This document shows positions 1 through 35,745 of a stretch of 35,745 nucleotides of DNA, one piece after another (within the stretch, counting starts at the first letter, position 1; every line of letters starts with the position of its first letter). A model generated the notes under the pieces. That model was not told where the DNA came from, did not search any database, and saw nothing but the letters and a program-made list of their open reading frames with translations. The position numbers and the translations under genes are program-made. This stretch comes from a virus. The stretch spans positions 1 to 35,745 of IMG/VR virus record IMGVR_UViG_3300016476_000979. One strand, 5' to 3'.

Positions 1-22
1 TGTATCCGCGCAGCCCAAGATC
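1..22. repeat. Terminal direct repeat identical to 35724..35745 (circular-closure overlap of the contig)
   Basis: tgtatccgcgcagcccaagatc is present at both ends of the window. Removing one copy leaves a 291-nt minus-strand ORF in frame across the join. Confidence 0.9.
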
Positions 23-103
23 TTCTGGCAGTGCTGCACGAAACACTTGCGCCATGCCTTCGAGTGTCTTGCCGATCTTCTGCGGCGACGCGGGTGCGTG
101 CAT
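1..103 (-). CDS. Hypothetical protein, 5' part (gene continues across the circular join at 35723..35536; 96 aa in total)
   Basis: ATG at 103 (alternative GTG at 121) lies just downstream of the initiator gene stop at 126. Joined translation MHAPASPQKIGKTLEGMAQVFRAALPEDLGLRGYIHALQDLPAIAFDEAARTLIRTHRYPNLPLPAEFHAAAEKTVQLLQLWDERLVRANGHALRL has normal protein composition. Confidence 0.65.
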   Translation of the reverse strand, partial: MHAPASPQKIGKTLEGMAQVFRAALPEDLGLRGY

Positions 104-125
104 CTGCCGCACGCCAAGCACTGCG

Positions 126-836
126 TCATGCAGGGTCGCGCACAAATGTTCCTTCGATGTATCGGGTGGTAGCGTGCGCTTCATCGCCAGCCACGTCGCC
201 CAATACGCGACGGAGCTTGTCACGATTGGCGTCAACCAAGGCGGCACTGGTGGGACGTGCAGCGCTGGATCGCGTTGCGCCCATGGGACGAGCGCGGCGG
301 ATCCATGTTCGGAAGGCAGCATCCCAATCGAGCTTGGTGCCGCCAGAGGCAAGCCAGTAATCACGGAACTGAGCGGCTTCATGATCGACCTCGATGAGTG
401 GATGATTGTCTTTGGCCCATGCCAACAAGCTATCATTCGGCTGCCAATCGGGCGGCAACCGTGTGGCGCGTTGCGCATTAGAGAGTTTGGTTTGTGATGG
501 TTCTTTATGGTTAGGGAGACATACTGTCTCCCCCCCGGAGACACCTTGTCTCCCCCCGGGAGACACCATGTCTCCCCCCACCATCATTGACGTGATGACA
601 AACACATTGGTCAGACCGTTGCGCTCGCGCACTACGATGAGATCGAGCGCTTCTAATTCTTGAATGGCGCGCTGCACTTGGCGTTCTGAATAGCCGGTGT
701 AGAGCGCGAGCCTTTGTTTGCTGGGCCATGCTTCGCCTTGCGGGTTGGCATGGTTGGCAATGCCAATCAGCACGGCTTTTAAGGCAGGCTTATCGAGCTT
801 GTAATTGAGCGCCCAATTCAGCGCTTCAATGCTCAT
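126..836 (-). CDS. Replication initiator (N-terminal winged-helix HTH, C-terminal DnaT/O-like domain) carrying internal iterons
   Basis: MSIEALNWALNYKLDKPALKAVLIGIANHANPQGEAWPSKQRLALYTGYSERQVQRAIQELEALDLI is typical of HTH_36-type phage replication proteins. C-terminal PPDWQP...FRDYW...DWDAAFRTWIRRA motif. ATGA overlap with the upstream gene at 833-836; the longer ORF to 893 was not used. Confidence 0.8.
   Translation of the reverse strand: MSIEALNWALNYKLDKPALKAVLIGIANHANPQGEAWPSKQRLALYTGYSERQVQRAIQELEALDLIVVRERNGLTNVFVITSMMVGGDMVSPGGRQGVSGGETVCLPNHKEPSQTKLSNAQRATRLPPDWQPNDSLLAWAKDNHPLIEVDHEAAQFRDYWLASGGTKLDWDAAFRTWIRRARPMGATRSSAARPTSAALVDANRDKLRRVLGDVAGDEAHATTRYIEGTFVRDPA
514..579. repeat. 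Three tandem iterons, each a palindrome GGAGACA-N3-TGTCTCC followed by a C run; putative origin inside the initiator gene
   Basis: The units are gggagacatactgtctccccccc, ggagacaccttgtctcccccc and gggagacaccatgtctcccccc. The GGAGACA cores start at 515, 537 and 559 (22-bp period). They lie in the inter-domain linker (GGDMVSPGGRQGVSGGETVCLP), the same layout as ori-lambda inside gene O. Confidence 0.7.
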
Positions 837-1030
837 GGTTCGACGTCCATTTGGCGTTGCAGCGCTTCGCTGATCCACGCCATGGCCGTGCAAATCTCAT
901 CCCATTGCGCATCGAACAGCGCATCGCCTTCCGGAATGCAGTCCTCACGAAACCCATGCAGCGCATCCCACACCGTCGTCAGCCACGACGTGTAATCATC
1001 GGCGCGTAAATCAGTGGTCGGTATGCTCAT
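833..1030 (-). CDS. Hypothetical protein (65 aa, acidic)
   Basis: ATG at 1030 is preceded by GGAGAGGAAAGAGAG (strong SD). Its stop overlaps the next start (ATGA). Confidence 0.7.
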   Translation of the reverse strand: MSIPTTDLRADDYTSWLTTVWDALHGFREDCIPEGDALFDAQWDEICTAMAWISEALQRQMDVEP

Positions 1031-1060
1031 CTCTCTTTCCTCTCCGGGGCGGGGGCATCA

Positions 1061-1085
1061 GCGCGCCCTCACCAAGAGGGGCGCG
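1061..1085 (-). promoter_or_regulatory. Perfect 10-bp GC hairpin between two genes of the leftward operon, without a U tract
   Basis: gcgcgccctc-accaa-gagggcgcgc lies 8 nt past the stop at 1094 and 30 nt before the start at 1030. Possibly an RNA processing or stability element rather than a terminator. Confidence 0.4.
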
Positions 1086-1093
1086 CGCCATGC

Positions 1094-1510
1094 TCACGCC
1101 ACACGCCCTTCCCATGCTGGCACTTGACGGGCTGGAATTTCGGTGATGGTCAGCGCGTATTGCGCTTCGACCAGTTTCTTCTTGATGACATAGACATCGG
1201 TCACCATGCCTTTGACATCCTCGACCACAATGCGATCGATCGATCCGCGCTCATCGAGCACGGCATAGCGGAAGTCGGCGCGATAGGTGGTGATCGGCAG
1301 ACCATTGACGACGATGCGATAGGATGGCTGCAATTCGAGCCGGTCGATTTGTCCGGTCTCGCACAGTTTTTTTAACTGTTCGTAGCGCGTGGCTTCTGAG
1401 GATGACGCAAACCAATGGCCATCCACATGACGGCCTTGCGCATTATACTTTCCCTTGCGGGTTGAGCCGCGCGCTTCACGCGTCGAGACGGGCAGTCGTG
1501 GTTTCGGCAT
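1094..1510 (-). CDS. DUF1064-family phage protein (putative nuclease)
   Basis: GHWFASSSEATRYEQLKKLCETGQIDRLELQPSYRIV...YRADFRY...IVVEDVKGMVTDVYVIKKKL reproduces the DUF1064 pattern (F.S..EA.RY..L, ADF.Y, VED.KG). Start chosen at MPKPRL (1510). Confidence 0.75.
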   Translation of the reverse strand: MPKPRLPVSTREARGSTRKGKYNAQGRHVDGHWFASSSEATRYEQLKKLCETGQIDRLELQPSYRIVVNGLPITTYRADFRYAVLDERGSIDRIVVEDVKGMVTDVYVIKKKLVEAQYALTITEIPARQVPAWEGRVA

Positions 1511-1721
1511 GGTCGATCCCAATTGGAATGAGGCGCAAGCCCAAGGCGATGCACCAACACATGAGGTAGAAAGACGAGGGCAAGCGGGCTCCGCTTTCCC
1601 ATTTGTTGACGAGCCCATCCGACACGCCGATCCGTTCGCACAATTGTTCTTGGCTCATGCCAATCTGTTTGCGCGTCGTAATCAAAACCCCGATCAGATC
1701 CTTGTAGAATTGCTGTTCCAT
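1476..1721 (-). CDS. XRE-family HTH regulator (cII-position)
   Basis: LITTRKQIGMSQEQLCERIGVSDGLVNKWESGARLPS is a Cro/C1-type HTH. Start is uncertain: ATG at 1721, or ATG at 1805 with an AGGA upstream but a 59-nt overlap with the cro-like gene. Confidence 0.65.
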   Translation of the reverse strand: MEQQFYKDLIGVLITTRKQIGMSQEQLCERIGVSDGLVNKWESGARLPSSFYLMCWCIALGLRLIPIGIDHAETTTARLDA

Positions 1722-1746
1722 CGGGGTCGGGATCGCCGTGTGCGGT

Positions 1747-1950
1747 TTAAGCGGACGGCGGATGGGGTTGCGAAAGAGCGCGGGCAACCTTGCGTGCGGT
1801 TCCATAGCGGATGTCCTGTCCATTCAGCATCCGGTAATAGGTGCTGTCGGGGACCCCGGCTGACAGAAACGCATCCTTCAACCGCTGCGGGTCATGGGCT
1901 GCCAGCTTCACAAGCTGGTCATGATAGGAGCGAATCACTGGGTCGTTCAT
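1747..1950 (-). CDS. Cro-like small DNA-binding protein, first gene of the leftward lytic/replication operon
   Basis: 67 aa and divergent from the CI-like repressor. AGVPDSTYYRMLNGQDIRYGTARKVARAL is HTH-like. The ATG lies about 7 nt past the predicted -10, so the mRNA may be leaderless. Confidence 0.6.
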   Translation of the reverse strand: MNDPVIRSYHDQLVKLAAHDPQRLKDAFLSAGVPDSTYYRMLNGQDIRYGTARKVARALSQPHPPSA

Positions 1951-1956
1951 ACGGTT

Positions 1957-2006
1957 AAGCTACTGCATACATGCAGGCTCGACAACTGCATGAATGCAAG
2001 TATTGT
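1957..2006. promoter_or_regulatory. Immunity switch: back-to-back divergent promoters, each with one copy of the 14-bp palindrome in its spacer
   Basis: Minus strand: TTGTCG(1985-1980)-17-TAGCTT(1962-1957), with O1 CTGCATACATGCAG (1963-1976) filling the spacer. Plus strand: TCGACA(1979-1984)-16-TATTGT(2001-2006), with O2 CTGCATGAATGCAA (1986-1999). Confidence 0.6.
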
Positions 2007-2030
2007 GCGACCTCGCCCAAGGAGAGTCGT

Positions 2031-2630
2031 ATGCGTGGGGACGTGCCACCTGAGACGCGAGACGCCATTCGCCGCTGGATGCGGTCGGTGTTGAGCGAGA
2101 AGAATTGGACCGCCAATCGGTGGGCCAAGCTGGCGGGCACGTCGCCCACCAACATCACCCGGTTTCTGAACCCGGCCTCGACTATTGTGCCGTCGTCCGA
2201 CACGATCTCGAAGCTGGCGATGGTGGCTGGAAGCCTGCCGGAATTGGGCAGTGCTGTGCCGTCAACGCCAGTCCATATGGTGCCGCTGCGCAGCTGGGCT
2301 TCGCTGGGCCGGGCGCGGTTCAAGCCTATAGGCCATGTCCCGACCACGATGGCCGCATCGTCGGAAGCTTTTGCGGTCAACTGCGAGAGCGATGCGTTGG
2401 ATCTTGGTGGCGTGAGCGTCGGCGACACCCTGATTTGCGAGCCGCCGCGTCTTTATAAACCCGCCAAGGGGCGGATTTGCTTAATGAAGATTGCGAGCCG
2501 TGTGCATTTGGGGATCTATGCCCCGCCCGTGTTGATGCCCAAGAGCACCAACCCCCAACACATAGCGCTGCCCATTGAGAACAGCGATGTGTTGGGTGTG
2601 GCAGTCTCGATCATTCGCTCGCTAGCATAG
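2031..2630 (+). CDS. CI-like prophage repressor (N-terminal HTH, C-terminal S24/LexA-like domain)
   Basis: AAGGAG at 2019-2024 sits 6 nt before the ATG at 2031. NWTANRWAKLAGTSPTNITRFL is the HTH. The C-terminal AFAVNCESDALDLGGVSVGDTLICEP...GRICLMKIASR follows the S24 layout, and the linker has an Ala-Gly (MVAGSL). The 1971 start was rejected because it lies inside the operators. Confidence 0.75.
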   Translation: MRGDVPPETRDAIRRWMRSVLSEKNWTANRWAKLAGTSPTNITRFLNPASTIVPSSDTISKLAMVAGSLPELGSAVPSTPVHMVPLRSWASLGRARFKPIGHVPTTMAASSEAFAVNCESDALDLGGVSVGDTLICEPPRLYKPAKGRICLMKIASRVHLGIYAPPVLMPKSTNPQHIALPIENSDVLGVAVSIIRSLA

Positions 2631-2931
2631 CTTCGATCTCGTCAGACAACGCAGCATTGTCGTTGGCGGCGGCGTCTTTGGGGAAGCCCCGCTCGATCAT
2701 GCGTTGCCGAGTGCGATGCGAAATGATCTCGACCTTGGGGCCGTCGATCTCGGTGGCATCGGCATTGTCGATGCACAAGGCGCGACCATCCTCGGCCCAT
2801 TGCAGCCGCCACAATTGATCGGGGCGGAACAGCAATTGATAGGCACGGATGGTCTCGGCCGTCATCTCGACCATTGAAACTTTTGAATAGTCCCAATGCA
2901 CCAAAAGATATTGCTTGGGGTTGCGGCTCAT
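2611..2931 (-). CDS. Hypothetical protein (106 aa), convergent with and overlapping the repressor 3' end by 20 nt
   Basis: MSRNPKQYLLVHWDYSKVSMVEMTAETIRAYQLLFRPDQLWRLQWAEDGRAL... has clean protein-like composition. The longer ORF to 3114 has a junk N-terminus. Confidence 0.6.
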   Translation of the reverse strand: MSRNPKQYLLVHWDYSKVSMVEMTAETIRAYQLLFRPDQLWRLQWAEDGRALCIDNADATEIDGPKVEIISHRTRQRMIERGFPKDAAANDNAALSDEIEAMLASE

Positions 2932-2942
2932 GATGTGTCCTT

Positions 2943-3041
2943 TCAACGCACAAAAATATCGATCACGAACGCGACACTCATGCTGACAATGACAATCATG
3001 GTCAGCAGGAATGTTTCTTCGTCGACGCTGGGTTCTTTCAT
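2943..3041 (-). CDS. Small membrane peptide (32 aa)
   Basis: MKEPSVDEETFLLTMIVIVSMSVAFVIDIFVR contains one TM helix. ATGA overlap with the upstream gene stop (3038-3041). Confidence 0.45.
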   Translation of the reverse strand: MKEPSVDEETFLLTMIVIVSMSVAFVIDIFVR

Positions 3042-3193
3042 TTGTCCGTATCCTCGTCCCAAACATCGAACAGCGAATTGAAGATGGTCGCATCGTCTTT
3101 GTCGCTGTCGCCAATCAGTTGCACGCCGAGACAAGCGGCGACCAAACGGATTTCGCGCGCATCCAAGGCTTCGATCAGGAAGTCGTCTTGCAT
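3038..3193 (-). CDS. Small acidic protein (51 aa)
   Basis: GGAGGATACAACA precedes the ATG at 3193. MQDDFLIEALDAREIRLVAACLGVQLIGDSDKDDATIFNSLFDVWDEDTDK. Confidence 0.55.
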   Translation of the reverse strand: MQDDFLIEALDAREIRLVAACLGVQLIGDSDKDDATIFNSLFDVWDEDTDK

Positions 3194-3241
3194 TGTTGTA
3201 TCCTCCAAGTGGGAAGTGCCAGACCACCATGGTCGGGCCAT

Positions 3242-3274
3242 AAAAAAAGGGACCGGAGCTTGCGCGCCGATCCC
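3242..3274 (-). terminator. Rho-independent terminator (minus strand)
   Basis: Minus strand reads GGGATCGG-CGCGCAAGCT-CCGGTCCC followed by TTTTTTT, 23 nt after the stop at 3297. Confidence 0.75.
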
Positions 3275-3296
3275 TTGCGGTGAGTGTGAGGTGTGA

Positions 3297-3539
3297 TCAG
3301 TAAAGGACGGAGTCATCCACGACTGCGTTATCGGGGATATACCAAAGCTGGCTCATGCGATGCTCGGCATCCTGCACAATCTCGCTGACTTCGGAGATCG
3401 TGCGCGCCAACCACAGCTGCGCAATCGCAAGCTCTTGGATGAACTCGCCATGGCTGACGCAGCCCTCGTCCCATATATGACGCCGGTCGGCCAAGGCTTG
3501 CTGCACATGGCGGAGGAAGGTGGTGTTCTCAATTGCCAT
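3297..3539 (-). CDS. Hypothetical protein (80 aa)
   Basis: GGAGAAATAC precedes the ATG at 3539. MAIENTTFLRHVQQALADRRHIWDEGCVSHGEFIQELAIAQLWLARTISEVSEIVQDAEHRMSQLWYIP... Confidence 0.65.
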   Translation of the reverse strand: MAIENTTFLRHVQQALADRRHIWDEGCVSHGEFIQELAIAQLWLARTISEVSEIVQDAEHRMSQLWYIPDNAVVDDSVLY

Positions 3540-3729
3540 AGTATTTCTCCACGTCGGTGGTGCGTGCGATGCGGCGCAACTCATGATGGATAGATGATTG
3601 CATGCTCAACAATTCGAGCATGTAGTGACGGCTGGTGATTTCGTTGCGTTCCCAGCGTTCTTTCCATGTAAGGAAACAATCGTGGAATTGCCCGACCAGA
3701 TCGGGATAGGGGTTGAGATCGATGTTCAC
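3529..3729 (-). CDS. Hypothetical protein (66 aa)
   Basis: GTG start at 3729 with GGAG 9 nt upstream. MNIDLNPYPDLVGQFHDCFLTWKERWERNEITSRHYMLELLSMQSSIHHELRRIARTTDVEKYYGN. It has an 11-nt overlap with the next gene. Confidence 0.6.
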   Translation of the reverse strand: MNIDLNPYPDLVGQFHDCFLTWKERWERNEITSRHYMLELLSMQSSIHHELRRIARTTDVEKYYGN

Positions 3730-3744
3730 GATGGTCGCTCCGCC

Positions 3745-3894
3745 TTAGCGCACAGGCATAATCTGCTGCACGGAAATGATGTCGGCGGGGATTTGGGCAC
3801 GCAGCCACAACCTAGCGGCGGTGGCAGAAGCGGCCTGCACAAACCAGTTATGCCGCTCGCCTTTGTAGGCGTATCTGACTTTATACATGCGCAT
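3745..3894 (-). CDS. Hypothetical small protein (49 aa; below the ORF-track cutoff)
   Basis: AGGAGAGCACA precedes the ATG at 3894. MRMYKVRYAYKGERHNWFVQAASATAARLWLRAQIPADIISVQQIMPVR. The listed ORFs 3726..3959 and 3581..3808 in other frames look like junk. Confidence 0.5.
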   Translation of the reverse strand: MRMYKVRYAYKGERHNWFVQAASATAARLWLRAQIPADIISVQQIMPVR

Positions 3895-3923
3895 TGTGCT
3901 CTCCTGTTTCCTTTCGGTGGCAC

Positions 3924-3954
3924 AAAAAAAGGCCGAGAGCTTGCGCTCCCGGCC
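3924..3954 (-). terminator. Rho-independent terminator (minus strand)
   Basis: Minus strand reads GGCCGGGAG-CGCAAG-CTCTCGGCC followed by TTTTTTT, 9 nt after the stop at 3963. The loop is similar to that of the 3242-3274 terminator. Confidence 0.75.
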
Positions 3955-3962
3955 ATCACCTC

Positions 3963-4481
3963 TCAGTCCTGCGTTTCGACGCCGTTCGTGTTCATCAGGC
4001 TGGGGTCCAGCTTGGTGAAGCGAGCAGCACGCGCCATCGCATCTGATGTGGGAACCTTGCGGGGCGGCAGCTTCGGCTCGGGTTCCACGAACTCCTTGCC
4101 GGTGTGCAGGGCATAGACGGCCTTCGTCTCACGCAGCATGTCCGTGAGCGTGGCTTCCTGCATTTCTAGCTGCTCAACCCAATCGCACGCGCGGTTGAGT
4201 TTGTTCTCGCTGATCTCGTCGCCACGATGCTCACGTTGCAGGCGTGCGACATCCTTGAGCGCCTGATCCAGCTTGTCTTTGGTGAGATTGAGCTGATAGC
4301 AGACGGTCCGCGCTATACCGGCGAGCACCATCATCTGTGTGTAGGCCATGCCATTGCGGACTTCTTCACCGTCCTCGCCTGCACGGCGAATGACGGGATT
4401 GTGAAACAGCGCAGCGATAGCCTTGACAGGCGCAGCGAACGGAGAAACCGGGACTTCTTTTTTCGTGACCAAGCGAACCAT
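3963..4481 (-). CDS. Hypothetical protein (172 aa)
   Basis: AAGGATCACATC precedes the ATG at 4481. Composition is coherent (MVRLVTKKEVPVSPFAAPVKAIAALFHNPVIRRAGEDGEE...). I recognised no family motif. Confidence 0.7.
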   Translation of the reverse strand: MVRLVTKKEVPVSPFAAPVKAIAALFHNPVIRRAGEDGEEVRNGMAYTQMMVLAGIARTVCYQLNLTKDKLDQALKDVARLQREHRGDEISENKLNRACDWVEQLEMQEATLTDMLRETKAVYALHTGKEFVEPEPKLPPRKVPTSDAMARAARFTKLDPSLMNTNGVETQD

Positions 4482-4559
4482 GATGTGATCCTTTCCTAAG
4501 ATCGTATGTGGTTGATTTCATTTTGCTTTTTTCTAAACACACAAAGGTGGGGAATTAAT

Positions 4560-4952
4560 CGGACGGCACCACTCCAGGCTTGATCGCGCAGTTTTACCTT
4601 GAACGGCATACAAGCCGGGTCGCGCTGCCTCTGGGGCCTTTGTAGTCGGCGAATCGTCGTCTTCTTTATGGCCGTCGCCGTTGAACCTTTCGGCGCACGG
4701 AGCCGAACTTGGGCTGCAATGCCCCCTGCCGAAGGTCGATTTCTGCGGGCAACAAATGAGAATGCAGGCGCGCCGCCTTGCCCGCAGAAATCGAGGGCTT
4801 GCAGACCGAACGGCCCGTGGGACAAAGGTCAACGGTGGAGCGACGGCCCAACAGAAGACGCACGCTGGCTACAAGCCACAGAGACACGCGAATCCGGTGC
4901 GTGCTGCCATTCAAAGGGAAAGCGCGATCAAGCCGACGAGTGGTGTCGTCCG
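4560..4952. repeat. Long imperfect palindrome / foldback element (two ~190-bp inverted arms, apical 12-bp perfect stem)
   Basis: Arm 4560-4589 pairs with 4922-4952 at 28 positions (one G:T, one small bulge). Further inverted blocks follow inward. Apical stem: 4741-4752 ttctgcgggcaa with 4777-4788 ttgcccgcagaa. No credible ORF in any frame. Confidence 0.8.
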
Positions 4953-5076
4953 ATCCATCCTCACCGCTCTCCATTCATACCGTCTGCGCTAGGGATCGAA
5001 GCCCGTAAGGGCCGAGACGCCAAACAGAGTGCAGGCGGCTCGGTTCACGAGAGCCCGTCAGCGCCCAACCGGTCCC

Positions 5077-5105
5077 TTGACAGCATCTATGCAGTGCCCT
5101 CTATC
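5077..5105 (+). promoter_or_regulatory. Candidate promoter of the packaging/structural operon, overlapped by one copy of the palindrome
   Basis: TTGACA at 5077-5082. The palindrome CAGCATCTATGCAG (5081-5094, 1 mismatch) overlaps the -35. CCTCTATC at 5098-5105 resembles the Caulobacter-type GCTANAWC -10. terS ATG is at 5138. Confidence 0.45.
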
Positions 5106-5137
5106 TAAATATTACGTGCTTCTCCCTGAGTGCAGAC

Positions 5138-5530
5138 ATGCCCAAAGTCCCCGCGAAACTGCCCGAACAGGCAGACAAGCTGACCGAGAAACAGAACGCT
5201 TTCGTTGATGCGTATGTAGCGAATGGCGGACGCGGCACACAGGCTGCGCGAGACGCCGGTTACGCAGACAAATCAGCGCACGTTGAAGCCAACAGACTTC
5301 TCAAGAACCCATTGATATTGCAAGAGATTTACCGCAGGACCGTGATGGAGCTCGGGGCCTCTGCACCACAAGCCTTGGCAACCGTGCGTGAGTTGGCTGT
5401 GAGCGCTAAGAGCGATTACGTCAGGCTCGAAGCGAGCAAGGATATCCTCGATAGAGCTGGCTTGAAGGCTCCTGACAGGGTGGATCAACGCCTAGACGGA
5501 GAGCTGAGGGTGGTCATCGACCTGTCCTGA
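5138..5530 (+). CDS. terS: Terminase small subunit (Terminase_2 type)
   Basis: LTEKQNAFVDAYVANGGRGTQAARDAGYADKSAHVEANRLLKNPLILQEIYRR is the characteristic HTH block of Terminase_2 small subunits. Confidence 0.85.
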   Translation: MPKVPAKLPEQADKLTEKQNAFVDAYVANGGRGTQAARDAGYADKSAHVEANRLLKNPLILQEIYRRTVMELGASAPQALATVRELAVSAKSDYVRLEASKDILDRAGLKAPDRVDQRLDGELRVVIDLS

Positions 5531-5590
5531 CAGAGACCGAGGGGGGGCAAAACTCGGCTCCTTCCTGTATAGCGAGGACCCCGATCTGTA

Positions 5591-5656
5591 TTTTTCCCCC
5601 TCAAGGTCCGCTGCACACATGCAGCCTTAAAATATTTTCTCCCCTTCAAAGGTTCG
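5591..5656. promoter_or_regulatory. Two ~20-bp direct repeats flanking a copy of the palindrome, downstream of terS
   Basis: tttttccccctcaaggtccg (5591-5610), then CTGCACACATGCAG (5611-5624, 1 mismatch), then ttttctccccttcaaaggttcg (5635-5656). TAAAAT at 5628-5633. Confidence 0.5.
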
Positions 5657-5717
5657 ATCAGTCCATTCGTCCATCGCAGGCTTTGGTGCAGGGTCTGGCC
5701 TGTTCGCGGAGCGGCCG

Positions 5718-5924
5718 ATGGATGATGACGACATTGTTGTGGTTGAGCCCGGCAGACCGGAGATCGTGCAGATCGCCGAGTGCGTGGCCCAACTGACTCT
5801 CATCTTCGAAAGCCTCGAACAGCCGACATCCAGACGCTTCCTGAAAAAGACGTTGGATGCCTTGACCTATTACATCGACCCGCCGCGTGGCGAGGTCGTG
5901 GTGCTTGAGAGGACTGAGCGATGA
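5718..5924 (+). CDS. Hypothetical protein (68 aa)
   Basis: GGAG lies 8 nt before the ATG. MDDDDIVVVEPGRPEIVQIAECVAQLTLIFESLEQPTSRRFLKKTLDALTYYIDPPRGEVVVLERTER. Its stop overlaps the next ATG (ATGA). Confidence 0.6.
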   Translation: MDDDDIVVVEPGRPEIVQIAECVAQLTLIFESLEQPTSRRFLKKTLDALTYYIDPPRGEVVVLERTER

Positions 5925-6037
5925 AGAAGCCCATGGACGCCAAGGCTGGCAAAGAGAAGATGGATCCGGCCATGGCCAAGAAGATGCTTGCGGCCAAGGC
6001 GGCGGCCAAGAAGAAGGCTCCGCCCAAAGGCAAGTAA
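5921..6037 (+). CDS. Lys/Ala-rich basic peptide (38 aa)
   Basis: MKKPMDAKAGKEKMDPAMAKKMLAAKAAAKKKAPPKGK. It is ATGA-coupled to the upstream gene and lies in the chain of coupled small genes leading to terL. Confidence 0.45.
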   Translation: MKKPMDAKAGKEKMDPAMAKKMLAAKAAAKKKAPPKGK

Positions 6038-6038
6038 G

Positions 6039-6122
6039 ATGCTTGTCGTCGTCAGCCTGGGCGAGTTTCTCAATCTGCTTTTGACCGGCATGGTCCTTGT
6101 CTATCTGGTGCATACGCGATGA
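6039..6122 (+). CDS. Small hydrophobic peptide (27 aa)
   Basis: MLVVVSLGEFLNLLLTGMVLVYLVHTR. It starts 1 nt after the previous stop and is ATGA-coupled to the next gene at 6119. Confidence 0.4.
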   Translation: MLVVVSLGEFLNLLLTGMVLVYLVHTR

Positions 6123-6319
6123 GTGACGGCACCTTTGCGTCGATCTTGTCGGAGGCCGACCGTGAGCGGCTGCGCGCCATTGTGCGCAAAGTCCATCTCG
6201 CCCATTACCCGGCGCATCTTCTGACCAACATCGAGTGCGACAAGCTCATCGATGCGTGGGGACCGGAGGTGGCGGCGGCACTGGTCAAGAAGGCGGTCGA
6301 CCAAGGGCTGGTGGCGTGA
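6119..6319 (+). CDS. Hypothetical protein (66 aa)
   Basis: MSDGTFASILSEADRERLRAIVRKVHLAHYPAHLLTNIECDKLIDAWGPEVAAALVKKAVDQGLVA. Its stop overlaps the terL GTG (GTGA). Confidence 0.6.
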   Translation: MSDGTFASILSEADRERLRAIVRKVHLAHYPAHLLTNIECDKLIDAWGPEVAAALVKKAVDQGLVA

Positions 6320-7842
6320 CGCTATCCTACAAGCCGGGCGGCGAGGTTCTCAAAGCCTTCATGAAGGACCGCTCGTTCTTTCGGGGGCTGCGCGGTCCGG
6401 TCGGCTCGGGCAAATCGGCGGGCTGCTGCATCACCATTTTGATGCACGCGCTTGAGCAAAAGCCCGGCCCCGATGGCATTCGCAAATCGCGCTGGGCTGT
6501 GGTGCGAAACTCTTACCCGCAGCTGCGCACGACGACGATCAAAACATGGCTCGATTGGTTCCCCGAGGATCAATGGGGCAAGATGCTATGGCATCCGCCG
6601 CCCTATACGCACCGGCTGCGCAAGGGCGACCTCGATCTCGAAGTGATCTTTCTGGCGCTCGACAGGCCCGAAGATATTAAAAAGCTCCTGTCTTTGGAGT
6701 TGACCGGCGTCTGGATTAACGAAGCGCGTGAGCTTCCCAAGGCGATTGTCGACGCTTGCACCATGCGCGTGGGCCGTTTTCCCTCGATGAAGGATGGCGG
6801 GCCGTCTTGGTATGGCGTGATCGCCGACACCAACGCGCCTGATGAAGATCATTGGTGGCCGATCATGGCAGGCGAAGTCCCCCTGCCCGATCACATCAGC
6901 CGCGAAGAAGCCCTGATGCTGGTCAAGCCCGAGACATGGACGTTCTTCAACCAACCGGGCGGCATGATTGAGCAAAAGACCGCCGAGGGCGAGATCACCG
7001 GCTACACGCTCAATCCGAAAGCCGAGAACCGCCAGAACCTGACGCCGAATTATTATCCCGACATCATTCGCGGCAAGGCCAAAGGCTGGATCGATGTTTA
7101 TGTGCTCAACAAGTTTGGCAGCCTGACTGACGGCAAGCCGGTCTATCCGATGTTCACCGAGGAGTTGCACGTTGCACGCGAGCCGATTTTGCCTGTGCCG
7201 AATGTTCCGCTCTTGGTCGGCATGGATTTTGGGCTCACGCCCGCTGCAATCTTTGCGCAAAATGTGCGCGGCAAATGGATCATCCTGCACGAACTCGTCG
7301 CGCAAGATATGGGTATCGTCCGCTTCGCTGAATTGTTCCGAACGGAATTGGCCACTCGGTTCCCCGGTGCCACAGCTTTGGTTTATGGCGACCCTGCCGG
7401 TGACTACCGCGCCCAAACCGACGAGCGCACCCCGTTCCAAATTCTGCGCTCGGCTGGCATCAAGGCTTACCCGGCTGGTAACAATGATGTGGCGCTGCGT
7501 CTCGAAGCCGTGGCGACGGCGCTCAACCGGCTGATCGATGGCCAAGCGGCGTTCATTGTCGACCCGCGCTGCATCAACCTGATCAAAGGCTTTCGCGGCG
7601 GCTACCAATATCGCCGCCTGCAAGTCTCGGGCACCGATCGGTATGAGGAAAAGCCTGACAAGAACAAGTTCTCGCATGTCCACGACGCGCTGCAATATGC
7701 GCTGATCGGCGGCGGCGAAGGCCGGGCGCTGCTCAACACCGGGCGCAACGCCACGCCGGTCAATGCGCGCCGCGACTATGACGTGTTTGCGCGCCGCCCG
7801 ACCGGCCCGCGCATCCCCCGTGTCCGTTTCGGTCCATTGTGA
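6316..7842 (+). CDS. terL: Terminase large subunit
   Basis: Walker A motif in LRGPVGSGKSAGC. The ATPase N-terminal and nuclease C-terminal layout fits, with 508 aa. GTG at 6316 is coupled to the upstream gene. The ORF-track start at 6235 adds a Gly/Arg junk extension that overlaps the 66-aa gene. Confidence 0.9.
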   Translation: MTLSYKPGGEVLKAFMKDRSFFRGLRGPVGSGKSAGCCITILMHALEQKPGPDGIRKSRWAVVRNSYPQLRTTTIKTWLDWFPEDQWGKMLWHPPPYTHRLRKGDLDLEVIFLALDRPEDIKKLLSLELTGVWINEARELPKAIVDACTMRVGRFPSMKDGGPSWYGVIADTNAPDEDHWWPIMAGEVPLPDHISREEALMLVKPETWTFFNQPGGMIEQKTAEGEITGYTLNPKAENRQNLTPNYYPDIIRGKAKGWIDVYVLNKFGSLTDGKPVYPMFTEELHVAREPILPVPNVPLLVGMDFGLTPAAIFAQNVRGKWIILHELVAQDMGIVRFAELFRTELATRFPGATALVYGDPAGDYRAQTDERTPFQILRSAGIKAYPAGNNDVALRLEAVATALNRLIDGQAAFIVDPRCINLIKGFRGGYQYRRLQVSGTDRYEEKPDKNKFSHVHDALQYALIGGGEGRALLNTGRNATPVNARRDYDVFARRPTGPRIPRVRFGPL

Positions 7843-7890
7843 GTTTGGCGTTTGATCGCCAGTGCTCTGACATGGAACGGAGGATGGCCT

Positions 7891-8133
7891 ATGTGCGGAA
7901 GCCCTAAACCCTCGGCTGCGCAGATGCAAAGCGAAGCCCTGCAACTCGAAATGCTCAAGAAGCAGAAAGAGCAGATGGAGTTGATGAAGGCCGACGAAGC
8001 CACGCGCAAGGCGGAGAACAAGGAAAAGGCACTGCAAGAAGATGTGGTGCGCTCGTCCGGTTCTTATGGCTTCCGTTCGCTGATCTCCGGTCGCCGGGGC
8101 GGCTCGGGCTTTGGCCGCGAGATGATGGGCTAA
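7891..8133 (+). CDS. Hypothetical small protein between terL and portal (80 aa)
   Basis: GGAGGATGGCCT precedes the ATG at 7891. The central segment is coiled-coil-like (QLEMLKKQKEQMELMKADEATRKAENKEKALQ). The C-terminus is Gly/Arg-rich. Confidence 0.55.
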   Translation: MCGSPKPSAAQMQSEALQLEMLKKQKEQMELMKADEATRKAENKEKALQEDVVRSSGSYGFRSLISGRRGGSGFGREMMG

Positions 8134-8140
8134 TCGCTCG

Positions 8141-9709
8141 ATGATCTTGGTGGAACCGCTTCAGACGGCGAAGGGCGACGAGGTCAGCCGCGTCAGCGCG
8201 CGGTTTAGCCGTGCCAAATCCATCAAGGATCAATGGAAGTCGAAATTCGAAGAATGCTATGAATACGCCATGCCGTCGCGCGAGTCGTTCTACGACCAAG
8301 CTCAAGGGCAATCGCGCACCGACAAGATCTTCGATGAGACGGCAGTGGTCGGCGTGCAGGAGTTTGCCTCACGCCTGCAATCGGGCCTCGTGCCAAACTT
8401 CGCCCGCTGGGCCGAACTCGTCGCGGGCTCTGAGATTCCGTCCGACCAACGCGCCGAAGTCGATCAAGCGCTTGAGAAGGTCACCGACTATCTGTTCGAG
8501 ATTTTACAAAACTCGAACTTCGCGCAAGAGACGCATGAGAGCTTCCTTGACCTCGCGGTGTCGACTGGCTGCCTTTACGCCGAAGAAGGCGATGCGCTGA
8601 ACCCGGTGCTGTTTACCGCCGTGCCGTTGACGCAATTGGTGCTCGACACTGGCCCTGACGACAAGATCGATTTCATTGCGCGGGAACGCGCGCTGCGCGC
8701 GTCCAACATCAAGGTCGCCTATCCCAAGGCGAATATCCCGACCGACATGGCGCGCAAACTGGCCGAAGGCACCGATGAGCAAGTCAAGCTGATCGATTGC
8801 ACCTATCGCGTCTATGGCTCGCTCGATGAAGAACATCGCCGTGTGGTGTTTTGCGAGAAGTCCAAGCACGTCTATTACCGCGAAACCTATAAGGGCGCGG
8901 GCTCTTGCCCGTTTGTGGCGTTCCGCTGGGCCAAATCGGCTGGCGAAACCTATGGCCGTGGCCCGTTGATGAACGCCATGGCGGCGGTCAAGACGTGCAA
9001 TCTGACCGTGCAGCTGATCCTTGAGAATGCGCAAATGGCGATCTCGGGCATGTATACGGTCGAGGATGACGGCGTCGTCAATCCCGACACCATCCAATTG
9101 GTGCCCGGCACGGTGATCCCGGTCGCCCCCGGCAGCCAAGGCTTGCGCGCCGTGCAAGGCGCGGGCTCGTTTGATGTCGCGCAATTGGTGTTAAGCGACA
9201 TGCGGATGAACATTCGCAAGGCGCTTTACAACGACATGCTCGGCAATCCCGACAAGACGCCGATGAGCGCGACCGAAGTGGCGCAGCGCATGGCGGATCT
9301 GTCGCGTCAGATCGGCGCGGCGTTCGGGCGCTTGCAGGCCGAGTTCGTCAATCCGGTGCTGCGTCGGGTGGTCTATATCCTTAAGAAGCAAGGCCGCATC
9401 AAAGTGCCGACGGTCAATGGCCGTGAGGTCAAGGTGCGCTCGACCAGCCCCTTAGCGCAGGCACAAGCGCAGCAAGACATTGTGGCGTTCGATCAATTCG
9501 TGATGTTGGTCGGCAGCCGCTTCGGACCGCAATTGGTCAATCTGCTCGTCAAGTCGGAAGATGCCGCCAAATATCTTGCCGACAAATATGGCGTGCCCGA
9601 ACGCTTGCTGCGCTCGGATCAGGAGAGAGCGCAACTCGTCCAGCAGTTGACGCAAAGCATGGGACAAATGAATGACCCGAACAGCCAAGCCGGGGGCGTT
9701 GGGCCCTGA
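8141..9709 (+). CDS. Portal (head-to-tail connector) protein, T7 gp8-like
   Basis: 522 aa, lying directly after terL. The N-terminal layout (W..KFEECYEYAMPSRESFY...FDETAVVGVQEFASRLQSGLVPNFARWAEL) parallels T7 gp8. Confidence 0.85.
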   Translation: MILVEPLQTAKGDEVSRVSARFSRAKSIKDQWKSKFEECYEYAMPSRESFYDQAQGQSRTDKIFDETAVVGVQEFASRLQSGLVPNFARWAELVAGSEIPSDQRAEVDQALEKVTDYLFEILQNSNFAQETHESFLDLAVSTGCLYAEEGDALNPVLFTAVPLTQLVLDTGPDDKIDFIARERALRASNIKVAYPKANIPTDMARKLAEGTDEQVKLIDCTYRVYGSLDEEHRRVVFCEKSKHVYYRETYKGAGSCPFVAFRWAKSAGETYGRGPLMNAMAAVKTCNLTVQLILENAQMAISGMYTVEDDGVVNPDTIQLVPGTVIPVAPGSQGLRAVQGAGSFDVAQLVLSDMRMNIRKALYNDMLGNPDKTPMSATEVAQRMADLSRQIGAAFGRLQAEFVNPVLRRVVYILKKQGRIKVPTVNGREVKVRSTSPLAQAQAQQDIVAFDQFVMLVGSRFGPQLVNLLVKSEDAAKYLADKYGVPERLLRSDQERAQLVQQLTQSMGQMNDPNSQAGGVGP

Positions 9710-9932
9710 CGGATTCGTGCGCAGCCCCGACGACGAACACAAACTCAATCGCCTGTTTGCCGTGACCTTTGCCTCTGAGGCGGGCCGTGAAGTGCTCACC
9801 TATTTGCGCAAGATCACCATTGAAGCGGTGCACGGCCCGAACGTGCAGCCGCATGAACTGATGCACCGCGAAGGCATGCGCTATCTCGTCGGCATCATCG
9901 AACAACGCATCGCAAGAGGACACCATGTCTGA
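9672..9932 (+). CDS. Hypothetical head-module protein (86 aa)
   Basis: The ATG overlaps the portal 3' end. LFAVTFASEAGREVLTYLRKITIEAVHGPNVQPHELMHREGMRYLVGIIEQRI has coherent composition. Confidence 0.55.
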   Translation: MTRTAKPGALGPDGFVRSPDDEHKLNRLFAVTFASEAGREVLTYLRKITIEAVHGPNVQPHELMHREGMRYLVGIIEQRIARGHHV

Positions 9933-10692
9933 GAGCTTGATTGCCACAGCCCCGACCGAAACCGCCGTCAATGACCAGATCACCGATGCGGTGACGCAGA
10001 CCGAAGCGCCAGCGCGGCCCGAATGGCTGCCGGAGAAGTTTTGGGTCAACAATGAACCGGCTTACGAAAACCTCGCCAAATCCTATGGCGAATTGGAAAA
10101 GACCTATCGCGCCAAAGAAGAAGATCTGCGCGCCAAGCTGATCGATGAATTGGCCGCCGAAGCCTATCAAGGTCGCCCCGAAGCGCCCGAGAAATATGAA
10201 TTGCCAACGATTGAGGGGGCCGATGTCGGCGTCATGGCCGAGCACCCGCTGACCAAATGGTGGGCCGAGTTTGCGTTCGAGAACGGCTTTGACCAAGAGA
10301 CGTTCAAGAGCGGTATTGAGATGTATCTACAAGCCCGCGCGCAAGATGTGCCCAATCCCGAACAGGAACTCAAAGCGCTCGGCGACAATGCCAAAGCCCG
10401 CACTGAAGCGGTCGGGCTATGGGTCGGCCAGAACTTTGACGAGAGCGAGATCGGCGTCATCGAGCAGATTTGCACCACGGCGCAGGGCGTCAAGGTGATG
10501 GAAAAGCTCATGCAGATGGTGCGGGGCGAGGCAGGCAGCGACGATGTGTTCGTGCCGATGGAGCAAGTCACCGAAGCCGACATCAACAAAATGATGCAGG
10601 ACCGGCGCTATTGGTCGCCGACGGACCGCGATCCGACCTATATTAAGAAGGTCGAATCCTACTTCCAGAAGAAATATGGCGCACGCGCGTGA
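9925..10692 (+). CDS. Scaffolding (capsid assembly) protein
   Basis: 255 aa, acidic and helical (ENLAKSYGELEKTYRAKEEDLRAKLIDELAAEA). It lies between the portal and capsid genes, with AGAGGA before the ATG. Confidence 0.75.
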   Translation: MSESLIATAPTETAVNDQITDAVTQTEAPARPEWLPEKFWVNNEPAYENLAKSYGELEKTYRAKEEDLRAKLIDELAAEAYQGRPEAPEKYELPTIEGADVGVMAEHPLTKWWAEFAFENGFDQETFKSGIEMYLQARAQDVPNPEQELKALGDNAKARTEAVGLWVGQNFDESEIGVIEQICTTAQGVKVMEKLMQMVRGEAGSDDVFVPMEQVTEADINKMMQDRRYWSPTDRDPTYIKKVESYFQKKYGARA

Positions 10693-11159
10693 AGGTGCGG
10701 TTTTACGAGCCAAACGATTTTGAGCGCGTCTATGCGTTAGCTCAGCAAATGCATGACGAGTCGGTGTTCCGCATCTTCCCGTTCCGCGAGGAAAAAGCCC
10801 ACACCATCGCCCGCATGTGCTGTGAGCGCGACGACTTCTTAATGCTGGTGGCCGAACGCGAGGCGGTGATTGTCGGCTTCTTTGTCGGCTTCCGCGCCGA
10901 GCATTTCTTTTCCGACAGCACCTATGCGTCCGATCTCGCGCTTTATGTCGATCCGCCGTTTCGCGGCTCGTCGGCAGCGGTGCGCTTAATGGCGACGTTT
11001 GAAGGCTGGGCGCGCCATCATGGCTGTGCGGAGCTGAGGATTGGGGCGGCTGCGCAAATCAATCCGGCGGTCGCCGACAAATTGTTTAAGGGCTTGGGCT
11101 TCCAGCCAGGCGGCGCGCTCTACACAAAATCGATCAGTCCATTGAGTGGACCGCACTGA
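10689..11159 (+). CDS. GNAT-family N-acetyltransferase embedded in the head module
   Basis: The GTG start overlaps the scaffold stop (GTGA). The acetyl-CoA motif A region is LALYVDPPFRGSSAAVRLM, with KLFKGLGFQP following. Confidence 0.75.
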   Translation: MKVRFYEPNDFERVYALAQQMHDESVFRIFPFREEKAHTIARMCCERDDFLMLVAEREAVIVGFFVGFRAEHFFSDSTYASDLALYVDPPFRGSSAAVRLMATFEGWARHHGCAELRIGAAAQINPAVADKLFKGLGFQPGGALYTKSISPLSGPH

Positions 11160-11288
11160 GCGGCAAAGTGCGCTGTCATAAGGCCCGTGTGCGCCGCTTG
11201 AGCCCTGCAAAGGACAACTCGGTCGCGGTAAACGTCGGACAACCTTCGAACCCGAAGTTGAAACCGAAACGCTGAAAGGGGTTCTGAC

Positions 11289-12110
11289 ATGGCTCTCACC
11301 ATTGATCAGGCTTTTATTAAGCAGTTCGAGTCCGAAGTTCACATGGCGTATCAGCGCATGGGCTCGAAACTGCGTGGCTCTGTCCGCTTCAAGGGCAATG
11401 TCACTGGCAAATCCACGACCTTCCAAAAGGTCGGCAAGGGTGCTGCCACCACCAAATCGCGTCACGGCAATCTGCCGGTGATGAACATCGACCATTCGAA
11501 CGTCGAAGTGACGCTCGCCGATTACTACGCTTCTGACTATGTTGATAAGCTCGATGAGTTGAAGATCAACATTGATGAGCGTCAGGTGGTCGCGCAGAAC
11601 GCCGCTTATGCGCTCGGTCGCAAGTCCGACGATCTCGTCATCACGGCGCTCGACTCGACCTCGAACACCACGACGGAAGCGGGCACGGACGGTCTGACGC
11701 AGGCCAAGATCAACACGGTGTTCGAATATTTCGGCACCAACGACGTGCCGGACGATGGCGACCGCTATTGGGTCATCTCGCCTGCCGCGTGGGTTGATCT
11801 CCTCGGCATCTCCGCCTTCTCCGACGCCGACTTTATTGGCCCCGACGAGTTGCCCTACAAGGGCGGCATGGTCGCCAAGCGTTGGCTCGGCTTCATGTGG
11901 ATGACGCATTCGGGTCTGCCGATTGCTTCGACCATTCGCAAAACCTTCGCCTTCCATCGCTCGGCCATTGGTCTGGCGTCGGGTCAGGATGTGACGACGG
12001 AAGTCAATTACATCCCCGAAAAGGCGGCTCACCTCATCACCGCCATGATGTCGCAGGGTTCGTCCCTGATCGACGCCACCGGCGCGTATGAAGTTCAGAT
12101 CAAGGAGTAA
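11289..12110 (+). CDS. Major capsid protein
   Basis: 273 aa, with GAAAGGGG before the ATG. It follows the scaffold and is followed by an intrinsic terminator. Thr/Ser/Gly/Ala-rich structural-protein composition. Assignment is by position and composition; no family motif was recognised. Confidence 0.75.
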   Translation: MALTIDQAFIKQFESEVHMAYQRMGSKLRGSVRFKGNVTGKSTTFQKVGKGAATTKSRHGNLPVMNIDHSNVEVTLADYYASDYVDKLDELKINIDERQVVAQNAAYALGRKSDDLVITALDSTSNTTTEAGTDGLTQAKINTVFEYFGTNDVPDDGDRYWVISPAAWVDLLGISAFSDADFIGPDELPYKGGMVAKRWLGFMWMTHSGLPIASTIRKTFAFHRSAIGLASGQDVTTEVNYIPEKAAHLITAMMSQGSSLIDATGAYEVQIKE

Positions 12111-12116
12111 CGCACC

Positions 12117-12362
12117 ATGGCTCTTGTTGCTGCTGATCTTGTCAAAGTGGCGGGCGCTGCCCGTCAGATTTGGCACTACGCCTCTGCCGATGCCGTGGCC
12201 ACGATTGCGGGCTCTGGCTACTTCAACGACGTGACCGGCAACCTCCGTCAGAACGACATCATCTTGGTGGTCGGTTCGACGGGTGGCACGGCCACGGTCG
12301 ACGTTCTCGTCGTCACTTCGGCGACGGGCGCGGCGACGGTCACAACGACCAACGGCACCTGA
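12117..12362 (+). CDS. Small virion-associated protein (possible head decoration), 81 aa
   Basis: AAGGAG precedes the ATG, 6 nt after the capsid stop. The C-terminus is Thr/Ala/Val-rich (GGTATVDVLVVTSATGAATVTTTNGT). Confidence 0.6.
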   Translation: MALVAADLVKVAGAARQIWHYASADAVATIAGSGYFNDVTGNLRQNDIILVVGSTGGTATVDVLVVTSATGAATVTTTNGT

Positions 12363-12410
12363 TTGGTGCCAAGCAAATCCGTGTGATCTCTCCCGCACGG
12401 ACGCACCATC

Positions 12411-12449
12411 GGGGGGCGAGGTTGGGCTGGCCTCGCTCCCCATCTTTAT
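12411..12449 (+). terminator. Intrinsic terminator/attenuator after the capsid genes
   Basis: ggggggcgagg-ttgggctgg-cctcgctcccc forms an 11-bp stem with one G:U, followed by atctttat. Confidence 0.55.
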
Positions 12450-12460
12450 GAGGGCTCCAC

Positions 12461-13045
12461 GTGGCGACGACAGCGATTGATATTTGTGCCCGCGCGCTCA
12501 TCCTGATCGGCGCAAGCCCGATTACGTCGTTCGAGGACGGCTCGACTGAGGCAACCGTTGCCGCCAATCTCTACGAAGATACGGTGCGCGATCTCTTGGC
12601 CCGCTATCGCTGGCGCTTTGCCACCGGCCAAACCCAACTCAACCGTTTGACCGATGTGCCCGATGCGCGCTGGGACGCCGCCTATCAAGCGCCTGCCGAT
12701 TTATTGGTGCTGCACGCGGTGACGGTCGGCGACAATCCGATCGCTTATGACCGTTACCAAGACATGATCTATTGCAATGCCACCGATCAAGATGTGGTGG
12801 TGGCCGATTACACCTTCCGCGCCAGCGAGGATTTGTGGTCGCCGGGCTTTGTCAGCGCTGTGGAATATCAATTGGCGTCGGTGTTTGCCTATGCGGTTGC
12901 GGCGCAAATGGAACTGTCCAGCATGATGGAGCAGCGCGCCTTGCGCCAGCTGACCATCGCCCGCTCGGTCGATAGCCAGAGCCAGACTTCGAAGCGGCTG
13001 AACGTGCAACGCTTCCATCAATTGCGCACCACCATCCGAGGCTGA
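12461..13045 (+). CDS. Tail tubular protein A (T7 gp11-like)
   Basis: 194 aa (T7 gp11 is 196 aa). IDICARALILIGASPITSFEDGSTEATVAANLYEDTVRDLLARYRWRFAT parallels T7 gp11 [46 protein letters not shown]. GTG start after GAGGG. Confidence 0.8.
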   Translation: MATTAIDICARALILIGASPITSFEDGSTEATVAANLYEDTVRDLLARYRWRFATGQTQLNRLTDVPDARWDAAYQAPADLLVLHAVTVGDNPIAYDRYQDMIYCNATDQDVVVADYTFRASEDLWSPGFVSAVEYQLASVFAYAVAAQMELSSMMEQRALRQLTIARSVDSQSQTSKRLNVQRFHQLRTTIRG

Positions 13046-13047
13046 GC

Positions 13048-15231
13048 ATGGGCCTCAAGCTGACGCAAACCAATTTCTCGTCAGGCGAACTCGATCCGAA
13101 AATGGCCATGCGCCACGATGTCGGCGCGTTTGCCAATGGCGCAAAGGCCCTGCGCAATGTGCGCTTGCTTAACCAAGGCGGCGTGACGCGGCGTCCCGGC
13201 ACCGAATATATGGCGACGTTGACCGCCGATAGCCGTCTGATCCCGTTCGAGTTTTCGGCCGATGAGCGCTATATCTTTGCGTTCTCCAACGCCCGGCTCG
13301 ATATTTACAATTTGTCCGGCACGCTGTTGCAGAGTCTGACCAGTGCGCCATGGACGAGTGCCATCCTGCGCGAGATGACCTATGCGCAGGCCGCCGACGT
13401 GATGATCTTGTGTCATCAATCAATGCGCACCCAAGTCATCCGACGCACTGGGTCCACGACGTTTACGCGCAGCAATTTTGAGTTTCAGCAAAGCGTCAAC
13501 GGCAACAAGGTCTATCAGCCCTATTACAAGTTTGACGCCGATACGGTGACGTTATCGTGCAGCGCCACGACGGGGTCGGCAACCATTACGGCCAGCAGCA
13601 GCATTTTTGTCGCAGGCCATGTCGGCGCGCGGTTTCGCTGGTTTGACACTGAGATCGAGATTACGGCGGTCAGCAGCGGCACCAGCGCCACTGGCACGAT
13701 CAAAGGCACGCTTGAAGGTGTCTATATGATTGACCCCTTCCGCACCAAGGAAGGCACGCTCCGGATCGAGGTTACGCACACCAGTCACGGCATTGCCACC
13801 GGCGAGACCATCACGATCTCCGGGGCGAACAATATTGGCGGCATTGGCAACAACAACATCAATGGCAGCCGTGTCATCACGGTCATCGATGACAACCGTT
13901 ATTACTTCACGGCGGGCGGCACCACCGTCGCGACCGCTTCCACCGATGGCGGCGGTCCGAATGTGACCTTTACCGGGGCTAATATCCCCACGCGCAACTG
14001 GACCGAACAGACGTTTTCGACCGTCAATGGCTGGCCGGGCGCTGTGACCTTCCACGAAGGGCGGCTGTGGTTTGCTGGATCGGCAGCGCAGCCGGATGGC
14101 GTGTGGGGCTCAAAGATTTTCGAGTTCTTCAATTTCGATGTCGGCGAAGGCTTGGACAATGAATCGATCCAGATCACCATTGGATCGGATGACATCTCGT
14201 CCATTCGCCACATGGTGTCGAACCGTCATTTGCAGATCTTTACTGCAACGGCGGAGTTCTTCATCCCGAAGCAGAACCAAACCGCCACGACGCCGAACAA
14301 TTGCATCGTGCTGCGCCAGACGCCCTATGGCGCATCGACCTTGACGCCGATGCCGTTCGATGGCGCGACCGTGTTCCTGCAAGCGACCAAAAAGGCGGTG
14401 CGCGAATTTCTCTATACCGATGTGGAACAAGCCTATAACGCGCCGTCCTTGTCGATCCTGGCTGACCACCTGTTGCAAGACCCCATCGATATGACGGTGG
14501 CTTACGGCACGTCGAAGGCGGGCGAGCAATATATGTATCTCGTCAATGCCGATGGTTCGCTGCCGGTATTTCATTCGGCGCGCTCGGAAAAGCTGGCGGG
14601 CTGGGCCTTGTGGACGACCGGGACAAGTGGTGTCAGTGGCGCGTTCAAATCGGTCATGACTTTGGGCGAACGGGTCTATCTTGCGGTGCAGCGTGGAGCC
14701 GCGTTCTATTTGGAGCGCTTTGCGCAGAGCGATCTTGATAACACCCTCGACAGTGCGCAGACTTTGACGAGCGGCAGCGCGACGACAACGTGGACGCTGA
14801 ATGCCCGCTTTGCCAATCAGACCGTGTCGGTCATCTCGGGCAATTATTATCTCGGCGATTACACTGCCAATGCGTCGGGCGTCATCGAGATCAACGCGCC
14901 GGTGACGACGATCACGGTCGGGTTCAACTATCCGGTCACGGTCGAAACCCTGCCGGTGCATATTCAGTTGCAGGACGGCGCTTATACCGGGCGGCCGAAG
15001 CGCATTGCGCGGGTGATTTTGGGGCTTGACTCGACGCTCGCCGTCTCAGTGCAAAACAACCGCTTCATCTTGCGGCAAGTGCGCGATGATTTTGACACGC
15101 CGCCCGACCGCTTCACCGGCAAAACAGACTTTTATCTGCTCGGCTATCAGCGCGATGCGACGGTGACCGTCACGCAGACGGAGCCCTTGCCCCTGCGCTT
15201 GCTGGGCATGGCCATGGAGGTGTCAGTCTAA
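13048..15231 (+). CDS. Tail tubular protein B (T7 gp12-like)
   Basis: 727 aa, immediately after the gp11-like gene. The N-terminus has the G.L...GG.TRRPGTEY pattern, comparable to the gp12 GGISQQP...LQKRPP region. Confidence 0.8.
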   Translation: MGLKLTQTNFSSGELDPKMAMRHDVGAFANGAKALRNVRLLNQGGVTRRPGTEYMATLTADSRLIPFEFSADERYIFAFSNARLDIYNLSGTLLQSLTSAPWTSAILREMTYAQAADVMILCHQSMRTQVIRRTGSTTFTRSNFEFQQSVNGNKVYQPYYKFDADTVTLSCSATTGSATITASSSIFVAGHVGARFRWFDTEIEITAVSSGTSATGTIKGTLEGVYMIDPFRTKEGTLRIEVTHTSHGIATGETITISGANNIGGIGNNNINGSRVITVIDDNRYYFTAGGTTVATASTDGGGPNVTFTGANIPTRNWTEQTFSTVNGWPGAVTFHEGRLWFAGSAAQPDGVWGSKIFEFFNFDVGEGLDNESIQITIGSDDISSIRHMVSNRHLQIFTATAEFFIPKQNQTATTPNNCIVLRQTPYGASTLTPMPFDGATVFLQATKKAVREFLYTDVEQAYNAPSLSILADHLLQDPIDMTVAYGTSKAGEQYMYLVNADGSLPVFHSARSEKLAGWALWTTGTSGVSGAFKSVMTLGERVYLAVQRGAAFYLERFAQSDLDNTLDSAQTLTSGSATTTWTLNARFANQTVSVISGNYYLGDYTANASGVIEINAPVTTITVGFNYPVTVETLPVHIQLQDGAYTGRPKRIARVILGLDSTLAVSVQNNRFILRQVRDDFDTPPDRFTGKTDFYLLGYQRDATVTVTQTEPLPLRLLGMAMEVSV

Positions 15232-15758
15232 TGTGCGTTACCCTTCTTGTCGCGTCGACGTTAATCTCGGCAGCAGGCGCTTTCACGACAGCGGCTATGC
15301 AATCGAGCGCAGCGCAAGCCGAAGCCGCTTACCGCGACCAGCAATTGCGCATCCAGAACCAACAACTCATGCAAGACATGCAATTGGCGGAGATCCAAGG
15401 CATGCAGCAGGAGAATGTGCGCATGGATCAAGCGCGCAAAATGCAAGCCGCCAATGAGGCGTTCTTAGCCAGTTCCGGCGTCGGCCAATCGATGAGTTTC
15501 ATGCAAGGCACGGAGAAAGAAAACGACATCGCGCTGCGCAAAGATGTCGCCAATCTGCGCTTGCAGTCGATCACCGCGCAAAGCCGCATCGCCGATCAGA
15601 TCGTCGTCAACAATCTTGAGCAGCAATTCGTCAAGCAGAAAGCCTCGATGACGGCGGCGCAAGGCTACACCAATGCGATCTTCAACACGGCATCGTCGGC
15701 GGTGAACAATGCGTATCGCTACGATTATTACCGCACCAACGGCAAACTGATCCCGTAA
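15231..15758 (+). CDS. Internal virion protein with N-terminal TM segment (gp13/gp14 position)
   Basis: MCVTLLVASTLISAAGAFTTAAM is hydrophobic, followed by a Gln-rich coiled coil. TAATG overlap with the gp12-like stop. Confidence 0.6.
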   Translation: MCVTLLVASTLISAAGAFTTAAMQSSAAQAEAAYRDQQLRIQNQQLMQDMQLAEIQGMQQENVRMDQARKMQAANEAFLASSGVGQSMSFMQGTEKENDIALRKDVANLRLQSITAQSRIADQIVVNNLEQQFVKQKASMTAAQGYTNAIFNTASSAVNNAYRYDYYRTNGKLIP

Positions 15759-15767
15759 GGACGCACG

Positions 15768-18572
15768 ATGGCGATTAAACCCGACGAACAGCAAACGATG
15801 GTTCAGCCGTCCAACCGGCTGATCCGCGAGTTTCGCACTGATTTGCCGGATCCGTCCGATTATGCGGTGCAACGCTTTGCCGCGACGATTGGCGAAGCGG
15901 GCGAAGCCTTGGCCAAGTCCGAAGCCAAGAACGCTGCCCAAACCGCCGCCTATTCCGCGCCGCTCGGCAAAGACGAGAACGGCAATTATATTAAGCCCGA
16001 AGTGCCGGAAAACTTTGGCTTGTTTGCGCGCGACGTGTTCAACGAAATCGTTACGCAACGCTCCGCCAATATGGCGGTGACTGATTTTGAAAGCTTTGCG
16101 CTTAAAGTGCGGGCCGAAAAAGCCGATGACCCGGCAGGCGGAGCCGCCCTCATCGACGCCAATCTGAAAGGTCGTCTGGCGGCTTTGCCACCGGAGATGC
16201 GCGGTCGCGTCGAAGGCGCGATGATGCGCGAGCGCAACCAGCATGTCGGCACGATGGAGCTTGAACATGCGCGCAAGGTCGAGCGCCAGACCCTTGAAGG
16301 CATTAAGACCGATGTCACGACCTTCACCCAAAAAGCGCTCGATGCGGCCAAGGTCAATACGCCAGAGGGCGATGCGCAGGCTGCCGCTCACCTTGATTTG
16401 GTCGAGCAATCGATTGGCGCATTGGTCGCCAAGCGGGTTCTGCCCGAAAACGCCCTGACGAATTTTAAGGAAACCCGCACCGGGATCATGGCGGGCGGTA
16501 AGATCATCGCCCAAGTCTATCAACGGCTGAAAGAAAACAATCTGCAAGAGGCCGATCTGGTCGATCTCGAGCGCATTGTCCGTTCGCCGTGGGCGGATGA
16601 GAATGTGTTGCAGATTCGCAGCGAAGATATTCGCAAGACCTTGACCACGGATGAAGCGCGCGCGGCAGTGGCCAGTGAACTGCGCAATATGCGCGGGCTG
16701 TTGACCAAGCAATTTGCCGAGAATGCCGAAGCGGCCGCGATCAATGGCGTTGTCGAGCAAGTGCGCAAAAACGGCAAGGCCGGAATGCCCATCGATATGA
16801 GCGACACGCTCAAAGAAAAAACGATGCGCACATGGGCGCAGCAGGAAGGCTTAACGGTCAACGGGTCGCTGCCCCTGACCCCGCAAGTGCTGGACCGGCT
16901 GCAAGGCACGTTTGGCGAATTGCCCAAGAAATCGATTGAAGCGTTGTTCCGCAACCCCAACACGCTGACGCCCGATGAGATCGAGGCGCGCTATGAGACG
17001 TTCCGACATTTGAACGGGATGCGCACCGGCAGTAATGACACGACGCCTGCGATTGGCATTCTCAATGAGCGCGACTTTGCGTTCATGAAGCAATACCAAT
17101 TTGCCCGCGAAACCGGGGCCAGCCCCAAAGCTGCTTATGACTCAGCCAACGACATGCTCAAGCGAGGCAAGGTCGAAACCGTATCGCCCTCGGCAGTGAC
17201 CGAAGCGGTGCGCCGGAAATATTCAGCGGAGAGCACATTTCCAAAAGAAACCCAAGATGTGGAAAAATTGCTGCGCAATTATTTCCCGTCCGATCCCAAT
17301 TCCGTGATGGGCAAGCCGCCCGTCACGGCCATGAGCCTTGCGCAACGCCAGACGGTGCTGGGCGTGGCGTTGCAGACCATGGCGTATAACGAAAACCTCA
17401 AAACCGCTGAGGCTATCGAATATGCCATGAAGCGGTTCATGACGACCCATACCTATGATCCCACCATTGCGGGCGAAGGCGGCATGGTCGGGGGCTTTGT
17501 GCCTAAGACGCAAGCCATCCCGTCGATCTATGACATCAAAGAGCGCAGCGAGACGGCGCGCACGACGGATTACGTCAAGCCTTATATCGATGCCTTGCTG
17601 CGTGCCGACAAAGATCTCAAGCCTGCCTTCAATCCTGCGGACAAGGATCGTTTGATCCCGCGCAACCAAGGCGGCTGGTCGCTACCGATGGATGACAGCC
17701 AGCTTAAATATGGCGAGAACATCGCGCTCAAACCAATTGGCGTCGATACTGAGAATCCCGGCTTTCAGCTTGTTTACAAGCTCGACAATATGCGCGGCTG
17801 GGCCCCGGTTCAAAACAACAAGCGCGAGAACGTCATCGTCTATTTGGGCGACGCGGCCAAGAAACAAGACGCCTTCGCGCGTGAATTGTCGCTCGATTAT
17901 GCCCGTTCGAGCGCGTTGGCCGAGAAGATGAATGCAGAGCAACTGGCCGCAGGCGGCACGGATTTCGTGGCCAAGCCCGATAGCCCGCGTTCGGGCGAGC
18001 GGCCTTTGGGCATGATTGACGTTCAATCAATCATTGCGCCATCCCCCAATGCCAATAGCCGTGGCACGCCGGGGCTCAAGCAGCAGCCGGGCCAACGCCC
18101 GATGCAATTGCGCGACGATGGCGGGGAGCCGATCTTGCAGCGGCTTGGCCAATTTGTCGTGCCAGGCAAAACCGCCGCCATTCTCAATCAGGTCGATCAA
18201 ACCTTTGCGCAGAGCATGGCAGCCATGGTCGAAGCCATGCCCGACGAGATCCGCAAAGGCTTCTTTATTTCCTCGGCCTATCGCACGGTTGAAGAACAGG
18301 CCGACATTTTTGCTAAGCATGTCGTCAAATATGGCACTGAAGAACGGGCGCGCAAATGGGCCGCCCCGGCTGGCAAATCGTTCCACAATCACGGCAAGGC
18401 CATGGATTTGCGCTTTGCCAATACATCGGTGCGCGATTGGGTTCACCAAAATGCTGCGCAATTTGGTCTGCATTTTCCCATGAAACATGAGCCGTGGCAC
18501 ATCGAGCCGATTAACGCGCGCAAGATGCGCTCTGCATCCTTGTTGGATGGCGATACTGAGGAAGCCGTATGA
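15768..18572 (+). CDS. Internal virion/ejection protein with C-terminal peptidase M15 (VanY-like) cell-wall hydrolase domain
   Basis: 934 aa. The C-terminal SSAYRTVEEQ...APAGKSFHNHGKAMDL...HEPWHIEP matches the zinc D,D-/L,D-peptidase M15 signature (S.YR, H..G.A.D, E.WH). Confidence 0.8.
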   Translation: MAIKPDEQQTMVQPSNRLIREFRTDLPDPSDYAVQRFAATIGEAGEALAKSEAKNAAQTAAYSAPLGKDENGNYIKPEVPENFGLFARDVFNEIVTQRSANMAVTDFESFALKVRAEKADDPAGGAALIDANLKGRLAALPPEMRGRVEGAMMRERNQHVGTMELEHARKVERQTLEGIKTDVTTFTQKALDAAKVNTPEGDAQAAAHLDLVEQSIGALVAKRVLPENALTNFKETRTGIMAGGKIIAQVYQRLKENNLQEADLVDLERIVRSPWADENVLQIRSEDIRKTLTTDEARAAVASELRNMRGLLTKQFAENAEAAAINGVVEQVRKNGKAGMPIDMSDTLKEKTMRTWAQQEGLTVNGSLPLTPQVLDRLQGTFGELPKKSIEALFRNPNTLTPDEIEARYETFRHLNGMRTGSNDTTPAIGILNERDFAFMKQYQFARETGASPKAAYDSANDMLKRGKVETVSPSAVTEAVRRKYSAESTFPKETQDVEKLLRNYFPSDPNSVMGKPPVTAMSLAQRQTVLGVALQTMAYNENLKTAEAIEYAMKRFMTTHTYDPTIAGEGGMVGGFVPKTQAIPSIYDIKERSETARTTDYVKPYIDALLRADKDLKPAFNPADKDRLIPRNQGGWSLPMDDSQLKYGENIALKPIGVDTENPGFQLVYKLDNMRGWAPVQNNKRENVIVYLGDAAKKQDAFARELSLDYARSSALAEKMNAEQLAAGGTDFVAKPDSPRSGERPLGMIDVQSIIAPSPNANSRGTPGLKQQPGQRPMQLRDDGGEPILQRLGQFVVPGKTAAILNQVDQTFAQSMAAMVEAMPDEIRKGFFISSAYRTVEEQADIFAKHVVKYGTEERARKWAAPAGKSFHNHGKAMDLRFANTSVRDWVHQNAAQFGLHFPMKHEPWHIEPINARKMRSASLLDGDTEEAV

Positions 18573-21500
18573 GTGACGTTGCTTACGCCCAAGATCCGCG
18601 TCTCGATCTTATTGCGCAACCCGTCACGTCGCTAAACCCGCCGCCGCCCGGTGGCTTCGTCCAGAATGTGTGGGACGAAGTCATGACCTCGTGGTGGGTC
18701 GGCGAAATCAACAAGCTGCAAGATTTCAATGTGCCTGCCGCCGAAGGCTATGATCCGCTCTATGATGAGCGCATCAAGGGCAAAGAGCCCTATGTCGATT
18801 ATCTGCGCGAAGCGCGCTCGCCAGAACATTTCGACGCGATCTGGAACCGCCTGACGACCTATGAGCAGAAGCGCATGCGGCTGACGGAAGAAGGCGGTCT
18901 TGCCTCCGCCTTGACGGCAGGCGTGATCGACCCGGCCAATCTTGTGCCGTTTGGCGTCGGACGCGGCGTTGGTGTGTTGCGCGGGGCTTTGCTCGGCGGG
19001 GCTTCGACGGCAGCCGTGACGCTCGGCACGCAAATCATCCAAGACCAATCGGTGCCGGTCAGCCGCGAAGAAATGGCCTGGGGCACGGCCATGGGTTTTG
19101 GCTTTGGCTCGCTGTTTGGCGGCGTCATTGGGCGCAATATTCCTGACAATGCGCAATTGAGCGAACTCAGCCGCACCGTGCAGACGCAGGCCAAGGTGCT
19201 CGATGATGCGATCACCAGTGGCTTGATGCCCAACCCTTATGCGGCTGCGCCTGCAACGCCGTTTGAGGTGCGCCCGACCACGCCCAACGCGGTTGGCGTG
19301 GCTTCGGCTTTTGGTTTGGAAAAAGTGGTGTCCAAGCTTGGTAATTTTGGCGCGTTGATCAGTGCGCCATTTCGGGGCTTTGAGGATCTTGGCCATGCGC
19401 TTGCAGGCGAAGGCGATCTTCTGACCAAGCGCAACAAGCTGGCGCTTGAAGAAGGTGGCGGGTCAACACAGGAGTCAGCGCATTTGCGCTCGCTCTATTG
19501 GCAGGGCCGCGCTTCGGTTTTGCTGCAAGACATTGAATCGATCTATGCCCGCTATATCGGCGGCGGCGACACGCAATTCAAATTGGGTGGCGTGAATGTG
19601 CCGGTGACGTTCCAGCGCATGAAACAGGCGATCACCGGGCGCGGTCCTGACGGCAAGATGTCGCTCAACGAGTTCCATGCGGCTGTGTCACGCGCGCATA
19701 AACGCGACCGCATCGAGACGGATGATCCCTTTGTGCGCGAAGCGGTTGAGAAAACCCGCGCCTATTACGAAGAATTTAAGAAGGCTGGCCTTGAGTCCGG
19801 CATGATCGTGGCGAAGGAAAATGTCGAGCGCATTGCCACGCGATTGGCCAATTGGACCGGATCGAAGAAGGTTCGGCTGGCTGAATTAGAGGCCAAAGAC
19901 ACGCTGACCGCCAATGAAAAGGCGGAAGTCAAATTGCTCAATGATGCCATTCGCTATGGCGAACAGCGCGGGCGTTTGTATAGCACGGCTTTGCGGAGCA
20001 AGAGCGTGCCAAAGCCCCCGGCCCCGCCTGTGTCGCCGCGTCCGACGCGCGAAACGGTGCGCGCTATCAATGACGATTTTTCGTCGGCATCTCCAACAAG
20101 CGACAAATTTATCAACATCAATGAGCTGCAAGACGATGATCCGCAATGGCTCTATCACGGCACAAATGTGAGGCTAAACGGACGCTTTACAGAGTTTGTT
20201 GATCAAAATGGCAATCTTCGCTTAAAGGCCAGTTATCAATCTTTGGATAAACGGGTGAGTGTGTCATTTACGCCGTTTGTCGAAACGGCAAAAGACTATG
20301 CAACGCGTGAGAAGGGTGGTGGCCCCAATGCCCGCAATGTTTCTGGCGCGGGCATCTTTGTTATCGACCGGGAATATTTGCCAAATTTAGAACAGCGGTC
20401 TGGCGAAGCGCTATCTTCGCCAACGGACATTGTGATTCCACCTGACGGTTGGAAGTTTGCAACATTGCAAAGCAATGACGTAAAGTTTTTGGAAGAACTA
20501 AAAGCCGATATTGCCTCTTTTATCAATGAACTCAATGGCAAGTCGAATAAAGAGCTTCTCGACCTTATTCGGGATCAAAACATTGATGTCGAAGTAAAAG
20601 AAGCAAACTATGGTTCAGAACAAGATATTTCTGGCGTCGGCAAAAATAGCGAATACGCGCAATGGTATCTTGAAAATTTTGACAGAGAAGGGCTGGACAT
20701 CAAAGTCTATGCTGCATCGCAATTATTGATTCAGCGCGGCATTACTGACGCTGAAATTAAAGCGTATACAAAAGAACTTAATGACAGTTGGGCTTCGGAC
20801 TATGCGGTTGAAAGCCGCAATAGCCTTGAAAAGTTTATTGAGCGGTTTGACGCCGTTAAACCTTATGACGCGGTTTCTGATTTAGAGGCGTTGCGCCAAC
20901 AACAATCCGCTGGCGTCGTCAACACGCGCTCGATGCTGAACCCGACCGACGCGCCACGGATGCGCGGTCCGGCCAATGCCAATGATGAACCCTATATTGG
21001 CCCTGAGAACGAAGCCAATTACCTCAACCGCATTTGGGCGCTCGACAAAGTGCTTGCGGATGAGGCTGGCCCACAAAAGCTGCGCGCTGTGTTGATGGAA
21101 TGGTATCGCGATAACCCGCTGCCTGACAATCTCGACCGCATCGACGCTCTGATGAACGATCTGATTGCGTATAAAACCAGCAAGAACCCGAATAGCGTTG
21201 ATCTCTTGGCCAAGCTTGAACGCTTGAGCGAAGAAGCGCCGGGTCTGACGCAGAAGCAATATGATCTGATGGTCAAGCTGCGCACGGAGTTAACGCAGAC
21301 CAAAACCTTCTCGCCCAAACAATGGGAGTTCTTTGACAAACTGACCGAGCAATGGCGCAAAGAACGCGGCAAGGTTGATTTCCGCAACACTGATGACGCC
21401 ATCGAAGCGCGGGTCGACCGCACGATTGCCCATATCCTCAAGACGGCAGAGCTTGGCGAGTATCAGGTGGGCCGGGCGCTTGAGACCCCTGCCCTGGCCC

Positions 21501-23023
21501 GCGACCTTAACATTCCCAACGAGTTGGTGTGGGATTTTATCGAAGACGACATCTCGGTTTTGATCCGGTCTTATGCCCAGCGCATGGGCCCAGCGGTCGA
21601 ATATGGCCGCATGTTCGGATCCCGCGATGCGGAAATGGCGATCCATGACGCTGCCTTGCAAGCGGCCAAGGAAGCGAAGGGGCCGACCGATCGCGCTATT
21701 CTCGATCAGGTTGAAACCCATATGAACCAAGCGCGTGCGGTGCGCGACGATGTGCTGCGCGATTCCTATGCCGCCAACCCCTTGTCGCTCAATCGCAAGA
21801 TCGTGCAGGGCATGAGCGCCTATACGATGATTACGACATTGAGCAGCGCTTTGGTGACCTCGCTCTCGGAAATGGCCAAGCCTCTGATGATGTGGGGGTT
21901 TGGCCGGTCGTTTTCGTTTGCCATGAAGGCGATGAATGACCGCGAAGCCTTCGAAGGCATTAAGCGCGACGTGCAAGTCTTGACGGCAGGCGGGCTTGAA
22001 GCGGCTCTGCACATGCACGCACAGCGGTTTGCTGAGCAAGGCGGCGTCTTGGGCGGCTCGCAGAACTTTGCCGGACGCTTGTTCGATAGCGCCAATCGCA
22101 AGCTCATTAACTTCGCCAATGGCCCGTATTTTGTGCTCAATTTGCTGGGCCCTTTTACGGACATCCTCAAGAATTATACGGGCGTCATGTCGGCGCATTT
22201 CTTGATTGATGACGCGCGGGCGATTGCAGCGGGCAAGGCTGATAAGCGCACGCTGGCCAATTGGCGGGGCCTGTCATTGACCGAGGATGACGCGGCCCGT
22301 CTCGCGGCGATGCCGATTGAAGATCATAAAGGGCTCAACCTGACCAATATTGCGGCGTGGCCGGATCAGGATTTGGTGCGCAAATTTGGCGCAGCGGTCG
22401 CCTCCGAACAGCGTCGAGCTGTGGTGACCGCAGGCCCGGCTAACGTGCCAGACATCGCGCGGGGCTTTGTCGGGCTAGGCGACAAACGGCGGGAGTTTGC
22501 CTATTTGCGCCTGCCGTTTTTGCTGATGAACTTTGCCTTTGCTTCGGTCAACAAGACCCTGCTTTCAGCGCTGCAAGGCCGTGATGCCAACGCCATTATG
22601 GGGGCTGTCACCATGATTGGTGCAGCCTATATGGTGCAGAAGCTCAAAACCTCGGATGCTGCATGGGACCGCATGGACGAAAGCGAAAAACTGCTGCGGG
22701 CGATTGAGAACTCCGGCTTGTTGGCGGTGATGGGGGACATCAATTCCAAGCTCGAAAGCCTAACCCGCAGCCAGATGGGCGTGCGTCCGGCCTTGGGAAT
22801 GGAACCGCGCATGGGCGAATTGTCCACTGATGCGTTCGAACCCTATAGCGCATTGGGTCCGTTGGGCACGCGCGGGGCAGATCTTTATCAATTGTTCTTC
22901 GACAATTCGCTGGCCACCCGCGACCAATCGCGGATCTTGCGGCGGGCGTTGGTGCCGGAGTTGTTCTATCTCAAACCCTTGTTTGATCAGGCTGAACGGG
23001 GGGCGTTAGAGGCCATCGATTAG
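18569..23023 (+). CDS. Giant internal virion/ejection protein (T7 gp16 position), 1484 aa, with a low-GC inserted module
   Basis: ATGA-coupled to the upstream gene. It has hydrophobic Gly-rich segments near the N-terminus and C-terminus. The in-frame A/T-rich block at about 20090-20890 begins with WLYHGTNVRLNG. Confidence 0.8.
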   Translation: MSDVAYAQDPRLDLIAQPVTSLNPPPPGGFVQNVWDEVMTSWWVGEINKLQDFNVPAAEGYDPLYDERIKGKEPYVDYLREARSPEHFDAIWNRLTTYEQKRMRLTEEGGLASALTAGVIDPANLVPFGVGRGVGVLRGALLGGASTAAVTLGTQIIQDQSVPVSREEMAWGTAMGFGFGSLFGGVIGRNIPDNAQLSELSRTVQTQAKVLDDAITSGLMPNPYAAAPATPFEVRPTTPNAVGVASAFGLEKVVSKLGNFGALISAPFRGFEDLGHALAGEGDLLTKRNKLALEEGGGSTQESAHLRSLYWQGRASVLLQDIESIYARYIGGGDTQFKLGGVNVPVTFQRMKQAITGRGPDGKMSLNEFHAAVSRAHKRDRIETDDPFVREAVEKTRAYYEEFKKAGLESGMIVAKENVERIATRLANWTGSKKVRLAELEAKDTLTANEKAEVKLLNDAIRYGEQRGRLYSTALRSKSVPKPPAPPVSPRPTRETVRAINDDFSSASPTSDKFININELQDDDPQWLYHGTNVRLNGRFTEFVDQNGNLRLKASYQSLDKRVSVSFTPFVETAKDYATREKGGGPNARNVSGAGIFVIDREYLPNLEQRSGEALSSPTDIVIPPDGWKFATLQSNDVKFLEELKADIASFINELNGKSNKELLDLIRDQNIDVEVKEANYGSEQDISGVGKNSEYAQWYLENFDREGLDIKVYAASQLLIQRGITDAEIKAYTKELNDSWASDYAVESRNSLEKFIERFDAVKPYDAVSDLEALRQQQSAGVVNTRSMLNPTDAPRMRGPANANDEPYIGPENEANYLNRIWALDKVLADEAGPQKLRAVLMEWYRDNPLPDNLDRIDALMNDLIAYKTSKNPNSVDLLAKLERLSEEAPGLTQKQYDLMVKLRTELTQTKTFSPKQWEFFDKLTEQWRKERGKVDFRNTDDAIEARVDRTIAHILKTAELGEYQVGRALETPALARDLNIPNELVWDFIEDDISVLIRSYAQRMGPAVEYGRMFGSRDAEMAIHDAALQAAKEAKGPTDRAILDQVETHMNQARAVRDDVLRDSYAANPLSLNRKIVQGMSAYTMITTLSSALVTSLSEMAKPLMMWGFGRSFSFAMKAMNDREAFEGIKRDVQVLTAGGLEAALHMHAQRFAEQGGVLGGSQNFAGRLFDSANRKLINFANGPYFVLNLLGPFTDILKNYTGVMSAHFLIDDARAIAAGKADKRTLANWRGLSLTEDDAARLAAMPIEDHKGLNLTNIAAWPDQDLVRKFGAAVASEQRRAVVTAGPANVPDIARGFVGLGDKRREFAYLRLPFLLMNFAFASVNKTLLSALQGRDANAIMGAVTMIGAAYMVQKLKTSDAAWDRMDESEKLLRAIENSGLLAVMGDINSKLESLTRSQMGVRPALGMEPRMGELSTDAFEPYSALGPLGTRGADLYQLFFDNSLATRDQSRILRRALVPELFYLKPLFDQAERGALEAID

Positions 23024-23074
23024 TGCATTGAGGGATGCCCCTATTCCCGCCACGACAGGCTGTCGGAGGCTTGA

Positions 23075-25117
23075 ATGGCGATCCTTATCAACGATACGAC
23101 CCCGCGCGTCCAATACACGGCGACTTCTGGTCAGACGGTGTTCTCGGTCCCGTTCGAGTTCTTTTCGAACGCCGATCTCAAAGTCTATAAAAATGCCACC
23201 CTGCAAACCCTGACGACCCATTACACGGTCACCGGCGCAGGCGTCACCGGCGGCGGCTCGGTCACATTGACCAGCGGCGCAACGGCTGGCGACATCATCA
23301 CCATTTTGCGCGACATCCCGGTCGCCCGCAGTTCGGATTTCCCGACCTCTGGTCCGTTCAATATCGATGCGCTCAACAGCGATCTCGACCGTCTGACGGC
23401 GATGGTGCAGGAGCGCGAGACGGCCATTGAGCGCAGCCTGCGGATGCCCGATACCGATGGCACGATCTCCACCACCTTGCCTGCCAAGGCTTCGCGCCAA
23501 GGGCGCGTGCTGGCGTTTAACGCGACGACTGGCGCACCTGAGGCTGGCCCGACGATTACTGCGGTCAATGATGTTTCCGCGTCGTCTGCGAATGTTGACA
23601 CGGTGGCGGGGGCCATCAGCAACGTCAATACGGTGGCGGGCTCGATTGCCAATGTGAATGCGACGGGCGGCAGCATTGCCAATGTCAACACGGTGGCGGG
23701 GATCGCCGCCAATGTGACAAGCGTCGCGGGCAACGCGGCCAATATCAACACGGTCGCTGGGGTCAGCGCCAATGTGACCACGGTCGCTAGCAATATTGCA
23801 GCGGTCAGCACCAACGCCAGCAACATTGTCGCAATCCAAAACGCGGCGACCAATGCCACCAATGCAGCCAACTCGGCTACAGCGGCCGCCAGCTCGGCGT
23901 CGGCGGCTGCCAGTTCGGCGAGTTCTGCGTCGTCGGCGGCGAGTTCAGCGGCTAGTGCGCAAAGCGCAGCAGAAGCAGCGCGCGATCAAACCCTGACGGC
24001 GTTCGATAATTTTGATGACCGGTATCTTGGCACCAAAGCTAGTGATCCGACGCTCGACAATGACGGCAATGCGCTTGTCGCAGGCGCGCTCTATTTTAAT
24101 TCGACCGACGGCGTCATGAAGGTTTACACCGGGTCGGCATGGGTCGCGGCCTATGTCTCTGGCTCAGCGACCGGCGCAGCGTTGACGGTCAATAACTTGT
24201 CCGATCTGGCCAGTATTGCGACTGCGCGCACGAACCTTGGCTTGGGCACAGCTGCGCTTGAAAACACCTCAGCGTTTGCGGCTGCGGTTCATACGCATGG
24301 TTCAACGTCGATTAGCGATAGCACAGCGGCAGGCCGCGCTTTGTTGACGGGGGCGGATGCTGCCGCTCAACGCACAAGCTTGGGTCTTGGCACTGCTGCC
24401 ACAATGACCGGCCCGTCCGGCACCATTGTCGGAGCCAGCGACACGCAAACGCTGACTAACAAGACCCTGACGACACCGGTCATTAACGGGATGACTGGCG
24501 ACACGTCGTTGATCAATTTTGGCTCAGGTCAATTCTACAAAACGACAGACGGCAAAATCGGCATTGGCACGACAACGCCGGGTGCAGAGCTTGATGTCAA
24601 AGGTGCGTTTCGTCTCTCGGGCTCAACATCAGGCTATGTCGGCTTTGCTGCCGCTGCGGCTGCGGGCAGCACCACTTACACGTTGCCCAGCGCCGATGGC
24701 ACCAATGGCCAGTTTTTGCGCACCAATGGATCGGGCACTTTGACGTGGGCAACGCCAACGGCACCAGTCACGAGCCTTGTCGCGGGCGATGGCATTACGG
24801 TCAGCGCTGCGACCGGCGATGTCACGATTAGTCAAGATTTGTATACGGGAACATCGGCAACCAATACGAGCTTCCCGATTGGCACGACGCTTTTGGTAGC
24901 TTACGCCAACACTGGCGCAACTCAAACGCAGAATTTGGCCTCGACGCGGACATTGTATGTGCGCACAAACTCAAGTGAAGGCGTTGCTTATTCAGCGACG
25001 GCAACAGGGCGCAGCGCGTTGAGCGGCACATGGCGGGCGCGTGGCCTTCAAATCCTTATTAATGACACGAGCCTAAACAACTACACTTATGTTGCGCTTT
25101 TCCAACGAACCGCATGA
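23075..25117 (+). CDS. Tail fibre protein (T7 gp17-like N-terminus, repeat shaft, divergent C-terminal receptor-binding domain)
   Basis: The N-terminal TPRVQYTATSGQTVFSVPFEFFSNADLKVY...ILRDIPVARSSDF...ALNSDLDRL fits the T7 tail-fibre N-terminal domain. There are 10-aa shaft repeats, LGLGTAA motifs, and a C-terminal SGTWRARG...ALFQRTA. Confidence 0.85.
   Translation: MAILINDTTPRVQYTATSGQTVFSVPFEFFSNADLKVYKNATLQTLTTHYTVTGAGVTGGGSVTLTSGATAGDIITILRDIPVARSSDFPTSGPFNIDALNSDLDRLTAMVQERETAIERSLRMPDTDGTISTTLPAKASRQGRVLAFNATTGAPEAGPTITAVNDVSASSANVDTVAGAISNVNTVAGSIANVNATGGSIANVNTVAGIAANVTSVAGNAANINTVAGVSANVTTVASNIAAVSTNASNIVAIQNAATNATNAANSATAAASSASAAASSASSASSAASSAASAQSAAEAARDQTLTAFDNFDDRYLGTKASDPTLDNDGNALVAGALYFNSTDGVMKVYTGSAWVAAYVSGSATGAALTVNNLSDLASIATARTNLGLGTAALENTSAFAAAVHTHGSTSISDSTAAGRALLTGADAAAQRTSLGLGTAATMTGPSGTIVGASDTQTLTNKTLTTPVINGMTGDTSLINFGSGQFYKTTDGKIGIGTTTPGAELDVKGAFRLSGSTSGYVGFAAAAAAGSTTYTLPSADGTNGQFLRTNGSGTLTWATPTAPVTSLVAGDGITVSAATGDVTISQDLYTGTSATNTSFPIGTTLLVAYANTGATQTQNLASTRTLYVRTNSSEGVAYSATATGRSALSGTWRARGLQILINDTSLNNYTYVALFQRTA
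23591..23830 (+). repeat. Eight tandem 30-nt (10-aa) coding repeats in the tail-fibre shaft
   Basis: Units begin at 23591, 23621, 23651, 23681, 23711, 23741, 23771 and 23801. The consensus is aatgtSaacacggtggcggg...; protein consensus NVNTVAGxIA. The last unit is degenerate. Confidence 0.85.
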
Positions 25118-25353
25118 GGCCCTTTATGGATCGTGACAAATATAAAAACCTTCGGGTTTTGTGTCGGTGGGAAGCCGATGGCGGCCTCAATTGTCTTGTC
25201 GATATGTGGGACGATTGGTCAAAAACATGGGAGCTCGATGTTCCTTATGTGGCGCGCAAAGGCGACCCTGCGCCATGCAATATTTGGATCCTCAATCAAA
25301 TCGCCAATGGTTCTTATGGGCCTTTTGAGCCTTGTCTTGTGACGGACGAATAA
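25114..25353 (+). CDS. Hypothetical protein (79 aa) coupled to the tail fibre gene; possible fibre accessory/chaperone
   Basis: ATGA overlap with the fibre stop. It shares the lower G+C of the fibre 3' end. Confidence 0.55.
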   Translation: MRPFMDRDKYKNLRVLCRWEADGGLNCLVDMWDDWSKTWELDVPYVARKGDPAPCNIWILNQIANGSYGPFEPCLVTDE

Positions 25354-25354
25354 A

Positions 25355-25555
25355 ATGGCCGCGCACCACCTGACCGAGCCCGAGAAAATTATTGGAGACG
25401 TTGTGAGTGTTGGGACGGTCGTGGGCACATTATCCGGATTACTGCCATCCATTGCCGCCATCTTCACAATCGTGTGGACCGGCATCCGCATCTACGAAAC
25501 CGATACCGTGCAACGGATGATCGGTCGCGCACCGGTCGATAAAGCGGACGATTGA
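25355..25555 (+). CDS. Small membrane protein (holin/antiholin-like), 66 aa
   Basis: Hydrophobic core VVSVGTVVGTLSGLLPSIAAIFTIVWTGIRI with a charged C-terminus. It lies immediately upstream of the holin. Confidence 0.55.
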   Translation: MAAHHLTEPEKIIGDVVSVGTVVGTLSGLLPSIAAIFTIVWTGIRIYETDTVQRMIGRAPVDKADD

Positions 25556-25556
25556 C

Positions 25557-25946
25557 ATGCCGTTTGGTGTGGCTGACGCCATTGCAGCGGGGATGAAGGT
25601 CCTCGACAAGTTTATTCCCGATCCCGCCGAGCGGGCACGCGCAGAGACGCAATTGCGCGCCGATCTTTTGGCGTGGGACAAGACACAGACCGATGTGAAT
25701 GCGGTCGAAGCGCAGCACGACAATGTGTTCGTCGCAGGCTGGCGGCCAGCGATCGGTTGGTCTTGCGCTTTTGCGTTTGGATTTAACTTTGTGCTCGGCC
25801 CGATCATCGCATGGGGCAGCACATTGGTCGGCTACCCGGTGCCGCTGCCGACCTTCAACCACGACGCCTTGATGTCGATGACGCTTGGCATGTTGGGCAT
25901 TGCCGGGATGCGGTCATGGGAAAAATATAAGGGCCTGACCAAATGA
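25557..25946 (+). CDS. Holin, 3-TM GTA-type (DUF3154/PF11351-like)
   Basis: N-terminal AAGMKVLDKFIPDPAERARAETQLRADLL followed by NVFVAGWRPAIGWSCAFAFGFNFVLGPIIAW and further TM segments. ATGA-coupled to the endolysin. Confidence 0.8.
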   Translation: MPFGVADAIAAGMKVLDKFIPDPAERARAETQLRADLLAWDKTQTDVNAVEAQHDNVFVAGWRPAIGWSCAFAFGFNFVLGPIIAWGSTLVGYPVPLPTFNHDALMSMTLGMLGIAGMRSWEKYKGLTK

Positions 25947-26458
25947 GCTTCGATACAGCCCTCAAAGAAACGCTGAGCCATGAAGGCGGCTGGGCCAAAC
26001 ACCCGCTTGATCCCGGTGGGTCGACCATGAAGGGCGTGACGAAAACGACCTATGAGGATTGGATGGGGCGCGCCGTCAACGACAATGAGTTGAAGGAAAT
26101 CCCCGACGCGCATTTGCAGGCGATCTATCGCGACAAGTTCTGGAACCGGGTGCGCGGCGATGAATTGCCGTCCGCCGTGGCGATGGTGGTGTTTGATTTT
26201 GCCGTCAACTCAGGGCCGGTGCGGGCCATCCGGCATTTGCAATCGGTGGTCGGCGCATCGCCGGACGGCCAGATCGGTCCAAAAACCTTGGCGGCGGTCG
26301 ACAATTACATGGCCAAGCACGGCATCGAGACGCTGATCAAATCCTATTCTCATTCCCGGCTGATGTATCTGCGCGATCTCAAAACATGGCGGGTGTTTGG
26401 ACGCGGTTGGGAGCGCCGAGTGATCACCGTCGAGCGCAAGGCCATTGCCCATATCTAG
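25943..26458 (+). CDS. Endolysin: glycoside hydrolase family 108 domain plus PG_binding_3 domain
   Basis: ETLSHEGGWAKHPLDPGGSTMKGVT is the GH108 signature. SPDGQIGPKTLAAVDNY is the peptidoglycan-binding motif. Confidence 0.85.
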   Translation: MSFDTALKETLSHEGGWAKHPLDPGGSTMKGVTKTTYEDWMGRAVNDNELKEIPDAHLQAIYRDKFWNRVRGDELPSAVAMVVFDFAVNSGPVRAIRHLQSVVGASPDGQIGPKTLAAVDNYMAKHGIETLIKSYSHSRLMYLRDLKTWRVFGRGWERRVITVERKAIAHI

Positions 26459-27339
26459 CGGGCGCGCGGGTGGGCGGCGTCATAAATTGTCAACAGGCGG
26501 TCCATCGCGACCTCGGCATATTTGGTGGTCGATGAGATCGATTCATGCCCGAGCAGGATTTGCAGTGAGCGCAGATCGGCCCCCCGGTTGAGAAGATCGG
26601 TGGCAAAGGCATGGCGCAGCGCGTGGGGCGTTGCGCTTTTGGGCAGGCCAAGATCGGCGCGCATGCGTTCGAGCTTGAGTTGAATGAGCCGGGGGCTCAA
26701 GGCCCCGCCGCGTGCACCGCGAAAGAACAACGATCCCTTGGTCAGATCATACGGGCATTGCTCCTGGTAGAGTTTGCAAAACCGAGCAATGATGGGAAGA
26801 ATGGGCACTTCACGCTGTTTTGAGCCTTTGCCCCAAACCCGCAACGCGCGCTCGGGATCGAGCGGGGCATCTTCGGCTTTGATCGACAGGGCTTCGGAGA
26901 TGCGCAAGCCCGCACCATAGAGCAAGAGCAGCACGGCTTGGTCGCGCACCCCTTTCCAATCATTGGCAGGGGCCGTGCGCAGCATCGAGACGGCGGCATC
27001 GGTAGCGACAGGGCGTGGCAAGCGACGGGCCACCACGGGCGTCCTGACGCTGTTATAGGGCAAGGCGGAGCCAAGCCCCTCGCGGTCGAGGAAGCGGCCA
27101 AACATTCGAAGCGCGGCGATCTGGCGTTGCAGGGTGGCGGCTCCAACCCCCTGCCCGCGCCGTGCGCCCAAGAACGAGCGAATGTCATAGACGGTGGCCT
27201 CGGCCAGCGAGATTGCGCCGAGATGGTCGGCAAACTGGCGCACGTCGCGCAGATAGGATGCGACCGTATTGGCGGGCGCATAGCGCTCGGCCTCAAGGTG
27301 ACGGCGATAAAGCTGGATCAGATGCGGGTTGATGCTCAT
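26455..27339 (-). CDS. int: Tyrosine recombinase/integrase, short XerC/XerD-like type
   Basis: LLLYGAGLRISEAL (Arg), HALRHAFAT (H-x-x-R), LLGHESISSTTKYAEV (His, Tyr). Start chosen at MSINPH (27339); the ORF-track start at 27402 is a TTG. Confidence 0.9.
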   Translation of the reverse strand: MSINPHLIQLYRRHLEAERYAPANTVASYLRDVRQFADHLGAISLAEATVYDIRSFLGARRGQGVGAATLQRQIAALRMFGRFLDREGLGSALPYNSVRTPVVARRLPRPVATDAAVSMLRTAPANDWKGVRDQAVLLLLYGAGLRISEALSIKAEDAPLDPERALRVWGKGSKQREVPILPIIARFCKLYQEQCPYDLTKGSLFFRGARGGALSPRLIQLKLERMRADLGLPKSATPHALRHAFATDLLNRGADLRSLQILLGHESISSTTKYAEVAMDRLLTIYDAAHPRAR

Positions 27340-27402
27340 GGCGGCTGAACCTCTCGCCCCAAGAGAAGTTCCAGAACCCGCTTGCGTCAAATCGGCAATC
27401 AA

Positions 27403-27606
27403 GCTGTAGTGGGGATAACCCGCGAAAATCTATCCACACCCACTAGATGTTGTAGTTAAGCGAGAACGCCACCATTCTATGTCTTATGCGAACTGCATGT
27501 ATGCAGTTGAGTTAAGTGTTTGTTAAGGATTGCCAATCCTGATCCTTACCGGGGTTTGTTCCACCAATAGGTTCACTGCCCTATACCTAGATGTTGTGGT
27601 CAAAAT
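27403..27606. promoter_or_regulatory. attP-like intergenic region: 18-bp perfect palindrome flanked by 14-bp direct repeats
   Basis: AACTGCATGTATGCAGTT at 27491-27508. ctagatgttgtagt at 27443-27456 and ctagatgttgtggt at 27587-27600. Small hairpin aggatt-gcc-aatcct at about 27525-27539. No ORF. Confidence 0.5.
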
Positions 27607-28653
27607 CTAGCGACGGCTGCGCAGGAACGTCAGGTAATCGGCAGCCATTTCCACGTCCTTAAACACCTCAACCACCCCTTCTTCGGTCTTTGATTCGGGG
27701 TTGATGATGGTCACCACGGCAGGCAAATTCTGCTCCGTGAAGCCGCGCGCTTTGGCATACTCGTCGTAATGCTTGTAGGTGCCGACGCGGATGCCATGGC
27801 TCCATAGCCCGCTCATGGGATCCTTGACCACGCCCATGCCAAAAATGTGCATGTGGCCGGACAGCACGATGTGATCGCGCCAGCCCATCTGCGCGGCTTT
27901 CATCGGACCATGGGCGGCGTTCCATTGGCTGGTGCCGACATGGTCATGGCGGATATTGACGCGGATGGCGCGCCCTCGTGGGGCCCTCAGTTCAAGCCTG
28001 ACCCCATGCGCCTGCGCCAAGATTGCCTGCTGCTTGCCGAGCCAATGGATCGGATCGTCAGCGCCGGACCAGACATCATGGTTGCCCGCCACGATATAGA
28101 GCCATGGCACCTGTCGCATGAACCATTCGACCAGGCGTCGGCCTTCGGCGGCGGTGGTCGATTGATGGGCATAAAGCCGCGCCAATCGCCCAATCCAATT
28201 GTTCCTGAGATCGCCGACATTGCCCGCCAGCAAACCGGGCGTGGCATTGGCCAGCGCAATGTGGCGCTCGAGCGTCAGGAAGTCGCAGCCATCATCATCC
28301 AAATGCGGATCGCCCATATGCAAGATGCCATAGGGACCGTCGATGTTGACCTTGACCGGGATGAGATGCCGCGCCGTCTCAAACCGCTGCTTGCGTTCGA
28401 ACAACTTCTTGCGCCTTGCAATGAATTCATCGAGCGGTTCTTCGCCATCGGGCAGCGTGCTGACTTCGAAGGCGCGTGCGCCCTCCTCTTTCAGACGCCG
28501 ACGAATGGTGCGGTCGGAGATCTTGAGCGCTTTGGCGGTTTCGCGGATCGAGCCATAGCGTTTGATGAGGGTGGAGAGTTCAGCCGCGGACGGCAATTCG
28601 AGAGCGGGCTTTCGCATCATACCGCCAGCGTTGGGGACACTGGGGATGACCAT
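27607..28653 (-). CDS. HTH domain fused to a calcineurin-like metallophosphoesterase
   Basis: N-terminal LIKRYGSIRETAKALKISDRTIRRRLKEEG is the HTH. The phosphoesterase motifs are GDPHLDD, GNVGDL, GNHD and GHMH. An alternative start at 28620 (MMRKP) is ATGA-coupled to a 34-codon upstream ORF. Confidence 0.8.
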   Translation of the reverse strand: MVIPSVPNAGGMMRKPALELPSAAELSTLIKRYGSIRETAKALKISDRTIRRRLKEEGARAFEVSTLPDGEEPLDEFIARRKKLFERKQRFETARHLIPVKVNIDGPYGILHMGDPHLDDDGCDFLTLERHIALANATPGLLAGNVGDLRNNWIGRLARLYAHQSTTAAEGRRLVEWFMRQVPWLYIVAGNHDVWSGADDPIHWLGKQQAILAQAHGVRLELRAPRGRAIRVNIRHDHVGTSQWNAAHGPMKAAQMGWRDHIVLSGHMHIFGMGVVKDPMSGLWSHGIRVGTYKHYDEYAKARGFTEQNLPAVVTIINPESKTEEGVVEVFKDVEMAADYLTFLRSRR

Positions 28654-28740
28654 ACGGAAAATTGGCGCGGCGCAAATGGACTTGAGTAAATCATCCTATC
28701 GGCTGGCTGAGCCGATAGCATCTTGTTTCCTCCCTAGACT

Positions 28741-28983
28741 TCACCCCCGCGCCTCCCCTCGGTGCGGGGGTTTTTCATTGTCATTGGCGCTGCGCAGCGC
28801 GCGCCGGATGAAGCTGCGTTGGTTGGCGGTCTGTCGCCAATCTGATCCCGACATTGGGAACACCAAACCACTCAACAGCCGCGTGCCGAACGCGGCATTG
28901 ACGCGCCAATGTTTGCCGCTCTGAATAGCGACGACCCGCCCGCCCAAGGATTCGATCAGCGTTTTAATCTCGCGTCGCGTCAT
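28741..28983 (-). CDS. HicA-like small protein (80 aa); assignment tentative
   Basis: MTRREIKTLIESLGGRVVAIQSGKHWRV...VFPMSGSDWRQTANQRSFIRRAL follows the HicA/YcfA pattern (K.RE.IK.L...G, GSH-like, VP.......l+.I.+.a). No HicB partner is evident. Confidence 0.5.
   Translation of the reverse strand: MTRREIKTLIESLGGRVVAIQSGKHWRVNAAFGTRLLSGLVFPMSGSDWRQTANQRSFIRRALRSANDNEKPPHRGEARG
28744..28775 (+). terminator. Strong intrinsic terminator oriented on the plus strand, antisense to the early operon
   Basis: cccccgcgcc-tcccctc-ggtgcggggg forms a 10-bp stem with one G:U, followed by ttttt on the plus strand only. The minus strand has no U tract after the hairpin. Confidence 0.6.
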
Positions 28984-29098
28984 GGCTGCGCTCCCATGGG
29001 CTGCTGATAAGATAAAGCAGACAGACAAAGGCGATGAGCCCAATCAGCCCGCCGCCGATCACCATGCCGAACAAGAACTCTGCCGTCGCGCCGCTCAC
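28964..29098 (-). CDS. Possible small membrane peptide (44 aa; below the ORF-track cutoff)
   Basis: A GTG directly follows the upstream TAA. (M)SGATAEFLFGMVIGGGLIGLIAFVCLLYLISSPWERSHDATRD has one TM helix. No clear SD. Confidence 0.35.
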   Translation of the reverse strand: MSGATAEFLFGMVIGGGLIGLIAFVCLLYLISSPWERSHDATRD

Positions 29099-29383
29099 TT
29101 ACTCTTTCTCCCCAAGCGCGGCGCGGGCTTCAATACGCAGTTCTGCAAGCAACTCTGGGTAAGATTTGTCAGCGTCACGCGGGCCATCGCATATCTTTCG
29201 CAGCGCCGCTTCCAGCGCCTCAATGCGGTCTTTTATTTCAACACCGCGATGAGAATACACAGGCACATAGATTTGCTGTTTACTATCCCAGATGCATGGA
29301 ACTGTTGCGGCCTGTGGTTTTGGGCTATCAAAACGGGCAGATGCGTCAGTCGTGCATTTACTGAAAGCTTCGTTATCACTCAT
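29099..29383 (-). CDS. Small paralogous protein 3 of a tandem trio (94 aa)
   Basis: It ends in RIEARAALGEKE and contains DRIEALEAALRKI. The last ~30 nt are nearly identical to those of the gene ending at 29570. Start at MSDNEAF (29383). Confidence 0.6.
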   Translation of the reverse strand: MSDNEAFSKCTTDASARFDSPKPQAATVPCIWDSKQQIYVPVYSHRGVEIKDRIEALEAALRKICDGPRDADKSYPELLAELRIEARAALGEKE

Positions 29384-29570
29384 TGTTCTTCTCCCCTGCA
29401 AGCGCGGCATCGTTAATCAGCGCAAATAACTTTCGCATGTCTGCCACTTCTTCGCGCAACCGTTCGATTTCCTTTGCCGACTGAAGGATCAGAAGGTCAT
29501 CTTCGGTATAGTCAGCATGATCTTCACAGTGCGGCACTAAACCGCGCAATCTGTCAGTGATGTCACTCAT
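29376..29570 (-). CDS. Small paralogous protein 2 of a tandem trio (64 aa)
   Basis: MSDITDRLRGL...AKEIERLREEVADMRKLFALINDAALAGEKNNE. Its start overlaps the upstream stop by 1 nt (TGATG). Confidence 0.6.
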   Translation of the reverse strand: MSDITDRLRGLVPHCEDHADYTEDDLLILQSAKEIERLREEVADMRKLFALINDAALAGEKNNE

Positions 29571-29773
29571 CACTCTTTCTCCCCAAGCGCGTCGCGGGCA
29601 ATGTCTCGCATACACTCTTCGTTGCTGATGTTTTCAAAAGTGTCGAAATCTCGTATTTCCCGCAGCGCCTCACGCAGCCGCTCTATTTCGTCGGCGGCAG
29701 CGGTAAGCTCAACACTGTGCGGATCGTCCTGACCAGACGCTAGAAAGCGCAGTCGTTCAACAATGTCCATCAC
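29570..29773 (-). CDS. Small paralogous protein 1 of a tandem trio (67 aa)
   Basis: MMDIVERLRFL...AADEIERLREALREIRDF...ARDALGEKE. Confidence 0.65.
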   Translation of the reverse strand: MMDIVERLRFLASGQDDPHSVELTAAADEIERLREALREIRDFDTFENISNEECMRDIARDALGEKE

Positions 29774-30087
29774 TTGTCCTTCTTTTTCGCCTTGTTGCGC
29801 GCGCTAATCGCAGCGGCTTTCTTCTTGGCGTCCTCTTTGCTCGATGCGCCCCACGCTTGCAGCGATTTGAGAAGCCGTGTCGGCTGGCCTTTCTCGTCGC
29901 GCTCTGGTCCCTTGGCATTGCCCATACGCGCCAAGAACGAAGCGCGGCGCGGGTCATCGCCCGATTTTACGGGTGGCTTGAGATCGGAGCCGGGGTTTTG
30001 TTTTTCATAGGAGCGTCGGCCCGCTTCATTCAGCCCGCCTTTGGGGTCTTTGCCTTCTTTGCGCGTCCATGCTGGGGTCTTGGCCAT
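29770..30087 (-). CDS. Hypothetical basic protein (105 aa)
   Basis: MAKTPAWTRKEGKDPKGGLNEAGRRSYEKQNPGSDLKPPV... with a Lys-rich C-terminus. It is ATGA-type coupled at both ends. Confidence 0.65.
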   Translation of the reverse strand: MAKTPAWTRKEGKDPKGGLNEAGRRSYEKQNPGSDLKPPVKSGDDPRRASFLARMGNAKGPERDEKGQPTRLLKSLQAWGASSKEDAKKKAAAISARNKAKKKDK

Positions 30088-30347
30088 CAGTCATCGTCTC
30101 CCAATTCAACGCCGCATTCTTCGGCGAGCTGATAATATTTGGCCGCGATGGTCTGGCATTCTTTGTAAAGCGCGATCTTGCGGCGTTCGAGCCTCACGAT
30201 GCGCTCGGTCAACAGCGCATTCGTCTTGCGCAGTTCGGCCAGTTGCGCGCGCAAATCGTAATTGTCATTGGCAATCACCATGGCGGCATTCTCGACATCG
30301 GCCGCGAGTTCACTCATCCGTCCCATGACCATCCATCTCCTTGTCAT
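30087..30347 (-). CDS. Coiled-coil protein (86 aa or shorter)
   Basis: LRAQLAELRKTNALLTERIVRLERRKIALYKE. The start is either the ATGA-coupled ATG at 30347 or an internal ATG at 30326 after AAGGAG. Confidence 0.6.
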   Translation of the reverse strand: MTRRWMVMGRMSELAADVENAAMVIANDNYDLRAQLAELRKTNALLTERIVRLERRKIALYKECQTIAAKYYQLAEECGVELGDDD

Positions 30348-30730
30348 GCTGCAACTTCTGGTGCTTCGACCGTCGGTCGGTCACCACGCGGGGCTTGTAT
30401 TGCGGTAAGGCCAAGGCTTTCGCCCAGCCGTTCCTTGACTTGGGCGATGCGCGCGTCGGCATCTTCTTTCTCATGCACCACCTCGCAAGCAATCGCGGCA
30501 TAGCCCGCAATGTCGACCCAGCTATCGACGTGACGGCCTTTGCTGTGCTTGAGCCGCACGCATTTCTGAATGATCTCAAGGATCGCTACGTCATGCGCGT
30601 GCACAGGCGTGCCGAGATAGGTGGCCATCAATTCAGCCATCGCGTTCAACGAGGCGCTTGGCTTGCCGTATTCCCCTTCCCGGCCTTGCGTCACTTTCGT
30701 TGCGGCTTCGAGCACTTGCCTTCTGTTCAT
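30344..30730 (-). CDS. Conserved phage protein (DUF6378-like pattern), 128 aa
   Basis: VLEAATKVTQGREGEYGKPSASLNAMAELMATYLG...DVAILEIIQKCVRLKHS resembles the G.R...YG...F..IA...L ... K..R pattern. The family name is from memory and unverified. Confidence 0.6.
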   Translation of the reverse strand: MNRRQVLEAATKVTQGREGEYGKPSASLNAMAELMATYLGTPVHAHDVAILEIIQKCVRLKHSKGRHVDSWVDIAGYAAIACEVVHEKEDADARIAQVKERLGESLGLTAIQAPRGDRPTVEAPEVAA

Positions 30731-30974
30731 TCAGCACCTGATGAATGTCGCGCGCCATGCGCTTGATGTTGACGTAAACCATGTCGCACAACTCGAACTC
30801 CTCGCCGCCAAACTGTTCGGCAAGAAACTGGCAGCGTTCGGCCTCGATGCGAAGTTTGCGCATGACAGTGCGAATGGTGGCACGGTCATGCAGCGGGATC
30901 TCAAGCCGCAAAGATTGCGGGTAGATCTTGCGCTGGAATTTGCGCTTAGGCAGCTTCGGTGGCCTGGGTTGCAC
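30633..30974 (-). CDS. Hypothetical protein; 3' end uncertain (98-nt overlap with the next gene)
   Basis: GTG start. Codon usage is normal down to about 30730. Downstream of the next gene's ATG it turns to rare codons (agt, cga, agg, gga, ata). Confidence 0.4.
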   Translation of the reverse strand: MQPRPPKLPKRKFQRKIYPQSLRLEIPLHDRATIRTVMRKLRIEAERCQFLAEQFGGEEFELCDMVYVNIKRMARDIHQVLNEQKASARSRNESDARPGRGIRQAKRLVERDG

Positions 30975-31395
30975 GGGCTAAATCCCTATAGACAGCAAAC
31001 GCAAAAGCGCGCAGTTTCTGGTCGGACTCGGCGAGCGCCTTGGCTTCCCATTGCGCGATGACATCAAGCAACTTGCGCTCATCAGTCAGTTGTAAAGCGG
31101 CACGCACTTCTAAGACGTGATGCGCGATAGCCCCCTGCCCTTGATCGATCATGGCTTGCGCGCGCTCGATGCCGTGCATGACCGTGGTGTGGTCTTTGCG
31201 AAAGCACTTGCCAATGGTCGGATAGGATTTGAGCAGATAATGGCGGGCAATATACCAGACCACCCAACGCGCTTGACTGATTTTCACCGTGCGCCGTTCG
31301 CCATAGAGATCCACCAACGGCACGCCGGTCACAATGCTGGTGGCTTTGGCCACATCGCTGATCTTGGGCAGCGTTGGAATATCGACCACGATCAT
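30946..31395 (-). CDS. DnaA domain IV (C-terminal DNA-binding domain)-only protein
   Basis: ISQARWVVWYIARHYLLKSYPTIGKCFRKDHTTVMHGIERAQAMI matches the DnaA C-terminal HTH (R.IAMYL.R.LT..S...IG..F.RDHTTV.HA). ATGA-coupled to the ardC-like gene. Confidence 0.8.
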   Translation of the reverse strand: MIVVDIPTLPKISDVAKATSIVTGVPLVDLYGERRTVKISQARWVVWYIARHYLLKSYPTIGKCFRKDHTTVMHGIERAQAMIDQGQGAIAHHVLEVRAALQLTDERKLLDVIAQWEAKALAESDQKLRAFAFAVYRDLARATQATEAA

Positions 31396-32243
31396 GCGGC
31401 AATCCTCTCTCCGATGCGCGATTGGGCTTTGAGATAGGCGACGGCTTTCGCAGCTTGGCTGGCCGCCGTGACAAGCGCCCGCTTGTCTTTCTTCATCAGG
31501 CCGAGCCATGCTTTGAGATAGGCAGCATGATCCTCGCGCACGACATTGGCGATGGACCAGTCCGCAGAGAGGAAGGCCGCCCCCATCTCGGCGATCAATT
31601 CCTCGGCGGCATAGGCGTCGGACTTAAAGCGGGTCGACAGTTCGCGGTTGAGCCGGGCCTTGGCCCCGGTCCAGTGGATCAGCTCATGGAAGGCGGTTGA
31701 ATAATAATGCTCGGCGGTGTTGAAGCGCTCGAGCGCAGGCATATGGATGACATCTTGCGCCGGGATATAGCAGGCGCGCTGGCCTTGCTCGATCAGGCTT
31801 GCGCCCGTGGCGCGCAAGAACGCTTCGATCTCTGGCGCACGGTCATGGTGCTTGGGTTCGAACACCGGGGTCGGCGCAGCGCTTTCGACCTGAGCCGGGT
31901 TGAACACATAAGACACCCGCGCAACGATCCGGCTTTCCTCGTCGCCATTGTCGTTGGCCGCTTCGTATTGCTTGAAGAATATAATCGGCGTGCCTTTTTC
32001 GCCTTTGCGCACCTTGGCCCCTTGCGTTTGCCATTGCTTGAAGGTGGCCCAGCGATTGTCCTCATAGCCACGCAGCTGCGCAGTGATCCAGCACATGAAC
32101 ACGTTGCAGCCCTGATACTCATGGCCCGACACGGCATTGCGCGGCATGGTCAGACGGCTGCGATGCCAGGGCGGCGTCCACTCCCCGGCCTCATCGACCA
32201 GTTCAAGCATCCGGTCAGTGACAATCTGATACGCGTCGGACAT
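31392..32243 (-). CDS. ardC: ArdC-like antirestriction protein (N-terminal ssDNA-binding DUF1738 domain plus zincin metalloprotease domain)
   Basis: The N-terminus runs TPPW... NAVSGHEYQGCNVFMCW...ATFKQW...GAKVRKGEKGTPIIFF. The C-terminus has the HELIHWTG metalloprotease motif. Confidence 0.85.
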   Translation of the reverse strand: MSDAYQIVTDRMLELVDEAGEWTPPWHRSRLTMPRNAVSGHEYQGCNVFMCWITAQLRGYEDNRWATFKQWQTQGAKVRKGEKGTPIIFFKQYEAANDNGDEESRIVARVSYVFNPAQVESAAPTPVFEPKHHDRAPEIEAFLRATGASLIEQGQRACYIPAQDVIHMPALERFNTAEHYYSTAFHELIHWTGAKARLNRELSTRFKSDAYAAEELIAEMGAAFLSADWSIANVVREDHAAYLKAWLGLMKKDKRALVTAASQAAKAVAYLKAQSRIGERIAA

Positions 32244-32475
32244 GGCTGTTCTCCTTGGGTTCGAGCTTGACGACGAGGCCGAGATAATCGGCGAGCGCCA
32301 GCACGGTTGAGAGTTTGGGATCGGTGCGCCCTGTCTCGCAGTTGAGAATGGTCAGCCGCGAGATGCCGGTGTGATAGGCGGCAGTGTCGAGCGAGTCCTG
32401 CTTGGCCTGACGAACCGCGCGTAGCGCGCGGCCCATCGTGCGGAGTTGTTCGCGCAACTCAGAAAGGGACATCAT
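32215..32475 (-). CDS. XRE-family HTH protein (86 aa)
   Basis: LRAVRQAKQDSLDTAAYHTGISRLTILNCETGRTDPKLSTVLALADYLGL. Start at MMSLSEL (32475); the longer ORF to 32697 overlaps ssb with junk sequence. Confidence 0.65.
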   Translation of the reverse strand: MMSLSELREQLRTMGRALRAVRQAKQDSLDTAAYHTGISRLTILNCETGRTDPKLSTVLALADYLGLVVKLEPKENSHVRRVSDCH

Positions 32476-32851
32476 CGGCGTCGGCCATGGCGGGCATGGG
32501 TGTGGGAGCCGAGCCCCCTGCCCCATTCTCAGGACGCGAGAGCAATTGCACGTCGCCGCCAAAGGCGGGCACATGCACTTCGACGGCGAGTTTTTCGACG
32601 CCATCTTTCTGATAGGTGCGCTTCTCAAGCGTGCCGTCGATGTAGAGTTTCGAGCCCTTGGTGGCAAAGCCTTCCAAGAACTCGGATGTCTTTTCATTCC
32701 ACACCACGCAGTCGACCCACATCGTGGTCTTTTCTTTGTTGGCGTATTTGTTCACGGCGACCGAGAAGCGGGCGAACTTCTTGCCTGCTTGGGTGGTCTT
32801 GATTTCTGGCGGCTTGCCGAGATTGCCGATCAGTGTGACACGTGCGACCAT
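32459..32851 (-). CDS. ssb: Single-stranded DNA-binding protein
   Basis: OB-fold N-terminus MVARVTLIGNLGKPPEIKTTQAGKKFARFSVAVN and an acidic C-terminal tip DADDVPF. Confidence 0.9.
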   Translation of the reverse strand: MVARVTLIGNLGKPPEIKTTQAGKKFARFSVAVNKYANKEKTTMWVDCVVWNEKTSEFLEGFATKGSKLYIDGTLEKRTYQKDGVEKLAVEVHVPAFGGDVQLLSRPENGAGGSAPTPMPAMADADDVPF

Positions 32852-32863
32852 GATGGTTCCTCC

Positions 32864-33436
32864 TTACGCTGCGATTTCTTTTTGACGGGCGGCAAACAAT
32901 TGACGCAGCCGCGCCACTTCGGCGGGCGTCAGACTGTGCGAGTGCTTCTTGATTTCGGCGGCAGCGTCCGACATGCCGGGCGCATCAATGGCCAATGAGA
33001 TTGCCGCTTCGAGCGCAACCACCACGGGGTTGTTGAACACGGCGTTCTGATCTTCGTCGGGATCGTCGCCGGATTCGAGGCCGAGCGTTTTCAAGAGCGC
33101 ATATTTGACGGCATAGGACATGGCCTTGCCGGGGCCTTTGTCTTGGTCGTCAATGCCATAGCCAAAGGACGGCACATCGATGCGGTCATTGGGGTCATCG
33201 ATGTTGGCGAAGCGCACGACAATGTGTGCGTCGGTGCGGTTGCCGGTTTGGCCATGCGTGAGCAGCACCGGATAATAGATCACGCCCTCATCGAGCAAAG
33301 CCGGGCGCACCTTGGCAGTGACCGCATCGTGGCTGACGATGCTGTAACGCATGCCCTGCTTTTTTTCTTTCTGAATATACGACACGGATCGCATAGCTGC
33401 GGCAATCCGCTGATGTAAATTACGAGATTCAGACAT
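32864..33436 (-). CDS. erf: ERF-family single-strand annealing recombinase
   Basis: [20 protein letters not shown]...[22 protein letters not shown] and [38 protein letters not shown] fit the ERF pattern. Start at MSESRN (33436). The first ~80 nt are A/T-rich, unlike the rest of the gene. Confidence 0.8.
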
Positions 33437-33776
33437 TTTGTTTTCTCCTATGAGCACGCCACCGATCTTTATTGTTATCGGATGCTGTGCCTGCGTAGAG
33501 GTGATTTGGATTTACACAGATGCGATTATCGCAGCGGTGACAAACATAATGTTTGTCAGGAATTTGGCCGTGATAAATTTCATAGCTTGCGCGATGGGCA
33601 TAAAGCCAACCGCCTGTTGATGGTTTTCGGATGACGCCGTAACCGTTTTTCCAGACAACGCCGGTCCATAGCCAACATCCCGAATTTGGTTCAGGTATAT
33701 ATTTACTCTCGAATCTTGCATCGAGGTCTGTTGGTTTACGACCTTGACGTGGTCCGTTGTGAACACCTTTAGGCAC
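33350..33776 (-). mobile_element. Low-GC island carrying a free-standing HNH homing endonuclease gene plus a recoded erf 5' end
   Basis: Hand count is 25/60 G+C in line 33541, versus about 60 percent in flanking genes. The island is bounded upstream by a 21-codon remnant that duplicates the erf N-terminus. Confidence 0.65.
33429..33776 (-). CDS. HNH homing endonuclease (HNH_3 type)
   Basis: GCWLWTG...NGYGVI...[14 protein letters not shown]....[24 protein letters not shown] is the classic HNH_3 motif set. GTG start. Confidence 0.85.
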
Positions 33777-33834
33777 GGATCACCTTCTGCATGGCAGCGG
33801 CGATGCGCTGGTGCAGATTGCGGGTCTCAGTCAT
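33769..33834 (-). pseudogene. Remnant of the original erf 5' end (21 codons), displaced by the HNH island
   Basis: [21 protein letters not shown] compares with the erf N-terminus [18 protein letters not shown]. The remnant uses GC-rich codons and keeps the ATGA coupling to the upstream gene (33831-33834). Confidence 0.65.
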
Positions 33835-34019
33835 GGTGCAGTCTCCAATGTCAGTTCAATATCTTTGAGGCGGACGCTTTCTACGCATTCAGGACAATGC
33901 GCACTGTCGGGATAGCAATCGACCATGCGCCAATCTTGTTTGTGTTTGTCCCACACGGCGGTTGCTTCGATGCTGACATCTTCGCTCCCGCACTGTTCAC
34001 AAACGATCTTATATTTCAT
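33831..34019 (-). CDS. Small zinc-ribbon protein (62 aa)
   Basis: MKYKIVCEQCGSEDV...DSAHCPECVESV carries two CxxC pairs. Start chosen at 34019, just inside the 3' end of the upstream gene. Confidence 0.6.
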   Translation of the reverse strand: MKYKIVCEQCGSEDVSIEATAVWDKHKQDWRMVDCYPDSAHCPECVESVRLKDIELTLETAP

Positions 34020-34296
34020 CGTTGCCCCCATAGTGTCCGTAATCTTCGTCGGTGCCGAAGCCTGCCGAGGCCAGCGCTTGACTGTCGGCATAGTTGTCAT
34101 TGTCGGCAGACCATTCCGCTTCGCGCGCATTGTCGTTTACAGCCAGCGCCTCGTCGTGTTCTTCGATGCGGTTGAGCGCATCGGTCGCCAGCTTGAGCAG
34201 CCGCACATCAGAGGTGTGCGCCATCACGCTCGTCGCCAAATCTTCCAGCATGTCGAGCGCTTCGATATGATTGAGAACGGCGTTAAGTTTGGGCAT
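34009..34296 (-). CDS. Hypothetical acidic protein (95 aa)
   Basis: MPKLNAVLNHIEALDMLEDLATSVMAHTSDVRLLKLATDALNRIEEHDEALAVNDNAREAEW... Confidence 0.6.
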   Translation of the reverse strand: MPKLNAVLNHIEALDMLEDLATSVMAHTSDVRLLKLATDALNRIEEHDEALAVNDNAREAEWSADNDNYADSQALASAGFGTDEDYGHYGGNDEI

Positions 34297-34627
34297 TGAA
34301 TCCCTCCTGTGTGCAGCGCCAGATCGTGTGCGCCCTGCCCTTTTGGATCCGCATCTTCGATGAATCTTCGATCAGCCCGAGCCGCACCAATTCGGCGCGC
34401 CGCGTGCGATAGGTAGAGCCTGCATTGTTGAAGTGCTTGGCGAGATCGAGGTCGGTGAACCCGATGAACCCGCAGCCCTGCGCATAGGCCAGCACCTCTG
34501 CTTGCAGCTTGCGGAGCTTCGGCACCACGCGCTCAGCCGCCATGCGGCTTGTTTCAGGGTCGGTGTTCCGGTGCAGCGTGCGCGCCTGCTGTTCGAGCAT
34601 GACGCCCAGCATGTCAGCCATTGTCAT
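34283..34627 (-). CDS. Winged-helix DNA-binding protein (114 aa)
   Basis: LQAEVLAYAQGCGFIGFTDLDLAKHFNNAGSTYRTRRAELVRLGLIEDS is MarR/wHTH-like. Start at MTMADML (34627); the longer ORF to 34786 overlaps the exonuclease gene with Ser/Pro/Arg junk. Confidence 0.6.
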   Translation of the reverse strand: MTMADMLGVMLEQQARTLHRNTDPETSRMAAERVVPKLRKLQAEVLAYAQGCGFIGFTDLDLAKHFNNAGSTYRTRRAELVRLGLIEDSSKMRIQKGRAHTIWRCTQEGFNAQT

Positions 34628-35456
34628 TGGCGGCTTCCTTCTGTGCGCGGATGGTGATGCGCCCGCGCTTGTCGCGCTTGGCGATGACGCCGTGGCCGTA
34701 AGCCTCGCCGACATCGGGGGCGATGAAGGATTTGAGATCGTCCTTGGCGACCTCGAACTCGCGCGCCGCCTGTTGGTAGGCGACAAATCGGCCGGCCGCG
34801 TCGGACCACATATTGACGGCGGTCATGTCGGCGATGCGCATACCATCGACCTTGATGGCTTCGGCCTGCTTGGCGATCCGCCCAAGCTCGCCGGTCGGGG
34901 CGATGTCGGGGGCGACCTGTTCGGTGACATGCCACCAGAAGGATTTCTCCATGGCGATGAGCCGGTCGATATAGAGATCGTCACGCTCGACCACGACGTG
35001 GCGCGGTTCTTCATTGCCGGGAATGATCGAGAAATAGCAGCGGCTACACCCGCTCACCGCCATGTAGTGCTGCAGTTGCGGCATGTAATAGCGGGCTTTG
35101 TCCCAGGCCGAGGCCCCTCCCCGCGTGTGTTTGAGCTCGATGAAGCATTGTTCGGACGGCAGCCAGCCATCGAGATTGGCGAGCATCCAATCATGGTCCC
35201 GCCCCGTCAGCGTGTGATCGACCGTCTCGACATCGAGCCCGGTCTGGCGAGAGAACCATGCGGCATGGAAGCTTTCGGTGAAGATCCCAAGCTGCACCTT
35301 GAAGATGTTGGACAGATCTTCGGGCTGCGCTTCGCCGCGCTTCTCGCGATAGAGGCTGAGCCAGTCGCCAGCCATGATGCGCATGGCGTCCGAGCCGCCA
35401 ATGCCTTGGTTGCGGGGCAGACGGATCGGTGATTCCACAAGGGCTGAAAGGGTCAT
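34614..35456 (-). CDS. YqaJ-type viral recombinase exonuclease (lambda Exo-like)
   Basis: The N-terminal GIGGSDAMRIMAG motif and PD-(D/E)xK-type core (DGW...CFIELKHT) fit, with 280 aa. AGGAGGAGAG precedes the ATG. Confidence 0.85.
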   Translation of the reverse strand: MTLSALVESPIRLPRNQGIGGSDAMRIMAGDWLSLYREKRGEAQPEDLSNIFKVQLGIFTESFHAAWFSRQTGLDVETVDHTLTGRDHDWMLANLDGWLPSEQCFIELKHTRGGASAWDKARYYMPQLQHYMAVSGCSRCYFSIIPGNEEPRHVVVERDDLYIDRLIAMEKSFWWHVTEQVAPDIAPTGELGRIAKQAEAIKVDGMRIADMTAVNMWSDAAGRFVAYQQAAREFEVAKDDLKSFIAPDVGEAYGHGVIAKRDKRGRITIRAQKEAANDNG

Positions 35457-35478
35457 GGTCTCTCCTCCTGACCGTTAG

Positions 35479-35532
35479 ATTATACTGCATGTATGCAGCA
35501 TTTGAAAGACGACTATACCTGCATCTATGCAG
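35479..35532 (-). promoter_or_regulatory. Early-left promoter with two copies of the 14-bp palindrome
   Basis: Minus strand: TTTCAA(35507-35502)-17-TATAAT(35484-35479). CTGCATGTATGCAG (35485-35498) fills the spacer. A second copy, CTGCATCTATGCAG, lies at 35519-35532. Confidence 0.65.
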
Positions 35533-35535
35533 TTA

Positions 35536-35745
35536 TCACAGGCGCAGAGCGTGGCCATTGGCCCGAACTAGGCGTTCGTCCCAGAGTTGCAAAAGCTGCA
35601 CGGTTTTTTCAGCAGCAGCATGGAACTCGGCGGGCAACGGTAAATTTGGGTAGCGATGTGTGCGAATGAGGGTGCGCGCCGCCTCATCGAAGGCGATGGC
35701 GGGCAAATCTTGCAGCGCATGAATGTATCCGCGCAGCCCAAGATC
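35536..35745 (-). CDS. Hypothetical protein, 3' part of the junction-spanning gene (see 1..103)
   Basis: Stop TGA at 35538-35536. The reading frame is continuous with 103..1 once the 22-bp duplicate is removed. Confidence 0.65.
   Translation of the reverse strand, partial: DLGLRGYIHALQDLPAIAFDEAARTLIRTHRYPNLPLPAEFHAAAEKTVQLLQLWDERLVRANGHALRL
35724..35745. repeat. Terminal direct repeat identical to 1..22
   Basis: Exact 22/22 match to the first 22 bases of the window. Confidence 0.9.

Follow-up and report, generated by a model that had tools for sequence, protein, structure and literature searches.

A lineage-specific imperfect palindrome at a clade-wide position upstream of terS, a putative leader hairpin of a leftward phage gene

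The pL operon of phage lambda opens with a leader that carries nutL and an RNase III-sensitive hairpin, followed by gene N and the terminator tL1. In the transposase mRNA of IS10/Tn10, fold-back inhibition masks the translation start only in transcripts begun outside the hairpin. Engineered long-hairpin RNAs carry C→T or A→G changes in the sense arm that allow G:U pairing in the RNA and weaken the palindrome in the DNA. Finally, the leading regions of conjugative plasmids contain Frpo/ssi elements, which act as promoters on single-stranded DNA (Masai and Arai 1997, as cited in PMC11541004). Here we describe a long imperfect palindrome that a phage genome carries between its first leftward gene and its packaging genes. 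An initial annotation knew of no described phage element with such a form and position, and our searches of Rfam and of the literature likewise returned no described equivalent.

The palindrome is located in a 35.7-kb, circularly assembled phage genome (hereafter the window, the whole stretch of 35,745 nt analyzed from IMG/VR record IMGVR_UViG_3300016476_000979) with terS, TerL, a portal gene and an integrase. Its other genes include ArdC (anti-restriction), a replication protein with a DnaT domain and, for recombination, a YqaJ exonuclease, Erf and a resolvase annotated by PHROG. Among the ORFs of the window that were scanned, neither a relaxase nor an oriT was recognized, and a tRNA/tmRNA scan was likewise negative. 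The terminal repeat of the window is a 22-nt assembly overlap only and is therefore silent on the physical ends of the DNA. The first leftward gene (gene X, 3963..4481, - strand) encodes a 172-aa helical-hairpin protein of unknown function, as judged by homology and a structure model. Terminator analysis placed an intrinsic terminator directly after X (3931..3954, - strand), composed of a 10-bp stem and then TTTTTTT. Upstream of X, an AT-rich spacer with the X 5' UTR and the Shine-Dalgarno GGAAAGGA (4482..4557, - strand) lies outside the palindrome and is partly conserved in the nearest relatives. On the other side, sequence comparison revealed a block shared with the nearest relatives (4985..5065) that includes the small hairpins GCCCGTAAGGGC and GCCGAG...CTCGGC. 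It is followed by a predicted terS promoter (CTTGACA-N18-CTATCT, 5076..5106, + strand) and by terS (5138..5530, + strand), whose initial assignment as the small terminase subunit was borne out by matches to phrog_51 and PF03592 (Terminase_2). The terS promoter was recognized by eye and is invariant in four relatives; the stricter rule of the consensus scanner did not call it, and no sigma-70-like -35/-10 pair was found on either strand of the window gap, including the hairpin stem. Because this promoter is downstream of the palindrome, the palindrome is not a terS leader transcribed from it.

The gap between X and terS (4482..5137) is plausibly the largest non-coding gap of the genome. The initial annotation considered it the only large one, and the other candidate gaps (25.1-25.6 kb and 29.4-29.8 kb) are packed with small ORFs. 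The same annotation saw no credible gene in the gap, in agreement with the lack of Pfam or PHROG matches for its six overlapping ORFs and of any tblastx match between the gap and 86 loci. Inverted-repeat searches, folds and self-alignment identified in the gap an imperfect palindrome of 397 nt (4558..4954, neither strand assigned) that folds back as a rod. Its left arm, on the gene X side (4558..4752), and its right arm, on the terS side (4778..4954), both defined by inverted repeats and self-alignment, enclose an apical loop of 25 nt (4753..4777), which is closed in the fold by a perfect 17-bp stem (4736-4752 with 4778-4794). A perfect apical stem had been correctly anticipated, but with 12 bp and a loop of 24 nt. 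The outermost block of the arms pairs 4558-4574 with 4938-4954 (17 nt, 94% complementary) and the second pairs 4577-4589 with 4922-4934 perfectly over 13 nt. Further blocks follow toward the apex at 4640-4651 with 4863-4874 (83% complementary), 4658-4678 with 4840-4860 (86%) and 4678-4689 with 4824-4835 (83%). The inverted-repeat search thus recovered all the blocks described earlier for the outer and inner arms, and the inverted similarity proposed between the outer arms and the apex is confirmed by the intermediate blocks (83-86%) and by a local alignment of the region to its own reverse complement, in which 156 of the 192 aligned pairs are Watson-Crick. The remaining pairs of this self-alignment comprise 10 G:T, 11 A:C and 15 transversion mismatches, a mixture of the two wobble types that had also been recognized from the start.

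Folding of both RNA strands, which the initial annotation had proposed as a check, produced a single rod-like hairpin in each, with minimum energies of -247.9 kcal/mol for the + strand (z -14.3) and -239.5 kcal/mol for the - strand (z -11.9). The single-stranded DNA, folded with DNA parameters, reached -147.8 kcal/mol (z -15.2), and no shuffled sequence matched the fold of the palindrome as + RNA, - RNA or DNA. Scanned in sliding 300-nt segments from end to end, the window has its strongest fold at the palindrome (-167 kcal/mol, compared to -138 for the runner-up and a genome mean of -109 +/- 13). We ruled out an assembly artefact, because the arms are overall only ~81% complementary, an ENA contig (L174) carries the palindrome identical base for base, and a contig from a different sample with an X that is 97% identical (L179) extends through the leader and ends 12 nt into the left arm. 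The element is also single-copy in the sequence sets covered: neither the window itself nor the 86 loci compared by blast, INPHARED or IMG/VR (two exact-pattern scans) yielded another copy. The exact 17-mer of the apical stem had six matches in IMG/VR, approximately the estimated chance expectation, and none was palindromic. Except for positions 4985-5137, the gap had no sequence homology in INPHARED, in the fetched loci (blastn and tblastx) or in the nearest relatives. No known RNA family was matched either: Rfam 15 returned nothing at gathering level for the whole window, and only chance-level matches to CRISPR-DR36 (16 bits) and MAT2A_A (14 bits) for 4400-5200 at E <= 10. No iterons were seen, and direct repeats in 4400-5200 were limited to chance-level two-copy repeats; an AT-rich tract is present at 4500-4557. 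There is no intrinsic terminator at the palindrome, as no T-run follows either end, and the only two terminator-like matches were 5-bp stems inside the left arm.

TerL relatives of this phage number at least 600 in IMG/VR and at least 600 in JGI metagenomes, of which up to 80 loci per collection were scanned. Among the matches listed, 52 relatives (TerL 53-81% identical) were non-redundant and 25 of these 52 carried a long imperfect palindrome (score >=75) in the same gap before terS, against a background with a median score of 37 and a 95th percentile of 65 (267 segments). High scores in the relatives' loci were all confined to the gap between X and terS, and the cultured Pelagibacter phage EXVC031P also carries a palindrome in that gap. 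The sequence of the palindrome is lineage-specific and its position is common to the clade; the palindrome of the window is one version of a clade-wide, position-specific self-pairing element in the gap between X and the packaging genes. In most lineages the center of the palindrome is 89-117 nt upstream of the X ATG and the left arm extends 37-46 nt into X. The arms of the relatives range from ~70 to 580 nt around this fairly fixed center and are built from local sequence (X and its start region), mirroring the ribosome-binding site and start codon of X and, in four loci, the entire gene. Consistent with this arrangement, the Shine-Dalgarno and AUG positions are 75-81% Watson-Crick paired, versus 64-70% for the flanks. 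The window palindrome differs, with a center 274 nt from the X ATG and a near end 77 nt before it, so that the ribosome-binding site and start codon are outside the stem rather than inside it, as in most relatives. Furthermore, the same slot in the nearest relatives (X 70-72% identical) holds unrelated and far less rod-like sequence (z -2.6 to -4.7), as it does in L001/L003, where the sequence is likewise unrelated. The content of the slot therefore turns over faster than the flanking genes, and the window and its nearest relatives share only positions 4985-5137 of the gap. An apical-loop motif (GARGAAYG) considered as common to the window and marine relatives occurred in five loci only and is probably due to chance.

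The arms of the relatives have accumulated compensatory changes and evolve slowly. The loci L041 and L052 differ at 54 sites, with 5 double compensatory changes versus a rough expectation of ~0.3, and seven independent close pairs have 16 such changes together. In L041/L052, the only pair for which arm and coding divergence were set side by side, the values are 5.4% for the non-coding right arm, 7.1-8.9% for the adjacent coding DNA and 12-24% for third codon positions, with 0.7% for the central 150 nt. Where the palindromes of the relatives overlap coding sequence, G:T mismatches in the + strand outnumber the opposite transition mismatches 156:46 overall (43:0 in L041 and 37:7 in L168); in their non-coding parts the ratio is 80:95, with no bias. 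The mirror copy in L041 and L168 is the sense strand of X altered almost exclusively by A→G and C→T, and these changes are not concentrated at X third codon positions. Between close relatives, Watson-Crick pairs changed to + strand wobbles 32 times and to - strand wobbles 17 times. We rejected mutation pressure as the full cause of the bias, because the keto skew of the + strand at third codon positions (0.06-0.18) predicts an estimated ~1.6:1, versus the observed 43:0. Similarly discarded as evidence for a + strand RNA was the lower folding energy of that strand, because base composition across the genome accounts for most of it: of the control segments, 89% likewise fold better as the + strand, and the excess of the palindromes over these controls reaches only P = 0.026. 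The longest perfect run in L041 is 11, compared to 18 expected (P = 0.001), with L146 and L132 behaving alike, and perfect DNA runs in the giant variants L041 and L168 are <=14 bp. The window's own copy carries no selection signal in its wobble counts (10:11) or in its run lengths, which are as chance predicts.

The role that best fits these observations is one of those suggested initially, a long hairpin RNA. Based on sequence comparisons, we tentatively read the palindrome as a putative long irregular hairpin in the 5' leader of the X mRNA. The evidence comes from the relatives, in which an element in the same place, compensatory changes and mirroring of the ribosome-binding site are found; for the copy in the window, the reading is by analogy. 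A leftward promoter back to back with the terS promoter would direct RNA polymerase through the right arm, the apex and the left arm; transcription would then pass the AT-rich 5' UTR and X and halt at the intrinsic terminator (3931-3954). The arms would pair to form a rod of ~190 bp interrupted by frequent mismatches. The Shine-Dalgarno, the AUG and ~13 codons of X would, in most relatives, fall within the 3' arm of the hairpin, and translation initiation could be masked as long as the duplex is neither melted nor cleaved, a step for which RNase III or another RNase specific for double strands is a candidate. Because the hairpin of the window ends 77 nt before the AUG, it would not mask the ribosome-binding site but rather take part in processing, stabilizing or insulating the leader. 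For the window's copy, we infer its transcription, the promoter and strand used, the involvement of an RNase and the effect on X.

Transcription of such a leader is suggested by the terminator after X and by a predicted promoter beyond the far arm in relatives. The promoter (TTGTCA-N18-TATACT, 10/12 matches) is predicted in L041 and L049, with a 9/12 match in L155; its estimated start sites are 24-50 nt outside the right arm and its -35 box is shared with the terS promoter. One match in L041 versus 1.6 expected by chance in a region of that size carries weight only because the promoter recurs in three lineages. The terminator has the same arrangement after X in L041, where the terminator scan found it, and in L168, where the scan missed it and it was read by eye. 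However, the consensus scan identified no leftward promoter in the window or in its GC-rich relatives, and the X promoter could sit in the AT-rich spacer and leave the palindrome untranscribed. The hairpin of the window, off the ribosome-binding site and with its center 274 nt from the ATG, may also be a different device from that of the relatives. Other observations count against a leader as well. A G:T pair in the + strand is an A.C mismatch in the X mRNA, the opposite of what selection for a leader hairpin would produce; the slot in the nearest relatives holds unrelated, weakly folding sequence; and the window copy has no selection signal (10:11, chance-like runs).

As a leader hairpin, the element is similar to the lambda pL system in that a long structured leader, which in most relatives occludes the ribosome-binding site, comes before the first gene of a leftward early unit and an intrinsic terminator directly after it (here, after X). 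The hairpin is, however, 2-10 times longer (~190 bp stem, up to ~500 bp in relatives), the helical-hairpin protein X has no similarity to N, no boxA or boxB was identified in the window and the ribosome-binding site of the window is outside the hairpin. With IS10/Tn10 it shares an upstream segment complementary to the translation start, yet the IS10/Tn10 stems are only tens of base pairs, no outside leftward transcription is expected here from the terS side and an inner promoter is only hypothetical. The non-coding arm of L041 and L168, a sense strand with near-only A→G and C→T changes (43:0 and 37:7), is reminiscent of the engineered hairpins, except that this is a natural phage case, the + strand RNA is hypothetical and the palindrome of the window is unbiased.

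The wobble bias of the relatives raises the possibility, doubtful in our view, of a functional hairpin in the + strand. One candidate is a rightward RNA antisense to X that folds back on its mirror copy. Another is single-stranded + DNA, exposed either as template of the lagging strand at rightward forks or through strand displacement in rolling-circle replication, with the hairpin as a priming signal or, as in Frpo, a promoter on single-stranded DNA. The G:T bias in coding overlaps (156:46), which exceeds the ~1.6:1 estimated from keto skew, the gains of + versus - strand wobbles between close relatives (32:17) and a mirror copy changed solely by A→G and C→T, a pattern by which wobble pairs are retained in a single strand, argue for it, as does a + strand promoter-like site (9/12 matches) ~35 nt to the left of the L168 palindrome. 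The bias is absent, however, from the non-coding parts (80:95) and from the window (10:11), and the better + strand folding is largely compositional (89% of controls; P = 0.026). Most lineages also have no consistent + strand promoter left of the arm: sigma-70 candidates there were rejected as weak, inconsistent matches (L168, L029, L021 and L073). L027 is the only relative with a sigma-70-like pair in the right arm. A mirrored functional terminator was looked for on the + strand of the L041 right arm and was absent. The likeness to Frpo/ssi elements includes a long imperfect stem-loop of a few hundred nucleotides upstream of early genes (here including ArdC), formed by one DNA strand (window z -15.2), and a best-folding strand that in the giant relatives serves as template for the genes downstream. 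The + strand is the X template, as a device of this type needs, and the phage encodes ArdC and the DnaT-domain protein. The window stem has no -35/-10 hexamers (~17-bp spacing) inside it, and this terminase-packaged double-stranded DNA phage has no known single-stranded entry stage, nor was an oriT recognized among its scanned ORFs. A related proposal, which we also regard as possible with considerable doubt, is that the cis-element of the clade is a strand-selective 'wobble-coded' hairpin, in which a non-coding mirror of the X start forms a duplex in one strand only. The copy would span the whole gene and terminator (~500 nt) in some lineages, and its A→G/C→T substitutions and evenly spaced mismatches would permit a duplex in the transcript or single-stranded DNA of one strand, with no duplex in the opposite strand and no stable DNA palindrome; the 397-nt rod of the window would be a fully non-coding member of the class. 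Such a device would be a natural case of long-hairpin or antisense control that could time X production or, alternatively, protect early and late transcripts that overlap from one another. The giant variants would then be a rare natural one-strand pairing 'code', a working gene plus its constrained, wobble-compatible mirror.

Less probably, the window palindrome is a functionless by-product and the gap a hotspot of recurrent inverted duplications that later decay; a small central hairpin might start them through fold-back priming or template switching, for example. The phage has its own recombination set (YqaJ exonuclease, Erf and the PHROG-annotated resolvase), the slot turns over faster than its flanking genes, with unrelated sequence in relatives with ~70% identical X and in L001/L003, and the variable arms (~70 to 580 nt) around a fairly fixed center and the unbiased window mismatches of all types, with chance-like runs, are as this explanation would have it. 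Yet the non-coding arm of L041/L052 is more conserved than its coding neighbors, double compensatory changes occurred in several lineages, 0.4-1 kb of junk in half of the lineages is unlikely for a packaged 35-kb genome, and neither arm of the window matches neighboring sequence as a possible source. Even if the palindrome is a mere by-product, the locus would be a hotspot at which palindromes repeatedly form in small phage genomes. Sites for pac or cos are often directly upstream of terS, as the palindrome is, and this location, the adjoining AT-rich tract (4500-4557), the symmetric mismatch types and equally good DNA fold of the window, and the short perfect runs of L041, L146 and L132, expected if long perfect DNA palindromes are harmful, are consistent with an element that acts as double-stranded DNA or a cruciform. 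It could be a packaging recognition or cleavage site, a replication or recombination origin, or a supercoil sensor between divergent promoters. We consider such roles improbable, because a protein-binding site should conserve its sequence and here it is replaced between close relatives next to an invariant promoter block. Furthermore, cruciform extrusion is poor when mismatches interrupt the arms every 11 bp or less. Nor are there iterons or direct repeats, the wobble asymmetry of the relatives is unexpected for a double-stranded element, and a packaging site or origin has no reason to have arms that follow the X start or the whole X unit. Very improbable, finally, is the initially suggested foldback MITE or small mobile element inserted between two promoters, which we reject. 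The foldback shape, the small size, the 17-nt terminal inverted repeats and the absence of the sequence from close relatives do recall Correia, RUP and ERIC-type elements. The palindrome is nonetheless single-copy (window, 86 loci, IMG/VR and INPHARED) and has no target-site duplication, as its flanks GGGGAATTA and CCATCCTCA share only a self-complementary AT that is within the stem. It is also tied to one syntenic position across the clade, where other lineages have different palindromes made of local sequence and derived from the neighboring gene.

If the leader reading is true, a conserved, selected and fast-evolving hairpin at the junction of the leftward and packaging operons would be a main control point of the life cycle. 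The phages concerned, relatives of EXVC031P, are apparently common in marine and fresh waters and almost wholly unannotated. AlphaFold2 modelled X as a two-helix hairpin (pLDDT 73) whose structural matches were generic coiled coils only, and the X family includes more than 150 'hypothetical' proteins, on which the hairpin offers a concrete handle.

A single long imperfect palindrome occupies positions 4558-4954 of the window. Aligned with its own reverse complement, it forms 156 Watson-Crick pairs alongside 10 G:T, 11 A:C and 15 transversion mismatches. A repeat-finding tool recovered every inverted-repeat arm block described in the initial annotation, but the apex differs from the 12-bp stem and 24-nt loop proposed there: 4736-4752 pairs with 4778-4794 as a perfect 17-bp stem closing a 25-nt loop. 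Folding of both strands as RNA, a check suggested with that annotation, bore out a very stable structure on each (+ strand, -247.9 kcal/mol, z -14.3; - strand, -239.5 kcal/mol, z -11.9), and the single-stranded DNA fold had a z of -15.2. The palindrome was also the top fold in a 300-nt sliding scan of the whole genome, at -167 kcal/mol (mean, -109 ± 13; second best, -138). We ruled out an assembly artefact because the arms are only ~81% complementary and the palindrome sequence recurs in an ENA contig (L174) and, in part, in a strain from another sample. This strain, 97% identical in X (the first leftward gene; 3963-4481, - strand), shares the leader and, up to the point where its contig stops, the initial 12 nt of the left arm, the arm nearer X.

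The window is the circularly assembled 35.7-kb genome of a temperate phage, whose nt 1-22 are identical to 35724-35745; this circular-assembly overlap leaves a unique length of 35,723 bp and is uninformative on the physical termini. The rightward genes (+ strand) start at 5138 with the small terminase subunit gene, terS, followed by TerL, a T7-type portal and structural genes. The leftward genes (- strand) start at 4481 and comprise X, which encodes a 172-aa product of no known family, small unknown ORFs, a DUF1064 protein labeled as a Holliday-junction resolvase in PHROGs, and an O-like replication protein with a DnaT domain. Beyond the assembly junction lie YqaJ exonuclease, Erf, an HTH regulator, ArdC and integrase. 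The ArdC gene (N-terminal domain plus zincin peptidase, 31392-32243), a DnaT-domain replication initiator (126-893) and a DnaA C-terminal helix-turn-helix protein (30946-31509) are all on the - strand. Among cultured phages, Pelagibacter phage EXVC031P is the closest (TerL 63% identical), and MAG hits suggest alphaproteobacterial hosts. Within a gene for a 1,484-aa protein (18569-23023), the GC content of 20001-21000 drops to 0.478 (genome average, ~0.58), which may mark a horizontally exchanged or host-range module.

Just past the X stop codon is a strong intrinsic terminator (3931-3954, - strand; GGCCGGGAGCGCAAGCTCTCGGCC then TTTTTTT). Because it follows directly, X forms a short transcription unit by itself, and genes beyond the terminator need read-through or a promoter of their own. 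The relative L041 has the same layout, with its terminator at 2948-2969; the one after X in the relative L168 was read by eye and was not detected by the terminator scan. On the other side, the stretch 5076-5106 resembles a promoter (CTTGACA-N18-CTATCT) and does not vary among the four closest relatives. Since it lies between the palindrome and terS, the palindrome is not a terS leader transcribed from this site. As far as can be told, the gap holding the palindrome is non-coding: its ORFs matched nothing in Pfam or PHROGs, tblastx against 86 fetched loci revealed no translated similarity, and the tRNA scan was empty, as was the Rfam scan advised in the initial annotation. That annotation knew of no described phage element of such form and position, and our searches of Rfam and the literature likewise found none. 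We regard the feature as a variant of the structured cis-elements found at phage early leaders or divergent control regions.

The palindrome sequence is unique to the window; its position is conserved across relatives. We scored self-complementarity by local alignment of each locus against its own reverse complement, and a score of 75 or more was reached in 25 of the 52 non-redundant terS-upstream regions. The 267 background segments (2.5 kb each) had a median of 37 and a 95th percentile of 65, everything higher coming from this same gap. Palindromes at this position range from ~150 nt to 1.17 kb, and EXVC031P carries one of ~190 nt. In the relatives, the center sits at a near-constant 89-117 nt upstream of the X ATG (exactly 92 nt in six loci), and the left arm usually extends 37-46 nt into X, so that the right arm (nearer terS) mirrors the X 5' UTR, Shine-Dalgarno, ATG and ~13 codons. 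The window is an outlier, with its center 274 nt away from the ATG and both arms falling short of X. Giant imperfect palindromes of 1.0-1.2 kb occur in L041 (2944-3977), L052 (4372-5405), L168 (74-1241) and L151 (566-1662). The left arm of each spans all of X and, in L041 and L168 (the two checked for it), the terminator as well; the right arm, ~500 nt long and ending almost at terS, is a degenerate, non-coding inverted copy that differs from X mostly through A->G and C->T. These variants, in which a gene is paired with its wobble mirror copy, may be something new in kind.

The loci nearest to the window have different sequence in this slot. L175, L176 and L178 (X 70-72% identical) share with it just 4985-5137; their slot holds unrelated GC-rich sequence of modest structure (z -2.6 to -4.7) closed by a conserved 17-bp stem. 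The slot of L178 (~2560-2950, reverse strand) is purine-rich, with repeated GAGCG-type units and weak structure (z -2.6). In L001 and L003 the slot folds into a branched structure (z about -3.6). The block 4985-5106 is conserved in these five relatives while the adjoining 400 nt are replaced; it contains a GNRA-type mini-hairpin (GCCCGTAAGGGC), a GCCGAG...CTCGGC stem with a variable loop, and the invariant terS promoter region (GTCCCTTGACAGCATCTATGCAGTGCCCTCTATCTAAAT).

Selection on pairing was examined in the relatives because the window palindrome has no alignable relative. L041 and L052 are 94.8% identical across 1,034-nt palindromes, and 5 of their 54 differences are double compensatory changes, where roughly 0.3 would be expected; seven independent close pairs together gave 16 such changes. 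Between L041 and L052, divergence was 5.4% in the non-coding right arm and 0.7% in the central 150 nt of the palindrome, compared with 7.1% in X, 8.9% in upstream genes and 12-24% at third codon positions. L041, L168 and L151 are just 40-49% identical to each other, and each retains ~75-80% arm complementarity. The longest perfect run in L041 is 11 against 18 expected (P = 0.001), with L146 and L132 behaving likewise, and long perfect duplexes appear to be avoided in several lineages. Run lengths and mismatch types in the window's own palindrome are chance-like.

We tentatively propose that the X transcription unit has a 5' leader in which the palindrome folds as a long irregular hairpin. The window hairpin would be a lineage-specific member of a clade-wide class that, in most relatives, would mask the X translation start; the window's own copy would instead affect processing, stability or insulation. 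Pairing at the mirrored Shine-Dalgarno and AUG positions is at least as strong as in the flanks, and this, like the terminator ending the X unit, points to the - strand. A leftward promoter (TTGTCA-N18-TATACT) is predicted, which lies within an operator-like inverted repeat and has its -35 box in common with the terS promoter; in L041, L049 and L155 its estimated start is 24-50 nt beyond the right arm. An origin as a by-product of recurrent inverted duplication is unlikely, and a double-stranded DNA or cruciform site is less likely still. A foldback MITE is very improbable; a homology search of the palindrome, as the initial annotation had recommended, returned no homologue in any collection searched.

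It is somewhat doubtful, though more plausible than these, that the functional hairpin forms on the + strand, as RNA or single-stranded DNA. Among transition mismatches in left-arm segments that overlap the X coding sequence, + strand G:T predominates 156:46 (43:0 in L041, 37:7 in L168). The mirror copy matches the sense strand of X apart from A->G and C->T substitutions, which show no enrichment at third codon positions; the biased sites would form wobble pairs in a + strand RNA or single-stranded DNA and would be A.C mismatches in X mRNA. However, 89% of random segments likewise fold better as the + strand, and the palindromes exceed controls at only P = 0.026. The + strand keto skew at third codon positions (0.06-0.18) would yield an estimated ~1.6:1, though not 43:0; the bias is absent in the non-coding parts of all palindromes (80:95) and in the window (10:11), and most lineages lack a consistent + strand promoter left of the arms, L168 having one candidate. 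The evidence for the two strands is in conflict, and no single-strand model reconciled all facts. A speculative account compatible with every one of them is that both strands are transcribed, with a wobble code that allows the duplex in one transcript and cripples it in X mRNA.

The phage lambda pL transcript begins with a structured, RNase III-sensitive leader, followed by N and tL1. By analogy, this may be the closest known arrangement to the palindrome, X and terminator, but X does not resemble N: it is modeled as a two-helix hairpin (pLDDT 73) with no informative fold match. Frpo, the single-stranded DNA promoters of conjugative plasmid leading regions (Masai and Arai, 1997, as cited in PMC11541004), resemble the palindrome in shape and template-strand orientation; stem-borne -35/-10 boxes and single-stranded DNA entry were not found for the palindrome.

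The relatives carry additional motifs around the gap. Back-to-back divergent promoters sharing one -35 box (TTGACA / TTGTCA) occur in L041 (4003-4048), L049 (3430-3475) and L140 (1036-1080), enclosed by an operator-like inverted repeat (GTGACGTA...ACGTCAC), and probably form a repressor-controlled switch. Just 3' of the terS promoter, many marine relatives have a G-tract motif, AATGGGGGGAGAGAGGGAGAGGGGGGC (L041, 4071-4097; also L140, L113, L051, L072, L155, L087, L127 and L073), which is absent from the window; judged by its sequence, it is G-quadruplex-capable and could serve as a pac or leader signal. The AT-rich leader of the window also lacks a small hairpin that relatives have at a fixed distance, 8-12 nt 5' of the X Shine-Dalgarno (L049, ~3180-3200; L041, ~3400-3420). 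Its stems covary (GCGAGG-GTGGT-CCTCGC, TCGGG-ATAG-CCCGA and CCGGGG-GCGGT-CCCCGG), and it is reminiscent of a boxB-type site.

What the first reader, a model, noticed from the sequence alone, without database searches (positions are those of the whole stretch)
20090..20890. Low-GC, in-frame module with an LYHGT (ART/Tpt1-like) motif inserted in the 1484-aa ejection protein
The gp16-position internal virion protein (18569..23023) contains an in-frame block of roughly 800 nt that switches to A/T-ending codons. My hand counts of G+C are 23/60 in line 20521 and 24/60 in line 20641, against 37/60 in line 21421.

The block opens with WLYHGTNVRLNG (W527 onward, nt 20147). SVSFTPFVETAKDYA and GIFVIDREYL...GEALSSPTDIVIPPDGW follow.

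The order of a [LF]YHG[ST] strand, an S/T-containing strand, an aromatic residue and a late acidic residue is the layout of H-Y-E type ADP-ribosyltransferase-fold enzymes. Examples are the PARP motif LWHGS and the KptA/Tpt1 motif FLYHGT.

Internal virion proteins of T7-like phages are ejected into the cell ahead of the DNA. An ART or 2'-phosphotransferase-like effector fused here would therefore act before any phage transcription. T4 Alt and the polyvalent proteins of phages and conjugative elements are analogous cases.

The compositional break indicates recent horizontal acquisition of the module.
Basis: partly seen in the sequence, partly recalled or inferred. Interest (0 to 1): 0.7.

Follow-up and report, generated by a model that had tools for sequence, protein, structure and literature searches.

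The report
ART-like cargo module in ejection protein
A podovirus protein that is shot into the host cell ahead of the DNA carries a horizontally acquired, low-GC insert whose core folds like an ADP-ribosyltransferase, so it is probably an enzyme delivered at the moment of infection; this kind of weapon is known, but not this family or this carrier protein.

Summary
ORF 18569..23023 (1484 aa) is the gp16-position internal virion protein of a temperate podovirus with T7-type structural gene order.

Codons 499-781 (nt 20063-20911) form the deepest GC trough of the contig. GC3 is 0.42 inside against 0.69 outside, and total GC has z = -6.5. The three closest relatives (53-65% identical) lack the block entirely. 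Two others carry a different HExxH cassette at the same site.

The first 110 residues (aa 523-632) belong to a rare family seen only in metagenomes, with 35 cluster representatives among 1.84 billion. It almost always sits in giant phage proteins. Near-invariant positions are H530, G531, S566, Y577, R580 and a late Glu.

Evidence for an ART fold:
- The AlphaFold model (pLDDT 87.5) best matches Tpt1, Arr, PARP16 and DarT.
- The family profile aligns to the prototype ART-PolyVal domain of the Roseovarius phage RPP1 virion RNA polymerase (hhalign 89%, P 2e-6).
- It aligns more weakly to KptA.

It fails Pfam's ART-PolyVal threshold and lacks Tpt1's RNA-binding lobe. The same domain sits at three different positions in homologous gp16 backbones.

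Verdict: a divergent ART-superfamily cargo effector. Its activity and target are untested, and the window's own copy may have Ala at the conserved Glu position.

The parts
18569..23023 (+). gp16-position internal virion (ejection) protein gene, 1484 aa. This is the backbone that carries the cassette.
   Evidence: The ORF is. PHROG 342 'internal virion protein' matches aa 985-1398 at 2.5e-32. Gene order is portal, scaffold, capsid, tail tube A, tail tube B, 175 aa, 934 aa, 1484 aa, fibre. Weakly hydrophobic Gly-rich segments lie at aa 125-187 and 1317-1335.
20063..20911 (+). Low-GC in-frame cassette, codons 499-781: ART-like core plus helical tail.
   Evidence: Change-point analysis gives GC3 0.42 against 0.69, LLR 33 against at most 9 in shuffles, and GC z = -6.5. 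P0002, P0003 and P0004 lack it, and P0005 and P0006 carry another cassette there.
20135..20464 (+). ART-superfamily-like core domain, aa 523-632.
   Evidence: This is the conserved core of the 35 exhaustive-HMMER hits. A profile built without the window sequence scores it at 92.5 bits. The AF2 model has pLDDT 87.5. Foldseek returns Tpt1, Arr, PARP16 and DarT. hhalign to ART-PolyVal gives 89%.
20156..20161 (+). H530-G531 of the LYHGT strand-1 motif, the predicted NAD+-binding His.
   Evidence: H is 32/33 and G is 33/33 in alignment A2. The motif aligns to LYHGT of E. coli KptA and of the RPP1 ART-PolyVal domain.
20264..20266 (+). S566 in the VSFT strand. It is invariant and aligns to His of Tpt1 VHLS and to Phe of RPP1 LFFT.
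20297..20308 (+). Y577 to R580 (DYAxR helix). Y is 32/33 and R is 30/33.
   Evidence: Conservation is. The segment aligns to ARDYA of the RPP1 ART-PolyVal domain.
20405..20410 (+). E613-A614, the position of the family's near-invariant late Glu (31/33). MAFFT and HMMER put A614 in that column with E613 one residue before.
   Evidence: Alignments are. Members with MGEAF or MGEAA (P0034, L010) suggest that E613 is the homologue, with a one-residue loop deletion. This is unresolved.
20465..20911 (+). All-helical tail of the cassette, aa 633-781, with the loosely conserved 'LS[DN]xEL' helix. Function unassigned.
   Evidence: The AF2 full-module model shows helices 137-282 with pLDDT 55-85. There is no meaningful Foldseek match. 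It is shared in part with P0009, P0016 and P0024.
15768..18572 (+). gp15-position internal virion protein, 934 aa, with a C-terminal VanY peptidase domain. It is the partner ejection protein.
   Evidence: Pfam VanY at 2.7e-12 on aa 808-912. It is 57% identical to the L001 homologue.
15231..15758 (+). gp14-position small internal virion protein, 175 aa.
   Evidence: Assigned by synteny only. There is no PHROG hit.

Best explanation
The block is a mobile 'cargo' cassette inserted in frame into a hypervariable site of the gp16-type ejection protein of a temperate podovirus.

Its N-terminal 110 residues form a divergent ADP-ribosyltransferase-superfamily domain. The domain is nearest to the ART-PolyVal (N4-ART) domains of phage polyvalent proteins.

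Proposed mechanism:
1. The protein is built into the capsid core together with the gp14- and gp15-like proteins.
2. It is ejected through the tail at adsorption and refolds as part of the trans-envelope conduit.
3. The cassette is exposed to the cytoplasm, the only compartment that holds NAD+.
4. There the ART-like domain transfers ADP-ribose from NAD+ to a host macromolecule. The target could be transcription or translation machinery, a defence protein, or a nucleic-acid end. This would happen before any phage gene is expressed.
5. The helical tail (aa 633-781) is likely a target-recognition or spacer element.

Shown here:
- The insertion and its foreign composition.
- Family membership and the conserved H/S/Y/R/E positions.
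- ART-fold similarity.
- Recurrence of the domain in gp16-like and other giant phage proteins.

Inferred, not shown:
- Packaging and ejection, from gp16 homology and synteny.
- Cytoplasmic exposure.
- NAD+ use.
- The target.
For: Insertion:
- Closest relatives P0002, P0003 and P0004 lack aa ~503-800.
- blastn leaves this stretch unaligned.

Family:
- There are 35 hits at E<=1e-3 in 1.84 billion cluster representatives. Most of the carrier proteins are 1300-3000 aa long, a minority 350-900 aa.
- A leave-one-out profile scores the window copy at 92.5 bits.
- H530, G531, S566, Y577, R580 and a late Glu are at least 90% conserved.

Fold:
- The AF2 model has pLDDT 87.5 and pTM 0.81.
- Foldseek PDB ranks 1-4 are Tpt1, Arr, Arr and PARP16, followed by DarT, tankyrase and PARP1.
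- BFVD hits include an Arr-like protein, 'PolyVal ADP-ribosyltransferase' and PARP proteins.

Profile comparisons:
- hhalign against the RPP1 vRNAP ART-PolyVal domain gives 89%, P 2.3e-6 and 43% identity over 49 columns. That domain was located by Pfam at 36.5 bits. LYHGT, xxFT, A+DYA and KGG are in register.
- Against Tpt1 C-lobes it gives 66%.
- Forty shuffles reach at most 6.4%.
- 14 of 33 members hit PF18760 weakly, always in the same register.

Cargo behaviour:
- The same domain lies at aa 523-632 in the window, at aa 1020-1138 in P0009, and at aa 307-416 in L010 and L008.
- The backbones of these proteins are homologous, and all occupy the gp16 position of T7-type structural modules.
- P0005 and P0006 hold an HExxH cassette at the window's site.
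- Some carriers show weak polyvalent-protein hallmarks: LPD23, the N4 RNAP helical domain and SprT-like.

Concept: virion-packaged, injected ARTs are established for T4 Alt and predicted for polyvalent proteins (PMC5512222, PMC9503650).
Against: - No sequence or structure match reaches a conventional significance threshold on its own. The window copy has no Pfam hit at E<=1. Relatives score 12-16 bits against a 31.2-bit cutoff. Foldseek PDB E-values are at or above 9e-3 with TM about 0.46. A profile search of PDB sequences finds nothing.
- hhalign matches cover only the N-terminal half of the domain (49 columns).
- The strand-2 residue is Ser, not the Tyr or His of known H-Y-[EDQ] and H-H-h ARTs.
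- In this copy both MAFFT and HMMER place Ala614 in the conserved Glu column. The copy could therefore be catalytically impaired.
- Topology of the cassette after ejection (cytoplasm or periplasm) is unknown.
- No virion proteomics exist for this uncultured phage.
Confidence: 0.6

Rival explanations
1. The cassette has an ART-derived fold but is not an enzyme. On this reading it is a binding, spacer or decoy domain. It could for example bind NAD+-derived signals, a host protein or nucleic acid, or simply lengthen the ejectosome.
For: - Ala614 occupies the family's near-invariant Glu column in both alignments.
- Strand 2 carries Ser instead of the Tyr or His of characterised relatives.
- All similarity to known ARTs is weak.
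- The site tolerates complete absence of the cassette in the closest relatives.
Against: - H530, G531, S566, Y577 and R580 are retained in the window copy. They are at least 90% conserved across a family only 25-40% identical overall, which is the pattern of an active site.
- Glu613 is adjacent. It aligns with the conserved Glu when the window copy is compared with the MGEAF and MGEAA members.
- From established knowledge, ARTs without the catalytic Glu can still be active: PARP10-type H-Y-I enzymes, and Tpt1 with a hydrophobic residue there.
Confidence: 0.2
2. It is a Tpt1/KptA-type RNA 2'-phosphotransferase delivered to repair or cap RNA ends cut by host anticodon nucleases.
For: - The top Foldseek PDB hit is P. 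horikoshii Tpt1 (prob 1.00).
- LYHGT is identical to the KptA motif.
- hhalign to Tpt1 C-lobes gives 48-66%.
Against: - The match covers only KptA residues 97-143, which lie in the NAD+ lobe.
- No N-terminal winged-helix lobe with the R-H motif precedes the domain. Only about 25 variable residues lie between the cassette start and LYHGT.
- Tpt1's VHLS His corresponds to Ser566.
- ART-PolyVal matches better, 89% against 66%.
- No RNA ligase or 2H phosphoesterase was noticed in the window. This was not searched systematically.
Confidence: 0.07
3. The low GC reflects amino-acid composition or local selection, not horizontal transfer. On this reading the block is an old, lineage-specific elaboration of gp16.
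For: - GC at codon positions 1 and 2 also drops to 0.38-0.45, and the module is enriched in D, E, N, K and I.
- No donor closer than about 35-42% identity was found.
- There are no flanking DNA repeats.
Against: - The drop is strongest at synonymous third positions, 0.42 against 0.69.
- The same domain in L010 and L008 has GC3 equal to or above its host gene, so low GC is not a property of the fold.
- Relatives at 53-65% identity lack the block.
- The domain occupies three different backbone positions in different lineages.
Confidence: 0.08

Closest known systems
ART-PolyVal (Pfam PF18760; 'N4-ART', Tox-ART-HYD2 clade) of phage and conjugative-element polyvalent proteins. The prototype is in the Roseovarius Plymouth podovirus 1 virion RNA polymerase (CBX87992.1).
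   Same: - It is embedded in very large virion-associated proteins predicted to be injected.
- LYHGT in strand 1, xxFT in strand 2, the A+DYA helix and the KGG loop align in register (hhalign 89%).
- The size is small, about 110-140 aa.
- It co-occurs with HExxH peptidase-like segments in some carriers.
   Different: - It scores below Pfam's gathering score. The window copy has no hit and relatives score 12-16 bits against a 31.2-bit cutoff.
- It has an extra beta-hairpin, 'IDxDGNLVLKPSxNFxG', between strands 1 and 2.
- The late acidic residue is Glu rather than the Asp reported for the family (PMC5512222).
- The C-terminal half does not align.
- The carrier is a T7-type gp16 ejectosome protein rather than an N4 vRNAP, MuF or conjugative polyvalent protein.
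- No member was found in 50,697 GenBank phage records by tblastn.
Tpt1/KptA RNA 2'-phosphotransferase, NAD+-binding lobe
   Same: The LYHGT motif is identical, the best PDB fold match is 8tfi, and the helix after strand 2 aligns.
   Different: There is no RNA-binding N-lobe, Ser replaces the second His (VHLS), and the match is weaker than to ART-PolyVal.
Arr rifampin ADP-ribosyltransferase and DarT
   Same: Both are minimal ART folds of similar size and are Foldseek hits (Arr prob 0.94 and 0.85, DarT 0.30). An Arr-like viral protein appears in BFVD.
   Different: No sequence-level match was found. The genetic contexts differ: Arr is a resistance gene and DarT is a toxin-antitoxin toxin.
T4 Alt, a virion-packaged and injected ART
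   Same: The functional logic is the same: an ART carried in the virion that acts on the host at the moment of DNA entry (PMC5512222, PMC9503650).
   Different: Alt belongs to the R-S-E clade. It is a separate head-packaged protein of a myovirus and is not a domain of the ejectosome.
T7 gp16 (internal virion protein D)
   Same: It has the same gene position, a PHROG 342 match on the C-terminal half, and large size.
   Different: No lytic transglycosylase domain was detected. Here the wall hydrolase (VanY) sits on the gp15-like protein. T7 gp16 has no ART-like insert (own knowledge).

Membership tests
ART-PolyVal (PF18760) | Scores at or above Pfam's gathering threshold (31.2 bits). | tested here: not met
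   The window copy has no hit at E<=1. 14 of 33 relatives hit at 12-16.5 bits. The true prototype RPP1 scores 36.5 bits.
ART-PolyVal (PF18760) | His at the end of strand 1 ([LF]YHGT). | tested here: met
   H530 is conserved 32/33 and lies in model strand 13-19. It aligns to LYHGT of RPP1.
ART-PolyVal (PF18760) | Tyr assigned to strand 2 and Asp in strand 5 (the H-Y-D configuration, PMC5512222). | tested here: inconclusive
   Strand 2 carries invariant Ser566, where RPP1 has Phe. Tyr577 (32/33) aligns with the Tyr of RPP1 'RDYA'. The late acidic residue is Glu (31/33), and in the window it is E613 or A614. The C-terminal halves do not align.
ART-PolyVal (PF18760) | Occurs inside large virion-delivered or conjugation-delivered multidomain proteins. 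| tested here: met
   Most hits are proteins of 1300-3000 aa. Four carriers are gp16-position proteins. P0011 lies beside virion structural genes.
ADP-ribosyltransferase superfamily (fold level) | Split beta-sheet ART fold recognised by structure comparison. | tested here: met
   The model has pLDDT 87.5. Foldseek PDB ranks 1-4 are all ARTs with prob 1.00 to 0.28 and TM 0.33-0.47. E-values are only 9e-3 or worse.
ADP-ribosyltransferase superfamily (fold level) | NAD+ binding and ADP-ribose transfer. | not testable with these tools
   This needs biochemistry.
Tpt1/KptA | N-terminal winged-helix RNA lobe carrying the catalytic Arg-His. | tested here: not met
   hhalign covers only KptA residues 97-143. 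Only about 25 non-conserved residues precede LYHGT in the cassette.
Tpt1/KptA | Second His in strand 2 (VHLS), the H-H-h configuration. | tested here: not met
   It aligns to invariant Ser566 (VSFT).
PARP catalytic domain (PF00644) | Pfam match and the H-Y-E triad. | tested here: not met
   1 of 33 members hits at E 0.11. The strand-2 Tyr is absent.
T7 gp16-type internal virion protein | Gene position after tail tube B and the gp14- and gp15-like genes and before the tail fibre, plus homology to the internal virion protein family. | tested here: met
   PHROG 342 matches at 2.5e-32.
T7 gp16-type internal virion protein | N-terminal lytic transglycosylase domain. | tested here: not met
   There is no Pfam or NCBIfam hit on the protein. 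A VanY domain is found on the gp15-like protein instead.

The most novel reading that the evidence does not exclude
The gp16-type ejectosome protein of T7-like podoviruses may be a general, modular delivery chassis. On this reading it has several insertion sites into which interchangeable effector cassettes are swapped by recombination. The cassettes seen here are this ART-like family at three backbone positions and an HExxH cassette at the same site in sister phages. The ART-like family (H-S-Y-R-E) would then be a previously undescribed enzymatic clade, with a substrate or chemistry different from known H-Y-[ED] ARTs, acting at the cytoplasmic mouth of the DNA-entry channel.
Probability: 0.3. 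Interest if true: 0.75.

Novelty: new variant of a known kind. Interest (0 to 1): 0.55.

Why it matters
Injected effectors are well known for T4 (Alt) and predicted for polyvalent proteins. The internal core proteins of T7-like podoviruses, by contrast, are usually treated purely as a DNA conduit.

The finding shows that homologous gp16 backbones accept the same ART-like domain at three different positions. A sister lineage holds a peptidase-like cassette at the window's site. This suggests the ejectosome doubles as an effector-delivery platform.

If the domain is active, it would modify a host target in the first seconds of infection, before transcription. That makes it a candidate counter-defence or host-takeover activity.

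The family is absent from cultured-phage databases, so it is also an uncharacterised branch of ART diversity. It offers a clear set of residues to mutate: H530, S566, Y577, R580 and E613.

Tried and rejected
- Single-sequence Pfam, PHROG, NCBIfam and PADLOC scans of the module found nothing meaningful.
- phmmer and profile hmmsearch against PDB sequences found nothing.
- The word-indexed search of 5.8 billion proteins with the module found nothing. With alignment A2 it found only one TARA fragment. The exhaustive HMMER search was what found the family.
- The full-module model and Foldseek gave no assignment for the helical tail. Top hits were topoisomerase and DnaK at prob <=0.07.
- tblastn of the module and of two other family members against 50,697 phage records found no match. 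tblastn of the module alone against 72,556 plasmids also found none.
The scan with the window domain alone found no relative. It succeeded only with the tighter sub-alignment A5.
- Flanking DNA repeats as a recombination scar: only short, chance-level matches were found.
- An embedded promoter, terminator or RNA element as an alternative reading of the low-GC block: none was found.
- The HExxH cassette of P0005 and P0006 has no Pfam hit.
- Tpt1 and PARP membership was rejected on defining features (see the membership test).
Full report
OBSERVATION

ORF 18569..23023 (+) encodes 1484 aa.

A sliding profile shows the lowest GC of the entire 35,745-nt window at 20101-20700: 0.44 against a window mean of 0.577.

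A two-change-point likelihood fit on third codon positions places the block at codons 499-781, nt 20063-20911. GC3 is 0.424 inside and 0.688 outside. The log-likelihood gain is 33.3, against a maximum of 9.1 in 30 codon shuffles. Total GC is 0.442, while no other 849-nt window of the contig falls below 0.504 (z = -6.5).

The region carries no promoter-like or terminator-like excess and no Rfam match. The only opposite-strand ORF is an 81-aa mechanical one. It is therefore simply coding sequence of foreign composition.

THE CARRIER

The window is the whole contig on which the protein was seen, 35,745 bp.

PHROG and Pfam hits and the gene order identify the structural module:
- large terminase (6235)
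- portal (8141)
- scaffold
- a GNAT-like ORF
- major capsid (11289)
- tail tube A (12461)
- tail tube B / nozzle (13048)
- a 175-aa protein
- a 934-aa protein ending in a VanY peptidase domain
- the 1484-aa protein
- tail fibre (23075)

The same order, with precomputed Pfam labels, is seen in relative L001. The protein's C-terminal half matches PHROG 342 'internal virion protein' at 2.5e-32. The gp16-position assignment is therefore sound.

An integrase 71% identical to that of L001 indicates a temperate phage.

THE BLOCK IS AN INDEL AT A HYPERVARIABLE SITE

Five relatives were found with the full protein.
- P0002 and P0003 are 65% identical and P0004 is 53% identical. They are about 250 aa shorter and have only about 40 variable residues where the window has aa ~503-800.
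- P0005 and P0006 are about 45% identical. They carry a different insert of about 110-140 aa with an HELxH motif at that very place.

blastn between the window gene and L001 aligns both flanks but nothing across gene nt 1182-2449. No significant DNA repeats flank the block.

WHAT THE BLOCK IS

Single-sequence searches of Pfam, PHROGs, NCBIfam, PADLOC, PDB sequences and the word-indexed protein database were empty.

The exhaustive HMMER search of 1.84 billion cluster representatives found 35 proteins at E<=1e-3, the best at 4.8e-10. Most are 1300-3000 aa long, a minority 350-900 aa. The shared core is query residues 23-131, which is protein aa 523-632.

In the 33-sequence alignment A2 the following positions are conserved:
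- G531 and S566, invariant
- H530, 32/33
- Y577, 32/33
- a late Glu, 31/33
- R580, 30/33
- also G548, L550 and the I623-P624 pair

A profile built without the window sequence scores it at 92.5 bits, so the window copy is a firm member of this family.

IS IT AN ART?

Four lines of evidence agree, and each is modest on its own.

(i) Structure. AlphaFold2 with A2 gives pLDDT 87.5 and pTM 0.81.
- Foldseek against the PDB ranks P. horikoshii Tpt1 first (prob 1.00, E 9e-3, TM 0.46).
- Next come Arr twice (prob 0.94 and 0.85), then PARP16.
- DarT, tankyrase and PARP1 lie further down.

(ii) Viral structures. Against BFVD two uncharacterised phage proteins pass E<1e-3. Named hits include an Arr-like protein, 'PolyVal ADP-Ribosyltransferase' and PARP-domain proteins.

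(iii) Pfam. 14 of 33 family members hit PF18760 ART-PolyVal at 12-16.5 bits. Member residues 13-64 are always aligned to profile positions 8-49.

(iv) Profile comparison. I fetched the prototype named by Iyer et al. (PMC5512222), the Roseovarius Plymouth podovirus 1 vRNAP, and located its ART-PolyVal domain with Pfam at aa 1023-1096, 36.5 bits.
- hhalign of A2 against it gives probability 89%, P 2.3e-6 and 43% identity over 49 columns.
- LYHGT, xxFT, A+DYA and KGG are in register.
- E. coli KptA gives 48%, and 66% when trimmed to its C-lobe. A four-sequence Tpt1 C-lobe alignment built from PDB entries also gives 66%.
- Controls are a reversed sequence at 0.2% and 40 shuffles at no more than 6.4%.

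I conclude that the core is an ART-superfamily domain, nearest to ART-PolyVal.

It is not a member of PF18760 by Pfam's threshold. It is not a Tpt1, because it has no N-lobe and Ser566 replaces the second His. It is not a PARP. Only the N-terminal half aligns to any known family. An extra hairpin (IDxDGNLVLKPSxNFxG) sits between strands 1 and 2.

A CAVEAT SPECIFIC TO THE WINDOW COPY

Both MAFFT and HMMER put Ala614 in the column where 31 of 33 members have Glu. Glu613 lies one residue earlier.

Members with 'MGEAF' or 'MGEAA' (P0034, L010) align naturally with the window's 'SGEAL' if a one-residue loop deletion is allowed. That would make E613 the homologue. I could not resolve this without coordinates.

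THE REST OF THE BLOCK

Residues 633-781 are predicted to be all-helical at pLDDT 55-85. They have no meaningful structural match. Several relatives share the start of this tail, with a loosely conserved LS[DN]xEL helix. P0009 shares about 120 residues of it.

CARGO BEHAVIOUR

P0009 is encoded at the gp16 position of another T7-type structural module (L003). Its backbone is homologous to the window protein at the N-terminus, the middle and the C-terminus. Its ART-like module, however, lies at aa 1020-1309, a backbone position equivalent to about aa 1220-1230 of the window protein.

Four IMG/VR contigs were found with a tighter sub-alignment. The two examined (L010 and L008) carry the domain at aa 307-416 of gp16-position proteins of 1372 and 1554 aa. 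Their backbones are again homologous.

The same domain therefore sits at three different sites of homologous ejection proteins.

GC3 of the module compared with the rest of its host gene:
- window: 0.42 against 0.69
- L003: 0.36 against 0.49
- L010: 0.50 against 0.56
- L008: 0.59 against 0.51

Low GC is therefore not intrinsic to the domain. The window copy looks like an un-ameliorated acquisition from a lower-GC pool. No donor closer than about 35-42% identity exists in anything searched.

Other carriers show faint polyvalent-protein hallmarks: LPD23, the N4 RNAP helical domain, SprT-like and HExxH segments. One lies next to virion structural genes.

MECHANISM

By homology and synteny with T7-type internal core proteins, the 1484-aa protein should be packaged in the capsid. 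It should then be ejected before the DNA to build the trans-envelope channel (established knowledge for T7 gp14, gp15 and gp16).

The cassette lies between weakly hydrophobic Gly-rich segments (aa 125-187) and the conserved C-terminal half.

If it reaches the cytoplasm, the ART-like domain could use NAD+ to modify a host target at the very start of infection. This is the logic established for T4 Alt and predicted for polyvalent proteins (PMC5512222, PMC9503650).

The fold, the conservation and the cargo behaviour are shown here. Packaging, topology, NAD+ use and the target are inferred.

NOVELTY

Virion-delivered ARTs are a known kind. Three things appear new:
- This family is divergent, below Pfam thresholds, has an H/S/Y/R/E signature, and is absent from 50,697 GenBank phage genomes by tblastn.
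- Its chassis is the gp16 ejectosome protein. The 2017 polyvalent-protein paper does not mention gp16 or internal virion proteins. A full-text search for 'internal virion protein' together with 'ADP-ribosyltransferase' returned only three phage genome-characterisation reports, which I did not open.
- Insertion occurs at multiple sites of the backbone.

I rate it a new variant of a known kind, of moderate interest.

Noticed in passing
window 15768-18572 (+), aa 808-912: The gp15-position internal virion protein ends in a VanY D-Ala-D-Ala carboxypeptidase domain (Pfam 2.7e-12). The gp16-like protein has no lytic transglycosylase hit. In this lineage the wall-cutting activity of the ejectosome therefore seems to sit on gp15 and to be a peptidase rather than a glycosidase.
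   Followed up: partly
P0005 aa ~525-660 and P0006 aa ~505-630 (alignment A1 columns ~600-870), the site equivalent to window 20063-20911: Two relatives about 45% identical to the window protein carry a different cassette with a conserved HELxH (zincin-like) motif, exactly where the window has the ART-like module. It has no Pfam hit. This suggests interchangeable effector cassettes at one site.
   Followed up: partly
window ~20060-20077 and ~20972-20989 (peptides RAINDD and PANANDE); same positions in P0002-P0005: A short peptide motif R/P-x-A-N-[DE] recurs on both flanks of the variable cassette in five of six relatives. There is no matching DNA repeat. It could be a recombination-tolerant linker or a processing site.
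   Followed up: no
L003 10001-14710 (P0009 aa 1020-1309); L010 7062-11180 (aa 307-416); L008 7065-11729 (aa 306-415): The same ART-like family is embedded at three different backbone positions in homologous gp16-position proteins of other T7-type podovirus contigs.
   Followed up: yes
window 10689-11159 (+): A 156-aa ORF between the scaffold and capsid genes is 53% identical to an L001 gene whose product hits Pfam Acetyltransf_1 (GNAT). A GNAT in the middle of the head-gene block may be another virion-associated modifier. Iyer et al. note that GNATs neighbour ARTs in polyvalent proteins.
   Followed up: partly
window 26455-27402 (-): This ORF is 71% identical to the tyrosine integrase of relative L001. 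The phage is therefore probably temperate, which is unusual for a phage with a T7-type structural module.
   Followed up: partly
window 33301-33900, 29101-29700 and 24901-25500: These are secondary, much shallower GC dips (0.49-0.52 against a mean of 0.58). They were not examined.
   Followed up: no
L001 15726-18075: The closest relative carries a Hint-like gene and a radical SAM gene after the tail fibre. These appear to be missing from the window, where the endolysin follows the fibre region at 25943.
   Followed up: no
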